The notes beneath the pieces are model-generated. The model was not told the DNA's origin. It was given only the letters and a program-made list of their open reading frames with translations, and searched no databases. Both the position numbers and the translations under genes were made by a program. A DNA stretch of 62,787 nucleotides, counting the filler. It is 8 parts of 8 records of this genome, joined end to end, with 100 filler letters (N's around TTAATTAATTAA, not from the genome) between each part and the next. Parts side by side here need not be neighbours in the genome. Positions count along the whole stretch, not along the records: positions 28,613 to 37,585 come from SRR31147125_14685; 7 more parts are not named here. The stretch is one strand, 5' to 3'. This document shows positions 1-62,787 of this stretch, in pieces. Position 1 is the stretch's first letter. Each line of letters starts with the position of its first letter.

Positions 1-25
1 TTCAAAGGTTATTTTTCAAGGAACC

Positions 26-607
26 CTATACTTTCGCACTTCTCGCCTCACTACAACTCTGCCTAAGTTCGCGTCTTTTAACCGATACAGCAGGATTCCC
101 AACATAGATCATATCAGACTCCGTATCTTTGGAAGTAACACTACCAGCGGAAATAATAGAATTCTTTTTAACCGTAACTCCTGGAAGAACCATTGCGTGT
201 GCTCCAACCCAAGCACCGTCTTCAAGTGTAATAGGCATGACTATCAATTTAAAAACAGGATCAGACCAATCATGATTTCCAGTGCACAAATAGGCACCTT
301 GCGAAACACAACAATCATTACCAATTTTTATTTTTTCTAACGAATCTAGCCAAACTTTTTCACCGATCCAGGAGTAACTACCGATTTCAAGTTTCCAAGG
401 GTATTTAATATTAATAGAAGGCTTGAGAACAACTCCATCTCCAATTTTTGCTCCAAATAATTTGATGATATATATTTTCAGAGCAGAGGATGCATTTAGT
501 GGATTCTGCAATAATAAAACATTAATAAAATACCATAAGATTCGGACAACAAAACCACGGCCAGGATCGTACAAAGAGTTATCGAATTTCGAAAGGTCAA
601 CTTTCAT
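26..607 (-). CDS. wcaF: WcaF-family polysaccharide O-acetyltransferase (hexapeptide repeat)
   Basis: VDLSKFDNS N-terminus, GAKIGDGVVLKPSINIKYPWKLEIG and SQGAYLCTGNHD left-handed beta-helix motifs; last gene of a glycan operon. Confidence 0.88.
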   Translation of the reverse strand: MKVDLSKFDNSLYDPGRGFVVRILWYFINVLLLQNPLNASSALKIYIIKLFGAKIGDGVVLKPSINIKYPWKLEIGSYSWIGEKVWLDSLEKIKIGNDCCVSQGAYLCTGNHDWSDPVFKLIVMPITLEDGAWVGAHAMVLPGVTVKKNSIISAGSVTSKDTESDMIYVGNPAVSVKRRELRQSCSEARSAKV

Positions 608-650
608 AAGTTATCAATGTCCAATAATTTATAGAAAATATCATGTAAAC

Positions 651-2012
651 CTAAATCATAGAATTTCCGTACCCGACAGGAGTTTCTATCTTTCTCCCCA
701 TTATAATATTTTGGTACTTTCGATATCTCTGAAAGGCGACTCCACCAGCTGCGACAAAAACAGTCAACTGAAGATTTTGAATCGTCAAACTTTGAATAGT
801 CAAAAATATCAAAATAGCCCAAAATGTAAATGCAAACATATTTCGTTTACCTAATTTGAAAATCAAAATAATTAATGCACCATAGAAAATAAATATCCCT
901 ACCAATCCGAAATCAAAAAGTATTTCATAGTACTGAGAATTCAATGGTGATATATTATCGTTCTCAAAACCCGCACCTAATCCATATGATTCATATAAAA
1001 CTTTATTGTATCTTCCGATTCCAACTCCGATTAGATACACATCAGGATTCCTGTCCAAGTAGTCATTCGCAAAAAACTCTTGTCTATAAACTTTTTGAGT
1101 ATCAAGCCCTCGTTCTATTTCTATTATACGTGCTCCAATGAAATTTGAAAGGCTATCACCATACTGAATAAAAGGTTTTGGATAGAAAAAATAGGTTAAC
1201 AACAAAATGATCAAAATGGTGACTAGGGGACGAGTTAAGCGTGTAGAAAATAACAGTATCAACAAAGTGGCAATCCCTACAGTGGATAGATACGATCCAG
1301 AGAACGTCAAAATCGAGACAGAGAAACAGATGATAGACAACAACCAAAGGAGTACGCTCTGCCAGATTTTTTTCACCACTTTAGCAAAATAAACACACGC
1401 TATCATAGATGAAAATAGGATATATCCTAGACGTTTTGGTTCATCAGCAAGACCATTAATCCTTAAAGTTCCAGAAACATATCTAGCCACACCTTGACCG
1501 AGATTATCATAGACGATACCCCGGAAAGGCAGCCCAACAAAGGAAGCGAACAATTGATAAAGCCCATAACAGCTATGTACTGCACCTGCTAGGACTAAAC
1601 CCCACAATAAAACTTTCAAATCACTTTCGTCTTCTGTCACACGTATAACAAAAATAAAAATGAACACAAGATTAAGATAATGTAACGAGCGAAAAATTGG
1701 TCTAATTCCGGAATCATTGATCAATAACGAATAGATAAGTGATAAAGAGACAACTAAAATAGATAATAGAATCAACAAATTCTCTGCTCTTTTTGTTAAC
1801 AAAGGCCACTTAAAAATCAGCCAAAAACCTAGAATTAATGGAACAATTCTGGATGGTGTTAATTGCGTACCTAAAGGTATAAAAAAATCGATAGTCAAAA
1901 AAAGAGGAAGCCACAGAAGAAGTCGGCGTGGATGTCTTCTTAAACTGATTATGGTGAACACTGAAATAAGAATAACTACAAAATAATCTATTATACCAAA
2001 ACCAGTCACCAT
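651..2012 (-). CDS. O-antigen/EPS polymerase or ligase-like polytopic membrane protein (Wzy-like)
   Basis: About 10-12 hydrophobic segments, RINGLADEP loop and GVGIG motif, located among glycosyltransferases; start moved to ATG 2012, which has GGAG upstream and removes the overlap with the upstream gene. Confidence 0.75.
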   Translation of the reverse strand: MVTGFGIIDYFVVILISVFTIISLRRHPRRLLLWLPLFLTIDFFIPLGTQLTPSRIVPLILGFWLIFKWPLLTKRAENLLILLSILVVSLSLIYSLLINDSGIRPIFRSLHYLNLVFIFIFVIRVTEDESDLKVLLWGLVLAGAVHSCYGLYQLFASFVGLPFRGIVYDNLGQGVARYVSGTLRINGLADEPKRLGYILFSSMIACVYFAKVVKKIWQSVLLWLLSIICFSVSILTFSGSYLSTVGIATLLILLFSTRLTRPLVTILIILLLTYFFYPKPFIQYGDSLSNFIGARIIEIERGLDTQKVYRQEFFANDYLDRNPDVYLIGVGIGRYNKVLYESYGLGAGFENDNISPLNSQYYEILFDFGLVGIFIFYGALIILIFKLGKRNMFAFTFWAILIFLTIQSLTIQNLQLTVFVAAGGVAFQRYRKYQNIIMGRKIETPVGYGNSMI

Positions 2013-2032
2013 ATGTCCGCTCCGAATTCCTC

Positions 2033-3220
2033 TCAAGTCATGTACAATGAAATTAAAGCGTCTGCAGCTCGCGTCCAAGAAAAACGATCGCAAACGTCTT
2101 GGGCTCTATTGTGAGCATTCTCTGGCCACAAGTGATAATTTATATAATCTATAACCCCATGAGCTATATCATTTGCTTTACTGGGAAGCAGCAATCCTCC
2201 ACTAACGTCGCAAATTGCGGGTAAAGCTCCCGTAGGCGAGCCAATAACCGGAATGCCTGAAGCTGCAGCATCGAGTGCAGTAAGACAGAAACCTTCCTCA
2301 GTCGAAGGTTGTAAATATAGATGTGTATTGTCATAAAAACGAGCTAAATCTTGAGATGATACGGCTCCAAAAGTTTGTACATAGGTAGACAGGCCTAATC
2401 GGGATATCTTGTCCTCCACTGCTTCTCGATAGCCTTGAACACGGTTTGAAGGTCCAGCAATTGTCCAATTGAAGTCAATCCCTTTTTCACGCAGTATTAT
2501 TGATATATTTGGGATTAAATGTTGCCGTTTATGTGGTGCCCAACCGCCAGCAGTTAGTAGACGGATTTTGCAACCAGTCTTGGGGCACCGGGAAAAAGGT
2601 AACTTCACATGGTTTATCAATGAAGTTGTGACGCCGTGACCAATAACATAAATACGTTCATGGGACAATATTTGAGCCAATTCTGCTTTCACATAATCGC
2701 TCGGAGTTATGTAGGTCGAGAAAATATTTTGACGAAATCGTAATCGATTTTTAAATTTAACAATTTTTAATCTCAAATTTTCTTTTATTCTTTTTACAAT
2801 AGCATCTTCAGGCCAACTCAAACCACACTCCATAGGGGGAACATTGTGAACTGTCACTAACGATCGAACCCCAGTCATCTCTATAGCTTTAGTGTCCAAA
2901 ATCTCCATGAGAAACAAACCAAAGAGAACATGGATGGCATCGACCTTACTTTCTGAAATAATATGATTTATGTGATTTTGAGCTTCCTTGCAAAACCTAT
3001 AACGCTGTGATCTGCTTGGTTCACCAACATTAGGATACCCAGAGCCTAACCAGACAACACGATAAGAATATTCATCTGTTGAATCTACAGGTTTAGGACC
3101 TGGAACAATTAATGAAATATCAAGCCCTTTTTCGACCAGAGCAGAACAGGTTTCATGTACATAATTTACAGTTCCACCAACACGCGGGAAGAAATGTTCA
3201 CTTAAGCAAAGGATCTTCAT
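2033..3220 (-). CDS. Glycosyltransferase family 4 (GT-B)
   Basis: MKILCLSEHFFPRVGG N-terminus; C-terminal EEGFCLTALDAAASGIPVI motif. Confidence 0.88.
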   Translation of the reverse strand: MKILCLSEHFFPRVGGTVNYVHETCSALVEKGLDISLIVPGPKPVDSTDEYSYRVVWLGSGYPNVGEPSRSQRYRFCKEAQNHINHIISESKVDAIHVLFGLFLMEILDTKAIEMTGVRSLVTVHNVPPMECGLSWPEDAIVKRIKENLRLKIVKFKNRLRFRQNIFSTYITPSDYVKAELAQILSHERIYVIGHGVTTSLINHVKLPFSRCPKTGCKIRLLTAGGWAPHKRQHLIPNISIILREKGIDFNWTIAGPSNRVQGYREAVEDKISRLGLSTYVQTFGAVSSQDLARFYDNTHLYLQPSTEEGFCLTALDAAASGIPVIGSPTGALPAICDVSGGLLLPSKANDIAHGVIDYINYHLWPENAHNRAQDVCDRFSWTRAADALISLYMT

Positions 3221-4221
3221 ATTCTCTTCCCTGTCACAAAATAGCGTGTTGTCCTGTAAACTAATAAGGCTCTTGTCGTTAATTCAACTCCGAAGAAAAG
3301 ACGGAACAATCGTTCTAGAAAAGAACCACTACGCGGATATCCAGGAAGAAGCATTTCGGCCAGGGACAATAGATCCCGACAAAAGTCTTTATGTCCTGTC
3401 CAATTTGCCAAGGCTATTTTATCAAGCTTTTTGCACATAGCCCGTTTTATGTCTAGAGGGAGAGTGCCTCCTTTCCGTTGATAAGATTCAATCAACTTCA
3501 CACAAACACGTTTTCGAGCCTCTAACTTTTCTCGTGAATCATTACAAGAAACACGGTTCTCTTGATCATGATGTCTATAGAGATAATTAACTGTAGGAAC
3601 AGGGGTAAAATAATATCCTTCCAATAAAATTCTAAAAAGAAGATCGCCATCCTCATCCGTAACAAGAGAGCTATCGTAAGGCCCGAGTTCCGATAATAAA
3701 TTACGTCTAAATAGAGCACCACAATGGCTCATAAAAGGCGAAACTAACATTTGTACTAGTTGTGTCTGAGGATCCAAGGCAATTTTGGGATAAGCTAAAT
3801 TAACGAAAGATGTACCGCGATCGGTAAAAATGTGCTGGGTCGGTGCAAAACAGATAGATTTGGGATCTAAGGAATTTCCAGAAGCACTCAGAAGAGCTTC
3901 AAGGTGAGCTGAATCAAGTGAGTCATCAGCATCTAAAAATTTAATGAACTTGCCCCTAGCGGTCTTTACCCCAATATTACGAGCTTCAGCTTGCCCACAA
4001 TTCTTCTCAAGTTGAATGAATTTTACACCGAAACTAGCTTGGCTTATAGCACATTCAAAAACACTAATGGCCTCTGGTTTTGAACCATCATCCACTAAAA
4101 CCCATTCGAAATTCTGAAAAGTCTGATTATTAAGTGATTTAACAACCCCAAATAGATCACATGGATTAAGTGCTGGTGTAATCACACTGATGAGAGGTTC
4201 AGTCGTGGGAATACTATTCAA
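3217..4221 (-). CDS. Glycosyltransferase family 2 (GT-A)
   Basis: ISVITPA, VLVDDGS, GQAEARNIG and FLDADD motifs. Confidence 0.9.
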   Translation of the reverse strand: MNSIPTTEPLISVITPALNPCDLFGVVKSLNNQTFQNFEWVLVDDGSKPEAISVFECAISQASFGVKFIQLEKNCGQAEARNIGVKTARGKFIKFLDADDSLDSAHLEALLSASGNSLDPKSICFAPTQHIFTDRGTSFVNLAYPKIALDPQTQLVQMLVSPFMSHCGALFRRNLLSELGPYDSSLVTDEDGDLLFRILLEGYYFTPVPTVNYLYRHHDQENRVSCNDSREKLEARKRVCVKLIESYQRKGGTLPLDIKRAMCKKLDKIALANWTGHKDFCRDLLSLAEMLLPGYPRSGSFLERLFRLFFGVELTTRALLVYRTTRYFVTGKRI

Positions 4222-5353
4222 TTTCCTTCCACATTATCGGTTTATCTTGAGCGAGTATATAGAAATATAGTTCTTTCATCTTCTCTCCGACATGTTCCCA
4301 ACTGTATTTTCTTTCTATAAGTTTTTGACCACGGGCACCCATTTCTACAAGCTTAGCTTTTTTTGTTCCTAATGCTTCCTGCAAGGCTATTTCGATTTCT
4401 TCCTTCGTTGGGTTCACCCACCACCCGCATGAATGTATTATCAACTCTGACCAAGGGGTGCCTTTCGTAGTCAGGACAGGTAAACCAAATGCTAAAGCTT
4501 CCGCGACAACCAACCCAAAATTCTCTGAGTGCGACGGAAGTACAAATAGATCAGCCTCTTTGAACAAAGTTTCTTTTTCAAATTCATATTTGGGCCCGAC
4601 TAATAAAATCTCATCCTGAAGATCATTTTGATTAATGCGGGCTCTTATTTCATCACTATGCCCCATTTCATCTGGGCCAGCGATAATTAGCCTCCATCCT
4701 TTCGGCCGAAGGACAGCCCATGAGTCTATAAGCATTGGAAGGCCTTTTTTGGGATGAACACGGCTAAGAAACAATGCTGTTCTTTTGGTCCCGGCTTTGC
4801 CACACGACTTATACTCACTATCTCCAATCCGTTTGAGGACGTCCATTCCGTTTGGAATTATAGAAACGGGTACTTTAAGATCTAGATCAGATATGCTTTT
4901 TGCCTCTTCTTTGGAAGTAGCGTGGATGTAGGTCGAACCAGAGAGATCTCGCCGTTGGTAAGCGAACCAGGCAGCTATCTTCTTATACCTTTTATAGCGC
5001 CTTGCCCAAGGTTCGAGCATGCCACGAACACTAACAATGCGTGGTGTATCCAAACGAAAACAGATTTTTGCAATGGTATGATTGTAAGGAAGCCATATTC
5101 CATTGTCATGAATTAAAGATGGACCAAATTTTTCAATGACATCGACAATATCGCCGTCGAAACATTTCACATCACCAATTAGTATACCAGGGTCCGCCAT
5201 TAGCGCCGATCCGTCAGGGGCCCACAAGCCTACATCTACTCCTTGCTGCGATATAGCGACACCGAGTCTGGAAACCGACAAAGCTGGCCCACCGTAATCC
5301 CTAGCAAAACTTGCTACAGTTAGAAGTACTTTGGGTTTTTCTCTCATAACCAT
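4214..5353 (-). CDS. Glycosyltransferase family 4
   Basis: YGGPA, FLSRVHPKKG and SHSENFGLVVAEALAFGLPV motifs. Confidence 0.9.
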   Translation of the reverse strand: MVMREKPKVLLTVASFARDYGGPALSVSRLGVAISQQGVDVGLWAPDGSALMADPGILIGDVKCFDGDIVDVIEKFGPSLIHDNGIWLPYNHTIAKICFRLDTPRIVSVRGMLEPWARRYKRYKKIAAWFAYQRRDLSGSTYIHATSKEEAKSISDLDLKVPVSIIPNGMDVLKRIGDSEYKSCGKAGTKRTALFLSRVHPKKGLPMLIDSWAVLRPKGWRLIIAGPDEMGHSDEIRARINQNDLQDEILLVGPKYEFEKETLFKEADLFVLPSHSENFGLVVAEALAFGLPVLTTKGTPWSELIIHSCGWWVNPTKEEIEIALQEALGTKKAKLVEMGARGQKLIERKYSWEHVGEKMKELYFYILAQDKPIMWKEIE

Positions 5354-5417
5354 CGCAAATAATCCAAATGCATTTACAATTGATTTAAAGTTGTAAACAG
5401 AATCTACCCGATAAATA

Positions 5418-6895
5418 TCAGCAACAAACCTTTTTCTGATTAGTACGAAAAACCAGTAGTGCAGCAGTTAAAGGTAGTAGGCCGAGTAGGCAAATGCGGA
5501 CAGCTAATTCAAGTCTACCAATGAATAAAAAGTCAATTCTTGACAGTGCATAAGAAATACAAATTGGTAACAAGGCATTAGGAAGAACATCTCTGCTTAT
5601 CCATTTCCAATGCATTCTAGGTGCAAATCGATTATGAACAACCCATGCCCAACATAATAAAAAAGTAAATTCTCTGTAAACCATATGCGTCCGGCACCAA
5701 CTGCACCATAGTGAATTGATGCCCATATCACACTTGGGATGAGAATTATAATGAAAACAACCATTCCAATTACATGCAATCTCAATTCTCCATAAGCAAC
5801 CTGCATATAATATTGAAAAGATGCCACACCAAGACAAGCATTACCTAATGCATACCAAAATAAAATTGGTGCACTTTGGCGTGCAATCTCGACATCTCCA
5901 GTCCAAGCATACATCAAAGGCTCAGCGAAAAATGCTGCCATACCAGCAGTTGGCCAAACAATAGCGGACACCATCTGAGTTCCCCGACAATAAAGACTGT
6001 TAAATCCTTCGATATCTTCTTTTATTGCAAAGTAGGTAAGTCTGGGGATAATTGCACTACTTATAGGACCTGCTAAAAGCATGACACCACGAGCTATCAT
6101 TATTGCCAAAGAAAAATGTCCGAAAACTACAAGGCTGAGAGTTTTTGAAAGAATTAATTTGTCAGTTTGAGTTACAAAAACCCACACAACAGAACTAAAA
6201 ACCATCGCACCAGAAAAGTGCCATATTTTTATCAGCGGACCTAAACTGATAATTGGGAACTTACGAACACCAGGCAATAACGATCCTGACTTCCACCAAA
6301 GTACTGCAAACTCAAATACCGCGGCAAGCATTTGGTATGTAAAAAAGGTAAGAGGATCAGATCCTATAAAAATAAAAAGTGGCAAGGCTCCGCCATACCT
6401 AACTGTGACTATAAACGTGGTATAGCCACAAAGCCAAACTTGCTTCTCAGCACCTGTGATAATCCCACGATAAAGGGCAGTTACCCAACGCAATGCAACC
6501 GTGACCCCCATTAACGTGATACAGTTAGCGACTAGGTCTACGGGCAGAGAATCAGTTGTTAGCCATCCACTTGCAATCCAATTTCTTGCCAAGAAAATGA
6601 GAAAGGAAAGCAAAATTGAAATAAATATGAAAAGTCCAGCTAGTGATCGTATAAGTTCATTTAAAGCATCTTCAGACTCACCGCCGGCCCTACAACTTGC
6701 AACCTGACGTGAGAGAGTTCCACCCAATCCCATGTCCATAAGTTGCATCCAACCTTGCATCATTACAAAAAAGCCAATTAAGCCATAGGCTTCCTCTCCC
6801 ATAAAATAGAGATAAATCGGAGCTATACAAATTCCAGCCAATACTGTATATATCTGGCCGGTATAATTAGCAATTATGTTCCGCTTGACAGCCAT
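5418..6895 (-). CDS. wzx: Wzx-type oligosaccharide flippase, apparent frameshift near 5660
   Basis: KRNIIANYTGQ, DMGLGGTLSR and TQTDKLILSKTL motifs; ORFs 5597-6895 and 5418-5837 join across the A run at ~5659-5665. Confidence 0.85.
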
Positions 6896-7107
6896 TCAAT
6901 ATTTTCTAATATAGCAAACAAAAATTAAAGCTTTTACACTGCTACAACTATTATACGGGACAAATTTATTCCCTTTTATATACACTCAACAATTTGCACA
7001 GCGAGAACCTGAGAATTTCTCTGCACGATAAGGACCCTTATCATACTCCATGTCATCCACCCTCATCAAATTCAGCGAACTATCAGTTAAACCTCACTGA
7101 GCACCTA

Positions 7108-7428
7108 TCACACATCTTCAACTTCCCTCCGCAGCTCTTCAATCTCCTTCTTAATCTCCTCAAACTCAGCCATCTTCCGTTTCAGAAAATTCACCGTAAT
7201 CCTAGACTTCGCCTCGATCCCCTTCGGAGTCAAAAGATACAGATACGCAGCCTTGTTATCAGACGAGGTAAACCGATCAACCTTAACAAACCCCTTCTTG
7301 ACCAGTTCTTTCAAACAATAGTTGAATTTCCCCAGACTGAGGCCCATCTCCCTGGCCATCTCCCGTTGGGTAAGGTTCGGATTGCTCTCCAGCAGTTTCA
7401 GGAGGTGATAGCTCGTTTCACTGTTCAT
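7108..7428 (-). CDS. EPS-associated MarR-family transcriptional regulator
   Basis: LLESNPNLTQREMAREMGLSLGKFNYCLKELVKKG and YLYLLTPKGIEAK signatures; sits at the head of the glycan cluster. Confidence 0.92.
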   Translation of the reverse strand: MNSETSYHLLKLLESNPNLTQREMAREMGLSLGKFNYCLKELVKKGFVKVDRFTSSDNKAAYLYLLTPKGIEAKSRITVNFLKRKMAEFEEIKKEIEELRREVEDV

Positions 7429-7465
7429 AACATGAACATTAAACGATGTTAGTTATTTATTGCAA
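7422..7465 (-). promoter_or_regulatory. Putative sigma70 promoter and palindromic operator overlapping the MarR start codon
   Basis: Perfect inverted repeat TGTTCAT-aac-ATGAACA (7422-7438); minus strand TTGCAA-16nt-TTTAAT ends 9 nt before the ATG. Confidence 0.5.
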
Positions 7466-7661
7466 TACATAAATGCAAAGTGGTAAAGAATGGAAACTGG
7501 CGATATGATCGTAATACAGGATAAGTCCCAACCTGAACCGGAGGCCATACTCCTATCACATGGATAAACCAAGGAAACTCAATAGTTGATTCCACTGGCA
7601 AAGTATATAACTAAATTGATATCGGCAATGGGGCCTCAGCACTCTATAGGGGATAACGGTT

Positions 7662-8642
7662 GTGCCTCCACACATTCTGACATACACGTTTTTGGCAGTT
7701 TTCTGTTTTCTCGAATCAGTATTAGCCACAAATCTGATTTCTGATCCAACTTTCAAGGAGGGGTGGATCTCCAGCGCCAGCGGAGATGTCCATGATACCC
7801 AGTTTAATTACGCGCCCTTCGGCGGTGCAGAAACAGCACTTGGAATCGAATCCGGAAGAGACCGGCAGGGCCGATGGACCACAACACTCGGACTATGCGA
7901 GCCCGGTGCACCGTATCGTTTCGAGGCCGACTTCTACCGGGAAAACCGATCTGACCCATTGGCTTACCCAGAAGTCCGCTTCTGGGGAGAAACGCATCGC
8001 CTGAATACGCATCGGATGTTCGGGAAATACCAGCGTCTGTTCGTTGAGACGGTCTGTCCCGAAAGTGCGGCTCAGAAAAAGGGGGAGTTTTCCTTTATCA
8101 ACAGCTATCCGGACAACATGTTCTGGATGAAAAATCCACGCCTGGTGAAAATAACTGACGCCCCGATACAAAAATACACCCCACCTCAGCAACAATTCTT
8201 CCCCATAGCCGCCTACGGTGCAAACGCCGCGAACCTCGCCACCATCAAACAGAGCGGACTCAACAGCGCAGTGCTCAGACTCTCCCGCGAAAATGTGGAA
8301 GCATGTCTCGACCTGGATCTGCACTGCACCGTATCAACGCCCCGCGATCCTCGAAAATTAACCGAAGTACTCGATGAGCTCGAACCATTGCTGCGTAAGG
8401 GAGAATTCGCGTTCTATGTCAACGACGAGCCGGGGATTCACTCATTTCCGAAGGAGAAGGCCGAAAACATCCAGCGCATCATCAAGGAGCGATTCCCAGA
8501 CAGCTTCACGAACATGGCGATCGTGCGCCCACAGGTGGTTCCCGAGTATGCGTACAGCGCCGACTATTTCATGCTGGATCAATACCCCATACCCACCATG
8601 CCTATGGTCTGGCTGTCCGAATCGATGGATGAGGCGGCCGCA
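7662..8642 (+). CDS. Secreted hypothetical protein, possible CBM-like domain plus glycoside-hydrolase-like barrel (3' truncated)
   Basis: Signal-peptide-like N-terminus followed by NLISDPTF; FYVNDEPG and DYFMLDQYP motifs; frame open to the contig end. Confidence 0.5.
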
Positions 8643-8742
8643 NNNNNNNNNNNNNNNNNNNNNNNNNNNNNNNNNNNNNNNNNNNNTTAATTAATTAANN
8701 NNNNNNNNNNNNNNNNNNNNNNNNNNNNNNNNNNNNNNNNNN
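8643..8742. other. Artificial contig spacer
   Basis: N44-TTAATTAATTAA-N44, with stops in all six frames. Confidence 0.98.
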
Positions 8743-9315
8743 AAAAACCTCATATTAGAGATGGCAAATGAAAAGATTAAGGAAAAAAATGAGCAGTTAA
8801 AAAATGCAATGAAAAAACTTGATTTCCTTGCTAAAACTGACCCTTTAACCAATACCTTTAATCGAAGATATATGTATGAGAAATTAAAAGCTCAAAAAGA
8901 ACTCTTTTCAGAAAATAAGAATCCATTTTCAATTATTATCGCTGATATTGATTTTTTCAAAGATTTTAATGACGTCTATGGACACCTTTGTGGTGATGTA
9001 ATTTTACAAGATTTAACTAGTTATATTCAATCTATCATTGCCGATAAAGGATATCTCTCAAGATGGGGTGGAGAAGAATTTTTGATACTTCTACCTCAAA
9101 CTGACTGTGTCAACTCATATAAAATTGCGGAAAATATTAGGAAACAAATAAGAAATAAGCCCTTTGAGTACAGGGATAATAAGCTCAAACTAACATTAAC
9201 TTTTGGTGTGACTACATTTGAGGAAGGGATGACTTTAGATGAGTTTATTAAATTAGCTGACGAAGCTATGTACGAAGGAAAAAGAAAAGGGAGAAACTGT
9301 GTCGTAGTAAAATAA
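8743..9315 (+). CDS. Diguanylate cyclase, GGDEF domain (5' truncated)
   Basis: TDPLTNTFNRR, DIDFFKDFNDVYGHLCGD and SRWGGEEF motifs; frame open from the contig edge; no RxxD I-site. Confidence 0.93.
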   Translation, partial: KNLILEMANEKIKEKNEQLKNAMKKLDFLAKTDPLTNTFNRRYMYEKLKAQKELFSENKNPFSIIIADIDFFKDFNDVYGHLCGDVILQDLTSYIQSIIADKGYLSRWGGEEFLILLPQTDCVNSYKIAENIRKQIRNKPFEYRDNKLKLTLTFGVTTFEEGMTLDEFIKLADEAMYEGKRKGRNCVVVK

Positions 9316-9348
9316 GATTATCAAATATGAGATACAAGGGAGGGTAAC

Positions 9349-12300
9349 ATGAATTTTTTAAACTACGAAGTAATTTCCGAGCTTCACTCGGGAACAGAAT
9401 TTACAACTTATAAGGCTACTGATTTAACAAGCAGAGAGATTGTTACTTTAAAAGTAACAAATCAAAAATATCCAGATCCACACTCCATTCAAAAAATTGA
9501 AAATGAACTGAAATTTGGGACTAAGTTGAATAATGAAAATTTGATTAAATATATCAATTTAGCTGATCTTAGTGGCCAAAAAGTTCTGGTGAAAGAATAT
9601 TTCGAAGGAGATACTCTTTCTATTGTTAAAGAAAAAATTGATAAAAAATACCCTAAAGGTGAAAAAAACTTCATACTCTTATCAATTGCTAAAAAATTGG
9701 CTGAAGCATTGGAAGCAGTCCATAATAAGAAAATTATCTATAAAAATTTAAGTCCTCAAAATATCCTCTTTGATCTTCAAAAGAACAAATTAAATATAAT
9801 AAACTTCAGCAAAGCGGATTACTTAAATAATGAAAACTCTTTGAAAAAAAATCATGATTTTTCTTTAGATTTTTTAACATACATTTCTCCAGAGTTAACT
9901 AGAAGAATTAATCTCTTACCAGATTATAGAAGTGATCTATATTCTGTTGGAGTTATCCTCTTTGAACTTTTTAATGATACAGTTCCATTTATAGGAAACG
10001 ACCCTATGGAGATAATCTACGGTCATTTAGCTAAAAACATTCCAGAACAAAATGAAAATATTCCAGCAATTATTAATAAAATTATTGCTAAACTTCTAAA
10101 AAAGAATCCTAGTGAAAGATATGAAACTGCAACCGGGCTTAAATTTGATTTAGGGATATGTCTTGAGAATATCGAGAATCTATCAACTTTAAATTTTGAA
10201 CTAGCTAAAAACGATTTTTCTAATAAGTTTCTTATTTCTGAAAAGCTCTATGGTAGAGATAAAGAGGTTAATCTATTATTGGAAACGTTTAAAAATATAC
10301 AGAACGAAGGTTCTGAAATCGCTCTTATTTCTGGTGAACCTGGTATCGGAAAATCCTCACTTGTTAGAGAAATCAAGCAGAAGACCCTACTTGAAAACTC
10401 ATATTTTATCTCTGGAAAATTTGAGCAGCTTCAAAATGATATTCCATACAGTGCTATTATTGATGCCCTTAGAGATTTTATAAATCAGATATTATTGGAA
10501 TCTACTGATAAATTAGAAATATGGAAACAAAAAATATTAGAAGCTGTTGGAATAAATGGCACAATACTTAGCAATATAATCCCAGAGTTAAGTTTAATCA
10601 TTGGAGAACAACCTGAACCTTCAATATTAGGTGCAAGTGAGACCCATAATAGATTTAACTTAGTAGTGAAAAACTTTATTGAATGTATCTCTGCTTCAGG
10701 AAATCCATTAATTATGTTTATAGATGATTGGCAATGGGCTGATTCTGCAAGTTTGAATTTCATAAAACTAATCTCTGAGGAAAATGAAAACGGCTCTTTA
10801 TTTATTGTAGGAGCTTATAGGGATAATGACCCTGATTTGATTAAACCTATCATCTCTCTTATTGAAGAGTTTAAAGAAAGGGGTATAGTCAAACTTACTC
10901 TGCATTTAGGTAATCTAGAAGAAAAAGATATAAACTCTCTATTCCTTGACAGCATAAAGAATAATTCAAATAAAAACAGTGCTGATTTATCAAAATATAT
11001 ACTTGAAAAAACAGATGGAAATCCTTTTTTGTTAAACAATTTTTAAAGTCTTTATATAGAAATCGAGAAATCTCTTTTAATGATAAAACAAGAAAGTGGA
11101 CTTGGGAAATAGAAAGTATAAATAAACTTCCAATAACAGATAATGTCGTGGACTTTTTAATTGGTAAAATTAAAAATTTAAATCCTGAAACTAATAAAGA
11201 GTTAATGTATGGTGCTTGTTTGGGGCAAAATTTTAACTTAAAGATGCTTTCTAAACTACAAAACGGCAATAATCCTAATACAATAAATATCCTTCAACCT
11301 GCAGTTGATTTAGGCTTAATTAATGTCTTGGAGGTCCCAGATGATATAGATAAAGGTGGTATAGAGTTTAGATTTGTTCATGATAAAGTTGAACAAGCTG
11401 TTTACTCTATAATCTCTGAAAATGAGATTAGAAATATGCATCTGAAAATAGGTCACTTATTAAAAAATATCGATAATTACAGTAATGACCCAGCAAAGCT
11501 ATTTGAAATAGTTCGGCATTTAAATAATGCTAAAGAACTGATTACAGATGACAGCGAAATAAAATTATTAATTAATCTAAATATTCAAGCTGGAATTGAA
11601 GCAAAAAAATCTGTTGCATATAAATCAGCATATAACTATTTCTTCTTTGCGCTAAATTTAATTGACGAAGAGTATTGGGAGAAAGATTATGACTTAACAC
11701 TTAACCTTTATATAAACTTAGTAGAGACTGCGTCTTTAACAAACAAATTTGATACCATGGATAACTATATGACTACTATTTTGACAAAAGCAAAGAAAAA
11801 TAGTGATAAACTCCCTGTCTATAAAATAAAAATTCAAGCTTATCAAGCACAGGCTAAGTTAGCAGAAGCACTAGAGGCTTATCTTGAAGGCTTAAGTGTA
11901 GCTGGTATCGACATCCCAACAAATCCTACACAAGATGATATAGCAAAAGCTGCAGAAAATTTAATGGCTTTAATTAGTAAAGTTGAAATAAATGACTTAA
12001 TAAACCTATCTCCTATTACTAATATAGACATATTAAAAGCAATGGAGTTAATGATCTCAGGAACATCAATTCTATACAAAGCAGCTCCTGCTCTATCTCC
12101 AATTATAATTTATAAAATGGTAGAGTTATCTCTAGAGTATGGAAACACCCCATTTTCTCCTGCTATATATACGACATACGCATATATTCTTTGTACATTT
12201 TTAAATGACCCAAGTATCGATGAAGATGTGCTTGAAGAGTATATAACTTTAGGCCATGGTTTGGGAACAATTAGTAGTGAACTAGTTGAAAATCCTGAAA

Positions 12301-15293
12301 TGAAACCATTTAAAGTATTAGTCGTTGAATATTTTAACTTCTGCTGTAGACACTGGAAAGAACATATAAGAGCTAGTATTCAACCTCTTGCTGATGGATA
12401 TTGGTCAGGTGTTGAAAACGGTAATTTTGAGTTCGCTGGTTACTGTGTAGGAGCAAGACCAAGGCATTTAATCTTTGCTGGAATTTCTCTGGAGGATATT
12501 GTAGAGGAAGGGTATACTGATATTGATAAAATAAATAAAATAAATCAAAAACCAGCATTAAACTGGGAATTAATGTCAATTCAATTTGCACATAACCTTT
12601 TAGGAAAAAATGAGGAAGTTACTGAATTATGTGGTGAGTTTTTTGATGAACATACTATGTTTGAACCAATTAAAAATATGGGTGATATGGTTGCTATGTC
12701 GTATTTCTATATTAATAAAATGATGCTAAACTATTATTTCGGTGATTACCAAAAAGCTGATATGGACTCTATTGAAGCCGAGAAAAATATACCTGGAATA
12801 GCAGGTTTAGTAGATAATGCAACTTTCTTCTTTTTTGATTCATTAATTAAACTTAAATTATATGAAGCGGCTAATAATGAACAGAAAGTAAAGCTATTAG
12901 AAAAAATAGTAGATAATAAGCAAAAGTTGAAAACATATTCTCGATTTGCTCCAATGAATTACCTACAAAAATATTGTATTATTGAGGCTGAAGTTCAAGC
13001 CATTAATGGCAATAATGAATCCGTTCAAAGAAATTTTGAAAAAGCTATTGAACTGTCAAAAGAGTATGAATTCATAAATGATGAGGCTTTAGCATATGAA
13101 CTTTTAGCAAATTTTTATTTGAATATCAATAATATAGACGAAGCAAAAAGAAATATGAAAGAAGCTCATTATAAATATCAGTTATGGGGCGCTAGTAAAA
13201 AAGCTCAGCAATTGAAAAATAAATATTCTAATTTTTTCTCAAAAGAAATAATTTTTAATCAGGAAAGCTCTGACTATATTGATATTTCTGCAATACTAAA
13301 GTCTACTCAAGCTATCTCTAGAGAGGTTAATTTAAAGCAATTAATTAAAAAATTAATTAAAATTCTACTAGAAGTAAGTGGTGCGCAAAAACTAATTATC
13401 TTTAGAAAAGCTGAAGATAATTTCTTTTGCGAAGCTTTTGTTGATAAAGAGGAGAATCGTCACGAGGTTTTAACTGCCCTTCCAGCAGAGGATTTACATT
13501 CATACCCTAGATCTGCATTATTTTATTCTGGAAGAACTAGGAGCACTCTCTTTTATCCACAAGATATAAATAAGGTTGCTCTAGAAAAGGATAAATATAT
13601 TACTTCAAAAGAACATTTATCATTTATCATTACTCCTATAGAATTAAACAATGAAATTACCGGAGTAATTTACCTTGAAAATAACCTTATAAATAGTAGT
13701 TTTAATCAATCCATTATAAACGTAGTAGAGATACTTGCTTCTCAAGCAGCAATATCAATCGACAATGCTCTTTTATATGATCGCTTAGAGGAAGAGGTAA
13801 AAAAAAGAACTAAAGAGCTTGAAATCACTAATGCTGAATTAATGATTCAAAAAGAGGTGGCAGAAAGTGCTAATAAAGCTAAGACAAATTTCTTAACTGG
13901 AGTATCTCATGAAATCAGAACTCCTATGAACTCTATCCTTGGTTTTACAGAAATGTTGAAAGATCAACTGAAAGATCCAAAACTAAAACACTACGCTTAT
14001 GCTGCTCACTCCAGCGGAGAAGTTTTATTAGATTTAATAAACGACATATTAGACTTGTCTAATATAGAGTCAAATAAAATTGAATATAATAAAAATGCTG
14101 TTTCATTAGAAAGAATTATTGAAAGCATAGAGTTAATGTTAGAGAATAAAATCAAAATAAGAAAACTTGATTTTAGAAAAAGCATCTCCAATAAACTACC
14201 TAAATACCTATTACTTGATGGAACTAGAATAAAGCAAATCCTCATCAACTTAATCTGCAATTCCTTTAAATTTACACAGGAAGGTTTTATAGAGCTCATA
14301 ATTGACTTTGAAAAAGCAGAAAATTTAGATAATGGTACTTTGAAAATCTCTGTTCTGGATAGTGGAATGGGAGTTCCTAAGGACAAAATGAAAACTATCT
14401 TCCAACCATTTGTACAACTAAAAGCCATAAATACAAATTCGGAATCTGGTACTGGATTAGGTCTATTTATCTCAAGTAAGTTAGCTGAAGGAATGAACGG
14501 ACATATTGAAGTCGAAAGCCAAGAAGGAGTTGGGAGTAAATTTATTGTAACTTTTAACAATGTTGAAATAATTGAATCAAATAAGCTTAGCACTGATTTC
14601 AACGATAATATCGTATTGGATAATGTCATTTTTGAAAGAAAAAAGGTAATCGTTGCAGATGATATTAGCAATAATCGCGAGATGCTTATCGAATATCTAA
14701 AACCTCATAACCTAGATATTCTAGAAGCTTCTAATGGAAAAGAGATCTTTGATCTAGTAGAGAAAAATCCTAATACGATATCATTAATTTTACTTGATAT
14801 GAAGATGCCTGAAATGGACGGATATGAAGTTATATCAAAGCTAAAAAATGATACACATAAAAATAAAATTCCAGTAATAGGAATAACTGCCTCGGCTCTA
14901 AAAAAGGATGAAGAGAACTTAGATATGATATGTGACTCATATTTCTTTAAACCAGTTAAAAAACAAAAACTCATTTTGGAAGTAATGAAGTATATCCCTG
15001 TCAAAAAAGAGGAAGAGAGTGCTAAAAATACACTTGAGGCTAGTTTAATTGTTTTTAAAAGGGATTTTCCTGAGTTAGTAAACAAACTTGTAAATGAAAA
15101 ATCCTTAATAAATAGGCTCTTAAAAACTATGTCCATTAGTGAAATTGAAGACTATGCTAAAACTATAAGCAGAACAGGTCGTGTTTTTGAGTCAAGTTAT
15201 ATGGAGAATTTAGGTATAAATTTATATGAAGAAACTCAAAACTATAACATCAGAAATATCCGAGAAATTCTTACTAATATTCTAAAAATATAA
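9349..15293 (+). CDS. Multidomain sensor: degenerate Ser/Thr kinase, AAA ATPase, helical/TPR region, GAF, HisKA/HATPase, receiver; apparent frameshift at ~11025-11030
   Basis: YISPE and DYRSDLYSVG; Walker A GEPGIGKS; IDDWQWAD; GAF QAAISIDNA; H-box SHEIRTPMN; GTGLGL; REC LLDMKMPEMDG. One extra T in the T6 run restores GNPFFVKQFL and joins the two ORFs. Confidence 0.9.
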
Positions 15294-15322
15294 ATAAAAA
15301 AGTCTTCGACTTCATATAAAAT

Positions 15323-15422
15323 NNNNNNNNNNNNNNNNNNNNNNNNNNNNNNNNNNNNNNNNNNNNTTAATTAATTAANNNNNNNNNNNNNNNNNNNNNN
15401 NNNNNNNNNNNNNNNNNNNNNN
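15323..15422. other. Artificial contig spacer
   Basis: N44-TTAATTAATTAA-N44. Confidence 0.98.
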
Positions 15423-15933
15423 GGGGGAACCGCTCCTTTTCCCTGACTACCTCGGAGAACTCCTGAATCAGTGCCACACTCGAGGGATTCACCGTACGGT
15501 CGATACCTGCGGCCTGGTCAAGCAGGAAAAGCTTTTGCAAATTGCTGAAAAAACAGATCTGTTCCTCTACGATTTCAAACTCTTTGATTCTGAGAAGCAC
15601 AAACAGTACACCGGAGTCGATAACACGCTGATCCTCTCCAACCTGACGGCTCTGGCCCAAAGTGGTGCGGCCATTCAGATCCGTATCCCCCTGATCCGGG
15701 GTATCAACGCCGACAAGGACAACCTCGAACGAACGGCACAGTTCATCAGCAGACTGGATGGCGATAAAAAAACCGTGAACCTTCTGCCCTACCATGCTAT
15801 TGCTGCGCATAAACATACGAAGCTTGGGAGCCACTACCAGAATGAACAGATGGAAGAGCCAACCCAGGACGATCTTCATCTTGCGGAACAGATTTTTTCA
15901 GCGCATGGCTTGACCACCATTGTCGGTGGTTAG
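15423..15933 (+). CDS. Glycyl-radical enzyme activating protein, C-terminal part (5' truncated)
   Basis: Frame open from the edge reads GEPLLFPD...HRTVDTCG; DLFLYDFK, HKQYTGVDN, IRIPLIRGIN and NLLPYH motifs. Confidence 0.88.
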
Positions 15934-16109
15934 GAGGCTGTCGGACTATACATGAATCTACTACGATATAGCCTGATCGGTTCATATTTCCGATCCTTTT
16001 CGACCAATAGGCCCTGCTATTGGCCTTCAAACGATCGAAAATCTGCCCTCAACCAGTCTATTTCTCGTGACGATCGGTATAGTCCGACAGCCTCCTGCAC
16101 ACGACCTTT

Positions 16110-17453
16110 TTGATGACACACACGACCCCAATTACATATACGCGGATCTTCCGCTTCTGGCTTCCCCTGGCCCTGACTTGGCTGATGATGTCCGTCGAAG
16201 GACCTTTTATTGCTGCCATCATCGCCCGGCTCAGCGGCGAAAAACTGAATCTCGCCGCCTATGGGATCGCTTTTGCCTTTGCCCTGGTCGCAGAATCACC
16301 GGTGATTATGCTGATGAGCGCCGCAACAGCGCTGTGCCGCAACAGTTCGAACTACCGAACGCTGAGGCTGTTTACCATCCTCCTCAGCCTGGCGGTGACC
16401 GTGCTGCTGGCTCTGTTCCTGATCCCACCGGTGTTTGAGTTTGTTATTCTGTCAGTCCTCGGGCTGCCTGCCGACGTCGCCCTGCTGGCACATACCGCCC
16501 TGCTTTGCTTGCTCCCCTGGCCTGGAGCTATCGGGATCCGTCGCTTTTATCAGGGCGTCCTGATCACCGCCCACAAAACCCGCCGAGTTGCTTTTGCCAC
16601 GCTCCTGCGTCTGCTAAGCATGTCGGCCTGCGCACTGATGCTCTACCGTTTCAGTACTCTGAACGGAGCAGTGATCGGGGCGCTGGCCCTGTCCGTCGGA
16701 GTCACCATCGAAGCTATCTTTACCCGCTATCTGGCCCGCTATGCGATTCAATCGACGCTGCGCCTCGCGCCACAGGCGGATGATGAAAATCTGTCCCTCA
16801 AAGACATCTGGAACTACTATCTCCCTCTGGCCTTGACTCCCTTTATCGCCCTGTCCGTCCACCCCCTGGTGACCTTTTTCCTTGGCAAAAGCCGCTACGC
16901 CGTCGAATCCCTGGCGGTCATGCCGGTCATCTACGGTCTGACCTTCGTCTTTCGTGCCCTCGGCCTCTCGTACCAGGAGGTGGCCATCACCCTGATCGGG
17001 GAAAACAGGGACAACGCCAGAAAAGTGAAAAACTTTGCCATCGGACTCGGATTTGCGACCTCTGTCGGCTTGGCTCTGATCGCTTTCACCCCATTGAACC
17101 AGATCTGGTTCCACGACATTTCCGGGCTCAGTCAGGAGCTGGCCGCATTTGCCTCGTTCCCTCTGCAACTGTTGGCGATCTTCCCCGCGTTAACCGTACT
17201 GATCAGCTTCCAGAGATCAATCCTGATGATCGAGAAAGTGACCCGTCCGGTGTCGATGACCACTCTTCTTGAAGCCGCAGGAATTTTTACAGTCCTGGCG
17301 ATCGCAGTGCTATACTTCCAGCTCCCCGGAGCGGTTGCAGCAGCTCTGGCCTATATCTGTGGACGGCTGCTGGCCGTTACAGTCCTGCAAAAAATTCTCA
17401 ATCAACAGAAGCAGGTCAATTCTGTTCAAGAAAAAACAGCGAAAGTCCCGTAA
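16110..17453 (+). CDS. MOP-superfamily (MATE/ANKH-like) membrane transporter
   Basis: About 12 TM segments in two repeated halves (IFRFWLPLAL / IWNYYLPLAL); LAAYGIAF motif. Confidence 0.78.
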   Translation: MMTHTTPITYTRIFRFWLPLALTWLMMSVEGPFIAAIIARLSGEKLNLAAYGIAFAFALVAESPVIMLMSAATALCRNSSNYRTLRLFTILLSLAVTVLLALFLIPPVFEFVILSVLGLPADVALLAHTALLCLLPWPGAIGIRRFYQGVLITAHKTRRVAFATLLRLLSMSACALMLYRFSTLNGAVIGALALSVGVTIEAIFTRYLARYAIQSTLRLAPQADDENLSLKDIWNYYLPLALTPFIALSVHPLVTFFLGKSRYAVESLAVMPVIYGLTFVFRALGLSYQEVAITLIGENRDNARKVKNFAIGLGFATSVGLALIAFTPLNQIWFHDISGLSQELAAFASFPLQLLAIFPALTVLISFQRSILMIEKVTRPVSMTTLLEAAGIFTVLAIAVLYFQLPGAVAAALAYICGRLLAVTVLQKILNQQKQVNSVQEKTAKVP

Positions 17454-17479
17454 TCTTCGCCTCAAACAGCCATCAGAAA

Positions 17480-18369
17480 GTGAGTGCAGTGTCCAAGTCA
17501 TCACACATATCAACCGGCGGTGCCTGGTATATCATTGGGGCGGCGATTCTTTGGGGAACGACAGGAACAGCTCAAGCCTTTGCCCCAGCCGGGTTCGATT
17601 CCAGAGTTATTGGAACTCTGCGCCTGCTCATTGGTGGGATCGCACTGATGGCTATCGCCATTCAAAGAAAACAACTCGGGAAGCTCAGTGACTGGAAAGT
17701 CATTCCAACGCTGCTCGCATCTATTTTTATTGCAAGCTATCAAATCTGCTTCTTTAGCGCTGTTGCGAAAACTGGGGTAGCTATCGGGACCATCGTTGGC
17801 ATCGGCAGCGCTCCTATAATAGGAGGCCTGCTTGGTTGGATTTTTCGCGGTGAAAAGCAGGGAAAACGTTGGCTTATTGCAACGGCTCTCGCCATTTGCG
17901 GATGCACTCTTCTCAGTCTTGGCGGTGATAAGTTAACCGTCGATCCGGTAGGCATTGCCCTGGCGCTTGGTGCCGGTGTTTCGTACGCAGCCTACACGCT
18001 CATGATTAAAGGTCTGCTTGAGAAGCTTGAGCCAAATGCCATCATGGCCGTGGCCTTTTGCATAGGAACGCTCCTGCTAAGCCCTGTCTTAATCAATATC
18101 GATCTCCAATGGCTCGCGCAACCACGTGCAATCGGAGTCATATTGCACCTTGGGCTGACGACAATGGCCTTCTCCTACTGGCTATTTGCCAGGGGCTAAT
18201 GACTGTTGGTGTTGGCACTGCAACCACCCTCAGCCTGGCCGAGCCGATGACTGCCGCAACCCTGGGGATACTGGTTCTGGGGGAACAACTCACCACCCGC
18301 TCCAGCTTCGGCATCCTGCTGATTTTTGCCGGACTGATCGTGCTGGTGATCCGAAAGCGGTCGAGATAA
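17480..18369 (+). CDS. EamA/DMT-family transporter, apparent frameshift at ~18190-18197
   Basis: AAILWGTTGTAQ N-terminus; C-terminus ATTLSLAEPMTAATLG continues in another frame after a G run. Confidence 0.87.
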
Positions 18370-18410
18370 AAGTCAAAAGCCCCGTTCAGAAGAGCGGGGC
18401 TTTTGACTTT
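18368..18410. terminator. Bidirectional intrinsic terminator
   Basis: AAAGTCAAAAGCCCCG...CGGGGCTTTTGACTTT between convergent genes. Confidence 0.85.
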
Positions 18411-18430
18411 CTCCAAACACTCCAAGAACG

Positions 18431-19025
18431 TTACTTCTTACGACGATAAACAACCAACCCGGCCAATCCAACACCGAGTAGCAGAAACGTACTCGGCTCC
18501 GGTACCGGTGCGGAATCTTCGGTCACAAAAGCCAGACCACATATCGTTGCAGTCGAGTCAAACAGGTCATCATAGGTCTCCAGACCAAATTCCAATCCCA
18601 ACAAGGTTCCAGGATCGAGACCACTCAAATCCCATGACAGAAGTCCGGTAAAGCTGTTGGCGACTTCTATGAAGCCGGCATTGTAGAGGCTGCTATCCGA
18701 AGAAATAGGGTCTCCCAGCTTGCCATCAAAAAGGGTCGCGTAGAACAAGTCATCATTCTCTTCAGCAAGTGAAAAACTAAGGGAGAGGACATTGTCCGGA
18801 ACAATCAACCCATCATCCCCGAAGAAGGGATCATTGGCCAAATAGGTCCAGCCATAATCTTCACTCTCCGTTAACGTGGCAGACGAACCATCGGTGGCCA
18901 CCGATACAGCATCATAGGGATCAGCAAGAAAGATATTCAAATCAACCGGAATCACCGCGGCGAAGGATGATGTGGCGAGCAGCAGACACATACTATGCAA
19001 TAATAAAAGCAGATATTCGTTTCAT
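18431..19025 (-). CDS. PEP-CTERM sorting-domain protein, apparent frameshift in the signal peptide
   Basis: C-terminus PVPEPSTFLLLGVGLAGLVVYRRKK; GGAGG then ATG at 19025; removing one T gives the signal peptide MKRISALLLHSMCLLLATSSFA. Confidence 0.88.
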
Positions 19026-19048
19026 TCTTTTCCTCCCAGGCAGATATC

Positions 19049-19076
19049 GGCACCGCCGCAGTAACGCGGCGGTGCC
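19049..19076. other. GC-rich intergenic hairpin (possible mRNA-stabilising or attenuating element)
   Basis: GGCACCGCCGC-agtaac-GCGGCGGTGCC; no U-tract on the transcribed minus strand. Confidence 0.55.
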
Positions 19077-19102
19077 TTTAGGATCAGTTAAGACCCATCA
19101 AA

Positions 19103-22100
19103 TCAGGGTTCCAGCGGACGTGCATCATTTGCTGAAAATTCAATCGGCGTGATGCGTCGGAACCAGATATCACTCCCTTCGAAATGGGTCGGATCCTCCG
19201 GGTCAACAGGAGGAAGTTCCTGTATCCAACTGCTGTAGAAACGCGACCCATCCGGAGTCATCCGCAGCTGAACTTCACCCTGCTCCGGATCGCCCTTGGC
19301 CAGCCAGGCCCAGCGCGTGACTGTTTGACCAGCATAATTCCCGCTGCTGTCAGAGCTCACCTCAAAGGTATCCTCGGCCAGGGTCGTGCCCCTATCCATC
19401 GAGAAGCTGTAGAAAATATCTTCGGGTGCCTTCTCGATATCCGGCAGGTTGGTTGAAGTTCCATAAGCCAGATAGAAGACATCTCTATTCTGCTTATCCT
19501 CATCATTCCCGGTCCAGACACCGTTAAGCTTGATTGTTCCAGGAACAGCAACAATACGCGGTTCAATGACACTGGTTTTGTTGTTTTTGAGCAGTGACAC
19601 GTTGCGCGCCGGCTCGTAAACACCACCGCCAGCATAGGACGTCACGACCTCGTAATGCTTGGTGGCATCGGTTGAGACCGACCCATCTTCACCCACTTCG
19701 GATCCGGAGATTCCGTCCGGATTAATAAAGATATCCGTATGCTCCACTGCCACATCAGCTGCAAGAGAGGGATCGGTCGTCCAGGTCTCACCACCGTCGA
19801 AAGAACGCCGGATATAGAAGTCATACTTGTCGTGGGCGTTGCGCGAAGCGGCCCAGTTGGGTGTGTAGGAATAGCCCATGACCACAAAGTCACCACGGAT
19901 CTGTCCTCGATGGGCGCGTGCATCTTCGTAGGGGTTCACGCCCGATTTCATCTGTAGGTTCTCTTCCGGCTGCGTCCAATCGCAAACCTTGACCCCTTCT
20001 CCTTTGGCGTTTTCGTCTCGGTCAGGATTAATCCAGGTCAAACCCGGTGTAATGGTACTGACGTTCTGTGATCCCGGAAGAAAATTATCTGGAGACCAGG
20101 GATTCCCTTTTTGAGTGGCACCGACGACACAGCGGCGGGCCATGATGTCGGATGGTCGCCCGGCACCCTCTTCCCCTTCTTTATAGAGGACAATCAGCAC
20201 TGTACCGGAGTTGCCAGGCTCCTTGAAACTACCGTCGGGCTTAACACCACCAAAAGCTGAAGACTTTGACTGGAGAATAAAGCGCGGGCGACGGGCGTTC
20301 TCGTAAGCGAGAATCGGATCACCCTTCCAGTCGAGAATCAGTTCTCCAGCGTACGGATTTGGAATCGGAGTATAGGTCCCGTCTTCATTCAGGGTGGACC
20401 CGAGGTACTCAGGCTCAGCCACGTAGAGAGGCTCCCCTTCACCAATCAAATCACCATTCATCTCCGGCAGATTTATAATGGTCCCTGCGCTGACCAGATC
20501 GGGATTCTGGAAATCGAAGCTATGATAGATGGCGTTCTTTCCTGAATCGGGAAACTCTTCATAGGGATCATAGCCACTTCCATCTTGCATACCCTCGCCA
20601 TCGCTGCTTCCGGCATCCTCATCTGGGCCCAGTCCGACGCCTTTGCTTTCTTCGTAGGCCATAATGGCCCAGGCGCTCTTATACTCCGTCTCCACAGCAG
20701 GCGTCGCCGGATTGTCCCCTTTTTTGGTATACGTCTGCATAAACAGATTGGGGCGCGCCGCGCCGGTATTGCCATCAAGAGCCCGACCGTCAGCGGTCAC
20801 GACAACTGTTTTTAACGCCCCTTGCTGGTTGGTGTACTCGTAAAGAACGCCTCCATCTCCCTCTGCCCAATTAATGGTACCGTTGATGGTGTCATCCTCT
20901 GTATATAAATCGCCATTCCAGTTCCAGAAACCATCAAGCATGTAGCCGTAACGGTGCGAACCGTCGCTGAGTTGGTCGGAACTGGTATCATCATTGTAAA
21001 TTGGGATAAAGTTGCCGTCTCCATCCAGTACTGGCAAACCAGTGCCTTCGTCCAACTGAACCCACATATTCTCGGTATTGACAACATCGTTGTCGGAGAT
21101 TCTGACGGGCAACGACATCGGAACCAGGGCTTTGGGGCGACCAGCAAAATCGACATCATCATGCTGCGGATCACCGCCTGAAACGAAGTTATCGTCGACC
21201 TTGGCAAAATCAGTCCAGCCAATAAAGCTGTACCAGATATCGGTTTTGTGGTTGGTAGTCGCACCACCCCAACCGGGGCCTGGACCTTTCGCTTCACCGG
21301 GACGCAACCCTCCCGGATCTTCCTGCCACGCAATACCGAAGCCGGCACCATCGGCAGCGCCCATAAATACCTGGTTGGCGTCGCGGCGGCCGGACGTTAA
21401 GCGCTCAGGCTTGTACCAGACGATATCTCCGACAAAGCGGCCCCGACCGGCATTCACATCGGCTTGAGTGGCGATAACCCCGCGAGCAACCCAGACAGCA
21501 CTATAAGGCACTTCACCGACCTCAGGATAACCTTCATCGGTATAGTCAACTGAACCCTGATGCCCACTGACACCCCAGATATCATCGGTGTAGTAGGGGT
21601 CATCATAAGGATAGTCAGGCTCACAGGACTCGGTCCCATCTTCAACTTTTCCAGTGCAGTAAACAGCGCAACCGGTTTCAGGAGTTTCGACGATTTCTGT
21701 TGCCGGATCGTCGCAGAGCTTAATGGCGTAGCGCGGTTTTCCACCTCTGGCAAACTTGCTGGTCCAGGCAATCAAAATTTTGTTGCCCTTGACATGGAAC
21801 ACCGGTTTCTTGCTGTGCCCGTAATACTCGTTCCCATTGGCAAGTTCGAAAGAAGAGCGATCCGCCATCCGTGAAAGATTTTTCCGCTTCCAGGTGTTGC
21901 CGTCGTCACGGGACACCGCCGCCCAGATATCGTGAGCGTCTGTTTCTTCATCCGCGTCGGTGTAGACCACGATGAGTGGCTTCGCCTGATCGGTATCGCG
22001 AATGAAGTTTCCCTCTTCATCATAGTATTCGATGGTGACCGGATCCGGGTCGGTGTAGTCTTCCGGATCGTCCGGATAACTCTCACCCGGAACAATAGCG

Positions 22101-23260
22101 GCATTTGCCTTCAAAGCCGGGAACCAGACTCCCATTACATTCAACTTGGACTTTGAGCTTCCGAGCAGGGGTGTTTTCGAGACATTTTTACGGAACATGA
22201 CACTATCGAGACTTTTTTCGAGGTGGGCAAGCGCTTCCTCAACGTCGACATCATTCAGATAGAGAGGTGGCTCACCCGCAGCGGCAAGATCGATTGTCTC
22301 GGCGATAATGGCATCAATCTGATTGGTATCAGCAAAATCAAAGCTGTCATAACCCAGCGCCACCATGGCCGCTTCAAGATAGTCCCGAACTTCCTGGGTA
22401 ATGGTAATTCCCTTGTCAGGGTCGGCGTCACTGTCCAGACTTTGCAGCAGGCGCGCCATATTGCCGACCTCAACGTTTGTCGTGTCGGCCATCTCAAACA
22501 TGTCGAGAGGTGAGATCTTTTTGGCTGCTACCGTACTTCCCAAGACATAATCGCCAATCGACAGGGTCACTGTTTCTTCCGGGAAGTAGTCAAATGCACC
22601 CGACTCGTCGGTCAAATTGCTGTGAGTCGGAGTTCGGAATGACACCCCACCGACCGGGGAGTCGATAAAATGGCCACGGCTCGGATGGGACAGCATGTAA
22701 CTGAACCACCAGCCCCTGCCAACCCCTTCGAATTCCAGGTCATCCAGAGTGGCTTCATCGATATCACCGTATTCCGTATCGGCTCCCAGACCAGTATAGG
22801 CCCAGGCCGAGCCAGCACCCACAGGATCACCTGTCGGTCCAGTTTTGACAGCACTGACATGGACCGCAATATTCTGAACCCTCAGGTCGCTGTACGGTTC
22901 CCCCCAGCGGAAACCCAGATCATCCAGCAGGTCCAGCGTCAGGCGATAAGCGCCATCTTCATAAACGGCAGAGCGCTTATAATTGAAACGCCCGGGAATC
23001 AGGTTCCCTCGTCTGGACGCCGGGACCGGCTTGTTCCCGACATAGATCTGAATATTTTTGATTTCCCAGGCATCAGCCCCCTCAGCCCTGAGCTGAAATT
23101 TGTCACCGCTATTCCATACACTGACAATTCCGACACGTTCCAGCTTCTGAGTAATCAGTGGGGCCTGTACCAGGCCTGGACCTTCATTGTGAAAAGCAAA
23201 AATAGACGTGGCAGTCATCAAAAGAATCAATAAAATGAAAACAAAGACTCTCTCTCTCAT
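19103..23260 (-). CDS. Large acidic secreted protein (choice-of-anchor O-like) with an adhesin-type N-terminal domain
   Basis: Signal peptide; GHFIDSPVGG...ARLLQSLD domain; Asp-box-like SRDDGNTW and SFDGGETW; ERLTSGRRDA and WQEDPGGLRPG motifs recalled from the choice-of-anchor O family; GGAGG SD. Confidence 0.68.
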   Translation of the reverse strand: MRERVFVFILLILLMTATSIFAFHNEGPGLVQAPLITQKLERVGIVSVWNSGDKFQLRAEGADAWEIKNIQIYVGNKPVPASRRGNLIPGRFNYKRSAVYEDGAYRLTLDLLDDLGFRWGEPYSDLRVQNIAVHVSAVKTGPTGDPVGAGSAWAYTGLGADTEYGDIDEATLDDLEFEGVGRGWWFSYMLSHPSRGHFIDSPVGGVSFRTPTHSNLTDESGAFDYFPEETVTLSIGDYVLGSTVAAKKISPLDMFEMADTTNVEVGNMARLLQSLDSDADPDKGITITQEVRDYLEAAMVALGYDSFDFADTNQIDAIIAETIDLAAAGEPPLYLNDVDVEEALAHLEKSLDSVMFRKNVSKTPLLGSSKSKLNVMGVWFPALKANAAIVPGESYPDDPEDYTDPDPVTIEYYDEEGNFIRDTDQAKPLIVVYTDADEETDAHDIWAAVSRDDGNTWKRKNLSRMADRSSFELANGNEYYGHSKKPVFHVKGNKILIAWTSKFARGGKPRYAIKLCDDPATEIVETPETGCAVYCTGKVEDGTESCEPDYPYDDPYYTDDIWGVSGHQGSVDYTDEGYPEVGEVPYSAVWVARGVIATQADVNAGRGRFVGDIVWYKPERLTSGRRDANQVFMGAADGAGFGIAWQEDPGGLRPGEAKGPGPGWGGATTNHKTDIWYSFIGWTDFAKVDDNFVSGGDPQHDDVDFAGRPKALVPMSLPVRISDNDVVNTENMWVQLDEGTGLPVLDGDGNFIPIYNDDTSSDQLSDGSHRYGYMLDGFWNWNGDLYTEDDTINGTINWAEGDGGVLYEYTNQQGALKTVVVTADGRALDGNTGAARPNLFMQTYTKKGDNPATPAVETEYKSAWAIMAYEESKGVGLGPDEDAGSSDGEGMQDGSGYDPYEEFPDSGKNAIYHSFDFQNPDLVSAGTIINLPEMNGDLIGEGEPLYVAEPEYLGSTLNEDGTYTPIPNPYAGELILDWKGDPILAYENARRPRFILQSKSSAFGGVKPDGSFKEPGNSGTVLIVLYKEGEEGAGRPSDIMARRCVVGATQKGNPWSPDNFLPGSQNVSTITPGLTWINPDRDENAKGEGVKVCDWTQPEENLQMKSGVNPYEDARAHRGQIRGDFVVMGYSYTPNWAASRNAHDKYDFYIRRSFDGGETWTTDPSLAADVAVEHTDIFINPDGISGSEVGEDGSVSTDATKHYEVVTSYAGGGVYEPARNVSLLKNNKTSVIEPRIVAVPGTIKLNGVWTGNDEDKQNRDVFYLAYGTSTNLPDIEKAPEDIFYSFSMDRGTTLAEDTFEVSSDSSGNYAGQTVTRWAWLAKGDPEQGEVQLRMTPDGSRFYSSWIQELPPVDPEDPTHFEGSDIWFRRITPIEFSANDARPLEP

Positions 23261-23386
23261 CGTAACCTCCCTTGACTACATGTAAGAGCGTTCATTCCCT
23301 TTTACAGGGTCTCTTTTCATTTCATTCGTTCGTCTTCGACCTCCTTTTCGAAAGAATCAACCAGATATCATCCCCTGAGGAACAGC

Positions 23387-23423
23387 AAAAAAAACGGGCT
23401 GCAAAGATACTCTCTGCAACCCG
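23387..23423 (-). terminator. Riboswitch expression-platform terminator
   Basis: Minus strand CGGGUUGCAGAGAGUAUCUUUGCAGCCCG followed by U8, overlapping the aptamer 3' end. Confidence 0.85.
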
Positions 23424-23500
23424 GCCATCTTCTCATTGAAGATATGAAGATCCTCGGTTTTCCGTCCCTTTTTCGCAAAAGGTTTGGCTTTTCACTGTTA
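23410..23500 (-). ncRNA. c-di-GMP-I (GEMM-I) riboswitch
   Basis: Minus strand GCCAAA-CCUUUU-GCGA-AAAAGG-GACGGAAAACC...AUCUUC/GAAGAU...GCCGGGUUGC; GNRA-capped P2 and conserved core. Confidence 0.88.
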
Positions 23501-23684
23501 TTTATGAGTCTTATAAAACAATATCCCCTTTCTCCACCCTGTCAACTTCATGGGAAATTAAATTGTCTTATTCCTAATCCGCTAACCCTACAATACCTCA
23601 TCCAGGCCCCATTCTCTTCCCTCTCAGACGAGAGCCTGATATGCTTTGCTAATTGCATAACTACCAAACACGACATGAGTTTTC

Positions 23685-24566
23685 ATGATAGATGAAAAAA
23701 AAGCGCTCTTTTACGGCCTTGGTGCCGTCCTCCTCTGGTCGACGGTCGCCACGGCTTTCAAGCTGTCACTGCGTTATTTCAGCCCGATCGAGCTACTTCT
23801 CTATTCCGGCTCCTTTTCGACTCTGCTGCTGGGAGCAATTCTACGTTATCAGGGCCGATTTCACCTGGTGTTTCAGTGCTCACGACAGGAATATCTGCTT
23901 TCGGTCGGCTTGGGGCTGCTCAGCCCCTTTCTCTATTACCTGATTCTGTTTAAAGCTTACGATCTGTTACCGGCGCAGCAGGCCCAACCGCTCAACTACA
24001 CCTGGGCCATTACCCTTTCGTTACTGGCCGTTCCCTTACTGAAACAGAAAATCCGCTGGCAGCAGTGGCTGGCCCTTCTGGTGAGCTATTGCGGCGTGGT
24101 CGTCATATCAACGGAAGGAAACCTTTTCGGCCTGCAATTTACCGATCCCTTCGGAGTTGCCCTGGCGTTAATCAGCACGATCGTCTGGGCGCTCTACTGG
24201 ATTTACAATACCCGGGACCGACGCGATCCGATTGTTGGCTTGTTCGTCAATTTCCTGTTCAGCTTTCCTTTTGTTCTGGGCTACTACCTGCTGACGACCG
24301 AAGTGCGAATACCACCGTTGAATGGACTGCTCGGGGCAGCCTATGTTGGTACGTTTGAGATGGGTGCCTGCTTCGTCCTCTGGCTGATGGCGATGAAGCA
24401 GACCGACAACACCGCCAGACTCAGCAATTTAATCTTTCTGTCACCGTTTCTTTCTCTGGTCTTTATCTACTTTCTGGTGGGAGAAAAGATCCTGCCAGCA
24501 ACTTTTGTCGGACTGATCCTGATCGTCGCGGGTCTTTTGTGTCAGAGAATCGGGGGAAACAGATAA
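23685..24566 (+). CDS. EamA/DMT-family transporter
   Basis: AVLLWSTVATAFK and YDLLPAQQAQPLNYTW motifs; about 10 TM segments. Confidence 0.88.
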   Translation: MIDEKKALFYGLGAVLLWSTVATAFKLSLRYFSPIELLLYSGSFSTLLLGAILRYQGRFHLVFQCSRQEYLLSVGLGLLSPFLYYLILFKAYDLLPAQQAQPLNYTWAITLSLLAVPLLKQKIRWQQWLALLVSYCGVVVISTEGNLFGLQFTDPFGVALALISTIVWALYWIYNTRDRRDPIVGLFVNFLFSFPFVLGYYLLTTEVRIPPLNGLLGAAYVGTFEMGACFVLWLMAMKQTDNTARLSNLIFLSPFLSLVFIYFLVGEKILPATFVGLILIVAGLLCQRIGGNR

Positions 24567-24591
24567 CGTTACATCCAGGGGGAGTGCGATA

Positions 24592-25278
24592 CTAAGCCAG
24601 ACCGAAAATCCAGAGCAGGGCGACAGCGACAAAGATAGATGGAAGCAAGTTTCCAACCGGAAGGCGCTTGATCCCGAGGACATCCAATGCGATGCCAAGG
24701 ATCAGCAGACCACCGACAGCGTTCATTTCAACAATCACTGGCTCCGTCAGAACAGACGATGCGAACTCAGCGACGAGGGTGATGCTGCCCTGATACAGGA
24801 GCAAAGGGATCACTGAGAGGGCAACACCGATTCCCAGGGTCGACGTGAGTGCAATCGCAGCAACGCCATCCAGAGCCGATTTAGCGTATAGAATCGTCGG
24901 GCGATCTCCCAACCCATCCTGCAGCGCTCCCATGATCGCCATCGCACCGACACAGAACAGAAGGCTCGCAGTCACAAATCCTTCCGCGACACTGCCATGC
25001 CCTTCAAATCGCGATTGAAGACTGTCACCAAAATCGGCCAGACGTTTCTCGATTCCGATCAACTCGCCAATCAACCCGCCCAGAATCAGACTTCCGATAA
25101 CAACCATCAACTGCTGACTCTTCATCGCCAGTTGCAGACCGATCAACAGAACAGCCAACCCCAGGCCTGCCATCAAAGTCGAACGGACACGCGCGGATAA
25201 TCGACGTCCGATCCATTTTCCGATAAACGCTCCGGCGAGAACCGCGACGACATTGACCAATGTTCCCTGTAAAATCAT
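24592..25278 (-). CDS. DUF554-family membrane protein
   Basis: GTLVNVVAVLAG, EGFVTASLLFCVGAMAIMG, KSALDG and VGNLLPS motifs. Confidence 0.88.
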   Translation of the reverse strand: MILQGTLVNVVAVLAGAFIGKWIGRRLSARVRSTLMAGLGLAVLLIGLQLAMKSQQLMVVIGSLILGGLIGELIGIEKRLADFGDSLQSRFEGHGSVAEGFVTASLLFCVGAMAIMGALQDGLGDRPTILYAKSALDGVAAIALTSTLGIGVALSVIPLLLYQGSITLVAEFASSVLTEPVIVEMNAVGGLLILGIALDVLGIKRLPVGNLLPSIFVAVALLWIFGLA

Positions 25279-25527
25279 GACACCTCTCTTAACGGACGGA
25301 AACTAACACGTCACGACTCAATGAACAACCGAGCAAACCAAAACTCACAATAAATAATATGAGTAGATAATAGATCAATAATTACTCAAACAGAAATGCA
25401 GCTCCATCTCGTCTCTTTTGCCTAATTTTTAAACTATTAATTACAGACACTTACCGCTTCGTCCATTTTTTAATCATATCGGCCTCAAACTTGCATTATT
25501 TTTCATCCACAAACCACAGAGAATTAA

Positions 25528-26931
<1,404 letters not shown>

Positions 26932-26948
26932 TTCGACAAAATAATGAC

Positions 26949-26986
26949 AATCAAAAAAGCCCGGCTTATGCCGGGCTTTTTTGATT
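26949..26986. terminator. Bidirectional intrinsic terminator
   Basis: AATCAAAAAAGCCCGGC-ttat-GCCGGGCTTTTTTGATT between convergent genes. Confidence 0.9.
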
Positions 26987-27010
26987 CACCTCGTGGTAAA
27001 ACGGAGAACC

Positions 27011-28512
27011 TTATCCATTTCTGTCCGTGAAACAGATCAAATTCTGCGACACAACATCGGCCATCAGACGCGTCCGCTCCTCCTTAAGATTGAAAACTCG
27101 AACGACCTTCCGATAATGACTGCAGGATGGCACCAACCCATCCAGCGCGCTGCTCCGATCTTTAAACCAGGCAGTATTCAACTGACAATCCCTGGTTTCA
27201 GGGAACAGGGCCAGGTAGAAGATATCCGCCTCAACAAGGTCCTGAAAGAAATGGGAGCCGAAAGAAAGCTCCGGCATCAGCCCTCCGGACGGGAAAGCAA
27301 CTTCGACCAGAGCGGTTAAATTGCTGATCTCCGAAAATGATATCGGCACCCCGAGCGAAGGCGTTGTTGTCCCCCATCGACCCGGTCCGATCAACATCGT
27401 GTGCCCGTTCTCCCGGTTGGCAATGCGCTGATTCAAACGCCCGATCAGGCGTGCAATTTCATACTTCTCAGAGATCGGAAGGCCCAAATACTCCTCCGGC
27501 TCAACCCAGATGACCCACTCAATCTCCTGAGAGATATTCCCTCCCATAAAGTTACCAACAGAACGGAAGAACAGATCAGCCTCCGGTACCTCCGACGGAA
27601 TCTTCAGGGCCGTCTTTGCCCCCTTGGTCTGCAGTGGGCGACACTGCACGACATCAATTTTGGGAAGCCTGTCCTCAGTAAAGTTGGCGGTAAACTCGAC
27701 ATCAACCGGGTACTCATAAGCCTTCTCTATCGTCTTGAGCATGCGCTGCATCAATGCGGTAAAGTCGGTTTTCTCGAGAAAATCATCGAAAGTCAGAAGC
27801 CAGACATCTTCCCCCTTGCGACCGCGTTGCTCCAGGAGCTTGATCGTGTCGTAATCCTTGACCGCATATTCGCTCCAGGGAATCCCGACGTCTTCCTTGG
27901 CCAATGACAGCAGAGACACCGTCTCGAGACTGTTATCATTAATATTGAGCAAATCGACATCGCGCTGGGAGAACTTGCGGATATCCTCAAACCCCTTGTG
28001 CTGCCTGCGCGATGGCGAATCAAGGGCAACAACCCGCGGATAATCGACCTCTGCCCGGTCGACGGCCCGCGTCCCGAGCCCGACAACCAGTCGCAGCATC
28101 CCGGCCTGGGGGTCCATCTCCTTATCCCAGACAAAGGTATTATACGACACACCGACACCCGCCAGTTCAGGCATATAGTAGTGCTGTCGGTACGCCCCGG
28201 AGACCCTCTGTATCAGGAGCGCCATCTGCTCGTCCTGCTTATCGAGCCCACGCTGCTTACGATACGTCAGTGCATCATCTCCCATAGCGCTTGAAAAGAT
28301 TTTACGGATCGCATTCTCCAGCTGTTCAAGGCGCTCTTCGGGACTCCCCTGGTTTACACAGAAAAAGCTGTCATACTTTCCAGCGAAAGCGTTCCCGAAA
28401 CCATCCTCAAGAAGCGAACTGGAGCGCACAATGATCGGACATTGCCCATAATATTCGAGCATATGACGGAAACCTGTCCGAATATGGTCCGGAAAATCCC
28501 CTCAAGCATTTT
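27011..28512 (-). CDS. PEP/pyruvate-binding (PPDK_N-like) domain protein (5' truncated)
   Basis: IIVRSSSLLED...FAGKY, GLGTRAV, PVDVEF and VQCRP motifs; C-terminal GPGRWG...SFGSHFFQDL. Confidence 0.85.
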
Positions 28513-28612
28513 NNNNNNNNNNNNNNNNNNNNNNNNNNNNNNNNNNNNNNNNNNNNTTAATTAATTAANNNNNNNNNNNNNNNNNNNNNNNNNNNNNNNN
28601 NNNNNNNNNNNN
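28513..28612. other. Artificial contig spacer
   Basis: N44-TTAATTAATTAA-N44. Confidence 0.98.
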
Positions 28613-29489
28613 AAAAAAACAACTGACATCGTATGATGCGGTGGAGCGATATCTTTACGGAAATCCGGCGGAAGCATTGAAACGGGAATATCGTTTCACA
28701 GGGCCTGCAATCACCGTTGTCAATGCCTGCTCTTCGGCAACCGATGCCGTGGGCGTTGCATGGGATTGGCTTCTATCCGGTCAGTGCGATGTTGTGGTGG
28801 CCGGAGGTGCAGATGAGCTCAACCGGGTCCCTTTGGCCGGGTTCAACGCACTGGGGATTTTGAGTGCTTCGCCATGTCGGCCATTTGATGTAAATCGAAG
28901 CGGCCTCAATCTTGGGGAAGGGGCGGGATTTCTGGTTCTGGAGACGCGGTCTTCTGCAAACCAACGGGGCGTATCCCCCATCGTCGAATGCTGCGCCTAT
29001 GCCACGGTATCGGACGGATACCACCTGACATCTCCGAGACCCGACGGATCCGGCCTTGAAGCGGCAATCAAAAAGGCCCTGAGCATGGCTGGAATTTCAA
29101 GTGACGCCGTAGGATTTATCAATGCCCATGGTACCGGAACGGCAACCAATGATCTGATTGAAGGTCGGGTGTTCGGTAAGTTGTTTCCGAATCGTGCAGA
29201 TGGAAGCGGTCTGAATGGAAATGATGAAAATAAAAGCGGTGTGGATATTTGGGCGACAAAAGGCTATACCGGTCACACACTGGGCGCGGCAGGCGGTATT
29301 GAGGCGGTATTGACCGTGGCGGCATTACAGAAGCAAACACTCTTTAAAAGCGCCGGGTTTGAGACCCTGGATGATGCCGTGGGCATTATTCCGGTTCTGA
29401 ATGAGAAACGGATTTGTGCGGAATATGCCATGTCCACGTCACTTGCCTTTGGCGGGATGAATTCCGTTTTGATTTTCCGGAATCTTTAG
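28613..29489 (+). CDS. Beta-ketoacyl-ACP synthase, FabB/F type (5' truncated)
   Basis: Catalytic triad in NACSS, INAHGTGT and KGYTGHTLGAAG; SLAFGG. Confidence 0.92.
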
Positions 29490-29545
29490 TACCTTAGAAA
29501 TAATTCTTGCGTTTTTTGGGCAAGAAATTATTACGTCAAGGTACT
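29488..29545. repeat. Imperfect 58-nt intergenic inverted repeat (REP/MITE-like)
   Basis: AGTACCTT..AATAATT.CTTGC pairs with GCAAG.AATTATT..AAGGTACT. Confidence 0.55.
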
Positions 29546-29589
29546 TATCAGCTCGGCTGGGTTAAGCGCTAATATTCATTCATTGGACT

Positions 29590-30195
29590 ATGAAAATGAA
29601 ATTGATCGGAAAAGCGACAGCGAACAACGGCTCAAACTTGAAACTTCCAGGTGCCCGCCGCGCGGATTTGTTTTGCAAAATGGCGTTAAGGGCGTGTCTG
29701 GATGCATCCCATGCACTCTTATTTCCGGATGAGGATCCTGAAACAGGCATTATTGTGGCCACTCAGTTCGGCCCCCATGCCACGACATTCAAATTTTTGG
29801 ATGGGTTGTTGGCGCATTCGGATAAGAAAGTCTCCCCAACCCTCTTTTCTCATAGTGTACATAATGCTGCGGCTTCATATATCGCAACTGCATTAAATAT
29901 CCGGGGAGCGGCCATGACCCTGACCTGTTTTGAGGATCCTTTAACTCAGGCATTGTCATTGGCAAATACCTGGCTTGAACGCCGGCGGGTCCAACGGGTG
30001 ATCGTCTGCTATGTCGAGGAAAGGTCCGCCCCCTTTGATCACATCCGGACCCAATGTTCACTGCCGTCATATTCCAAAGACGGAATCCAAGAGGGTGCCG
30101 TCGCCTTAATTTTGACCCATGGGGAGGGATTTTCAGTTCCCGACAGCATTGACATTGAAAAGAATTTCAACGCGTTGGAGATATTTCCCGTATGA
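29590..30195 (+). CDS. Truncated ketosynthase homolog / chain-length-factor-like protein
   Basis: RRADLFCKMAL and SPTLFSHSVHNAAASYIA motifs; only 201 aa, lacking the catalytic ACS and His motifs. Confidence 0.78.
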   Translation: MKMKLIGKATANNGSNLKLPGARRADLFCKMALRACLDASHALLFPDEDPETGIIVATQFGPHATTFKFLDGLLAHSDKKVSPTLFSHSVHNAAASYIATALNIRGAAMTLTCFEDPLTQALSLANTWLERRRVQRVIVCYVEERSAPFDHIRTQCSLPSYSKDGIQEGAVALILTHGEGFSVPDSIDIEKNFNALEIFPV

Positions 30196-30446
30196 TTTCA
30201 GAAGAGATAATAAAACAGAAATTGATTGATCAGCTTGTGGAGAATACCGGAATGTCTCCCGGAGAGATCAAAGAGGATACGATGTTTCATGAGATCGGTA
30301 TCAACTCATTGATTCTTGTGGAGCTGTTCGTATTCATTGAAAAAGAGTTTTCCGTTGATCTGATGTCATCCAGTATCACCCATGATGATATCAAAACAGT
30401 CCGGACCCTGGCATCAGGAATTAAAAAATCATTGGAACATCGGTAA
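30192..30446 (+). CDS. Acyl carrier protein
   Basis: Acidic 84-aa protein with EIGINSLILVELFVFIEKEF (phosphopantetheine Ser in NSL). Confidence 0.88.
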   Translation: MISEEIIKQKLIDQLVENTGMSPGEIKEDTMFHEIGINSLILVELFVFIEKEFSVDLMSSSITHDDIKTVRTLASGIKKSLEHR

Positions 30447-30464
30447 GGGGGTAGCGGTAAAAAA

Positions 30465-32033
30465 ATGGTGACCGTCAATAACGGCCAAATCAGTCTACCT
30501 GACACACCAACGCCAATGTCAAGGCATGGAGCGTCTCTAACCGATGCCCGTGAGGGGCGGCATATTACCCGTGAGGGGCGGAAAATTATAAACTCCCCTC
30601 ATTATTTAAATGGAATCGACTGGGTCATGGCCGGTCTCGATGCGTTGAACAAGCAGGCCGTAGGGATCGGAAATCATTCACAGATCGTTATCGAAGTGTC
30701 CGGTCGGATGGAGAGAAATCACCTGTTCAGCCGATTGAAGTGCGTCCTGGCAGAAGGGGCATTGTGTACGGGGGAATCAAAACGGGCATGGCATTTGGCG
30801 CCGTATTGGAAAAGGAAAGCCATTGGATTTTTTTCTGAGGATATTCATGTTGAAGCGCTGAATTCCCCGGACGACACGCAATACAATTTGATTCAACTGC
30901 TCCGGAAACGATGCCGAAGCCCGTTTCCGAATGCATGTGTCATGCTGGCATTTGACCTCATCTATTTTAGAACTCAAACGTTTCTTTTGTGTCGTTTTGA
31001 CCATAAATTTCTTGATGCCAGGGGGGCTGAAGCATTATTGAATGCGCTTCTTTGCTGTAAAGAACGGCCATGGCAAGATCACTTGCCACAACAATGCCTG
31101 AAAACGCTCGAGGGGAGGGGGCGGATCGATTCGATTCAAGATACCCCTGACTTTCCGTCTGACGGTCCCCGGTTGGATAAATGGCGGGAGCGTTTCCATT
31201 CCGGTAAAATCATCAATCGTTTTCTTCGCTCCGCCTATCCTGAAAATGGGTCGGCAGCTTCTTTTTCCATAGCCCAATCTCACAGGAATTCAATCGCTTT
31301 GATCGAAGAAAGGACGCCAAGTGCGTTCTTTTTCTCAAAATCCTTTTTGAAAAAAAGAACGAGAAGACCCACGCTACACCATACCGTTGTGCCGTTCACT
31401 AAAGAAGAAACCCGGAGAGTGGATGTTCACACCATGCAAAAAGCCGGTTATCTCATGGGGGGGATCTACCTGTTGGCATGTACGGCGGCGGTACTGGATG
31501 GATGGTTTTCCGATCGAAAATGTCCGGGAAAAATGGTGGTGCCCGTCAATGTGGATACCCGTGGTGTGAAATTGAGTCAAACGGATATTTTTTTTAACCA
31601 TGTGTCGTTTCTTCAATTTTGTATTGAACGACAGATGGACAAGAAGCAGATCATTGTCGATCTCAAAAAACAGTTCATGGAACAGATCAGGGAAGAGATC
31701 CCTGAGCATTTCAAGAGTGCCGCGTTGTTGATGCGGATTGCCCCCTTGCGGATTTTGGGAGAGGGCATGGGACGTCTCATGAGGAAAAAGCCCTACTCAT
31801 TCTCTTTTTCCTATGTGGGAGAGCAAGGATTTCATAACAATCGAATTTTTGATCATCCGGTCAAGGGGTTGTTTCACATGCCGGTGGTCCCTGTTGAGCC
31901 GGGAGTGGGCGTTTACTTTACCCGTTTCAATGGCACGCTCACCTTGGTCATTTCCGCGTTTGACCATAAAATCGCCAACAGAGATGCCGCCCTTCTGGCG
32001 GATTCGATACAACACAACGTACTCTATGGATAA
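30465..32033 (+). CDS. Condensation-domain-like / CoA-dependent acyltransferase
   Basis: HxxxD motif in FDHKFLDARG; VPVNVDTR and FFNHVSF motifs; FSYVG in the second lobe. Confidence 0.65.
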   Translation: MVTVNNGQISLPDTPTPMSRHGASLTDAREGRHITREGRKIINSPHYLNGIDWVMAGLDALNKQAVGIGNHSQIVIEVSGRMERNHLFSRLKCVLAEGALCTGESKRAWHLAPYWKRKAIGFFSEDIHVEALNSPDDTQYNLIQLLRKRCRSPFPNACVMLAFDLIYFRTQTFLLCRFDHKFLDARGAEALLNALLCCKERPWQDHLPQQCLKTLEGRGRIDSIQDTPDFPSDGPRLDKWRERFHSGKIINRFLRSAYPENGSAASFSIAQSHRNSIALIEERTPSAFFFSKSFLKKRTRRPTLHHTVVPFTKEETRRVDVHTMQKAGYLMGGIYLLACTAAVLDGWFSDRKCPGKMVVPVNVDTRGVKLSQTDIFFNHVSFLQFCIERQMDKKQIIVDLKKQFMEQIREEIPEHFKSAALLMRIAPLRILGEGMGRLMRKKPYSFSFSYVGEQGFHNNRIFDHPVKGLFHMPVVPVEPGVGVYFTRFNGTLTLVISAFDHKIANRDAALLADSIQHNVLYG

Positions 32034-32042
32034 CGGATAACA

Positions 32043-33392
32043 ATGGGATTTGATACGGTGGTCGTGGGGGCGGGTGTGGCAGGATTGAGCGCTGCAGTCA
32101 CTGCGGCAAGGCACGGCTTGAAAACCGCGTTGATTGAAAAAAACAGCAGGGTGGGAGGGAGTGCCCGGGACTGTTTTCACACGCATATGGGGGGGCTTTT
32201 TGAAAATGACCCGACATGTCCGTTCAAGGTTGCCAATCCGGGAATATGTGAAGCGCTTTACAGTTATTTTTTCCACAGATATGGAGAGCGCTGCTTGGTA
32301 AAGATGGGGAAAGTTGAGGTGCTGGCCATTGATGGGAACGAACTGTGGCGTTTGTTTACGGATTGGCTGCAAGCGTCGGGTGTCACGGTGCTATTGAACA
32401 CAACATGTACCGACATCACGACGTCCCAATTTACAAATATTTCAGCTGTCACCACAAGCACAGAGGACGTTTCCGATAAAACGAGGGGGTTAAATGCAAC
32501 CGAATCATCAAAAATATCCGACTCATCAGAGGGAATCGGGTCGCCGAAAGTGACTGGATCATCAGAAGCTGCTCACCCACTGTCACTCACTGACTCCATT
32601 GATGCAAACGCTTTTATCGATACCACCGGAAATGCCGTGTTAAGTGCCATTTGTTCAAAAGACGCGGTTGTTGAATTGGACCAAAGGCAGCTGGGAGGCT
32701 ACTGCATTCAGCTTGAAGGAGGATTTTCTGAAGATCTGACAATCAAAATTCCCTATGTTGTTCGAAAAATTACGGAAGCGGAACGGTTGAGCCGCTACTT
32801 GGGGTTTGTCTCGGTCAGCTCAAGTCCTTTCGATACCACCTGGGTCATCAAATTTTCACTGCTCAATGAAGATGAAATCGCAGTATGCGATCTCCTTTTC
32901 CGGAAGTTGCAAAATGAGTTTCCACAAATAGCAACCGCACAAGTACTTGCCCGGTCGGAAAGGATTAATTATCGGGATGGAATGCTTCCTAAGGGGATGG
33001 CGGCAGCAGAATATGTTGAACGAGACGATCGACCGGATATATCAAAATTTCACTCCCCTCAACAAAACCGGGACACATCTCAGCGGAACCGGGATGTGTC
33101 TCAACTGAATTGGGACGCGTCTTGCAGGGACCGGGAAGTCAAAGGGTTCTGGCCCGCTGAATTTTGGGATGTCCATCAAGGGCCGCAGTTTGAATATTGT
33201 CATGGGAGATCCTATTTTCGGGTAAGGCCGTCGGCACTCACTTCTGCGGTAATGAGAAATCTCTTTTTCGGTGGCAGAAGTATCAATGCATCGGCCAACG
33301 CCCAAGCATCCTTGCGCGTCATGGGAACCTGTATCGCCACTGGAGAGTCGGCAGCGCATTGTGCCGTGCAATATCTTAAAACCCAAACATGA
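32043..33392 (+). CDS. FAD-dependent oxidoreductase
   Basis: DTVVVGAGVAGLSAA...LIEK Rossmann fold; FIDTTGNA; NLFFGGRSI...SLRVMGTCIATGE. Confidence 0.85.
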   Translation: MGFDTVVVGAGVAGLSAAVTAARHGLKTALIEKNSRVGGSARDCFHTHMGGLFENDPTCPFKVANPGICEALYSYFFHRYGERCLVKMGKVEVLAIDGNELWRLFTDWLQASGVTVLLNTTCTDITTSQFTNISAVTTSTEDVSDKTRGLNATESSKISDSSEGIGSPKVTGSSEAAHPLSLTDSIDANAFIDTTGNAVLSAICSKDAVVELDQRQLGGYCIQLEGGFSEDLTIKIPYVVRKITEAERLSRYLGFVSVSSSPFDTTWVIKFSLLNEDEIAVCDLLFRKLQNEFPQIATAQVLARSERINYRDGMLPKGMAAAEYVERDDRPDISKFHSPQQNRDTSQRNRDVSQLNWDASCRDREVKGFWPAEFWDVHQGPQFEYCHGRSYFRVRPSALTSAVMRNLFFGGRSINASANAQASLRVMGTCIATGESAAHCAVQYLKTQT

Positions 33393-33524
33393 CGGAAATT
33401 AGATTGAAATGTATCAATGTAACCTGGATAGCATGCCATCAAGACCATTCACTTTACTTTGTGATGGATTGCCCGGCGTGGGTGGTTATCTGAAATTCGA
33501 TACGATCAGAGAGTAGACCGCGTT

Positions 33525-35078
33525 ATGAACATCTTACTTGTCAAGCCCTATGCAGAGCTGGAGGTGGCCAAACGGTTATCCGATGCTTTTTTACATCTTG
33601 AACCCCTTGAGCTCGAAATCATAGCCGGCGGGATCGGACCGGAACATGATATCCGTATTTTGGATTTAAGCATTGAAAAAGAGCCGCTCAAGACATTTGA
33701 TGAGACAGTGATTCACTATCGGCCTAAGCTGATCGGGCTTTCCGGCTACAGCTCAACCGCTCATATTGTCAAAGCATTGGCTCGGCGGACAAAGGAACTT
33801 CTTTCATCAGAAGTGCTTGTGGTGGTCGGCGGTATCCATGCCACCATCTATCCGGCCGACTATAATACCGGCTGCTTCGATGCGATTGTCCGCGGAGAGG
33901 GGGCCACGGCCATGTCTCACATTTTGGGTCAGCTGAAAAAAGGGGAGAATATCCATAATGGAAGTACGATACTCGATCCGTCGTCATCGGGATTTCAATC
34001 CATTGCCCAATCACCGCCCCCTCGATATGCACCACTTGAAAAGATTCCGCTGCCGAGACGGGATTTGGTGGATCGCTCCCGCTATTTTTGCATCTGGACC
34101 CACAGCGATACCGGACGCCTTGAAACGATATTTCCCAGGGTGGCCAGTTTAAGAACGTCTCTAGGCTGCCCTTTTTTCTGCTCTTTTTGCGTCATTCCCT
34201 TTGCCATGAACCGGGCTTATCTGCAGCGAACGCCCGAAGAGGTGGTCAACGAAATAGAACAGCTCACCGAAACGCATGTCTACTTTGTCGATGACGAGAT
34301 GTTCATCAATATGAAACGAGTGACGCAGATTGCCGAGCGCATCAAAGCACGCGGTATCAGAAAAAAATATATCAGTTGGGCCAGAAGCGACACCATTGTC
34401 AAGCATCCCGAGGTATTCAAGTTGTGGAAGGAGGTGGGACTGGATGTCGTTTATGTGGGGCTTGAATCCATGGATGAGCGCCGTCTTTCAGAATACAACA
34501 AGAAAACATCCATTGAGATCAACAAAGAGGCGATCCGAATATTAAAGGGCTTGAACATTACCCTCCATGCGGCATTTATTGTCCATCCCGATTTCAATAA
34601 AGCGGACTTTACCCGGCTTGAAAAGGAGATCGCCCGTGTCAGTCCGGCTGAAATTACCTTTACGGTGCTCTCGCCGTCACCGGGAACTCAATTTTTCCGT
34701 GACAACCGGGATCGATTTATCTGCGATCCATTTCGATTTTACGACTGCATGCATTCGGTCGTGCCGACGCGGTTGCCGCTTCAAATGTTTTACCAACATT
34801 TCGGTCGCCTCTACTCCCTTGCGTTGCGGGCCAATCCCCTTCGTAGAAACAGGATCAAAGTCCCGATAAAGGATCTGTTTACCGCCATTATGTTGGGGAC
34901 AAAGTATATTTTCTCATTATACCGGATCTATAAGGACTATCCCGATACCATGTGGAAAAAAAGCGGGAATGCCTTGCTGCAAGCGGTGGATTGTAAACTC
35001 ATGCGGGAAACCCGCACCCCGAACGCCTTTCATCAGAGTCCTGTTTTTTCCGACAAAAATCGAGATGTAAGGTACTAA
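33525..35078 (+). CDS. Cobalamin-dependent radical SAM enzyme
   Basis: HLEPLELE and VVVGGIHAT in the B12-binding domain; GCPFFCSFC (CxxxCxxC); YFVDDE, VYVGLES and PSPGT. Confidence 0.92.
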   Translation: MNILLVKPYAELEVAKRLSDAFLHLEPLELEIIAGGIGPEHDIRILDLSIEKEPLKTFDETVIHYRPKLIGLSGYSSTAHIVKALARRTKELLSSEVLVVVGGIHATIYPADYNTGCFDAIVRGEGATAMSHILGQLKKGENIHNGSTILDPSSSGFQSIAQSPPPRYAPLEKIPLPRRDLVDRSRYFCIWTHSDTGRLETIFPRVASLRTSLGCPFFCSFCVIPFAMNRAYLQRTPEEVVNEIEQLTETHVYFVDDEMFINMKRVTQIAERIKARGIRKKYISWARSDTIVKHPEVFKLWKEVGLDVVYVGLESMDERRLSEYNKKTSIEINKEAIRILKGLNITLHAAFIVHPDFNKADFTRLEKEIARVSPAEITFTVLSPSPGTQFFRDNRDRFICDPFRFYDCMHSVVPTRLPLQMFYQHFGRLYSLALRANPLRRNRIKVPIKDLFTAIMLGTKYIFSLYRIYKDYPDTMWKKSGNALLQAVDCKLMRETRTPNAFHQSPVFSDKNRDVRY

Positions 35079-35086
35079 AGAAGGCA

Positions 35087-36673
35087 GTGATGACCGGAAT
35101 GAAAAGTCACGCGAATAAAGACAATGACGAGCATGTCGCATCTTCCGACACAACAGGACATGAAGCGCCCGACACATGTAAAGAGAGGAGGTTTCATGCA
35201 AAAAAGGGGCGGATCAATATTGTCGATGCAATCAGAAAAGAGGCGGGACCGTATCTTTCTCAATATGCCGTCAGTCAGGAAGATAAAAGCATCTCCTACG
35301 GTACCCTGCTGGATGCTGTGGATACATGCCGCACCGTTCTGATCGATAAGGGCGGTGTGGGGCCGTGCTGCCGGGTGGCTCTTTTGTGTGAAGACTCCAT
35401 TCAGTACATTATTTCTGCACTCGGGGTGCTGGATGCAGGCGCAATAATGATTCCGGCATCTCCGTCGCTCTCCATCAAAGAGTTTGATGGGTTGTGTGAC
35501 AGAATGGCTGCATCCCATGTGATCAGCGCACAGCCGCTTTTTTCCCGTCAACCCGATCTCCCGACAGATACGGATTATGAAAAAGTCGTTTCATTGGGTG
35601 AGAATCTCTCCCTTTATCGCATCAAGTCGATGCGTTCCGGTTGTACCGATTCCATCGGAAACCGCAAGCCGCCCTTACAATTTCCTTCCGACGTTTCGGA
35701 CCCTGCGTTCATCCGATTTACTTCAGGGACGACCGGTGTGAATAAAGGGGTGTTGTTAACCCATCAGGCCATTATTGAGAGAACCGACGCGGCAGATGAG
35801 CGATTGAAAATCACACACAAAGAGACGGTGGCATGGTTTTTATCCATGAGTTATCATTTTGTGGTGACGATTTTGCTTTTTTTAAGACGAGGGGCTCATA
35901 TTGTTCTTGCCGGCCATGGATTCCCCAAAGGGGCCATTGAAATGATGACACGCTTTCCTCCCACATTCATTTACGCCTCTCCGTTTCATTACGCATTTAT
36001 GACAAGCAGTCTTGATTTTTCATCAACGCTGTTACAGGGGATTCGAATGGCCGTCTCCACGGCCATGGCTTTGGAAAAAAGAACCGCCGAAGCGTTTTCG
36101 GAAAAATTCGGTATTGCCCTTTCCCAGGCATACGGGATTATCGAGGTGGGACTTCCCTTTATCAATGATCGGATGGATGGAGAATTTATGACCGCTGTGG
36201 GACGGCTTCTTCCGGCGTATCAATTGAAATTGACAGATCAAGATGAAGCGGGGCAGGGCAGTATTTTACTGAAAGGCAAGGGGATGTTCGAAGGGTATGT
36301 CTCTCCATGGCTGAGAAGAGAAACGTGGTTTGATACCGGAGATATCGGCCGGATGAAGGAGGGGTATCTTTTCATCTGCGGCCGCCGTAAAAACGTGATC
36401 AACTTCAGTGGCATGAAGATTTTCCCTGAAGAGGTGGAAGAGATCATCCGGGCATTTGAGGGGATCGATGAAGTAAGGGTCTTTGGAGAACCCCATCCGC
36501 TGTACGGCGCACTTCCGGTGGCTGAATACACCCTTTCAGATCCCGATGCCGTGATCCGGTTGCCGGAATTGAAACGGTTTTTGATGAAGCGATTGGATTT
36601 GTATAAAATTCCAAAATCGTTTGTTCAAAAGGAAAAGATCACTAAAACGTTAAGCGGAAAGGTCAAGCGTTAG
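35087..36673 (+). CDS. Class I adenylate-forming enzyme (acyl-CoA or acyl-ACP ligase)
   Basis: FTSGTTGVNKG, YGIIE, WFDTGDIG, GRRKNVI..G.KIFPEEVE and KTLSGKV motifs. Confidence 0.9.
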   Translation: MMTGMKSHANKDNDEHVASSDTTGHEAPDTCKERRFHAKKGRINIVDAIRKEAGPYLSQYAVSQEDKSISYGTLLDAVDTCRTVLIDKGGVGPCCRVALLCEDSIQYIISALGVLDAGAIMIPASPSLSIKEFDGLCDRMAASHVISAQPLFSRQPDLPTDTDYEKVVSLGENLSLYRIKSMRSGCTDSIGNRKPPLQFPSDVSDPAFIRFTSGTTGVNKGVLLTHQAIIERTDAADERLKITHKETVAWFLSMSYHFVVTILLFLRRGAHIVLAGHGFPKGAIEMMTRFPPTFIYASPFHYAFMTSSLDFSSTLLQGIRMAVSTAMALEKRTAEAFSEKFGIALSQAYGIIEVGLPFINDRMDGEFMTAVGRLLPAYQLKLTDQDEAGQGSILLKGKGMFEGYVSPWLRRETWFDTGDIGRMKEGYLFICGRRKNVINFSGMKIFPEEVEEIIRAFEGIDEVRVFGEPHPLYGALPVAEYTLSDPDAVIRLPELKRFLMKRLDLYKIPKSFVQKEKITKTLSGKVKR

Positions 36674-36677
36674 TCCC

Positions 36678-37585
36678 ATGAAGACGAATCCACTGAATTT
36701 GATTGCCCACTGTCCGGAAAGAGAATATGCATCGCTTCAATATGCCGATAAAAAAAAGATCGATGCCGTTCAGTTTCAGCTTTTAAAATCCCATCTGCAC
36801 TATGCGGAATCAAACAGTCCCTATTATCGCCGCTGTTTTAAGGATGCCGGAATAACTCCGGACGACATCACCCGCCTTGAAAATCTGTCATTTCTCCCTT
36901 TTACGGAAAAGGAAGCACTCACGCATTCCATTTTACGGTGTGAAGACGATTGCAATGATTTTCTGGCCGCAGCCCCCCATGACATTGCCGATATCTGTTT
37001 GACATCCGCCACCACAGGACCCATGCCCACCGTTATGCCTCAGACCGCCCGGGACCTGGCGCGTCTGGGATATAATGAAGAGCTGGCCTTTCAGATGGCC
37101 GGTATCGATGCTTCGGACAAGGTGATGATCTGTGCGGCTTTGGATCGATGCTTCATGGCCGGGCTGGCGTACTTTCTCGGGAGCATGAAAACCGGTTCAA
37201 CCGCCATTCGGGCCGGATCATCCAATGCCGCGCATTTGTGGGAATTGTCGAAATTGACCCGTCCCACGGTGATCATCGGCGTGCCGTCCTTGATGCATCG
37301 AATTGCCGCCTATGCGTTGGAAAACGGTGAAGATCCGGCAACGTCCGGGATTAATAAATTGGTTGCCATTGGAGAGCCTACCCGGGGAGAAGATCTGGAG
37401 CTGCTGCCCATGGCAAGCCGACTTGAAACCGTGTGGGACGCCCGCATCTACTCTACCTATGCCTCCACGGAACTGGCAACCACCTTTTGCGAATGCGGCA
37501 CCCGTCGGGGCGGACATCTCCGGCCGGAAATGAACGTCATCGAAATTGTGGATGAAGCAGGACGATCCGTTGCCGACGGAACCCC
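36678..37585 (+). CDS. Phenylacetate-CoA-ligase-like (PaaK family) protein (3' truncated)
   Basis: SPYYR...LPFTEK, LTSATTG, IGEP, STYASTE and FCEC motifs. Confidence 0.87.
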
Positions 37586-37685
37586 NNNNNNNNNNNNNNN
37601 NNNNNNNNNNNNNNNNNNNNNNNNNNNNNTTAATTAATTAANNNNNNNNNNNNNNNNNNNNNNNNNNNNNNNNNNNNNNNNNNNN
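37586..37685. other. Artificial contig spacer
   Basis: N44-TTAATTAATTAA-N44. Confidence 0.98.
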
Positions 37686-38180
37686 AAAATCTTATCTTTC
37701 ACCTCCCGCGCGACCCCATTTCCATCCAATTCCTGCATCAATTGCTGTTTCAGTTCACGCGCCCTGGCCATCTCTGCGTCAGCTTTCTTGATTGTCTCCC
37801 GAGACCTGTACGTCCAGCGCCTTTTTAGCCTGACGTTTCTCCTTTTGAGCCTGTTCAAAACGATCCGCAGCATTTTCCGACCGTTTCAGAAGGTCAGCTT
37901 CCCGAGCTTTCTTGCGAGCCACTTCCTTATCAGCTTCTCGCACCTGCCACTCAAATTTCCGTTTTACATCTTTAGAGAGTTCAGCATCCGGCACAAAGTT
38001 CAGGTTATCCGGAGTCTTTTTGTTCGGAGTTTTAGCGTGCTCGCGACATTCCTCCGGCAACTGCTGAAGGTTGTCTGTCACATGCAACCGCCCCTCACTG
38101 TCCCGACAGCGATAAGTTTCGGCGCAGATCAGGTCTGAGCAACCCAACAAAGCGATCAGCAAAACCAACAGGATGCGCAT
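37686..38180 (-). CDS. DUF4124-like secreted protein, probable frameshift near 37820
   Basis: Signal peptide then ETYRCRDSEGRLHVTDN...PEEC; a coiled-coil tail continues in a second frame. Confidence 0.65.
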
Positions 38181-38190
38181 ACGCTCCTCC

Positions 38191-38640
38191 TCAAAAGTTA
38201 CGGTGGCTGTCGAGCAGAATCGTTACTGGGCCATCGTTCACTAGATCAACCGCCATCTCTGCCTGAAATCGTCCGGTCTGCACCTCCAGCTCGTGAGCCT
38301 TCAGGCGCTCAACAAAATAGCGACACAGCGGCTCAGCGACGACGGGGTCCGCTGCCGCCGAGAACCCGGGGCGCCGCCCCTTTCTGCAATCCGCCAGCAA
38401 AGTAAACTGCGAAACAACCAGAACTGCACCCCCGATATCACTGACGGACAGGTTCATCTTACCGTCAGAATCTTCAAAGATTCTCAGACCGGCCACTTTG
38501 TCCGCGAGATAATCTGCGGCGCTCTCACCGTCACCCTGCTCAACACCCAGCAGAACGAGCAGACCTGTTCCAACCTCTGCAATTTTATCATTCTCAACGG
38601 TCACCCCCGCACGACTGACCCGCTGGACAACAGCACGCAT
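38191..38640 (-). CDS. dtd: D-aminoacyl-tRNA deacylase
   Basis: [22 protein letters not shown] and NDGPVT motifs. Confidence 0.96.
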
Positions 38641-38643
38641 AGT

Positions 38644-39521
38644 TCAAATTCCCCTTCGACGTTGTTCATAAAAACTCCGCAAAAGAGCGAGGTTCTCAAG
38701 GTCATGGCAGTGCCCTTCGCCTCCGGGAGTCTCTATAATTTTAGCAACTTTTCGGAAGCGTTCATCCCTCATCAGCAACTTGAATCCTTCAGGACCGATA
38801 TGCCCCTGTCCGACATGTTCATGCCGATCAACACGAGACCCGAGGGGCTTTTTACTGTCATTGATATGAAACAGAGCCACCTTATCAACTCCGATCAAAC
38901 GGTCCAGCTGCTCCATCGTCTGCTCGTATCCCTGCTTTGAGCTGAGATCATAACCCGCAGCGAACGCATGACAGGTATCCAGACAGATGCCGAAACCGGC
39001 GCTCGGAAGCTGCCGAACGATCTCCGCCAACTCCTCAAAGGCTGATCCCAGACTCGTTCCCTGGCCCGCCGTGTTTTCGATCAGAATTCTGACATCGGCA
39101 GGAGCGCGCGCCAGCACACATTTGAAACTGTCGACCAGAGTACGCAAACCAGCATCAACACCCTGACCGACATGGGCGCCTGGGTGCATCACCAGGTCGC
39201 GGATTCCCAGCAGACTGCAGCGTTCCATCTCGCTGACAAACGCGTCCACCGAACGTGAGCGCAGCTGATCGTCCGGGCTGGCCAGATTGATCAGATAGCT
39301 GTCATGAGCGGCAACGTATTGGATCGTACTTTGAGTAAAAGCGTCACGAAAACTTTGAATTCCAGACTCCGTCAGAGGCTTGACCTGCCAGCGACTGGCG
39401 TTGCCGGTAAAAACCTGAATCGCCGTGCAGCCAACTTCTTCCCCCGCGCGATCGCTTTTTCAACCCCTCCGGCAATCGAGACATGTGCACCAAGAAGCAA
39501 CGTTTCTGCCGGTTCAGTCAT
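38644..39521 (-). CDS. nfo: Endonuclease IV, apparent frameshift at ~39441-39445
   Basis: LLGAHVSIAGG, HDSYLINLAS, MHPGAH, IENTAGQG, CLDTCH, HINDS, DRHEH and IETP motifs; one extra G restores ARGEEVGC. Confidence 0.92.
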
Positions 39522-40169
39522 CATCCCCCCTGTCCACGACGCGATGACAGGGCCGATTTCCGCACTGCTCATCACCTGGGCATCGACATAATCATAGTGC
39601 GTAACGGCATTGTCGTCCCCTCCGACAAGGACCGTTTTCATCCCAAACTGCTTCGCCGTTGCCAGGTTCTCATGTTGATCTTCAACCATGATGCAGTGAT
39701 CGCCGCGCAGATCCAATTGCTTCAACACTTGCTGATAGGGATCGGGGCTCGGCTTGGGTCGATAGTCCGCAACGCGGATGTCAAACACCCCGGAGAACAG
39801 CCCTTCAAGTCCGAGAGCCGAAACAACGCGATCGACATGACAGCGGGAGCCATTGGTAAACACATAGCTCGGGATCGTCAGATTCTTCAGTGTCGTTCTG
39901 AGAGCTCCATCCTGAGAGAGACGGCTGCCAACGTCGACGGCGTGGATGTAATCCAGATAGTCCTCGGGGTTCACGTCGTGATGACGGATGAGGCCCTGGA
40001 GGGTCGCGCCATAATCCTTCCAGTACTGACGGCGCAGATGATCAACATCATCAGGATCAATGGAAACAACCTCCCGCATAAACCGATTGATTCGCACATC
40101 GATCAGAGAAAATAGATCCCGGTCCGGGGGGTACAGGGTATTGTCGAGGTCAAACAGAACAGCCTTCAT
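39520..40169 (-). CDS. Pyrimidine 5'-nucleotidase-like HAD hydrolase
   Basis: FDLDNTLY, YGATLQGL, FTNG, PKPSP and MVED motifs; the true 3' end is uncertain because the ORF reads into the nfo N-terminus across a G6 run. Confidence 0.85.
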
Positions 40170-40180
40170 TCAACAGGGCC

Positions 40181-41021
40181 TCAGGTTAAAATGAAATCGC
40201 CGCTGAAGACTTCCACCGCAGGGCCCGTCATCATCACCGGACCGTCAGCGACCCACTCCAGCTCCAGGTCTCCGCCACGCAGATGATTGATGATTCTGCG
40301 TTCGCCTTTCCCGGCCAGAACGCCAGCAACGGTCACGGCCGAGGCCCCGGTCCCGCAGGCCAGAGTCTCTCCGGCACCTCGCTCCCAGGTCCGCTGGTAA
40401 ACTTCGTGCGGCTTCGACAACCTGGACAAACTCAACATTGATCCGCTGTGGAAACCAGTCGTGATTCTCGATCAAAGCGCCGACCTCCGCCACCGGAAAC
40501 GCTTCGACATCGTCGACATAAATGACACAGTGCGGATTCCCCATGGAGACACAGGTCACCTCGAACTGCCGATCTCCGACAACCAGCGGCACGCTGACGA
40601 CCTGATCATCCGCGGGCCCGATCATCGGCAGATCTTTTCTGCTTAAACGAGGGTTCCCCATATTGACCCTGACGCGTTCTATGGTCTTGTCCGCACCCGG
40701 AAACAACTCCAGCGACAAGATACCGTTCCCGGTTTCCACGTTCATCTCAAGTTGCCTGACCAGGCCATGATCATAGGCATACTTGGCGACACAGCGGATC
40801 CCATTGCCACACATTTCCGCCTCACTGCCATCGGCGTTGAACATGCGCATCCGCACATCCGCCTTCTCAGACGGTAATATCAGGATCAGACCATCCGAAC
40901 CGACGCCGAAGTGACGATCACTGACTTTTTCAGCCAACGCAGACGGGTCCTCAACCTGAACATCAAAACCATTGATATAGACGTAATCGTTCCCTGCACC
41001 GTGCATTTTCGTGAATTTCAT
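40181..41021 (-). CDS. dapF: Diaminopimelate epimerase, apparent frameshift near 40410
   Basis: [17 protein letters not shown] and [20 protein letters not shown] continues in a second frame. Confidence 0.94.
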
Positions 41022-41242
41022 ATTCGCCTCGAGCTTGCTGTTATCGGTTAGCGCAACAAAAGATACTATACCTGAAACAAACGCCTTCAGGACGATTTAA
41101 TCGCATAAAATGACACAGGAAAAAGTGGTCAGCTATTCTGCTGCACGGTCAAACTGTGCTATCATTCCGCCAACTGATCACCTCGAACCAAAAACTGACT
41201 TCATTGATTAAATACACTGACAAGAACATGGGAGATCCATAA

Positions 41243-41458
41243 ATGGCATTCAACCTGAAAACCAAACTCTGGCAAACCGGAGCCCTCGACTGGTGGGCGA
41301 TTATCGATAACGAAGATGTCTACCTCGGAAATCGCGAGTTTCCTCTCCCTCCGGAAGAAGGAGATGAGTGGCTGGTCCGTTCAACAGGGGACCGCTTCAA
41401 GGTGATCGACATGAAAATCTGCCTGATCGCCAAAGAAGAGCCCGTCCAACCGTGGTAG
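41243..41458 (+). CDS. Small hypothetical protein (71 aa)
   Basis: GGAG SD, protein-like composition, stop overlaps the start of the next gene. Confidence 0.65.
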   Translation: MAFNLKTKLWQTGALDWWAIIDNEDVYLGNREFPLPPEEGDEWLVRSTGDRFKVIDMKICLIAKEEPVQPW

Positions 41459-42069
41459 GGCTTGAAGTCGTTCAGATTCCTGCCAGCAGCATGGATAATT
41501 TTTCCTACCTGCTCTACTGTCCGACCACACGTCAAGGGGCCGCCGTCGATCCGTCGCAACACCCGGAACGGCTGATCAAAAAAGCACAAGAACTGGGCGT
41601 CACAATCACTCTACTGCTCAATACCCATGGCCACCAGGATCATATTGCCGGAAATCCGCACATCCTGGAACAGACATCGGCACCCCTGGCCGCTCATCCG
41701 GCCGATATGCCTTCTGCCGATATCCCTTTGAGTGACGGACAGGATATTGCGATCGGACAGGGTCAAGTGACTGTCCTGCACACGCCGGGGCATACGCCCG
41801 GATCGATCGTTTTCAGAGACGCGACGTTCATCGTGACCGGAGACACTCTATTTGTCAGCCGTTGTGGTCGTGCCGACCTGCCGGGAAGCCGGGTTGAAGA
41901 TCTCTACGAAAGCCTGCAGCACCTGAAACAGCTGCCACCAGAGACGCGCGTCTATCCGGGCCATGATTACGGACCAACGCCAACATCGACAATCGCCTGG
42001 GAATTGGAAAATAATGATTTTCTTCGCTGCCCCGATCGGGACAGCTTCATTCGTCTGCGGATGGGATAG
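41452..42069 (+). CDS. Metallo-beta-lactamase-fold hydrolase (glyoxalase II-like)
   Basis: THGHQDHIAG, HTPGHTPG, TGDTLF and YPGHDY motifs; start placed at GTG 41452. Confidence 0.9.
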   Translation: MVGLEVVQIPASSMDNFSYLLYCPTTRQGAAVDPSQHPERLIKKAQELGVTITLLLNTHGHQDHIAGNPHILEQTSAPLAAHPADMPSADIPLSDGQDIAIGQGQVTVLHTPGHTPGSIVFRDATFIVTGDTLFVSRCGRADLPGSRVEDLYESLQHLKQLPPETRVYPGHDYGPTPTSTIAWELENNDFLRCPDRDSFIRLRMG

Positions 42070-42095
42070 AGCAGAAAACTACGGTGAGGAGCGGC

Positions 42096-42952
42096 CTACT
42101 CGTCTTCGACCAGATCTTTCAGATTGATGACCCGTGTTCCGGCCAGGCGGTCATTGAACCCCCGCCGCTCCGGATTCGACAGAACGGCCAGATATCCCAG
42201 CCCCAAAGGCAAGGCCTGTAGCAGGCCGCCAACACTCCGAAGAAAGGCGTCCGCAAAAGAGAGGGCGTCCCCGTCAAGAGTTTCAACTCTGACTCCTGTC
42301 ACCATCTTCCCCGGTGTCTGACCGACCAGGAAATGGAACAGGGTAAAATAACCGAACGCCAGGGAGAACAGGACCAGAAAATAAGGAACGGACAGATCTA
42401 TCAACGTTTCAGCTGAAGGGATCAGGCGTGTACTGTCTGCCGACATGGTCGCCTCGGCGACCATGATAAAACTACCACCAACCAGGCACAGGACAACCAG
42501 ATCACAAAAGAAAGCCCCGACTCGACGTCCGAGCAGTGGCGTCTTCTCTTCTTGAGGACTGAAACTGTCCGGTTCTTCTTCCAGAGTGCTCGCCGAAGCC
42601 CGACTCGGCTCGATCGTTTCCTCGACACCGGACAGGACCGCAGCATCAACCTCTGGGGCCGGTACCGCCGGAGCAGCTTTAATGCAAGCAGCTGCAGTTG
42701 CAGCGGCCACAACCACCGCCTCCTCAGCGGTTTCGACAAGAGGAGCATCGCCACCCGGATCAATGACCTCAGCGCCAGAGTCCCCACGATCAAGGATCGG
42801 CTCGTCATCATCGTCAACCGGAAGCAGACGCTCTTGCTCTGCGATGGCAGCCTCAACCTCCGCAACCGTCTCCTGAACAGGGCCATCCGCTACGTCCTCT
42901 TGCGAATCAACGGATGGCTGTTCGGCATCAACCGGTGCGAATAAATCAGCTG
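42096..42952 (-). CDS. RDD-family membrane protein with an acidic N-terminal linker (5' truncated)
   Basis: RRVGAFFCD, GQTPGK and RRGFNDRLAGT motifs; frame open to the contig edge. Confidence 0.85.
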
Positions 42953-43052
42953 NNNNNNNNNNNNNNNNNNNNNNNNNNNNNNNNNNNNNNNNNNNNTTAA
43001 TTAATTAANNNNNNNNNNNNNNNNNNNNNNNNNNNNNNNNNNNNNNNNNNNN
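42953..43052. other. Artificial contig spacer
   Basis: N44-TTAATTAATTAA-N44. Confidence 0.98.
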
Positions 43053-43634
43053 CCTTTACAAAGTCCTGACCACATTTCAGGTTTGCCATAACCTTCCTGT
43101 TGCCTGTGAATGAGATCACTTTTGGCAAACACGGCACATCTGGCAGCAACTCCGGGAGGATTGTCAACTACCGGAAACTCTGCCAAATCTTCGTATTTAA
43201 TTCCAAGCCTTGTAGCCTGTTCATCAAGGAAAGATCCTGTTCCGGCTGCACACAGATTGTTAGTCTGATATCCGGCGAATTTTCCTTCGTTGTTGATTTC
43301 TATTAATGATAAAGAGCCACCACCGATATCGATAATCTGGGAAACTTCCGGATTATCTTTCAATACAGCATGAACCACTGCCGCAACTTCGTTACTAACA
43401 GACAATCCCAGAGCATGGGAAATAGATTCCGCATTAGTGCCGATAATCGACAAAGAGCTTAAATTCTTGTCTTCGACATACTCGGCTACCATTGCTCTGG
43501 TAACTTTGAATATTTCGCCTTTATGAGGAACACCTCGATATAATAAGGTTGTTTTCATCGTCCAGCACGACCAACTTCACATAAAGTGACCCGACATCCA
43601 GCCCTACTTTTACTTTGCCTGTTTCATTTTGCAT
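43053..43634 (-). CDS. 2-hydroxyacyl-CoA dehydratase activase-like ASKHA ATPase (3' truncated, frameshift near 43550)
   Basis: Upstream frame reads MQNETGKVKVGLDVGS; then IIDIGG, NNLCAAGTGSFLDEQA and RCAVFAKSDLIH. Confidence 0.87.
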
Positions 43635-43798
43635 CTCATACATCCTTTTTTTGTGTAAATCCCGTTTGTTTGTATTAAAGATCCCCGAATTTGAACTAAA
43701 CTACATAACTTGTTAGTTAGACTAAAAAGTTAGTTAGTTTTATTCCCAAAAAAATTGCATTCTCAGTTTTCAAAAGATCATTTCTTTTTTCAAAGATT

Positions 43799-44434
43799 TT
43801 ATAAAACCAGATCCGAAGGGTTTTTGAGCAAAACCCTGAATATCATTTCCATTAGAAAAGTTCTTCGCGATTCCACGTTTTTGAGCCGTATTCCTTTTTC
43901 ACCGGCAAGAATTTCCAAAAACGGACTATCCGAAAAGCTTGTAACTGTCATGGCGTAGATTGTAGTAAGCAACTGATCCGGATCTATATTCCGGAAAATT
44001 CCCAAGTCTATTCCTTCTTTGATGAATTCTCGCGCATCGTTGTATAGCGGACTCAGGTGTTCTTTTATCAAGCCGTTGAAATATTCCTGATTGTCGTGCC
44101 CTGTCTCCATGGAAGTGATTCTGGCGAAATTGCTGTGGCGCGCAGCATAGTCGAAAAAGCTTACGAAAAAGATCTCCAGTTTTTCCAAAGGAGGAATCGG
44201 CTCCGGAGCGATTTTACTAACCAACAAAACAAGATCTTCAATCATTCTGCTTAACACAGCCTTATGAAGTTCTTCCTTGGAATTGAAGTAATAGTGAATC
44301 ATGGCGTTGGTAATTCCAGCCTTGGAGCTGATGTTTTTTATCCTTGCACCACCAAAACCCTTATCGGCAAATTCAGCTTCAGCCGCATCGATAATTTTAC
44401 TTCGTGTATCTTTTGGATCTGTCTTGTCCGCCAA
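43799..44434 (-). CDS. TetR/AcrR-family transcriptional regulator
   Basis: IIDAAEAEFADKGFGGARIKNISSKAGITNAMIHYYFNSKEEL helix-turn-helix. Confidence 0.93.
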   Translation of the reverse strand: MADKTDPKDTRSKIIDAAEAEFADKGFGGARIKNISSKAGITNAMIHYYFNSKEELHKAVLSRMIEDLVLLVSKIAPEPIPPLEKLEIFFVSFFDYAARHSNFARITSMETGHDNQEYFNGLIKEHLSPLYNDAREFIKEGIDLGIFRNIDPDQLLTTIYAMTVTSFSDSPFLEILAGEKGIRLKNVESRRTFLMEMIFRVLLKNPSDLVL

Positions 44435-44451
44435 TATTCGATCTCTTCCTA

Positions 44452-44508
44452 ACTAAAAAGTTTGTTAATAGATCCTGGGTATCCTACTCAATTTTATAAC
44501 AATGTCAA
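44452..44508 (-). promoter_or_regulatory. Putative tetR promoter and operator
   Basis: Minus strand TTGACA-16nt-TAGGAT; the 16-mer at 44452-44467 matches 43721-43736 at 15 of 16 positions. Confidence 0.55.
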
Positions 44509-44540
44509 CAAATTAAGATTCCACCCGATAGGATTACGCA

Positions 44541-47500
44541 TTATTTAACAGTTCTGATTCTTACTTTGCCAGTAATTCCTGTCGGAGCTAGCGTTTTATC
44601 TCTTGACTTAAATCTTTCGTAGCCTTCTTCGCCATCAAGAGCTTTCCCAACCAAGCCATTTAATAGCGGTGGAGTGTAGGTCATTTTTATGGTATTTGTT
44701 GTGTCTTTTATAGCCTCTGTTATGTCACAAGCATAAGGTGGAGCAAGTAATCTTGCGACATCTTTGTCGTTGATTTTGATGCTTACCGCACCTTCCATTT
44801 TATCTATTTGCAAGAAAACTTTTCCACTTGCTGGCTTTTGCATATCGAAAGAAGCCGAGTAATTTCCAACACTTGAGACATATTTAAGATCTTCGATTTC
44901 TCTCCAATCCTTTAGCTCATCAAGATCAATATTAACTTCATCAGCATCACCAACTTTAAGATTCCACGGAGAAACCTCAACGATTTCATCATTTTCAGAG
45001 AAACTGACAAGTTTTTCGGTGGGTTCAAGCTTTTCACCACATAGAAGCATAGCCGAACCGAACTCAGCTAAATTCAATGAAATCTTGCCATTTGTGACTT
45101 CAGCCTCAAATGCCTTTCCAGTCCAGGAATCGAGCCAGAAAGCAGATTCACAATTTTCAATGGCAATCTCGGTTTTGATTTCTTCTCGTCCTGAATTCCT
45201 GAAGAAAACAAGGCTTTTGCCATCATCCAAATCGCGCTTGATAAAATATAACTCGCTATGCTCACCATGCTCAACACTTGGCTTTATTTCAAGTTCGCTC
45301 AATTTTGAAACGAAGTTTGCATCTTCTTTCAACGCCTTCACATTATTTGCAGATAGAATTTTCTCTATTTGCTCTTTGACGATTTTGTCGTTTTTATCGA
45401 ATTCAAAATATCCAGGCTGCATTTGTGGAGTTTCTCCAACAAAAACAATCGGCGCGCCTTTTTGCGCAAGCTCTTGTAATAATTGAACTATTTCAACAGG
45501 CATGGTTTTGGTTTTGTAAATCACCAGAGACTTGAAGCCGAGCTTTCCAACAAACAACTTACCATCTTCAAAACGCAATTCATTCAATCTATGATCGTTT
45601 ATCCATTCCCATGAAAAACCGGCTTTGCCTAGTTCTTGCAACCTCGGCCAAAGCGAAAGCAACCATTCACCACGTTCACCGAAATCAGCTTCACCGAAAA
45701 ACGTATCAACCAAACCATAAAGAATATTTCCCGGTGCCGGATAATCGTTTCCATCCATGCGACCCTTGAAAAGTGTTTCTTCATGATCTTTCAAACGAGC
45801 AAATGATGCCGGAAAACCGTGGTACGGATAATAAATCAAAAGATCATGGCTTGGACGTCCTGATCTTAAAGCGACCTGAGTTCTTGCTACATATTTATTG
45901 AACTGCGGCATATCGTTCCAGAAAGCACTTTTTCGGAAATATTCGAGGAATATGTTCCTGCCCCACTAAACGGAGAGGAAAAAGCCGCCCATCCAAGATC
46001 CGTGTAACCTTCTGAAATTGTGTAAGGAAATCCGTGATATAGCACATGATTGATGCCGGACGTAAACAGCTTGTCCACGGCTGCTTTCATGCGTAGCGGA
46101 GTTAAAGCATAATCTTTACCAGCCCAAACGAGAGATTCGGCACTGACAACGTTTTTACCGTACAAATGCGCTCCACTTGAAACGAGCTTTAAAAAGAGTT
46201 CTGTACCACCGGCATAAAGTTGCTCGGCTTCCGGAATGGAAGATACACCCGAAGCCTGAATAACGTCCACATTTAAACCGTAGTTCTGCATACGAGTGGT
46301 CAGGTTTTTATCTTTGCACCATTTTCCGGCGTTATCTACAAAACGCTCGATAAATAATTCCGAAACTGTTTGCTGATAATCATATTGGAGACGGGTGTCG
46401 TTATCATCGAAAAGATAAGAACAAGCAGTTGAAATACCGGAACCATCGAAAATGTGATTGTCTGCTCCCGGCAAAAGAACGGCAGGAAGCAATTTTCTGA
46501 TGTCGTAGCCTCTGCGCTTTTCAAATTCATCGAAGAAATCGGAAGCAAAGAATCGTTCGACTTTTAGCTCAAAACTATCTGTAAATATTCCTCGAACAGG
46601 CTTTCCCAAATACTTTTCAAGTCCTGTTCGCTCACCAAGAAAATGATCAAGATTTCGCTTTACTTCATCGGAATCAAAATGATTCATCACAAAGCCAAGC
46701 TCCGGCAATGCAGCAAGAGAAGGAAAACCACCATCGGGAGCCTGATAAAAGGAAATAATTATCCATTCACCTTCCGGAGCATCCCAGGATAATTTGTTAT
46801 CATTTACCTTATCGGTAATAAGCTGAACAGATTTTTTGTCAAGCTTGATTTGATCCGTCAGATTGAAATTGTCATCATCTCTGGCACCACCCGCGACTTT
46901 TGCAGCAATGACTTCAACAAGTTTCGCTTTTTCCGGCATAAAGCGGGAAAGCTCTTCGCCAATTCCCGCTGAAACTTCTGCAATATCGTAAAAGACGGGC
47001 ATATCAGGTGTGGAAAGATCAATCTCGATTTTCTTTCCACCTTTTTCAATGTGCTCTGCCCATAACAATGTCTGCATGGATTGCTCGGCACTGACATGAG
47101 TTCCACCCGTCGCCCATCCGGAACCAAGCGTCAAATCTATCGGTAGATCCACTTTAAGAGCTTCTTCAAGCATTGCTTTCAGGTTGTCATAATAAGACGG
47201 AGTATCGTATGAAAGCCTTTTATCCATATCTTCTTTTGATGCTTTCGGATCAAGTGCAGCATTAAAAGCCTGAAGTTCCGCCCCACCGAAGCCATTATCT
47301 TTCAGGAGATTCACTTCACGTTTTAGTTCTTCAGGTTGTACGTTATTTCCTGGCCACCACCAACGAACCCAAGGACGAAACTCGACAGCAGGATCTTTAA
47401 AGGAAGCAAGCTCGAACTTGATCGCATCAGGAAACAGAAGATCGTCGTATTCCCGCTCACCTGTTTCAGATGCTTCGGAGTCGATATCTCCATCCACGGA

Positions 47501-47599
47501 TTCACCGCTAGAATCATCGGAACAAGAAATGAAAAAGCATGACAAAACAAGAAGATAAATCCATTTCAATGAAAACGATCTCATAACATTTCTCCACAT
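44541..47599 (-). CDS. Glycoside hydrolase family 106-like (alpha-L-rhamnosidase-type) lipoprotein, apparent frameshift near 45930
   Basis: Lipobox-like FFISC; RPWVRWWWPGN, GFGGAEL, FTDSFE, SSGAHLYGK...SAES and GINHVLYHGFPY; C-terminal beta-sandwich in the downstream ORF. Confidence 0.82.
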
Positions 47600-47630
47600 T
47601 TACAGTAATGACAGGAATACTAAAACATGA

Positions 47631-47656
47631 AAACCCCGCCAAAAGAGACGGGGTTT
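47631..47656 (-). terminator. Intrinsic terminator
   Basis: AAACCCCG...CGGGGTTT(T) downstream of the Cys-rich gene. Confidence 0.65.
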
Positions 47657-47695
47657 ACCAGAGTCCACACAATTCTGTGATCCCCTCTGTTGAAA

Positions 47696-48805
47696 CTATT
47701 GTTTTTTAACGTACTTCAGTTTGCAAGGTGACGCACCCGATTTTTCGCAAATACTTACGAATTCGTTGTTAGTTGCATCCCAGAACATCGTACATTTATC
47801 ATAACCACCAACACTCTTGAACTCCCATGACTTATATGAATCTCCACAATATTCAACACCCCAGTCAAGGATTCCTCCTACAACTTCAAATGCAGAGAAA
47901 TAACAGGGATAGGCAGTATATCTTTGAATCTTGAAATCATCTACCGGAGCCGGACAACTTGAGCCGGTTTCTTTTTCCCATGTTCCAGTAATTATTGCAT
48001 CGCAATCGGGGCAAGTGAAATCGTCCTCATCGCCATCCACTTTTTCGCATCCAACTCCCTGAACACATTCATTTTTAGGACAACAAACAGAACTTCCACT
48101 GGAAGTAGCGCAGCATTCTCCATCTTCACAACATGGAGCATATTGAGGTCCAACCATACATTGAACACCAACAGGAATACAAGGAGGTGCTCCGTTCTTG
48201 CCACAATTCATGTCCGGCTTTAGGATACACGGGCCCATTTCCACTGGAGGCCATCCACCAGGATTGTAGCAAACTGTGCACATATCGGCACAAGCCCAGA
48301 AAGTATCTATCCCACATGTCGGGATTGCTCCTGTCTGACATTTGTAATTTGTATGTTTAGTACATTCCTGTCCCCAACCGCACCCATCTTTCGGGCATTG
48401 CTGGAAGCATGTTCCAGTATCAGTGCTGCATGTAATTTCACCACAAAAACCGGAAGGCATTTCACGACAATCTACCTTATCCACACAGCAGAAAAGATCC
48501 GGATAGCAGCTTGGATCATAAGCACATGTTTGTGGAGGTTGACATTTGGTTGAACATTTTGGTCCACATTCGGATCTATTACAATCTTCATTTGCAGCAC
48601 AGCTTGTTCTGCAAACATTTGAGTGACAATATCCTGTTGTAGTGTCACAGAATCCGCTGTTGGCACATCCTGTTTTTTCACAACCGGCAGCACACAATCC
48701 ATGAATACAAGCTTCCTGAGCATTGCAATCTTTCTTTGCTGTACAAGGTCTACCGGCTTTACAGTAGCCGTCTATACATTCTTTGCCATATGGACACTGA
48801 TTTTT
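47696..48805 (-). CDS. Cysteine-rich repeat extracellular protein (5' truncated)
   Basis: Frame open from the edge (KNQCPYGKECIDGYC...); dense CxxxxxC modules and a DGDEDD linker. Confidence 0.72.
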   Translation of the reverse strand, partial: KNQCPYGKECIDGYCKAGRPCTAKKDCNAQEACIHGLCAAGCEKTGCANSGFCDTTTGYCHSNVCRTSCAANEDCNRSECGPKCSTKCQPPQTCAYDPSCYPDLFCCVDKVDCREMPSGFCGEITCSTDTGTCFQQCPKDGCGWGQECTKHTNYKCQTGAIPTCGIDTFWACADMCTVCYNPGGWPPVEMGPCILKPDMNCGKNGAPPCIPVGVQCMVGPQYAPCCEDGECCATSSGSSVCCPKNECVQGVGCEKVDGDEDDFTCPDCDAIITGTWEKETGSSCPAPVDDFKIQRYTAYPCYFSAFEVVGGILDWGVEYCGDSYKSWEFKSVGGYDKCTMFWDATNNEFVSICEKSGASPCKLKYVKKQ

Positions 48806-48905
48806 NNNNNNNNNNNNNNNNNNNNNNNNNNNNNNNNNNNNNNNNNNNNTTAATTAATTAANNNNNNNNNNNNNNNNNNNNNNNNNNNNNNNNNNNNNNN
48901 NNNNN
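48806..48905. other. Artificial contig spacer
   Basis: N44-TTAATTAATTAA-N44. Confidence 0.98.
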
Positions 48906-51650
48906 AAAAAAGTTCATGGATATGAAATAGCATCAAAATATAAGACAATAGAAAATTATATAGATGAAAAATTAGAAGCGCTTTTGCAAAAAGGATCATT
49001 TGAAGGTATAGATAACTATATAACTTCTTTCTACCCAAACACTATGGGTATTCATGATTATATTAAATCACCTTTAATTATTCTTGATGAGCCATTGAGG
49101 CTGAAAGAGCGAAATGAAGCATTAACTGAAGAATTTTCAGCAATGTATGAAGAAGCGTTTGATGCAAATACAGTATTGCATAATCAAAAAGATTTGCTGT
49201 TAAGCTATGATGAAGTGTTTTATTCAATATCAAAACATAAGCTTCTAACCACTCAGAATATGAGTACTGATGAAACTGTTCCAATAAAGAAGATTATTAG
49301 ATTTGATGGAGTAGAAGCGCCTGTTTATAAAGGTAAATTTAATCTATTAAAGAACGATTTAAAAAAATGGAATAAAATGCACTACAATGTCCTGTTTTTG
49401 GCAGGTAATGAAAAGAGGGCAAAGAGGTTAGAAGAAACTTTATCGGATTTTGAAATGTATGTTCCTGTAATTTCAAATGATAGATTGCTTATAGACAAGG
49501 AAAGAGCTATTATACCTACTTATGTTAGTAAGGGGTTTATATGCGACAAATGCAATATTGTTGTATTAAGCGAGTATGAATTATTCGGCGCATCAAGATC
49601 TAAAGCTAAGCCAAAGCCTAAGAAAAAAAGACAAGTAGAAGTATTTAATGACTTAAAAATCGGTGATTATGCTGTTCACGAAGCTCATGGTATTGGAATT
49701 TATAAAGGCGTGGTATCGTTAGAAGCTGATAATTTCATTAGAGATTATCTAAAAATTGTATATAGCGATGACAATATCCTATATGTCCCTGTAGAGCAAA
49801 TGGACAGAGTGGAAAAATACGTAGGCAAAGACGGCGCAAAACCAAAAATTAATAAGCTTGGTTCGAAGCAATGGCAGAATGCCAAAGCAAAGGTAAAAGC
49901 TGCTGTTGACGATATGGCGGATGAACTAATGCAGTTATATGCCAAACGTTCAAGTGTTAGAGGATTTGAGTTTGCAGAAGATGATAGCTGGCAAAAACAG
50001 TTTGAGGATTCTTTTATACACGAAGAGACAGCTGACCAGATTACTTGTATAAGTGAAATAAAAGAGGACATGGAAAGCCATAAAATTATGGACAGGCTTC
50101 TGTGTGGAGATGTCGGCTATGGTAAGACAGAGGTTGCATTAAGAGCAGTATTTAAGGCTGCTATTAGCAAAAAACAATCAGCTATTTTATGCCCAACTAC
50201 TATTTTAGCTCATCAGCATTTTGAAACAATGAAGAAACGTTTTGGGGATTTCCCAATAGAGTGTGCAGAACTTTCGAGGTTTTTATCGCAAAAAGAAGTA
50301 GATAAAGTATTACGAGGGTTAGCAAGTGGGAAAATTGACGTTGTTGTAGGTACACATAGACTGCTAAGCAAGGATATACGTTTTAAAGACTTAGGATTGC
50401 TTGTAGTTGATGAGGAGCAAAGATTTGGTGTATCCCATAAGGAAAAAATAAAGCAGCTTAAGGATAAGGTTGATGTACTAACGTTAACCGCAACTCCTAT
50501 ACCAAGAACATTGCATATGTCATTGTCAGGAATAAGAGATATTTCGATATTAGATACTCCACCACAGGAAAGGCACCCAGTTCAAACCTTTGTAATTGAA
50601 TACAAAGAACATATGATAAGAAATGCTATAATAAAAGAAATTGAACGTGGTGGTAAAGTATATTTTCTATATAATCGTGTAGAGAGCATAAATATGATGG
50701 CAAGACGAATTCGGGATCTTGTCCCTGAAGCTAAGGTAGCAGTAGCTCATGGTCAGATGAACGAACATAAATTAGAAGATACTATGCTTGGATTTATGGA
50801 AGATAAATATAACGTATTGGTTTGCACAACAATTATTGAAAGTGGATTGGATATTGCAAGTGCAAACACTTTGATAGTTTACGATGCTGACCGTTTTGGC
50901 CTATCACAGCTTTATCAGCTGCGGGGCAGAGTAGGGCGTTCAAACAGACTTGCTTATGCTTACTTTACGTGGCGCGAAGGAAAAGTATTATCGGAAATCG
51001 CCGAAAAAAGATTATCAGCTATTGCCCAATTTACGGAGTTTGGAAGCGGATTGAAGATAGCAATGCGTGATTTAGAGATACGTGGAGCAGGTGATATTTT
51101 AGGTGCAAAGCAGCATGGTCATATGGCTACAGTTGGATATGGAATGTATTGCAAAATGATTGAAGAAGCCTTAAGCGGAGTTAAGGGAGAAGATGCTGAT
51201 GAAGCAAATAATGAAGTAACTTTATCATTAAAAGTATCTGCTAATATTCCCAATGAGTATATTTCTGACCAGCAGGACAGACTTGATATTTATAAAAAGA
51301 TATCCTTTATTCAAAACATTAAGGATAAAGTTGATATTACAGATGAATTAATAGATAGATTTGGTGAGCCGCCTGAGGAAACTACAAACTTAATGGATAT
51401 TGCATATATTAAATATCTTGCACAAAAGGCAGGAATCAATTTAATTAGGCAAACGCAAAATAGTTTAGTAGTTAAATTTGCTGAAAATGCAAATATGGAT
51501 GGTGCGAAATTGTTTATACTAGCAAATGAATATCTAGGAAAACTAAAAATAACTGATAAAGATGGTATAATATTAAAATATGCAATAGCAGAGTATTTAC
51601 CAGAAAAAATTTGTGAATTATTAATAAAAGTAGCAGATTGCAAAATATAA
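48906..51650 (+). CDS. mfd: Transcription-repair coupling factor (5' truncated)
   Basis: GDYAVHEAHGIG, GDVGYGKTEVA, DEEQRFG, TATPIPRT, QLRGRVGRS and TRCF domain. Confidence 0.97.
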   Translation, partial: KKVHGYEIASKYKTIENYIDEKLEALLQKGSFEGIDNYITSFYPNTMGIHDYIKSPLIILDEPLRLKERNEALTEEFSAMYEEAFDANTVLHNQKDLLLSYDEVFYSISKHKLLTTQNMSTDETVPIKKIIRFDGVEAPVYKGKFNLLKNDLKKWNKMHYNVLFLAGNEKRAKRLEETLSDFEMYVPVISNDRLLIDKERAIIPTYVSKGFICDKCNIVVLSEYELFGASRSKAKPKPKKKRQVEVFNDLKIGDYAVHEAHGIGIYKGVVSLEADNFIRDYLKIVYSDDNILYVPVEQMDRVEKYVGKDGAKPKINKLGSKQWQNAKAKVKAAVDDMADELMQLYAKRSSVRGFEFAEDDSWQKQFEDSFIHEETADQITCISEIKEDMESHKIMDRLLCGDVGYGKTEVALRAVFKAAISKKQSAILCPTTILAHQHFETMKKRFGDFPIECAELSRFLSQKEVDKVLRGLASGKIDVVVGTHRLLSKDIRFKDLGLLVVDEEQRFGVSHKEKIKQLKDKVDVLTLTATPIPRTLHMSLSGIRDISILDTPPQERHPVQTFVIEYKEHMIRNAIIKEIERGGKVYFLYNRVESINMMARRIRDLVPEAKVAVAHGQMNEHKLEDTMLGFMEDKYNVLVCTTIIESGLDIASANTLIVYDADRFGLSQLYQLRGRVGRSNRLAYAYFTWREGKVLSEIAEKRLSAIAQFTEFGSGLKIAMRDLEIRGAGDILGAKQHGHMATVGYGMYCKMIEEALSGVKGEDADEANNEVTLSLKVSANIPNEYISDQQDRLDIYKKISFIQNIKDKVDITDELIDRFGEPPEETTNLMDIAYIKYLAQKAGINLIRQTQNSLVVKFAENANMDGAKLFILANEYLGKLKITDKDGIILKYAIAEYLPEKICELLIKVADCKI

Positions 51651-51666
51651 AGTAATTTGGTATAAT
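51638..51666 (+). promoter_or_regulatory. SigA-type promoter of prsA
   Basis: TTGCAA-17nt-TATAAT with an extended -10 TG. Confidence 0.75.
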
Positions 51667-51709
51667 ACTGTGTGTTTTAAAGTTATCTTTGAAAGGAAAA
51701 GTTATATTA

Positions 51710-52943
51710 ATGAGAAAAATAAAATTAATAGCTATTGTCATAGCTTTAGGGATTATATTTGCGGGATGCAACATGATAGAGATTAATGAGGAAAAAGACA
51801 GACAAACAGTAGTTGCAAAAGTTGGTGATGAAGTTATATTAAAAGGGGAAGTGCTTGACCAGGTAGAGTACCAGCTAAACATGTATATAATGTATGGATT
51901 ATATCCTGAGGACTTTGCAACTAACTCTGAATATAAAGAAGAATATAATGATGCAGTAAAGGGGGCATTAGATGTTCTTGTTGATTCGGAATTAGAACTT
52001 CTATTAGCAGAAGAAAAAGGCTGTTTTGAGTTTACTGAAGAAGAAAGAACAGAGCTAGATGATCAAATTCATGAAATTATGAATTCGTACATTAATTCGT
52101 ATGCACAAGAATTAGTAGAGCAGGACGAATATGCTGAAATGACAGAGGATGAACTAGGTACAATTGCGTACGATAATTTAGATACATATTTTGCAGAAAA
52201 CAATTATGGTATAACAAAACAAGATATAATAGATGATTATGAAAATTCAAAAGCAAAAGACACATTGTTTAACTTAACAACAAGTTCGGTAGAAGTTACT
52301 GAAGATGAAGTAAAAGCAGAATATGATACTAAGGTTGAAGAAAGTAAAACTGAATACGAAGAGGGTACTGCTAGCTTTGAGCAAGATACAAGTACAGAAG
52401 AGCAAATATATTACATTCCTGAAAATGTAAGAAAAGCACAACATATATTAATTGCTATTCCTGAGGAATATGAAGAGGAAATAGATGCTTTAAACGATGC
52501 TGGTGATACTGAGGGTGCAGAGGAAAAACAAAAGGAAGCACTTGAATCTATTAAAGACCAAGCGGATGAAGCATATCAAAGAGCTGCTGATGGTGAAGAC
52601 TTTGTACTTTTAATAGAAGAATTAGGCGAAGATTCAGGCATGGAATCAAAAGAATATTATCTAGTTATGAATCCAACACAATCCTATGCTGAAGAATTTG
52701 CAGAAGCATTGTTTAGCCTTGAAAATATCGGAGATATATCAGAACCAGTAGCATCACAATTTGGATATCATATAATAAAATATTACGGCGATATGGAAAG
52801 CACCAGTTGCCTATGATGATGTGCATGATGATATCTATGATACATTGCTAAGTGAGAGAAAAGACACTTATTATGATGAACAATTTGCTATATGGAAAGA
52901 AGAAGCAGATATTAAAGTTTATTATAATCGAGTATTGAATTAA
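51710..52943 (+). CDS. prsA: PrsA/SurA-like peptidyl-prolyl isomerase lipoprotein, apparent frameshift near 52800
   Basis: Lipobox IFAGC; VVAKVGD, AQHILI and SQFGYHII parvulin motifs; C-terminus continues to TAA 52943 in a second frame; follows mfd as in Clostridia. Confidence 0.82.
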
Positions 52944-52967
52944 ATGTAAAATAGAATTTGCGCCGCC

Positions 52968-52994
52968 AACCCCGCTATTAAATGGCGGGGTTTT
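52968..52994 (+). terminator. Intrinsic terminator
   Basis: AACCCCGC-tattaaatg-GCGGGGTTTT. Confidence 0.75.
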
Positions 52995-53021
52995 GTGGAT
53001 ACAGATTTAATAGGAGAAAAG

Positions 53022-53906
53022 ATGGACAATAAAGGCACTATGTTAAGAGGGACTATAGGCAATGGAATGGTTAGGTATTTTGCTATAGATTCAACTGACA
53101 TGGTAAAAACGATAAAAGAAATACATAACACATCCTACACTGCAACTGTTGCGTTAGGAAGATTAGTAACAGCTGGTGCAATGCTTGGGGGTATGCTTAA
53201 AAATGAAGATGATGCAACAACCATTACAATAAAAGGTGGAGGACCTGCAGGAAATTTAGTATGTACTGCCTATAAAAAAGGTTTGGTAAAAGGGTATATC
53301 TCTAATCCGGAAAGTGAAATTCCTCCGAAAGAAGACGGCAGTGTTGATGTAGGACGTTTTGTTGGTAATGATGGTAGGATATCTATACTAAGAGATATGG
53401 GATTTGGACAGCCCTATACTGGACAGTGTGAGCTGCAAACAGGTGAAATAGCAAGCGATTTGACATACTATTTTTTAAAGTCAGAACAAATACCTTCATT
53501 GACTGCATTAGGTGTATTATTAGATAATGCTGGCAGTGTTAAAAAAGCAGGAGGAATAATTCTGCAGGTTATGCCTGAATGCGACGATAAACTGATAAAT
53601 GAGCTTGAAGTTAGATCTATGATAATGAGTGATATAAGCAAACAGCTTGAAGTAATGACAATTAGCGATTTTGTTTATGCTCTATTTCATGATTTGGATA
53701 TAAACTTAAATGAAACAACATATCCTTATTATGGGTGCGATTGTTCTGTTGAAAAGATACAGAAAGTTCTTATTGGAATGGGCGAAGCTGAAATGAAAGA
53801 TTTAGCAGAGACTCAAGAGACCACAAGTATTAAATGTCATTTTTGTCAGAAAGAGTATGATTTCAGCAGACATGATATTAAAAATCTAATTTTAATGGGT
53901 AAGTGA
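53022..53906 (+). CDS. hslO: Hsp33 redox-regulated chaperone
   Basis: ALGRLVTA, YFLKSEQIPS and zinc motif CDCS...CHFC; AGGAG SD before ATG 53022. Confidence 0.94.
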   Translation: MDNKGTMLRGTIGNGMVRYFAIDSTDMVKTIKEIHNTSYTATVALGRLVTAGAMLGGMLKNEDDATTITIKGGGPAGNLVCTAYKKGLVKGYISNPESEIPPKEDGSVDVGRFVGNDGRISILRDMGFGQPYTGQCELQTGEIASDLTYYFLKSEQIPSLTALGVLLDNAGSVKKAGGIILQVMPECDDKLINELEVRSMIMSDISKQLEVMTISDFVYALFHDLDINLNETTYPYYGCDCSVEKIQKVLIGMGEAEMKDLAETQETTSIKCHFCQKEYDFSRHDIKNLILMGK

Positions 53907-55552
53907 TGACAGGTAAGAATAAAAACATATTAACATTTAATCAGGATGATAAGTTCTACTATCAAAGGGCTATGAGGTTAATTGATGAATTAGAATTTGC
54001 GCGCGGAATAAAAATGTTGAGTATTGCAATTAAACAAAAACCTAAAAACATCGAGTATAGGATGAGCCTTTGCAATGTGTTGACAGATATTGGGTATTAT
54101 TCAAAGTCTATAGATGAGATAATAAATATTATGGTAATTAATGAGCAGCTCGATCCTAAATGTTATTATATGCTTGGATATAATTACTATGAATTGGGAG
54201 AGTACATAAAAGCTCTGAATATGTTTGAACGATACTTGTCTGAAAGACCTGAAGGCGACTTGAGTGATGAGGTTTTTTATTTCCTTGAAAATATTGAAGA
54301 ATTCACATTGTCTTCATGGCAGGAATACAGCATATTTCCAAGCCATATTTATTCGACAAAATCAGACATTACCAATATTGATGAAACTAGGATGTCAGAT
54401 GATATTGATGTATGGTCAAAGGAACAAAATATAAAGGCATTGATGGCGTATTCCAAAAAGGAATACGAAGAAACTACAAAAATATGCAGAAACATACTAA
54501 GCAAACTTCCGCGTCAGAATAGTGTTATATGTACGATGGCGCTATCGTTATATAAAGAAGGCGAAACAGATGAAAGTGTTGAGCTTGCTAAAACTTTGAC
54601 GGAAAATGTTTCCACTAAAATGGAAGAATTATTAAGAGTTAGTTTTGTTCTGTGTGAGCTTAAGATGGATGTTGAAGCAAAAGAAGTTTTACAAAAGCTA
54701 AAGATGCAGATGCCTTACAGTGAAAAAATAAATCATTATTTAGCTATTGCATACTATAATTGTGGTGACTATGAAAACGCCAAAAAACTTTGGAATGTAT
54801 GCTATGAGATAAATGGTGAAAGCCGTAAATATCAATGGTACATTGAAAATTCAAATAATCCGCAGATTGAAAGGCTGGAATATTCCGATTTTCTTCCTAA
54901 TTTGGCAGTAATAGAGAATATAAATTACTTAGAGAAGAATATATACGAAAAAGAAATATATCCTGAACTTAATTTATGGAAAGATGATAAATTTAAAAAG
55001 ATAGTGCTGGAAAGCTTAGAAAAATGCAAAGCAGAAGTGCAGAAAAAACTGCTTTATATTATATATGAATATGCAGGCGATGAACGTGAAGGGATATTTA
55101 GAAAATTTTTATTAAGTGATTTTGTTGGTGAAAAAAATAAAAATGAAATACTTTCTCTGCTTCATCATATGAATGCAAAAGAGCCGTTTTTGATGATGAC
55201 GGATTACCAGTTAGTTGATGTTGCAATAAATGTAATTTCAGTAGATAATAATAGTAAAGAAGAATTTGTTAATGTGCTGAATTATGCTATAAATAATATT
55301 TGTATAGATAAAAAAGAAAAGGAAATGGTTATAGCTTTGTGGAGCTCTGTGGCTATAAAATTCATGCTGGAAAAAAAGAGGATAAAAAATATTATCCTTT
55401 GGGCTTTTGGATTCTATTATGCAGCTATGAAAGAAAAGTATATACAGGAAGAGCTTATAAATAAGGCGATAGAACACGATATTAATAAAAGATCATTATT
55501 TAATGTTGCAAAGATAATAGTTGATAAAAAGGAAGAGAAAAATGATTATTGA
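53903..55552 (+). CDS. Tetratricopeptide-repeat protein
   Basis: Repeated YYMLGYNYYELGEY / HYLAIAYYNCGDY helical motifs. Confidence 0.8.
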   Translation: MMTGKNKNILTFNQDDKFYYQRAMRLIDELEFARGIKMLSIAIKQKPKNIEYRMSLCNVLTDIGYYSKSIDEIINIMVINEQLDPKCYYMLGYNYYELGEYIKALNMFERYLSERPEGDLSDEVFYFLENIEEFTLSSWQEYSIFPSHIYSTKSDITNIDETRMSDDIDVWSKEQNIKALMAYSKKEYEETTKICRNILSKLPRQNSVICTMALSLYKEGETDESVELAKTLTENVSTKMEELLRVSFVLCELKMDVEAKEVLQKLKMQMPYSEKINHYLAIAYYNCGDYENAKKLWNVCYEINGESRKYQWYIENSNNPQIERLEYSDFLPNLAVIENINYLEKNIYEKEIYPELNLWKDDKFKKIVLESLEKCKAEVQKKLLYIIYEYAGDEREGIFRKFLLSDFVGEKNKNEILSLLHHMNAKEPFLMMTDYQLVDVAINVISVDNNSKEEFVNVLNYAINNICIDKKEKEMVIALWSSVAIKFMLEKKRIKNIILWAFGFYYAAMKEKYIQEELINKAIEHDINKRSLFNVAKIIVDKKEEKNDY

Positions 55553-55820
55553 TTTTGATAATGAATTTAGAAAATATTTAACAGAATGGATGAAGGAAAA
55601 TGCTGACAAGTATAAAACGCCAGATGAAATGGAATCAGAGGCTTTAAATATATATTCAAAATGGCTTAATACACCAGCTAAGTGGATTGATGGTATTTGC
55701 CCAAATGAATATTTTAATAAATATAAAGAAGCAAAAGACTTAGTGGACATGATTGTAGAATATTTAAATGCTAATGTTGGAGTTCCGGATTTATTACTTG
55801 ATGCAATCTGTGAATTTGGG
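55542..55820 (+). CDS. Hypothetical protein (3' truncated)
   Basis: ATG with AAGGAAG upstream, overlapping the TPR stop; frame open to the edge. Confidence 0.65.
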
Positions 55821-55920
55821 NNNNNNNNNNNNNNNNNNNNNNNNNNNNNNNNNNNNNNNNNNNNTTAATTAATTAANNNNNNNNNNNNNNNNNNNNNNNN
55901 NNNNNNNNNNNNNNNNNNNN
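55821..55920. other. Artificial contig spacer
   Basis: N44-TTAATTAATTAA-N44. Confidence 0.98.
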
Positions 55921-55970
55921 AAAAAAAGATATTGACTAAAATATTACTATTAAATTACAGTTTCCTAAAA

Positions 55971-56741
55971 TTAAGTTTGATTTTTATTCTTAAGAACATA
56001 GATTAAAGAATATGAGTTTTGAATATCATCCTTTTCTGGGTACGCAAACATGTTTATATAATAATCTATAGCATTTTTGTTAACCGAAAAATTAGATGTT
56101 GTTAAATGTTTTGTTTCTGGATTTCTTGAGCAATATGTATTGTGTTTTCTCATTAAATTATTGATCATAGATTGTCCTAAAACAATATCTACCTCAAGGT
56201 TTGCTTCTTCAAACATTCCATTTAAATCCTGCCTATAAAAAACATGTTTATGGTATTTGTTTTTTGGTTTATTGTTTTCATCAACCGCTTCAAATTCGCC
56301 ATTTGGAACAGATAGAAGTATTCTTCCGTTATTTTTTAAAGCGTTTGCTATATTTTTTATAAACTGTTTTGGATGATCTATATGTTCAATAGTTTCAAAA
56401 CTTATAATACATTCAAATTTTTTGTTATATTTTGCGCCTACAAAAAAGTTCTTATCTATATCTGCGCATAAAAATTCTGCATTTTTATGTGCATTTTTGT
56501 TTGCAATAAATATAAAGCTCTTATTAATATCTACGCCTAAAACATCAACATCTTCCTTGCTCGCAATCAAATTAGTACCGTATCCATTAGAACACGCTAT
56601 ATCTAAGGCAGTTTTGTATTTTCTTTTTTTGCAAAACCAGGCGGCATATCTGTATCTTGCAATATGTTCTATTGCAGTCCAAAAATTATCCTCATTAATA
56701 TTGTACATATCCACATATTCTACATCTAATCTCTGTTGCAT
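55971..56741 (-). CDS. Class I SAM-dependent methyltransferase
   Basis: EHIARY, ALDIACSNGYG, VLGVDI, ISFETIEH and LLSVPN motifs. Confidence 0.9.
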   Translation of the reverse strand: MQQRLDVEYVDMYNINEDNFWTAIEHIARYRYAAWFCKKRKYKTALDIACSNGYGTNLIASKEDVDVLGVDINKSFIFIANKNAHKNAEFLCADIDKNFFVGAKYNKKFECIISFETIEHIDHPKQFIKNIANALKNNGRILLSVPNGEFEAVDENNKPKNKYHKHVFYRQDLNGMFEEANLEVDIVLGQSMINNLMRKHNTYCSRNPETKHLTTSNFSVNKNAIDYYINMFAYPEKDDIQNSYSLIYVLKNKNQT

Positions 56742-56831
56742 AAAGCCACCATTCCTTATTCGTTCAATAACATCAAGTATTTTGAGATTATTTTACCACA
56801 AAATCTTATAATTTGGTTAAAAAAACTCGAA

Positions 56832-56883
56832 TTGTGAACAATGTTACAAAAGTGTTGCAAAATAATTTAATATGTGCAATAAT
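56832..56883 (+). promoter_or_regulatory. Rex-like operator followed by a putative SigA promoter
   Basis: TTGTGAACAATGTTACAA (two mismatches to TTGTGAAnnnnTTCACAA); TTGCAA-17nt-AATAAT with TG extension. Confidence 0.45.
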
Positions 56884-57031
56884 AATGTTGTTGCTGGATA
56901 GTATCAGTAATTTGTAGAGTTATTGCTGATTTATTATTGATTGGCATTGTACTGTGTTTTAAGATGATTTTATCGAAAGGCTTAGTTAAAACATTTAATT
57001 TTAAGCTTTAAGACGAAAGGTGGTCAAAAAA

Positions 57032-57115
57032 ATGAGAAAAACAATCCAAATGATTATGGAAGCTATTTTTGTAGTTTTGGCAGCGCTATCTATGGGAAAT
57101 ATACTTGTAGGATAA
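57032..57115 (+). CDS. Putative 27-aa hydrophobic small protein MRKTIQMIMEAIFVVLAALSMGNILVG
   Basis: GAAAGGTGGT SD, upstream promoter candidate and downstream terminator; below the ORF-track size cutoff. Confidence 0.55.
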   Translation: MRKTIQMIMEAIFVVLAALSMGNILVG

Positions 57116-57161
57116 TATTACCCCACTCTTGTGTATAAAAATTTAATACATATTAAACGGC

Positions 57162-57197
57162 AACCAGTATTTGGGCAAAGGCTTAATACTGGTTTTT
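57162..57197 (+). terminator. Intrinsic terminator between the small ORF and the convergent CotH gene
   Basis: AACCAGTATT...AATACTGGTT followed by a T-tract. Confidence 0.7.
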
Positions 57198-60100
57198 AAT
57201 ATATTGTTATCGTATCCAGGGTGTTAGATAATTCTATTGCCTTTTGGATAGAGTTTGTATTGATATATTCGTCATAAATTCTTGTAGCTGGAGAATTTTC
57301 TTCTTCTATCTCTTGTCTAAACCTTTCTATGTCCTCATCGGTTAAATCAAAATAATCCTTAAGCTGAGGGATAAAATTTTTCTTTCTTTCCCGTAAAAAC
57401 CTTTTATGCCTTTCTTGCTCATTATAAACAAACGCCAATGCTTCTCTTTTCTTTTCTGGAGGGTCGCTATAGGATGTACCTGATGTAACTCTGTTGTAAG
57501 CGTATTCCCACCATTTATCCAAGTTTAACTGTAACTCATTATCTATTTTTTCCGCAAGATAAATATAATAGTTTTCCGAAAACTCTGGGCTGTATATCGT
57601 ATCACAAAGCTCTATGGCGCGTTTGCAAAACTGGTTTTTAAAATCAGGGCTCTTTAAAAGTCCGCGAATCAAATCAGTATCAAATGATTTTCCAGAGCCA
57701 TGACCTGCTATGCTGGTCCTTAGTTTAAGATGGTTATTAGTTGCGTAATATGCTGCTCTATCTAAGTCGAACAAAAGAGCCCTCCATTTAGCATCACTAC
57801 TTTCCGGTCTATAAAATTTAATGTTGCCAGAATCCATGTTGCCTAGTATTATATGCGTAAGTACCGTATCTATGTAGTTGTCTATGTCCAAACGATTTTT
57901 AACATACTCATAATTTTCATCTTTAGTCATATCCTTTGTATGAACATAATCAACCAAGGCTTCAAATGCCCAAGAATAACCGTGAATAGCGGCATATTCT
58001 TGACCTGGTACTGGCTCTATTATATCTATAGTATCCTTTTCAAACCCATATTTTATAGAAATATAATCACGGTTTAACTTTTCTCTAATATTTAAAAGTC
58101 CATAATACTCACCATTAAGGTATAGGGCACAAGGCCTATAAGCCATAGAATCCACATCTAAAGCCAGCCTCGCAAGAGAAGTAAGAGCAGCATCCGTAAG
58201 TTTAGTCCTATTCCACTCTTCACTTCCTCCGTTTCTAAAGACAAAAGTTTCATATACATCTGGTGTTTTGTTGTCTCCAGGAAAAAGATCATACTCAATT
58301 CTATCGCTTCCATTATTATCAGCAACCTCTATAGCAAACGACTTTTGAGGATCCCATCTGCTGGTGTTGCCAAAAGCTTAGCGATTGCATCAAAAGATAT
58401 TCCTCCACCTTGGTTAGGCTCATATATGCTCACATGAGCCGGCACTTTAATTTCCTCACCTACATTTTTAAGAAGACCCTCAGAGCCATATAAATATTTA
58501 TCCTCTATCGTTAAAAGCACGACAGGAACATCATGTTGCTTCCCAAAAATATAACTTTTTGTTTCAATTTCAGACGGTATGTATCCATACTTTGTACTAA
58601 TAGCTTTTACATTTGTATCTTGATTGATTTCTATTGGATGAATATATTCTAACGAATCTGTTTCAGGCTCACTGCCATCCAGTGTATAATAAATAATCAT
58701 ACCATCATTTTGGCAAGAAAGCTCAAGGTTTAGCTGTTCCGTAAGACATCCAGAATCAGATGAAAATGCGACTTGTTCACAATACCCCAAATACTTATTA
58801 GAATCATTTTGTGCATTCGGTGTTGCTTTTGTATATATCACGTAGCTTCCATCGGGTTCTTTAGATATCGTGTGTCCATCTCTAGTATATCTTGCTTTAA
58901 AACTATCTACTATATAACCATATGGGCTTGTAACATAAATATCCTCTGTAAAAGCAGATATAGAAAACCCTGCATTAAAATCTCCGTATTTATCACCGCG
59001 AAACTCAGCACTTGCTAAAACTAAAACATATTCATCAGGAGCAATAACTGTACCTTTTGGAAAGGTCCATTTAAAAAGATCAAGTTTACTATCGCTAACT
59101 CCAAAATCAGATATATCAATATCGTAGTCTGTATTATTATACAACTCTATATAATCATAATAATCATAAAACTCTCTAATACTTTCTGGCCTTGTTGTTT
59201 TAACTTCGTTTATATAAACAAAGCGTTGCTTTCTCGTTTCAAGGTTTTTTTAGCGTGCTGCCAACTATAGTGTTTGCCTCACCCGGCGTTGGCACATCAA
59301 AATAATTCCATGTTTCAAAATCATCTTTGCTTCTGCCATAAGATATTCCTTCGTCTGTTTCTACAACGTCTATTCTATCAACAAGCACACCGCTTTCATC
59401 AAAAAGATATAAAAATTCATCCGATGATGATAGCGAAAAGTTACTGTGTAAGTTCCTATCAGATTGAATGTCCTTTTTATCGGCAAAAACAACCAAGCAT
59501 TCTCCGCTTTTAAGCAGCTTATCTTCAAACTGCCATTTTCTTGGCGCTTTAATATCATCCGTTAGGCTATAACCGCCAATATTTATTTCATCTGAATTTG
59601 TGTTTATTATCTCTATCCAATCACTAAATTCACCAAACTCATCCATTAATACGTCTTGATTTTTTGTCGTTATCTCGTTTATATATACACCATTTGATAC
59701 AACTTCGTGTTTATAAAAGCCATCCATACTGTCGTATATTTTTTCGTTATCCAAAAGGGGCGTTACGGGGTTTAAATATCCAACGCTGCCATCATCAGCA
59801 ATCCCATAACTAAACCCGTCCAAAAGCTCTGGCACTATAATGGTTTGCACCTTAACTACATCATTATAAAGCGAAATAGTTTCACCTTTAGAGCTTATTT
59901 TAAAATTTGCATGAATCTCATTATCCTTATATTCGTCTTTTCCTGATGCAAAAACAACGATATACTCGCCGCCACCAACAACAACATCAGGCAGTTTAAA
60001 TTTATTTATTTTTTCAAAATCATCAGTTAGGCAATAAGCTCCTAAGTTTATGTCAAAATCCATGGTGTTATAAAGCTCTATCCAATCAAAGGATTGACCA

Positions 60101-60342
60101 TAGTTTTCAGATACATAATCCGATCCCTTTGAACAAACTTCTGTAATAACTATCCCTTGCTCACTTTGATAATCATCAGAATTTCCTATGTTATTTAAAT
60201 CATAAGTCATCATTGTTTCAATTACGTTATCAAACTGAGCTAAGAACCCATTTTGATACAATAAAAAAACAGCAGTGATAATTGAAAGCATCAACATTAC
60301 GATACATAGAATGATTAAAACTTTTATTTTGCTTCTGCTCAA
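57196..60342 (-). CDS. Membrane-anchored protein with three lamin-tail domains, an Fn3-associated domain and a CotH kinase domain; two apparent frameshifts (~59248, ~58373)
   Basis: N-terminal TM; three I(T/N)E...D(W/Y)IE...TP repeats; IYYTLDGSEP; YLNGEYYGL, GNMDSGNIKFY and LFDLD CotH motifs; frames join at homopolymer runs. Confidence 0.83.
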
Positions 60343-60599
60343 AGGTGTTTCTCCTAACTTGAGAGTTTGTTCGTTAACATAAACATTTGAAATGATTTTC
60401 TACAATATTATAGTATATTTACAAAAATACAACAAGAAGATATGCTGTTTTGTATTATTTGAAAAGAATATTTAACAATTTGTACAATATTATTTTGAAA
60501 TGTGTATGCTGATGCAAGATAATCGATTTGTGCTATAAGTCTCAAAAACCCACCCTAAAATGGAGAAGGCAGCATACAAACAATTATATCCGTAACTAT

Positions 60600-61733
60600 T
60601 TATTCAAAAGTGTCATTGACCAAATCAAGCTTATCCATAATATCAATATGCTGAGGACATTTACTTTCGCACGCTCCACATTTTTTACAATGCTTTGCTT
60701 TTACTTCATCCTCTACAAACATACTATATTTCCTTTTAGCTCCATCCATATCCTGATACATGCTTCCATTGTTTAAGTGCATAAAGCACAGTGGTATATC
60801 TACACCATGAGGGCAAGGCATGCAATACCTGCATGAAGTACAGTTTACTATCATTCTTTTTTTATAAATGTTTCTTACATCTAAGATTACTTTTTTCTCG
60901 TTATCATTCAAGCAATTAGCTTGTGCTAGGTTAGCAGCCTTTATGCTATCATCCACTTGACTCACTTCACTCATACCGCTTAAAACAACGTTTATACCAT
61001 CATGATCCCACAAAAACCTTAACGCTTTATTTGCAACTGTCATTTCAGGGTTTATACTATCCCAAATTTTTTGTACGTCTTCTGGAATATTTTCTACCAA
61101 ACTTCCACCTTTAAGTGGTTCCATAACAACAATACCAAGCCCTTTATCTTTAGCATAATTATAACCTTCAAAACCAGCTTGATAATCAATATCCATAAAG
61201 TTATATTGGAACATGCAAAAATCCCAATCATATGCATCTATAATCTTTTTAAACACTTCTAATTCATCATGGAAAGAAAATCCGATGTGCTTTATTTTTC
61301 CTGCTTGTTTTTGTCTTTTTATAAACTCAAACACTTCTACCTTTTTATAGTTATCAAAATACCAAGAATCAAGTGCGTGTAGCAGATAAAAGTCTATATA
61401 ATCTACCTGAAGTTTTTCTAGCTGCCTGTTGAACAGTTTATCCAAATCCTCGCTAGTCTTAACTTTCCAAGAAGGCATTTTGGTTGCTATATACACCTTT
61501 TCTCTATACCCATCTTTTAAAGCTTTTCCTAAAACCAATTCACTATTGCCACCGTGATATGGCTCTGCTGTATCCAAATAATTGATTCCGCTATCCACCG
61601 CATGTCTTATAAGCTCAATGCATTTTTCTTCGTCTAAATTTGTATTGTCGTTATCAATAACAGGCATCCTCATTGCCCCAAAGCCAAGCTGCGAAACTTT
61701 AATGCCAGTTTTTCCAAATTCGCGATATTTCAT
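60600..61733 (-). CDS. Aldo/keto reductase with a C-terminal 4Fe-4S domain
   Basis: VSQLGFGAMR, NYLDTA, MEPLKGG, CTSCRYCMPCP and CKKCGACESKCPQ motifs. Confidence 0.92.
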   Translation of the reverse strand: MKYREFGKTGIKVSQLGFGAMRMPVIDNDNTNLDEEKCIELIRHAVDSGINYLDTAEPYHGGNSELVLGKALKDGYREKVYIATKMPSWKVKTSEDLDKLFNRQLEKLQVDYIDFYLLHALDSWYFDNYKKVEVFEFIKRQKQAGKIKHIGFSFHDELEVFKKIIDAYDWDFCMFQYNFMDIDYQAGFEGYNYAKDKGLGIVVMEPLKGGSLVENIPEDVQKIWDSINPEMTVANKALRFLWDHDGINVVLSGMSEVSQVDDSIKAANLAQANCLNDNEKKVILDVRNIYKKRMIVNCTSCRYCMPCPHGVDIPLCFMHLNNGSMYQDMDGAKRKYSMFVEDEVKAKHCKKCGACESKCPQHIDIMDKLDLVNDTFE

Positions 61734-61769
61734 AATTTATCTTCTCCTTTATCAGTGACTTTAAAGCCA

Positions 61770-62378
61770 CTACACTAACCCAAGTACATCCGATGGCTTG
61801 CCAAATATAAGCTTACATTCAACGTCTCTGTTGCTCCACCCAGCCAGTGCAAAATCCATGTTTGCGGATAAAGCCGCATCTTTATCATAAACAGTATCCC
61901 CTATATATATAGAACTCTTATGGTCTCTATTACAAACTTTCAAAAAATGCAGCAATGGGTCAGGATTCGGTTTATGCAATTTTGTATCAGATGAATACAC
62001 TATATGCGAGAACCATTTTTTTAGACCAAGATGCGAAAAAAAACTGTCATATTCATCACTAGATCTTGAAGTGACTATACCAACATATACATCTCTTTTT
62101 AAAAGTTCGTCCAAAGTATCTACTACACCTTTAAAAAACGTAGATTTATCCTTAAACTTAAAATATTGCAAATCCCACTCTTTAATGGTTTCGTCGATTT
62201 TTTTAACTTCAAGTGTTTCAAGACATTTTAAACCTGGCATACCAATCGTTTTTTTAACTGTCTCTATATCAATATCTCTGCCCTCAACCTCAAATATAGC
62301 ATTTTTAAGGCTAAGTACATTGTCATAATTGGTATCTACTAAAGTTCCATCCATATCAAATATTACCGTCTTATACAT
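61770..62378 (-). CDS. HAD-family phosphatase (PpaX/Gph-like)
   Basis: FDMDGTLVD, IVTS, HKPNPDP and YIGDTVYD motifs. Confidence 0.9.
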   Translation of the reverse strand: MYKTVIFDMDGTLVDTNYDNVLSLKNAIFEVEGRDIDIETVKKTIGMPGLKCLETLEVKKIDETIKEWDLQYFKFKDKSTFFKGVVDTLDELLKRDVYVGIVTSRSSDEYDSFFSHLGLKKWFSHIVYSSDTKLHKPNPDPLLHFLKVCNRDHKSSIYIGDTVYDKDAALSANMDFALAGWSNRDVECKLIFGKPSDVLGLV

Positions 62379-62404
62379 ATCATTTATCCTTCATTATATT
62401 TTTT

Positions 62405-62787
62405 CTACTTATGGTATTTTTCGTTGTTAATTATCGTAAAAGATCTATAAATCTGCTCTAAAAGCATCACCTTAAATAAGTGGTGTGCAAATGTCATATC
62501 CGAAAAAGAAATAATTCCTTTCGCCTTATTTTTTATATCAGAGCTTAGTCCGAAAGACCCACCTATCAAAAAGGCTATTGAGTTTATTCCACTATTAAAA
62601 TCTCTTTCAACCATTTTAGAAAAATCTAAAGAGCTTTGCTTTTTACCAAGACCATCCAAACAATAAAAAGCATTAAAGGGCTTTGCTTTTTCATATAATC
62701 TTTCGCCTTCAATTTTTTTTGCGTTAATAATTTCATTATCGCTTGGATTTTTGGATAAAGTGTGTTCATTAACTTCAATTTCTAAAA
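62405..62787 (-). CDS. rlmH: 23S rRNA pseudouridine-1915 N3-methyltransferase (5' truncated, frameshift near 62665)
   Basis: FLIGGSFGL, SFSDMTFAH and LLEQIYRSFTI...YHK motifs. Confidence 0.93.
   Translation of the reverse strand, partial: LEIEVNEHTLSKNPSDNEIINAKKIEGERLYEKAKPFNAFYCLDGLGKKQSSLDFSKMVERDFNSGINSIAFLIGGSFGLSSDIKNKAKGIISFSDMTFAHHLFKVMLLEQIYRSFTIINNEKYHK

Follow-up and report, generated by a model that had tools for sequence, protein, structure and literature searches.

A Desulfobacterota-like contig with part of a ladderane-type, aryl-polyene-related lipid gene cluster

The contig at positions 28613-37585 (8,973 bp, GC 0.49) is a new member of a known, uncharacterised family of "ladderane-type", aryl-polyene-related gene clusters, a family that is widespread in anaerobes and shared with the ladderane-making anammox bacteria. 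We estimate a probability of roughly 0.7 that the contig is the middle of an operon-like lipid cluster of about 20 genes, ladderane-type and from a Desulfobacterota host, that uses type II fatty-acid/polyketide-like chemistry.

The window is the whole stretch of DNA that was analysed (62,787 nucleotides, filler included). It consists of eight contigs joined by N runs around TTAATTAATTAA, as read directly and from the segment table, and positions 28613-37585 are exactly one of them. No related genes turned up in the other seven contigs when the whole window was searched by tblastn with every ORF from four related loci. The preliminary description held that eight co-oriented, closely spaced genes fill the contig, and the ORF coordinates agree: g1 to g8 are all on the + strand and tightly spaced, with intergenic distances of 100, -4, 18, 9, 132, 8, and 4 bp in order. 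The labels it gave to the genes were right for all eight, as judged from domain calls and, for g4, from the HxxxD motif and the fold. The truncation that it described at both ends was also found, as g1 is open at the 5' end and g8 at the 3' end, and the cluster is therefore larger than what is seen. The features are as follows:

28513..28612, no strand: artificial joiner (N run, TTAATTAATTAA, N run), the contig 5' end; read directly and from the segment table
28614-29489, +: g1, beta-ketoacyl synthase (KS1 type), 5'-cut; PF00109 Ketoacyl-synt and PF02801 Ketoacyl-synt_C
29590-30195, +: g2, short chain-length-factor-like KS partner, 201 aa; PF13723 Ketoacyl-synt_2, 45.1 bits
30192-30446, +: g3, acyl carrier protein, 84 aa; PF00550 PP-binding, 34.4 bits
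30465-32033, +: g4, stand-alone condensation-fold (CAT superfamily) enzyme; DHxxxD motif and predicted fold
32043-33392, +: g5, FAD-dependent oxidoreductase, 449 aa; PF12831 FAD_oxidored, 112.1 bits
33525-35078, +: g6, cobalamin-binding (class B) radical SAM enzyme, HpnR/BchE-like branch, 517 aa; PF02310 57.4 bits and PF04055 70.3 bits
35087-36673, +: g7, ANL-superfamily acyl-activating ligase, 528 aa from a GTG start; PF00501 167.8 bits and PF13193 AMP-binding_C
36678-37585, +: g8, PaaK/FlxY-like aryl/acyl-CoA ligase, 3'-cut; AMP-binding, FlxY_rubin 246.9 bits (cut-off 520), and PaaK-type models
37586..37685, no strand: artificial joiner, the contig 3' end; read directly and from the segment table

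Alignment shows that g1 keeps its catalytic Cys and the two His motifs, leaving the catalytic triad intact, and its NCBIfam matches (NF006618 239.7 bits, fabF 222.3 bits) are both under cut-off. In the tree g1 lies in the KS1 clade beside the ketosynthase of the related locus L022 (SH-aLRT 99). The two proteins are 68.5% identical, and because the alignment begins at residue 118 of the 399-aa L022 enzyme, approximately 117 residues of g1 are missing. Alignments of g2 with the KS and with 25 relatives show that its thiolase fold stops after the N-terminal half and that Glu replaces the catalytic Cys, so the triad is absent. Among the 39 KS/CLF pairs listed, the partner has 193 aa in 6, 215-240 aa in 3, and 305-409 aa in 30; the 201-aa form is that of g2 and of the L022 partner. 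KS/CLF heterodimers have been published for ApeO-ApeC (PMC8253772) and for the anammox pair amxFabF2/amxFabFmut (bioRxiv 10.64898/2026.05.19.726425).

The start of g3 and the stop of g2 share 4 bp. Its serine is present, within an NSL motif, and it is 64% identical to the ACPs of L022 and a second related locus, L026. No Pfam or NCBIfam match was obtained for g4, which belongs to a family without a model in either collection. Homologues of g4 numbered 193 at E <= 0.001 of 8,000 candidates scored, and the family has 449 representatives at 50% identity. H180 and D184 are invariant in an alignment of 24 sequences, and 7 of 24 family members match PF00668 weakly. The start of g4 is uncertain because the homologues have ~440 aa; an in-frame Met lies at 30519. 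The AF2 model (pLDDT 74, pTM 0.76) was matched by Foldseek to AzeD, NRPS C/Cy/E domains, WS/DGAT, PapA5, and SgcC5 with E-values from 1e-18 to 1e-14 (8s6l 1.8e-18; PapA5 1q9j, WS/DGAT 6chj, and SgcC5 4znm all ~1e-14). Additionally, the active-site stretch aligns weakly (E 0.01-0.1) with the DHRxxDG motif of E2 acyltransferases. The best structural match is AzeD, a stand-alone C-family dehydratase, and therefore g4 may dehydrate and not transfer; the condensation fold is compatible with this role too, as AzeD shows.

The flavoprotein g5 is ~60 residues longer than its ~390-aa homologues, and the extra residues are of low confidence in the AF2 model (pLDDT 83, pTM 0.85). Its best PDB fold matches, to the geranylgeranyl-reductase-like 3oz2 (TM 0.45/0.50), fumarate reductases, FixC, and halogenases, are moderate to weak (TM <= 0.50). 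A g5-type flavoprotein is fused to a ligase at locus L056, which ties g5 to g7. The radical SAM enzyme g6 carries a CxxxCxxC motif and is 69-72% identical to the copies in L022 and L026. For every named radical SAM family its score stays under the curated threshold (HpnR 236.8 bits with a cut-off of 650, BchE 141.7 bits), and it lies outside TIGR04072 (54.6 bits vs the 360-bit cut-off). BchE, which ranks second among its matches, is no methylase.

The two ligases differ in type. The start of g7 is uncertain because homology begins near 35192, and its best NCBIfam matches are generic and under cut-off (PRK06187 202 bits, malonyl-CoA synthase PRK07514 154 bits). The nearest solved structures are malonyl-CoA synthetases, FadD13, oxalate-CoA ligase, and 4CL; with malonyl-CoA and oxalyl-CoA ligases as its closest kin, g7 may provide a dicarboxylate or extender and not a starter. 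No BLAST match of g7 to E. coli ApeH was found at E <= 1e-3. The alignment of g8 covers residues 15-308 of a 457-aa ligase, and ~149 residues are thus missing. Its L026 orthologue (61.6% identity) reaches 393.4 bits with FlxY and 151 bits on the solved phenylacetate-CoA ligase 4r1l. A g8-type ligase adjoins the cassette in 1 of the 79 loci fetched (L026 only) and in 0 of the 41 with >= 7 kb of downstream flank.

A survey of 185,579 species genomes confirmed relatives of g4 at 104 places, of which the best 80 were kept, giving the 79 fetched loci. Going by their titles, these span the Desulfobacterota, Omnitrophota, Verrucomicrobiota, Planctomycetota (including one Brocadiaceae bin), Nitrospirota, and Lentisphaerota. 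Cultured carriers include Desulfobacula phenolica and Desulfonema limicola. Gene order was counted around the C-like (g4) gene, using only loci with enough flank. The ACP is directly upstream in 58/68 loci and the flavoprotein just downstream in 55/63. The g7-type ligase is found in 42/47, the CLF-like partner in 40/52, the ketosynthase in 38/51, and the g6-type radical SAM in 25/47 (35/79 fetched loci overall). All seven genes are co-oriented in 15 of 34 loci, and all but g6 in 22. The cassette of ACP, C-like enzyme, and ligase is present in 34/43 loci, with the flavoprotein in 32/43, and it persists at loci that lack a KS within 5.5 kb (ligase kept in 6 of 8 such loci). Conserved co-occurrence, whose absence had been set beforehand as a refutation, is thus strong, and the gene order recurs across phyla. 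The cluster had also been called an orphan, which does not hold: the family occurs in at least 79 fetched loci, its description in the literature goes back to 2009 (PMC2649909), and genome-mining tools flag it routinely.

Intact relatives extend the cluster to ~20 genes, and the extra genes include homologues of aryl-polyene anchoring and export genes. At loci L007/L021 the envelope-type genes encode LolA2-like, MMPL/RND, DUF3261-like (weak), GT2, and LpxL-like acyltransferase proteins, and the chain-building genes encode an ApeI-like dehydratase, an ACP, a FabG 47% identical to ApeQ, a thioesterase, and a second KS/CLF pair. On the contig itself no anchoring or export gene is present; those genes come from the relatives. 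Up to four B12 radical SAM enzymes are found in intact relatives, among them, at L007/L021, a member of TIGR04072 "rSAM_ladder_B12" (631.6 bits vs the 360-bit cut-off). The proposed resemblance to type II aryl-polyene systems is borne out by the KS with an inactive partner and by eight Ape homologues in the relatives (ApeE, I, J, K, L, M, O, Q), whereas the E. coli APE cluster, unlike the conserved cassette, is without a radical SAM gene, a flavoprotein, or a C-like gene. The suggested kinship to the proposed anammox ladderane clusters and to unassigned deltaproteobacterial ones stands as well, from the TIGR04072 member and the phylum range; the range matches that published for antiSMASH "ladderane" BGCs (PMC9902471).

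The nearest relatives of g1 and g3-g8 are from Desulfarculaceae and Desulfobacterales bins (39.8-71.9% identity). The g4 and g1 sequences adjoin L022 and L026 in trees (SH-aLRT 97-99) and are nested in a Desulfobacterales clade. By sequence relationship the host is a Desulfarculaceae/Desulfobacterales-like bacterium of the Desulfobacterota.

It is unlikely that the cassette is instead an NRPS-like "A-T-C" unit, in which a small acid or amino acid would be tailored on the carrier and joined as a head group to a polyketide or fatty chain. The product would be a lipo-amino-acid or acyl-ester lipid, and the long chain itself would not be tailored by the cassette. The ligase-ACP-C-like order in 34/43 loci, possible without a nearby KS, is consistent with this, as are the small-dicarboxylate ligases nearest to g7, its score with TIGR01733, a model for amino-acid adenylation (127 bits, under cut-off), the NRPS C-domain fold of g4, and the two ACPs and two KS/CLF pairs of the full cluster. 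However, g7 is also near fatty-acyl ligases (PRK06187 202 bits, FadD13), and the sequence data are compatible with both this reading and the preferred one.

Rattray et al. (PMC2649909) proposed that Desulfotalea psychrophila makes polyunsaturated fatty acids or hydrocarbons by a route that needs no oxygen; here the flavoprotein and radical SAM enzymes would insert the double bonds, which we consider quite unlikely. That paper reports unusual polyunsaturated hydrocarbons in D. psychrophila and describes Kuenenia and D. psychrophila clusters of similar kind as syntenic, and the fold matches of g5 (geranylgeranyl reductase-like, fumarate or urocanate reductases) reduce or form C=C bonds. The flavoproteins of the proposal are, however, PF01593 (phytoene-desaturase-like), whereas g5 is PF12831 and scores 17.5 bits vs the 19.8-bit cut-off on PF01593, at the Rossmann end only. 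D. psychrophila is not among the 79 loci fetched from the best 80 of 104 places, and the paper shows no link from genes to product. A 2026 preprint states that its results refute an early ladderane proposal (bioRxiv 10.64898/2026.05.19.726425).

An ordinary aryl-polyene or flexirubin-type pigment cluster, in which the starter would be an aryl acid activated by g8 and the polyene built by the KS/CLF would become an outer-membrane pigment, is very unlikely. FlxY is the best model for g8 (246.9 bits) and its L026 orthologue (393.4 bits), FlxB-like FabG, LolA2_flexi-like genes, and eight Ape homologues occur in relatives, and g2 is in PF13723. Nevertheless, every flexirubin model is under its cut-off, and the g8-type ligase is by the cassette in only the one locus of 79 (0/41 with >= 7 kb of flank). 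No match at E <= 1e-3 was found to ApeH (starter ligase), ApeB (methyltransferase), ApeD, or ApeG; radical SAM, flavoprotein, and C-like genes are all absent from the E. coli APE cluster; the conserved neighbour families include no aryl-acid-forming gene; and a tree that included three reference sequences places the KS1 clade apart from ApeO and ApeR of E. coli.

A true ladderane cluster from an anammox bacterium is scarcely tenable: KS with non-canonical KS, ACP, and B12 radical SAM are hallmarks of Kuenenia Cluster I, and Brocadiaceae bin L077 has g4 and g5 homologues (24-25% identity), but the closest relatives and the clade of g4 and g1 are those of Desulfobacterota given above, g6 is outside TIGR04072, and ladderanes are reported from anammox bacteria only and not found in D. 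psychrophila (PMC2649909; PMC9902471).

For the preferred reading, a ladderane-type lipid cluster of a Desulfobacterota host, the following route is proposed. The ligase g7 would adenylate a carboxylic acid and load it on g3, and g8 may also load g3 in this sub-lineage. The g1 KS and its inactive partner g2 would act as a heterodimer that lengthens the ACP-bound chain with malonyl units, with the ketoreductase, dehydratase, and thioesterase presumably encoded elsewhere in the full cluster. On the tethered chain g5 would oxidise or reduce a C-C/C=C bond, and g6 would alter an unactivated carbon, most simply by C-methylation, with C-C bond formation possible. The finished acyl group would be moved by g4 from the ACP to a hydroxyl or amine acceptor, giving an ester or amide. 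In the full cluster, GT2 and the LpxL-like acyltransferase may couple the product to an envelope glycolipid anchor, and transport to the outer membrane may then fall to the LolA-like, MMPL/RND, and DUF3261-like proteins, in line with proposals for aryl polyenes. The predicted product is a tailored (methyl-branched, unsaturated, or cyclised) cell-envelope acyl lipid and not a ladderane. The preliminary description's suggestion of a lipo-amide or lipo-ester with a dedicated starter, a chain altered by radical chemistry, and transfer by the HxxxD enzyme is plausible. Against the preferred reading, Kuenenia genes of similar kind gave no new lipid when expressed in E. coli (PMC4790861). The most useful detail is the conserved cassette of ACP, C-like enzyme, flavoprotein, radical SAM enzyme, and ligase, which sets these clusters apart from the E. 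coli aryl-polyene cluster, where it is absent.

The 62,787-base window is made up of eight contigs with GC contents of 0.30-0.55, joined by N runs around TTAATTAATTAA at positions 8643-8742, 15323-15422, 28513-28612, 37586-37685, 42953-43052, 48806-48905 and 55821-55920. The contigs look unrelated to each other or drawn from a mixed bin. One of them (48906-55820, GC ~0.33) has an unusually strong GC skew of +0.23 to +0.30. When all ORFs of four related loci were searched by tblastn against the other seven contigs no cluster genes were found, and those contigs are therefore irrelevant to the cluster. The region 28613-37585 is exactly one contig of 8,973 bp with a GC content of 0.49, and it carries eight ORFs, all on the plus strand.

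Genes of the contig at 28613-37585
g1, 28614-29489, plus strand: beta-ketoacyl synthase (KS), cut at the 5' end, with the Pfam domains Ketoacyl-synt and Ketoacyl-synt_C
g2, 29590-30195, plus strand: KS partner of 201 aa, Ketoacyl-synt_2 (PF13723)
g3, 30192-30446, plus strand: acyl carrier protein (ACP), 84 aa
g4, 30465-32033, plus strand: condensation-like (C-like) enzyme, no Pfam or NCBIfam match
g5, 32043-33392, plus strand: FAD-dependent oxidoreductase (PF12831, 112.1 bits)
g6, 33525-35078, plus strand: protein with B12-binding and radical SAM domains and a CxxxCxxC motif
g7, 35087-36673, plus strand: ANL ligase
g8, 36678-37585, plus strand: PaaK-type ligase, cut at the 3' end

The layout is operon-like, as the gaps between consecutive ORFs are 100, -4, 18, 9, 132, 8 and 4 bp. 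A consensus scan of the contig for promoter-like sites (10 found, 10.8 expected) and terminator-like sites (17 found, 9.8 expected) returned sites mostly within coding sequence and was not informative, and an Rfam search of the contig at E <= 1 gave two sub-threshold matches in coding sequence and zero riboswitches. Alignment with the nearest uncut relatives shows g1 to be short by ~117 residues and g8 by ~149. These truncations and the gene identities bear out in every particular what the preliminary description had observed in the sequence, namely the eight gene identities and both end cuts.

The KS encoded by g1 has the catalytic Cys and both His motifs (Cys/His/His). Its best NCBIfam models, NF006618 (239.7 bits) and fabF (222.3 bits), both score below their cut-offs; the FabF model (TIGR03150) has a cut-off of 493.75 bits, which is reached neither by the g1 fragment nor by the full-length orthologue from the Desulfobacteraceae locus L007 (288.3 bits). 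The partner encoded by g2 has Glu at the KS Cys position and is missing the entire C-terminal half of the fold. The active-site residues identify the pair as a predicted active KS with a predicted inactive partner, and by analogy the two proteins may form a heterodimer. Among the 39 KS/partner pairs listed, the partner is 193 aa long in 6, 215-240 aa in 3 and 305-409 aa in 30; the 201-aa forms are those of the window and of the Desulfarculaceae locus L022. On sequence grounds, the half-length partner is a property of the window's lineage.

Relatives of the C-like enzyme were located by scanning one genome per species (185,579 species) with a peptide pattern derived from the C-like alignment, which gave 425 places, 104 of them encoding a relative; the best 80 of the 104 were kept, corresponding to 79 loci. 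By the rank in the record titles these loci are assigned to the Thermodesulfobacteriota (26), Omnitrophota (10), Verrucomicrobiota (10), Planctomycetota (4, including one Brocadiaceae bin), Lentisphaerota (2), Nitrospirota (2) and Kiritimatiellota (1), with others labelled Pseudomonadota (7), Myxococcota (4, with 'Deltaproteobacteria' titles), Methanobacteriota (1) and Peregrinibacteriota (1) and 11 without a phylum. The titles of L036 (Methanosarcinales archaeon), L008 (Rhodospirillaceae) and L078 (Peregrinibacteria) are record labels. In the C-like tree, L036 and L078 lie among bacterial-labelled rows, with L036 pairing with the Omnitrophota row L043; L008 is outside this tree and its genes resemble those of the window about as much as those of Desulfobacterales loci do. 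These three titles probably reflect binning or labelling, not gene transfer.

Neighbours were counted by tblastn with the window's eight proteins, as genes co-oriented with the C-like gene and at loci with a long enough contig only. An ACP lies directly upstream of the C-like gene in 58 of 68 loci, and the flavoprotein (55/63), the ANL ligase (42/47), the KS partner (40/52), the KS (38/51) and the g6-type radical SAM enzyme (25/47) also recur. The complete g1-g7 set is present in 15 of 34 loci, and the set except for g6 in 22 of 34. ACP, C-like enzyme and ligase are found together in 34 of 43 loci, and in 32 of these 43 with the flavoprotein as well. Eight loci have no KS within 5.5 kb upstream, and the ligase is kept in six of them. 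In one locus (L056, 11263-13872) the flavoprotein and the ligase are fused in one 869-aa ORF (PF12831 at residues 9-398, AMP-binding at 402-738, AMP-binding_C at 788-864), which links the functions of g5 and g7. A PaaK-like ligase was found near the C-like gene in none of the 41 loci with enough flank; it is in place only in the Desulfobacterales locus L026, whose flank is too short to count, and L042 has a copy elsewhere in the locus. In the Brocadiaceae bin (L077, 3090-4034) the C-like gene and the flavoprotein are followed by a URO-D-family (uroporphyrinogen-decarboxylase-like) gene in place of the radical SAM and ligase genes. The preliminary description had called the cluster an orphan and had named a lack of conserved co-occurrence as a result that would speak against its reading. 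The neighbours clearly recur at the loci with enough flank, and 'orphan' is the wrong word.

In the tree of 66 C-like proteins, the window is sister to L022 and L026 (SH-aLRT 97), and the three lie within a 12-row, essentially Desulfobacterales clade with a support of 100. In the KS tree (60 rows), KS1 (the KS beside the C-like cassette; 41 rows) and KS2 (the second KS of the larger clusters; 15 rows) form one clade each with a support of 100, and g1 falls within KS1, adjoining L022 (support 99). E. coli FabF, ApeO and ApeR are the only references in this tree and are placed outside KS1 on long branches. Of the KS comparison that the preliminary description had proposed, the tree supplies the separation of KS1 from these three. 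The window's proteins are 39.8-71.9% identical in amino acids to those of L022 and L026. The contig is another family member, from a Desulfarculaceae/Desulfobacterales-like lineage, with the half-length KS partner and the extra PaaK-like ligase as its variant features.

Homologues of g4 number 193 at E <= 0.001 among 8,000 scored candidates from a 90%-clustered collection (best 49% identical) and 449 at the same threshold when 1.84 billion cluster representatives were scanned exhaustively; most are ~440 aa long and annotated as hypothetical proteins. In an alignment of 24 C-like members, His180 and Asp184 are invariant within a D-H-x3-D-A-R-G-A-E stretch. The family profile gave only weak matches to PDB sequences (E 0.01-2), each located at the DHRxxDG motif in the active site of E2 acyltransferases. 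The Condensation model (PF00668) was matched weakly by 7 of the 24 members (best E 2.6e-07) and 2-oxoacid_dh by 5, with the window's g4 in neither set. The AlphaFold2 model of g4, built with an alignment, has a mean pLDDT of 74 and a pTM of 0.76, and confidence is low in the first 42 residues and in two insertions specific to the lineage. Low-complexity insertions private to the window are found in g1 (29230-29275), g4 (31059-31145 and 31251-31358) and g5 (~32445-32560 and 33036-33125), the relatives being without them, and those of g4 and g5 have pLDDT values below 50.

The PDB matches to the g4 model belong to the condensation superfamily throughout (Foldseek probability 1.00, TM up to 0.72). 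The top match is AzeD (8s6l; E 1.8e-18, TM 0.61/0.72), and the others include NRPS C, Cy and E domains, WS/DGAT (6chj), PapA5 (1q9j), SgcC5 (4znm) and TRI3. The model accordingly predicts a CAT/condensation fold of two lobes, with the catalytic His-x3-Asp placed between them, as in AzeD, WS/DGAT, SgcC5 and PapA5 of mycobacterial PDIM synthesis, whereas sequence identity to these four is 10-14% and the motif of g4 is D-H-x3-D-A-R-G instead of the HHxxxDG of known free-standing condensation-family enzymes. A stored g4 homologue (P0006), used as query in the ESM Atlas, retrieved unnamed clusters and a minority labelled Condensation, WS_DGAT_C, AATase and PapA_C, which we treat as a lead only. As far as the fold is concerned, the preliminary description was right to propose a stand-alone HxxxD enzyme, given the condensation-superfamily matches and the invariant His180 and Asp184. 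The absence of fused g4 forms among proteins of 915-2610 aa weakly suggests that g4 does stand alone. Like g4, the free-standing condensation enzyme of the FadD28/Mas/PapA5 system is a separate protein, encoded next to a carrier protein and a ligase that activates acyl groups. The matches to C, Cy and E domains would also fit an NRPS-like head-group unit, a reading that we consider unlikely. AzeD is described in a recent preprint as a stand-alone C-family dehydratase, not a transferase (bioRxiv 10.64898/2026.07.17.738954), and acyl transfer is therefore not the only possible role of g4. Judged from the modelled fold, acyl transfer would be the likeliest role, with dehydration also allowed. The C-like family is a marker family overlooked by current domain libraries.

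The g5 protein scores 17.5 bits on PF01593 (cut-off 19.8), over residues 12-41 only, and so does not qualify as a phytoene-desaturase-type protein. Its model is confident (pLDDT 83, pTM 0.85) and matches the folds of the geranylgeranyl-reductase-like protein 3oz2 (TM 0.45/0.50), flavocytochrome c3 fumarate reductases, FixC and flavin halogenases. The PDB fold search revealed no close structural relative, and matches to PDB sequences are at the Rossmann end only. The model points to a two-domain flavoprotein whose nearest analogues act on C=C bonds. A halogenase was considered and rejected, as the halogenase fold matches (TM ~0.37) are no better than those to reductases and the halogenase motif WxWxIP is absent from the A4 consensus.

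The g6 protein belongs to the class B radical SAM enzymes (PF02310 57.4 bits, cut-off 32.1; PF04055 70.3 bits, cut-off 29.5). Its best named relatives are HpnR (TIGR04367; 236.8 bits over residues 2-428, well below the cut-off of 650 for membership) and BchE (141.7 bits), and among PDB sequences it matched AprD4 and OxsB only, distantly. HpnR, the hopanoid C-3 methylase, resembles g6 in its B12-binding and radical SAM domains and acts on a lipid; however, no hopanoid genes lie near g6, and the second-best match, BchE, is a non-methylating cyclase. The nearest solved relatives of the g7 ligase (78-111 bits) are malonyl-CoA synthetases, FadD13, oxalate-CoA ligases and 4-coumarate ligases. The g8 protein matches PaaK-type models and is phenylacetyl-CoA-ligase-like, its L026 orthologue scoring 151 bits on the solved PaaK 4r1l. 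The best model for g8 is the flexirubin ligase FlxY (NF053551), on which g8 (246.9 bits) and the full-length L026 orthologue (393.4 bits) both fall below the cut-off of 520.

The full cluster is seen in relatives with longer contigs. The 1,088 ORFs of the 79 loci were clustered and representatives were scanned against NCBIfam and Pfam. In L007 the cluster begins with a LolA-like protein (LolA2_flexi, 110 bits, below cut-off), an MMPL/RND transporter and a 226-aa protein with a sub-threshold DUF3261 match, followed by a FabZ/ApeI-like dehydratase, a true TIGR04072 radical SAM enzyme (631.6 bits), a GT2 glycosyltransferase, an LpxL-like acyltransferase and an ACP. The KS, its short partner, a further ACP, the C-like enzyme, the flavoprotein, the g6-type radical SAM enzyme and the ligase come next, and FabG, a 4HBT thioesterase, a second KS, a second short partner and two further B12 radical SAM enzymes complete the set. 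Four radical SAM types are present across the 79 loci (in 31, 35, 29 and 12), with all four together in 7. The TIGR04072 family accounts for 31 loci, is encoded upstream in the relatives and in the window would fall past the 5' cut. The LolA-like, MMPL, dehydratase, GT2, LpxL-like acyltransferase and second ACP genes would be expected on that side of the window's locus as well. A protein of ~216-250 aa without a Pfam match (family '9', 25 loci; L021 8794-9540) lies between the KS partner and the ACP in relatives; the window does not have it, g2 and g3 overlapping there. Family '10' (~240-260 aa, 24 loci; L021 1162-1953), which partners the second KS, likewise has no Pfam match and only a faint fabF-like signal.

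Clusters of related composition have been discussed in connection with ladderane lipids. In Kuenenia stuttgartiensis, Rattray et al. (2009; PMC2649909) found FAS II-like clusters that combine divergent FabF paralogues lacking the active-site Cys with radical SAM enzymes, flavoproteins of phytoene-desaturase-like type, a phenylacetyl-CoA ligase and a glycosyltransferase; their Table 2 gives Glu or Asp at the Cys position in Rhodopirellula paralogues. They reported 'striking' synteny in Desulfotalea psychrophila, in which unusual polyunsaturated hydrocarbons were present and ladderanes absent. Expression of kuste3603-3608 in E. coli by Javidpour et al. (2016; PMC4790861) yielded no new lipid; the entries with an assigned function in their gene table include a phenylacetyl-CoA ligase but no other ANL ligase and no condensation-like enzyme. 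A 2026 preprint (10.64898/2026.05.19.726425) shows the anammox FabF pair to be a KS/CLF-like heterodimer and states that next to nothing is known about ladderane biosynthesis, and a 2026 review (PMC13459092) names radical SAM modification of a ketoacyl lipid for ladderanes and the Jaw5 product only. Expressed 'ladderane' BGCs called by antiSMASH in metagenomes are assigned to Desulfobacterota, Omnitrophota, Verrucomicrobiota, Planctomycetota and other phyla (PMC9902471, PMC11968836), a range that matches the loci found here. In a literature search of the main text of papers, none was found that characterises a non-anammox ladderane-type cluster or names the C-like family in one, and none was found for 'TIGR04072' or its name.

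The clusters of Kuenenia and D. psychrophila resemble that of the window in having a FabF-type KS beside a non-canonical inactive KS and a dedicated ACP. In the wider clusters of both types, cobalamin radical SAM enzymes, a flavoprotein, a phenylacetyl-CoA-ligase-like gene and a glycosyltransferase are held in common, and both types are carried by anaerobic Desulfobacterota and PVC phyla. The anaerobic polyunsaturated-chain pathway of Rattray et al. is judged decidedly unlikely here, as the flavoproteins of their clusters are of the PF01593 'phytoene desaturase' type and that of the window is PF12831.

The genes of L007, L021 and the window were also compared by BLASTP (E <= 1e-3) with the aryl-polyene (APE) cluster of E. 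coli CFT073 (apeA-R, locus L080), for which the gene table and pathway are given in PMC8253772. Homologues of ApeE, ApeI, ApeJ, ApeK, ApeL, ApeM, ApeO/R and ApeQ are present in L007 and L021, with the ApeQ match 47% identical, and none were found at this threshold for ApeH, ApeB, ApeD or ApeG. The two halves of ApeJ, glycosyltransferase and acyltransferase, are separate genes in these loci. ApeJ (558 aa) lies at L080 36213-37889, and its counterparts at L007 5573-7634 and L021 4502-6298 are an adjacent GT2 with DUF2062 and an LpxL-like acyltransferase. The KS, chain-length-factor partner and dedicated ACP that mark an APE cluster are present as g1-g3, with g1 35% identical to ApeO. Like the APE cluster, the family has two ACPs, and its full members add a KR, an ApeI-like dehydratase, a 4HBT thioesterase, the split ApeJ and LolA-like, MMPL and DUF3261-like export genes (DUF3261 in relatives at 20.5 bits against a cut-off of 22.3). 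The anchoring and export set (GT/acyltransferase, thioesterase, LolA-like, MMPL, DUF3261) is found in L007 and L021 and not on the end-cut contig.

A plain aryl-polyene or flexirubin pigment would explain these homologies and the FlxY match of g8. It is nevertheless very unlikely: radical SAM, PF12831 flavoprotein and condensation-fold genes are all lacking from the E. coli cluster, and neither g7 nor g8 matches the starter ligase ApeH at E <= 1e-3. A further difference from the APE system is that the carriers of the window-type cluster are anaerobes. The highly reducing type II PKS of cispentacin (Amc) and ishigamide (Iga11/12) are also like the window in that a KS works alongside a discrete ACP and a partner that is truncated or inactive, and g1 (201.5 bits, cut-off 325), g2 (29.8, cut-off 80) and g3 (27.7, cut-off 80) give sub-threshold matches to AmcF, AmcG and AmcB; their tailoring set and taxa differ. 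A true ladderane cluster is scarcely conceivable, since, although the relatives carry a bona fide TIGR04072 protein as ladderane-type clusters do, g6 scores 54.6 bits on this 'ladderane' model (rSAM_ladder_B12) against a cut-off of 360 and is not a member.

The contig is a real, correctly read, end-cut member of a known but uncharacterised cluster family. Because of the Ape homologues in L007 and L021 and the lack of E. coli counterparts for g4-g6, the family is best described, as predicted from its genes, as an aryl-polyene-like chassis (KS/CLF, ACPs, KR, DH, TE, anchoring and export) to which radical SAM enzymes and the C-like/flavoprotein/ligase cassette are added. In the proposed mechanism the g7 ligase would load an acid onto the ACP, as g8 may also do in the window's lineage, and the KS and its partner would lengthen the chain by malonyl units. 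The flavoprotein and the cobalamin radical SAM enzyme would then tailor the tethered chain, by C=C redox and by C-methylation or C-C bond formation respectively, and the C-like enzyme would release it as an ester or amide. Following the model put forward for aryl polyenes, the full cluster would anchor the lipid and export it to the outer membrane. We hold the family assignment with high confidence and the step-by-step mechanism only tentatively; for the reading as a whole, we estimate a probability of about 0.7.

The comparison across loci is more useful than the contig itself, as it reveals a conserved cassette with gene-by-gene counts across phyla. This cassette and its C-like family, for which neither Pfam nor NCBIfam offers a model, are the part worth pursuing, and Desulfobacula phenolica, Desulfonema limicola, Desulfamplus magnetovallimortis and Desulfobacterium sp. 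N47 are named carriers in which the product may be sought. 'Ladderane' BGCs are reported by genome-mining tools in many anoxic environments and are expressed there (PMC9902471); according to the 2026 preprint and review, bacteria other than anammox have yielded no known product, and even the route to ladderanes has yet to be solved. A bolder and doubtful possibility is that the five cassette genes (ACP, C-like enzyme, flavoprotein, radical SAM enzyme and ligase) form a self-contained load-tailor-transfer module, of which we found no earlier description. Such a module would define a radical-SAM-bearing branch of the aryl-polyene-like clusters of anaerobes, anammox bacteria included; its product would represent a new class of envelope lipid, the acyl chain being methylated or cyclised by radical chemistry while carrier-bound. 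If this is true, the product would join ladderanes and the Jaw5 product as a third ketoacyl lipid modified by radical SAM chemistry, and the C-like family would be the marker gene of the cassette and possibly a missing piece of ladderane lipid assembly.
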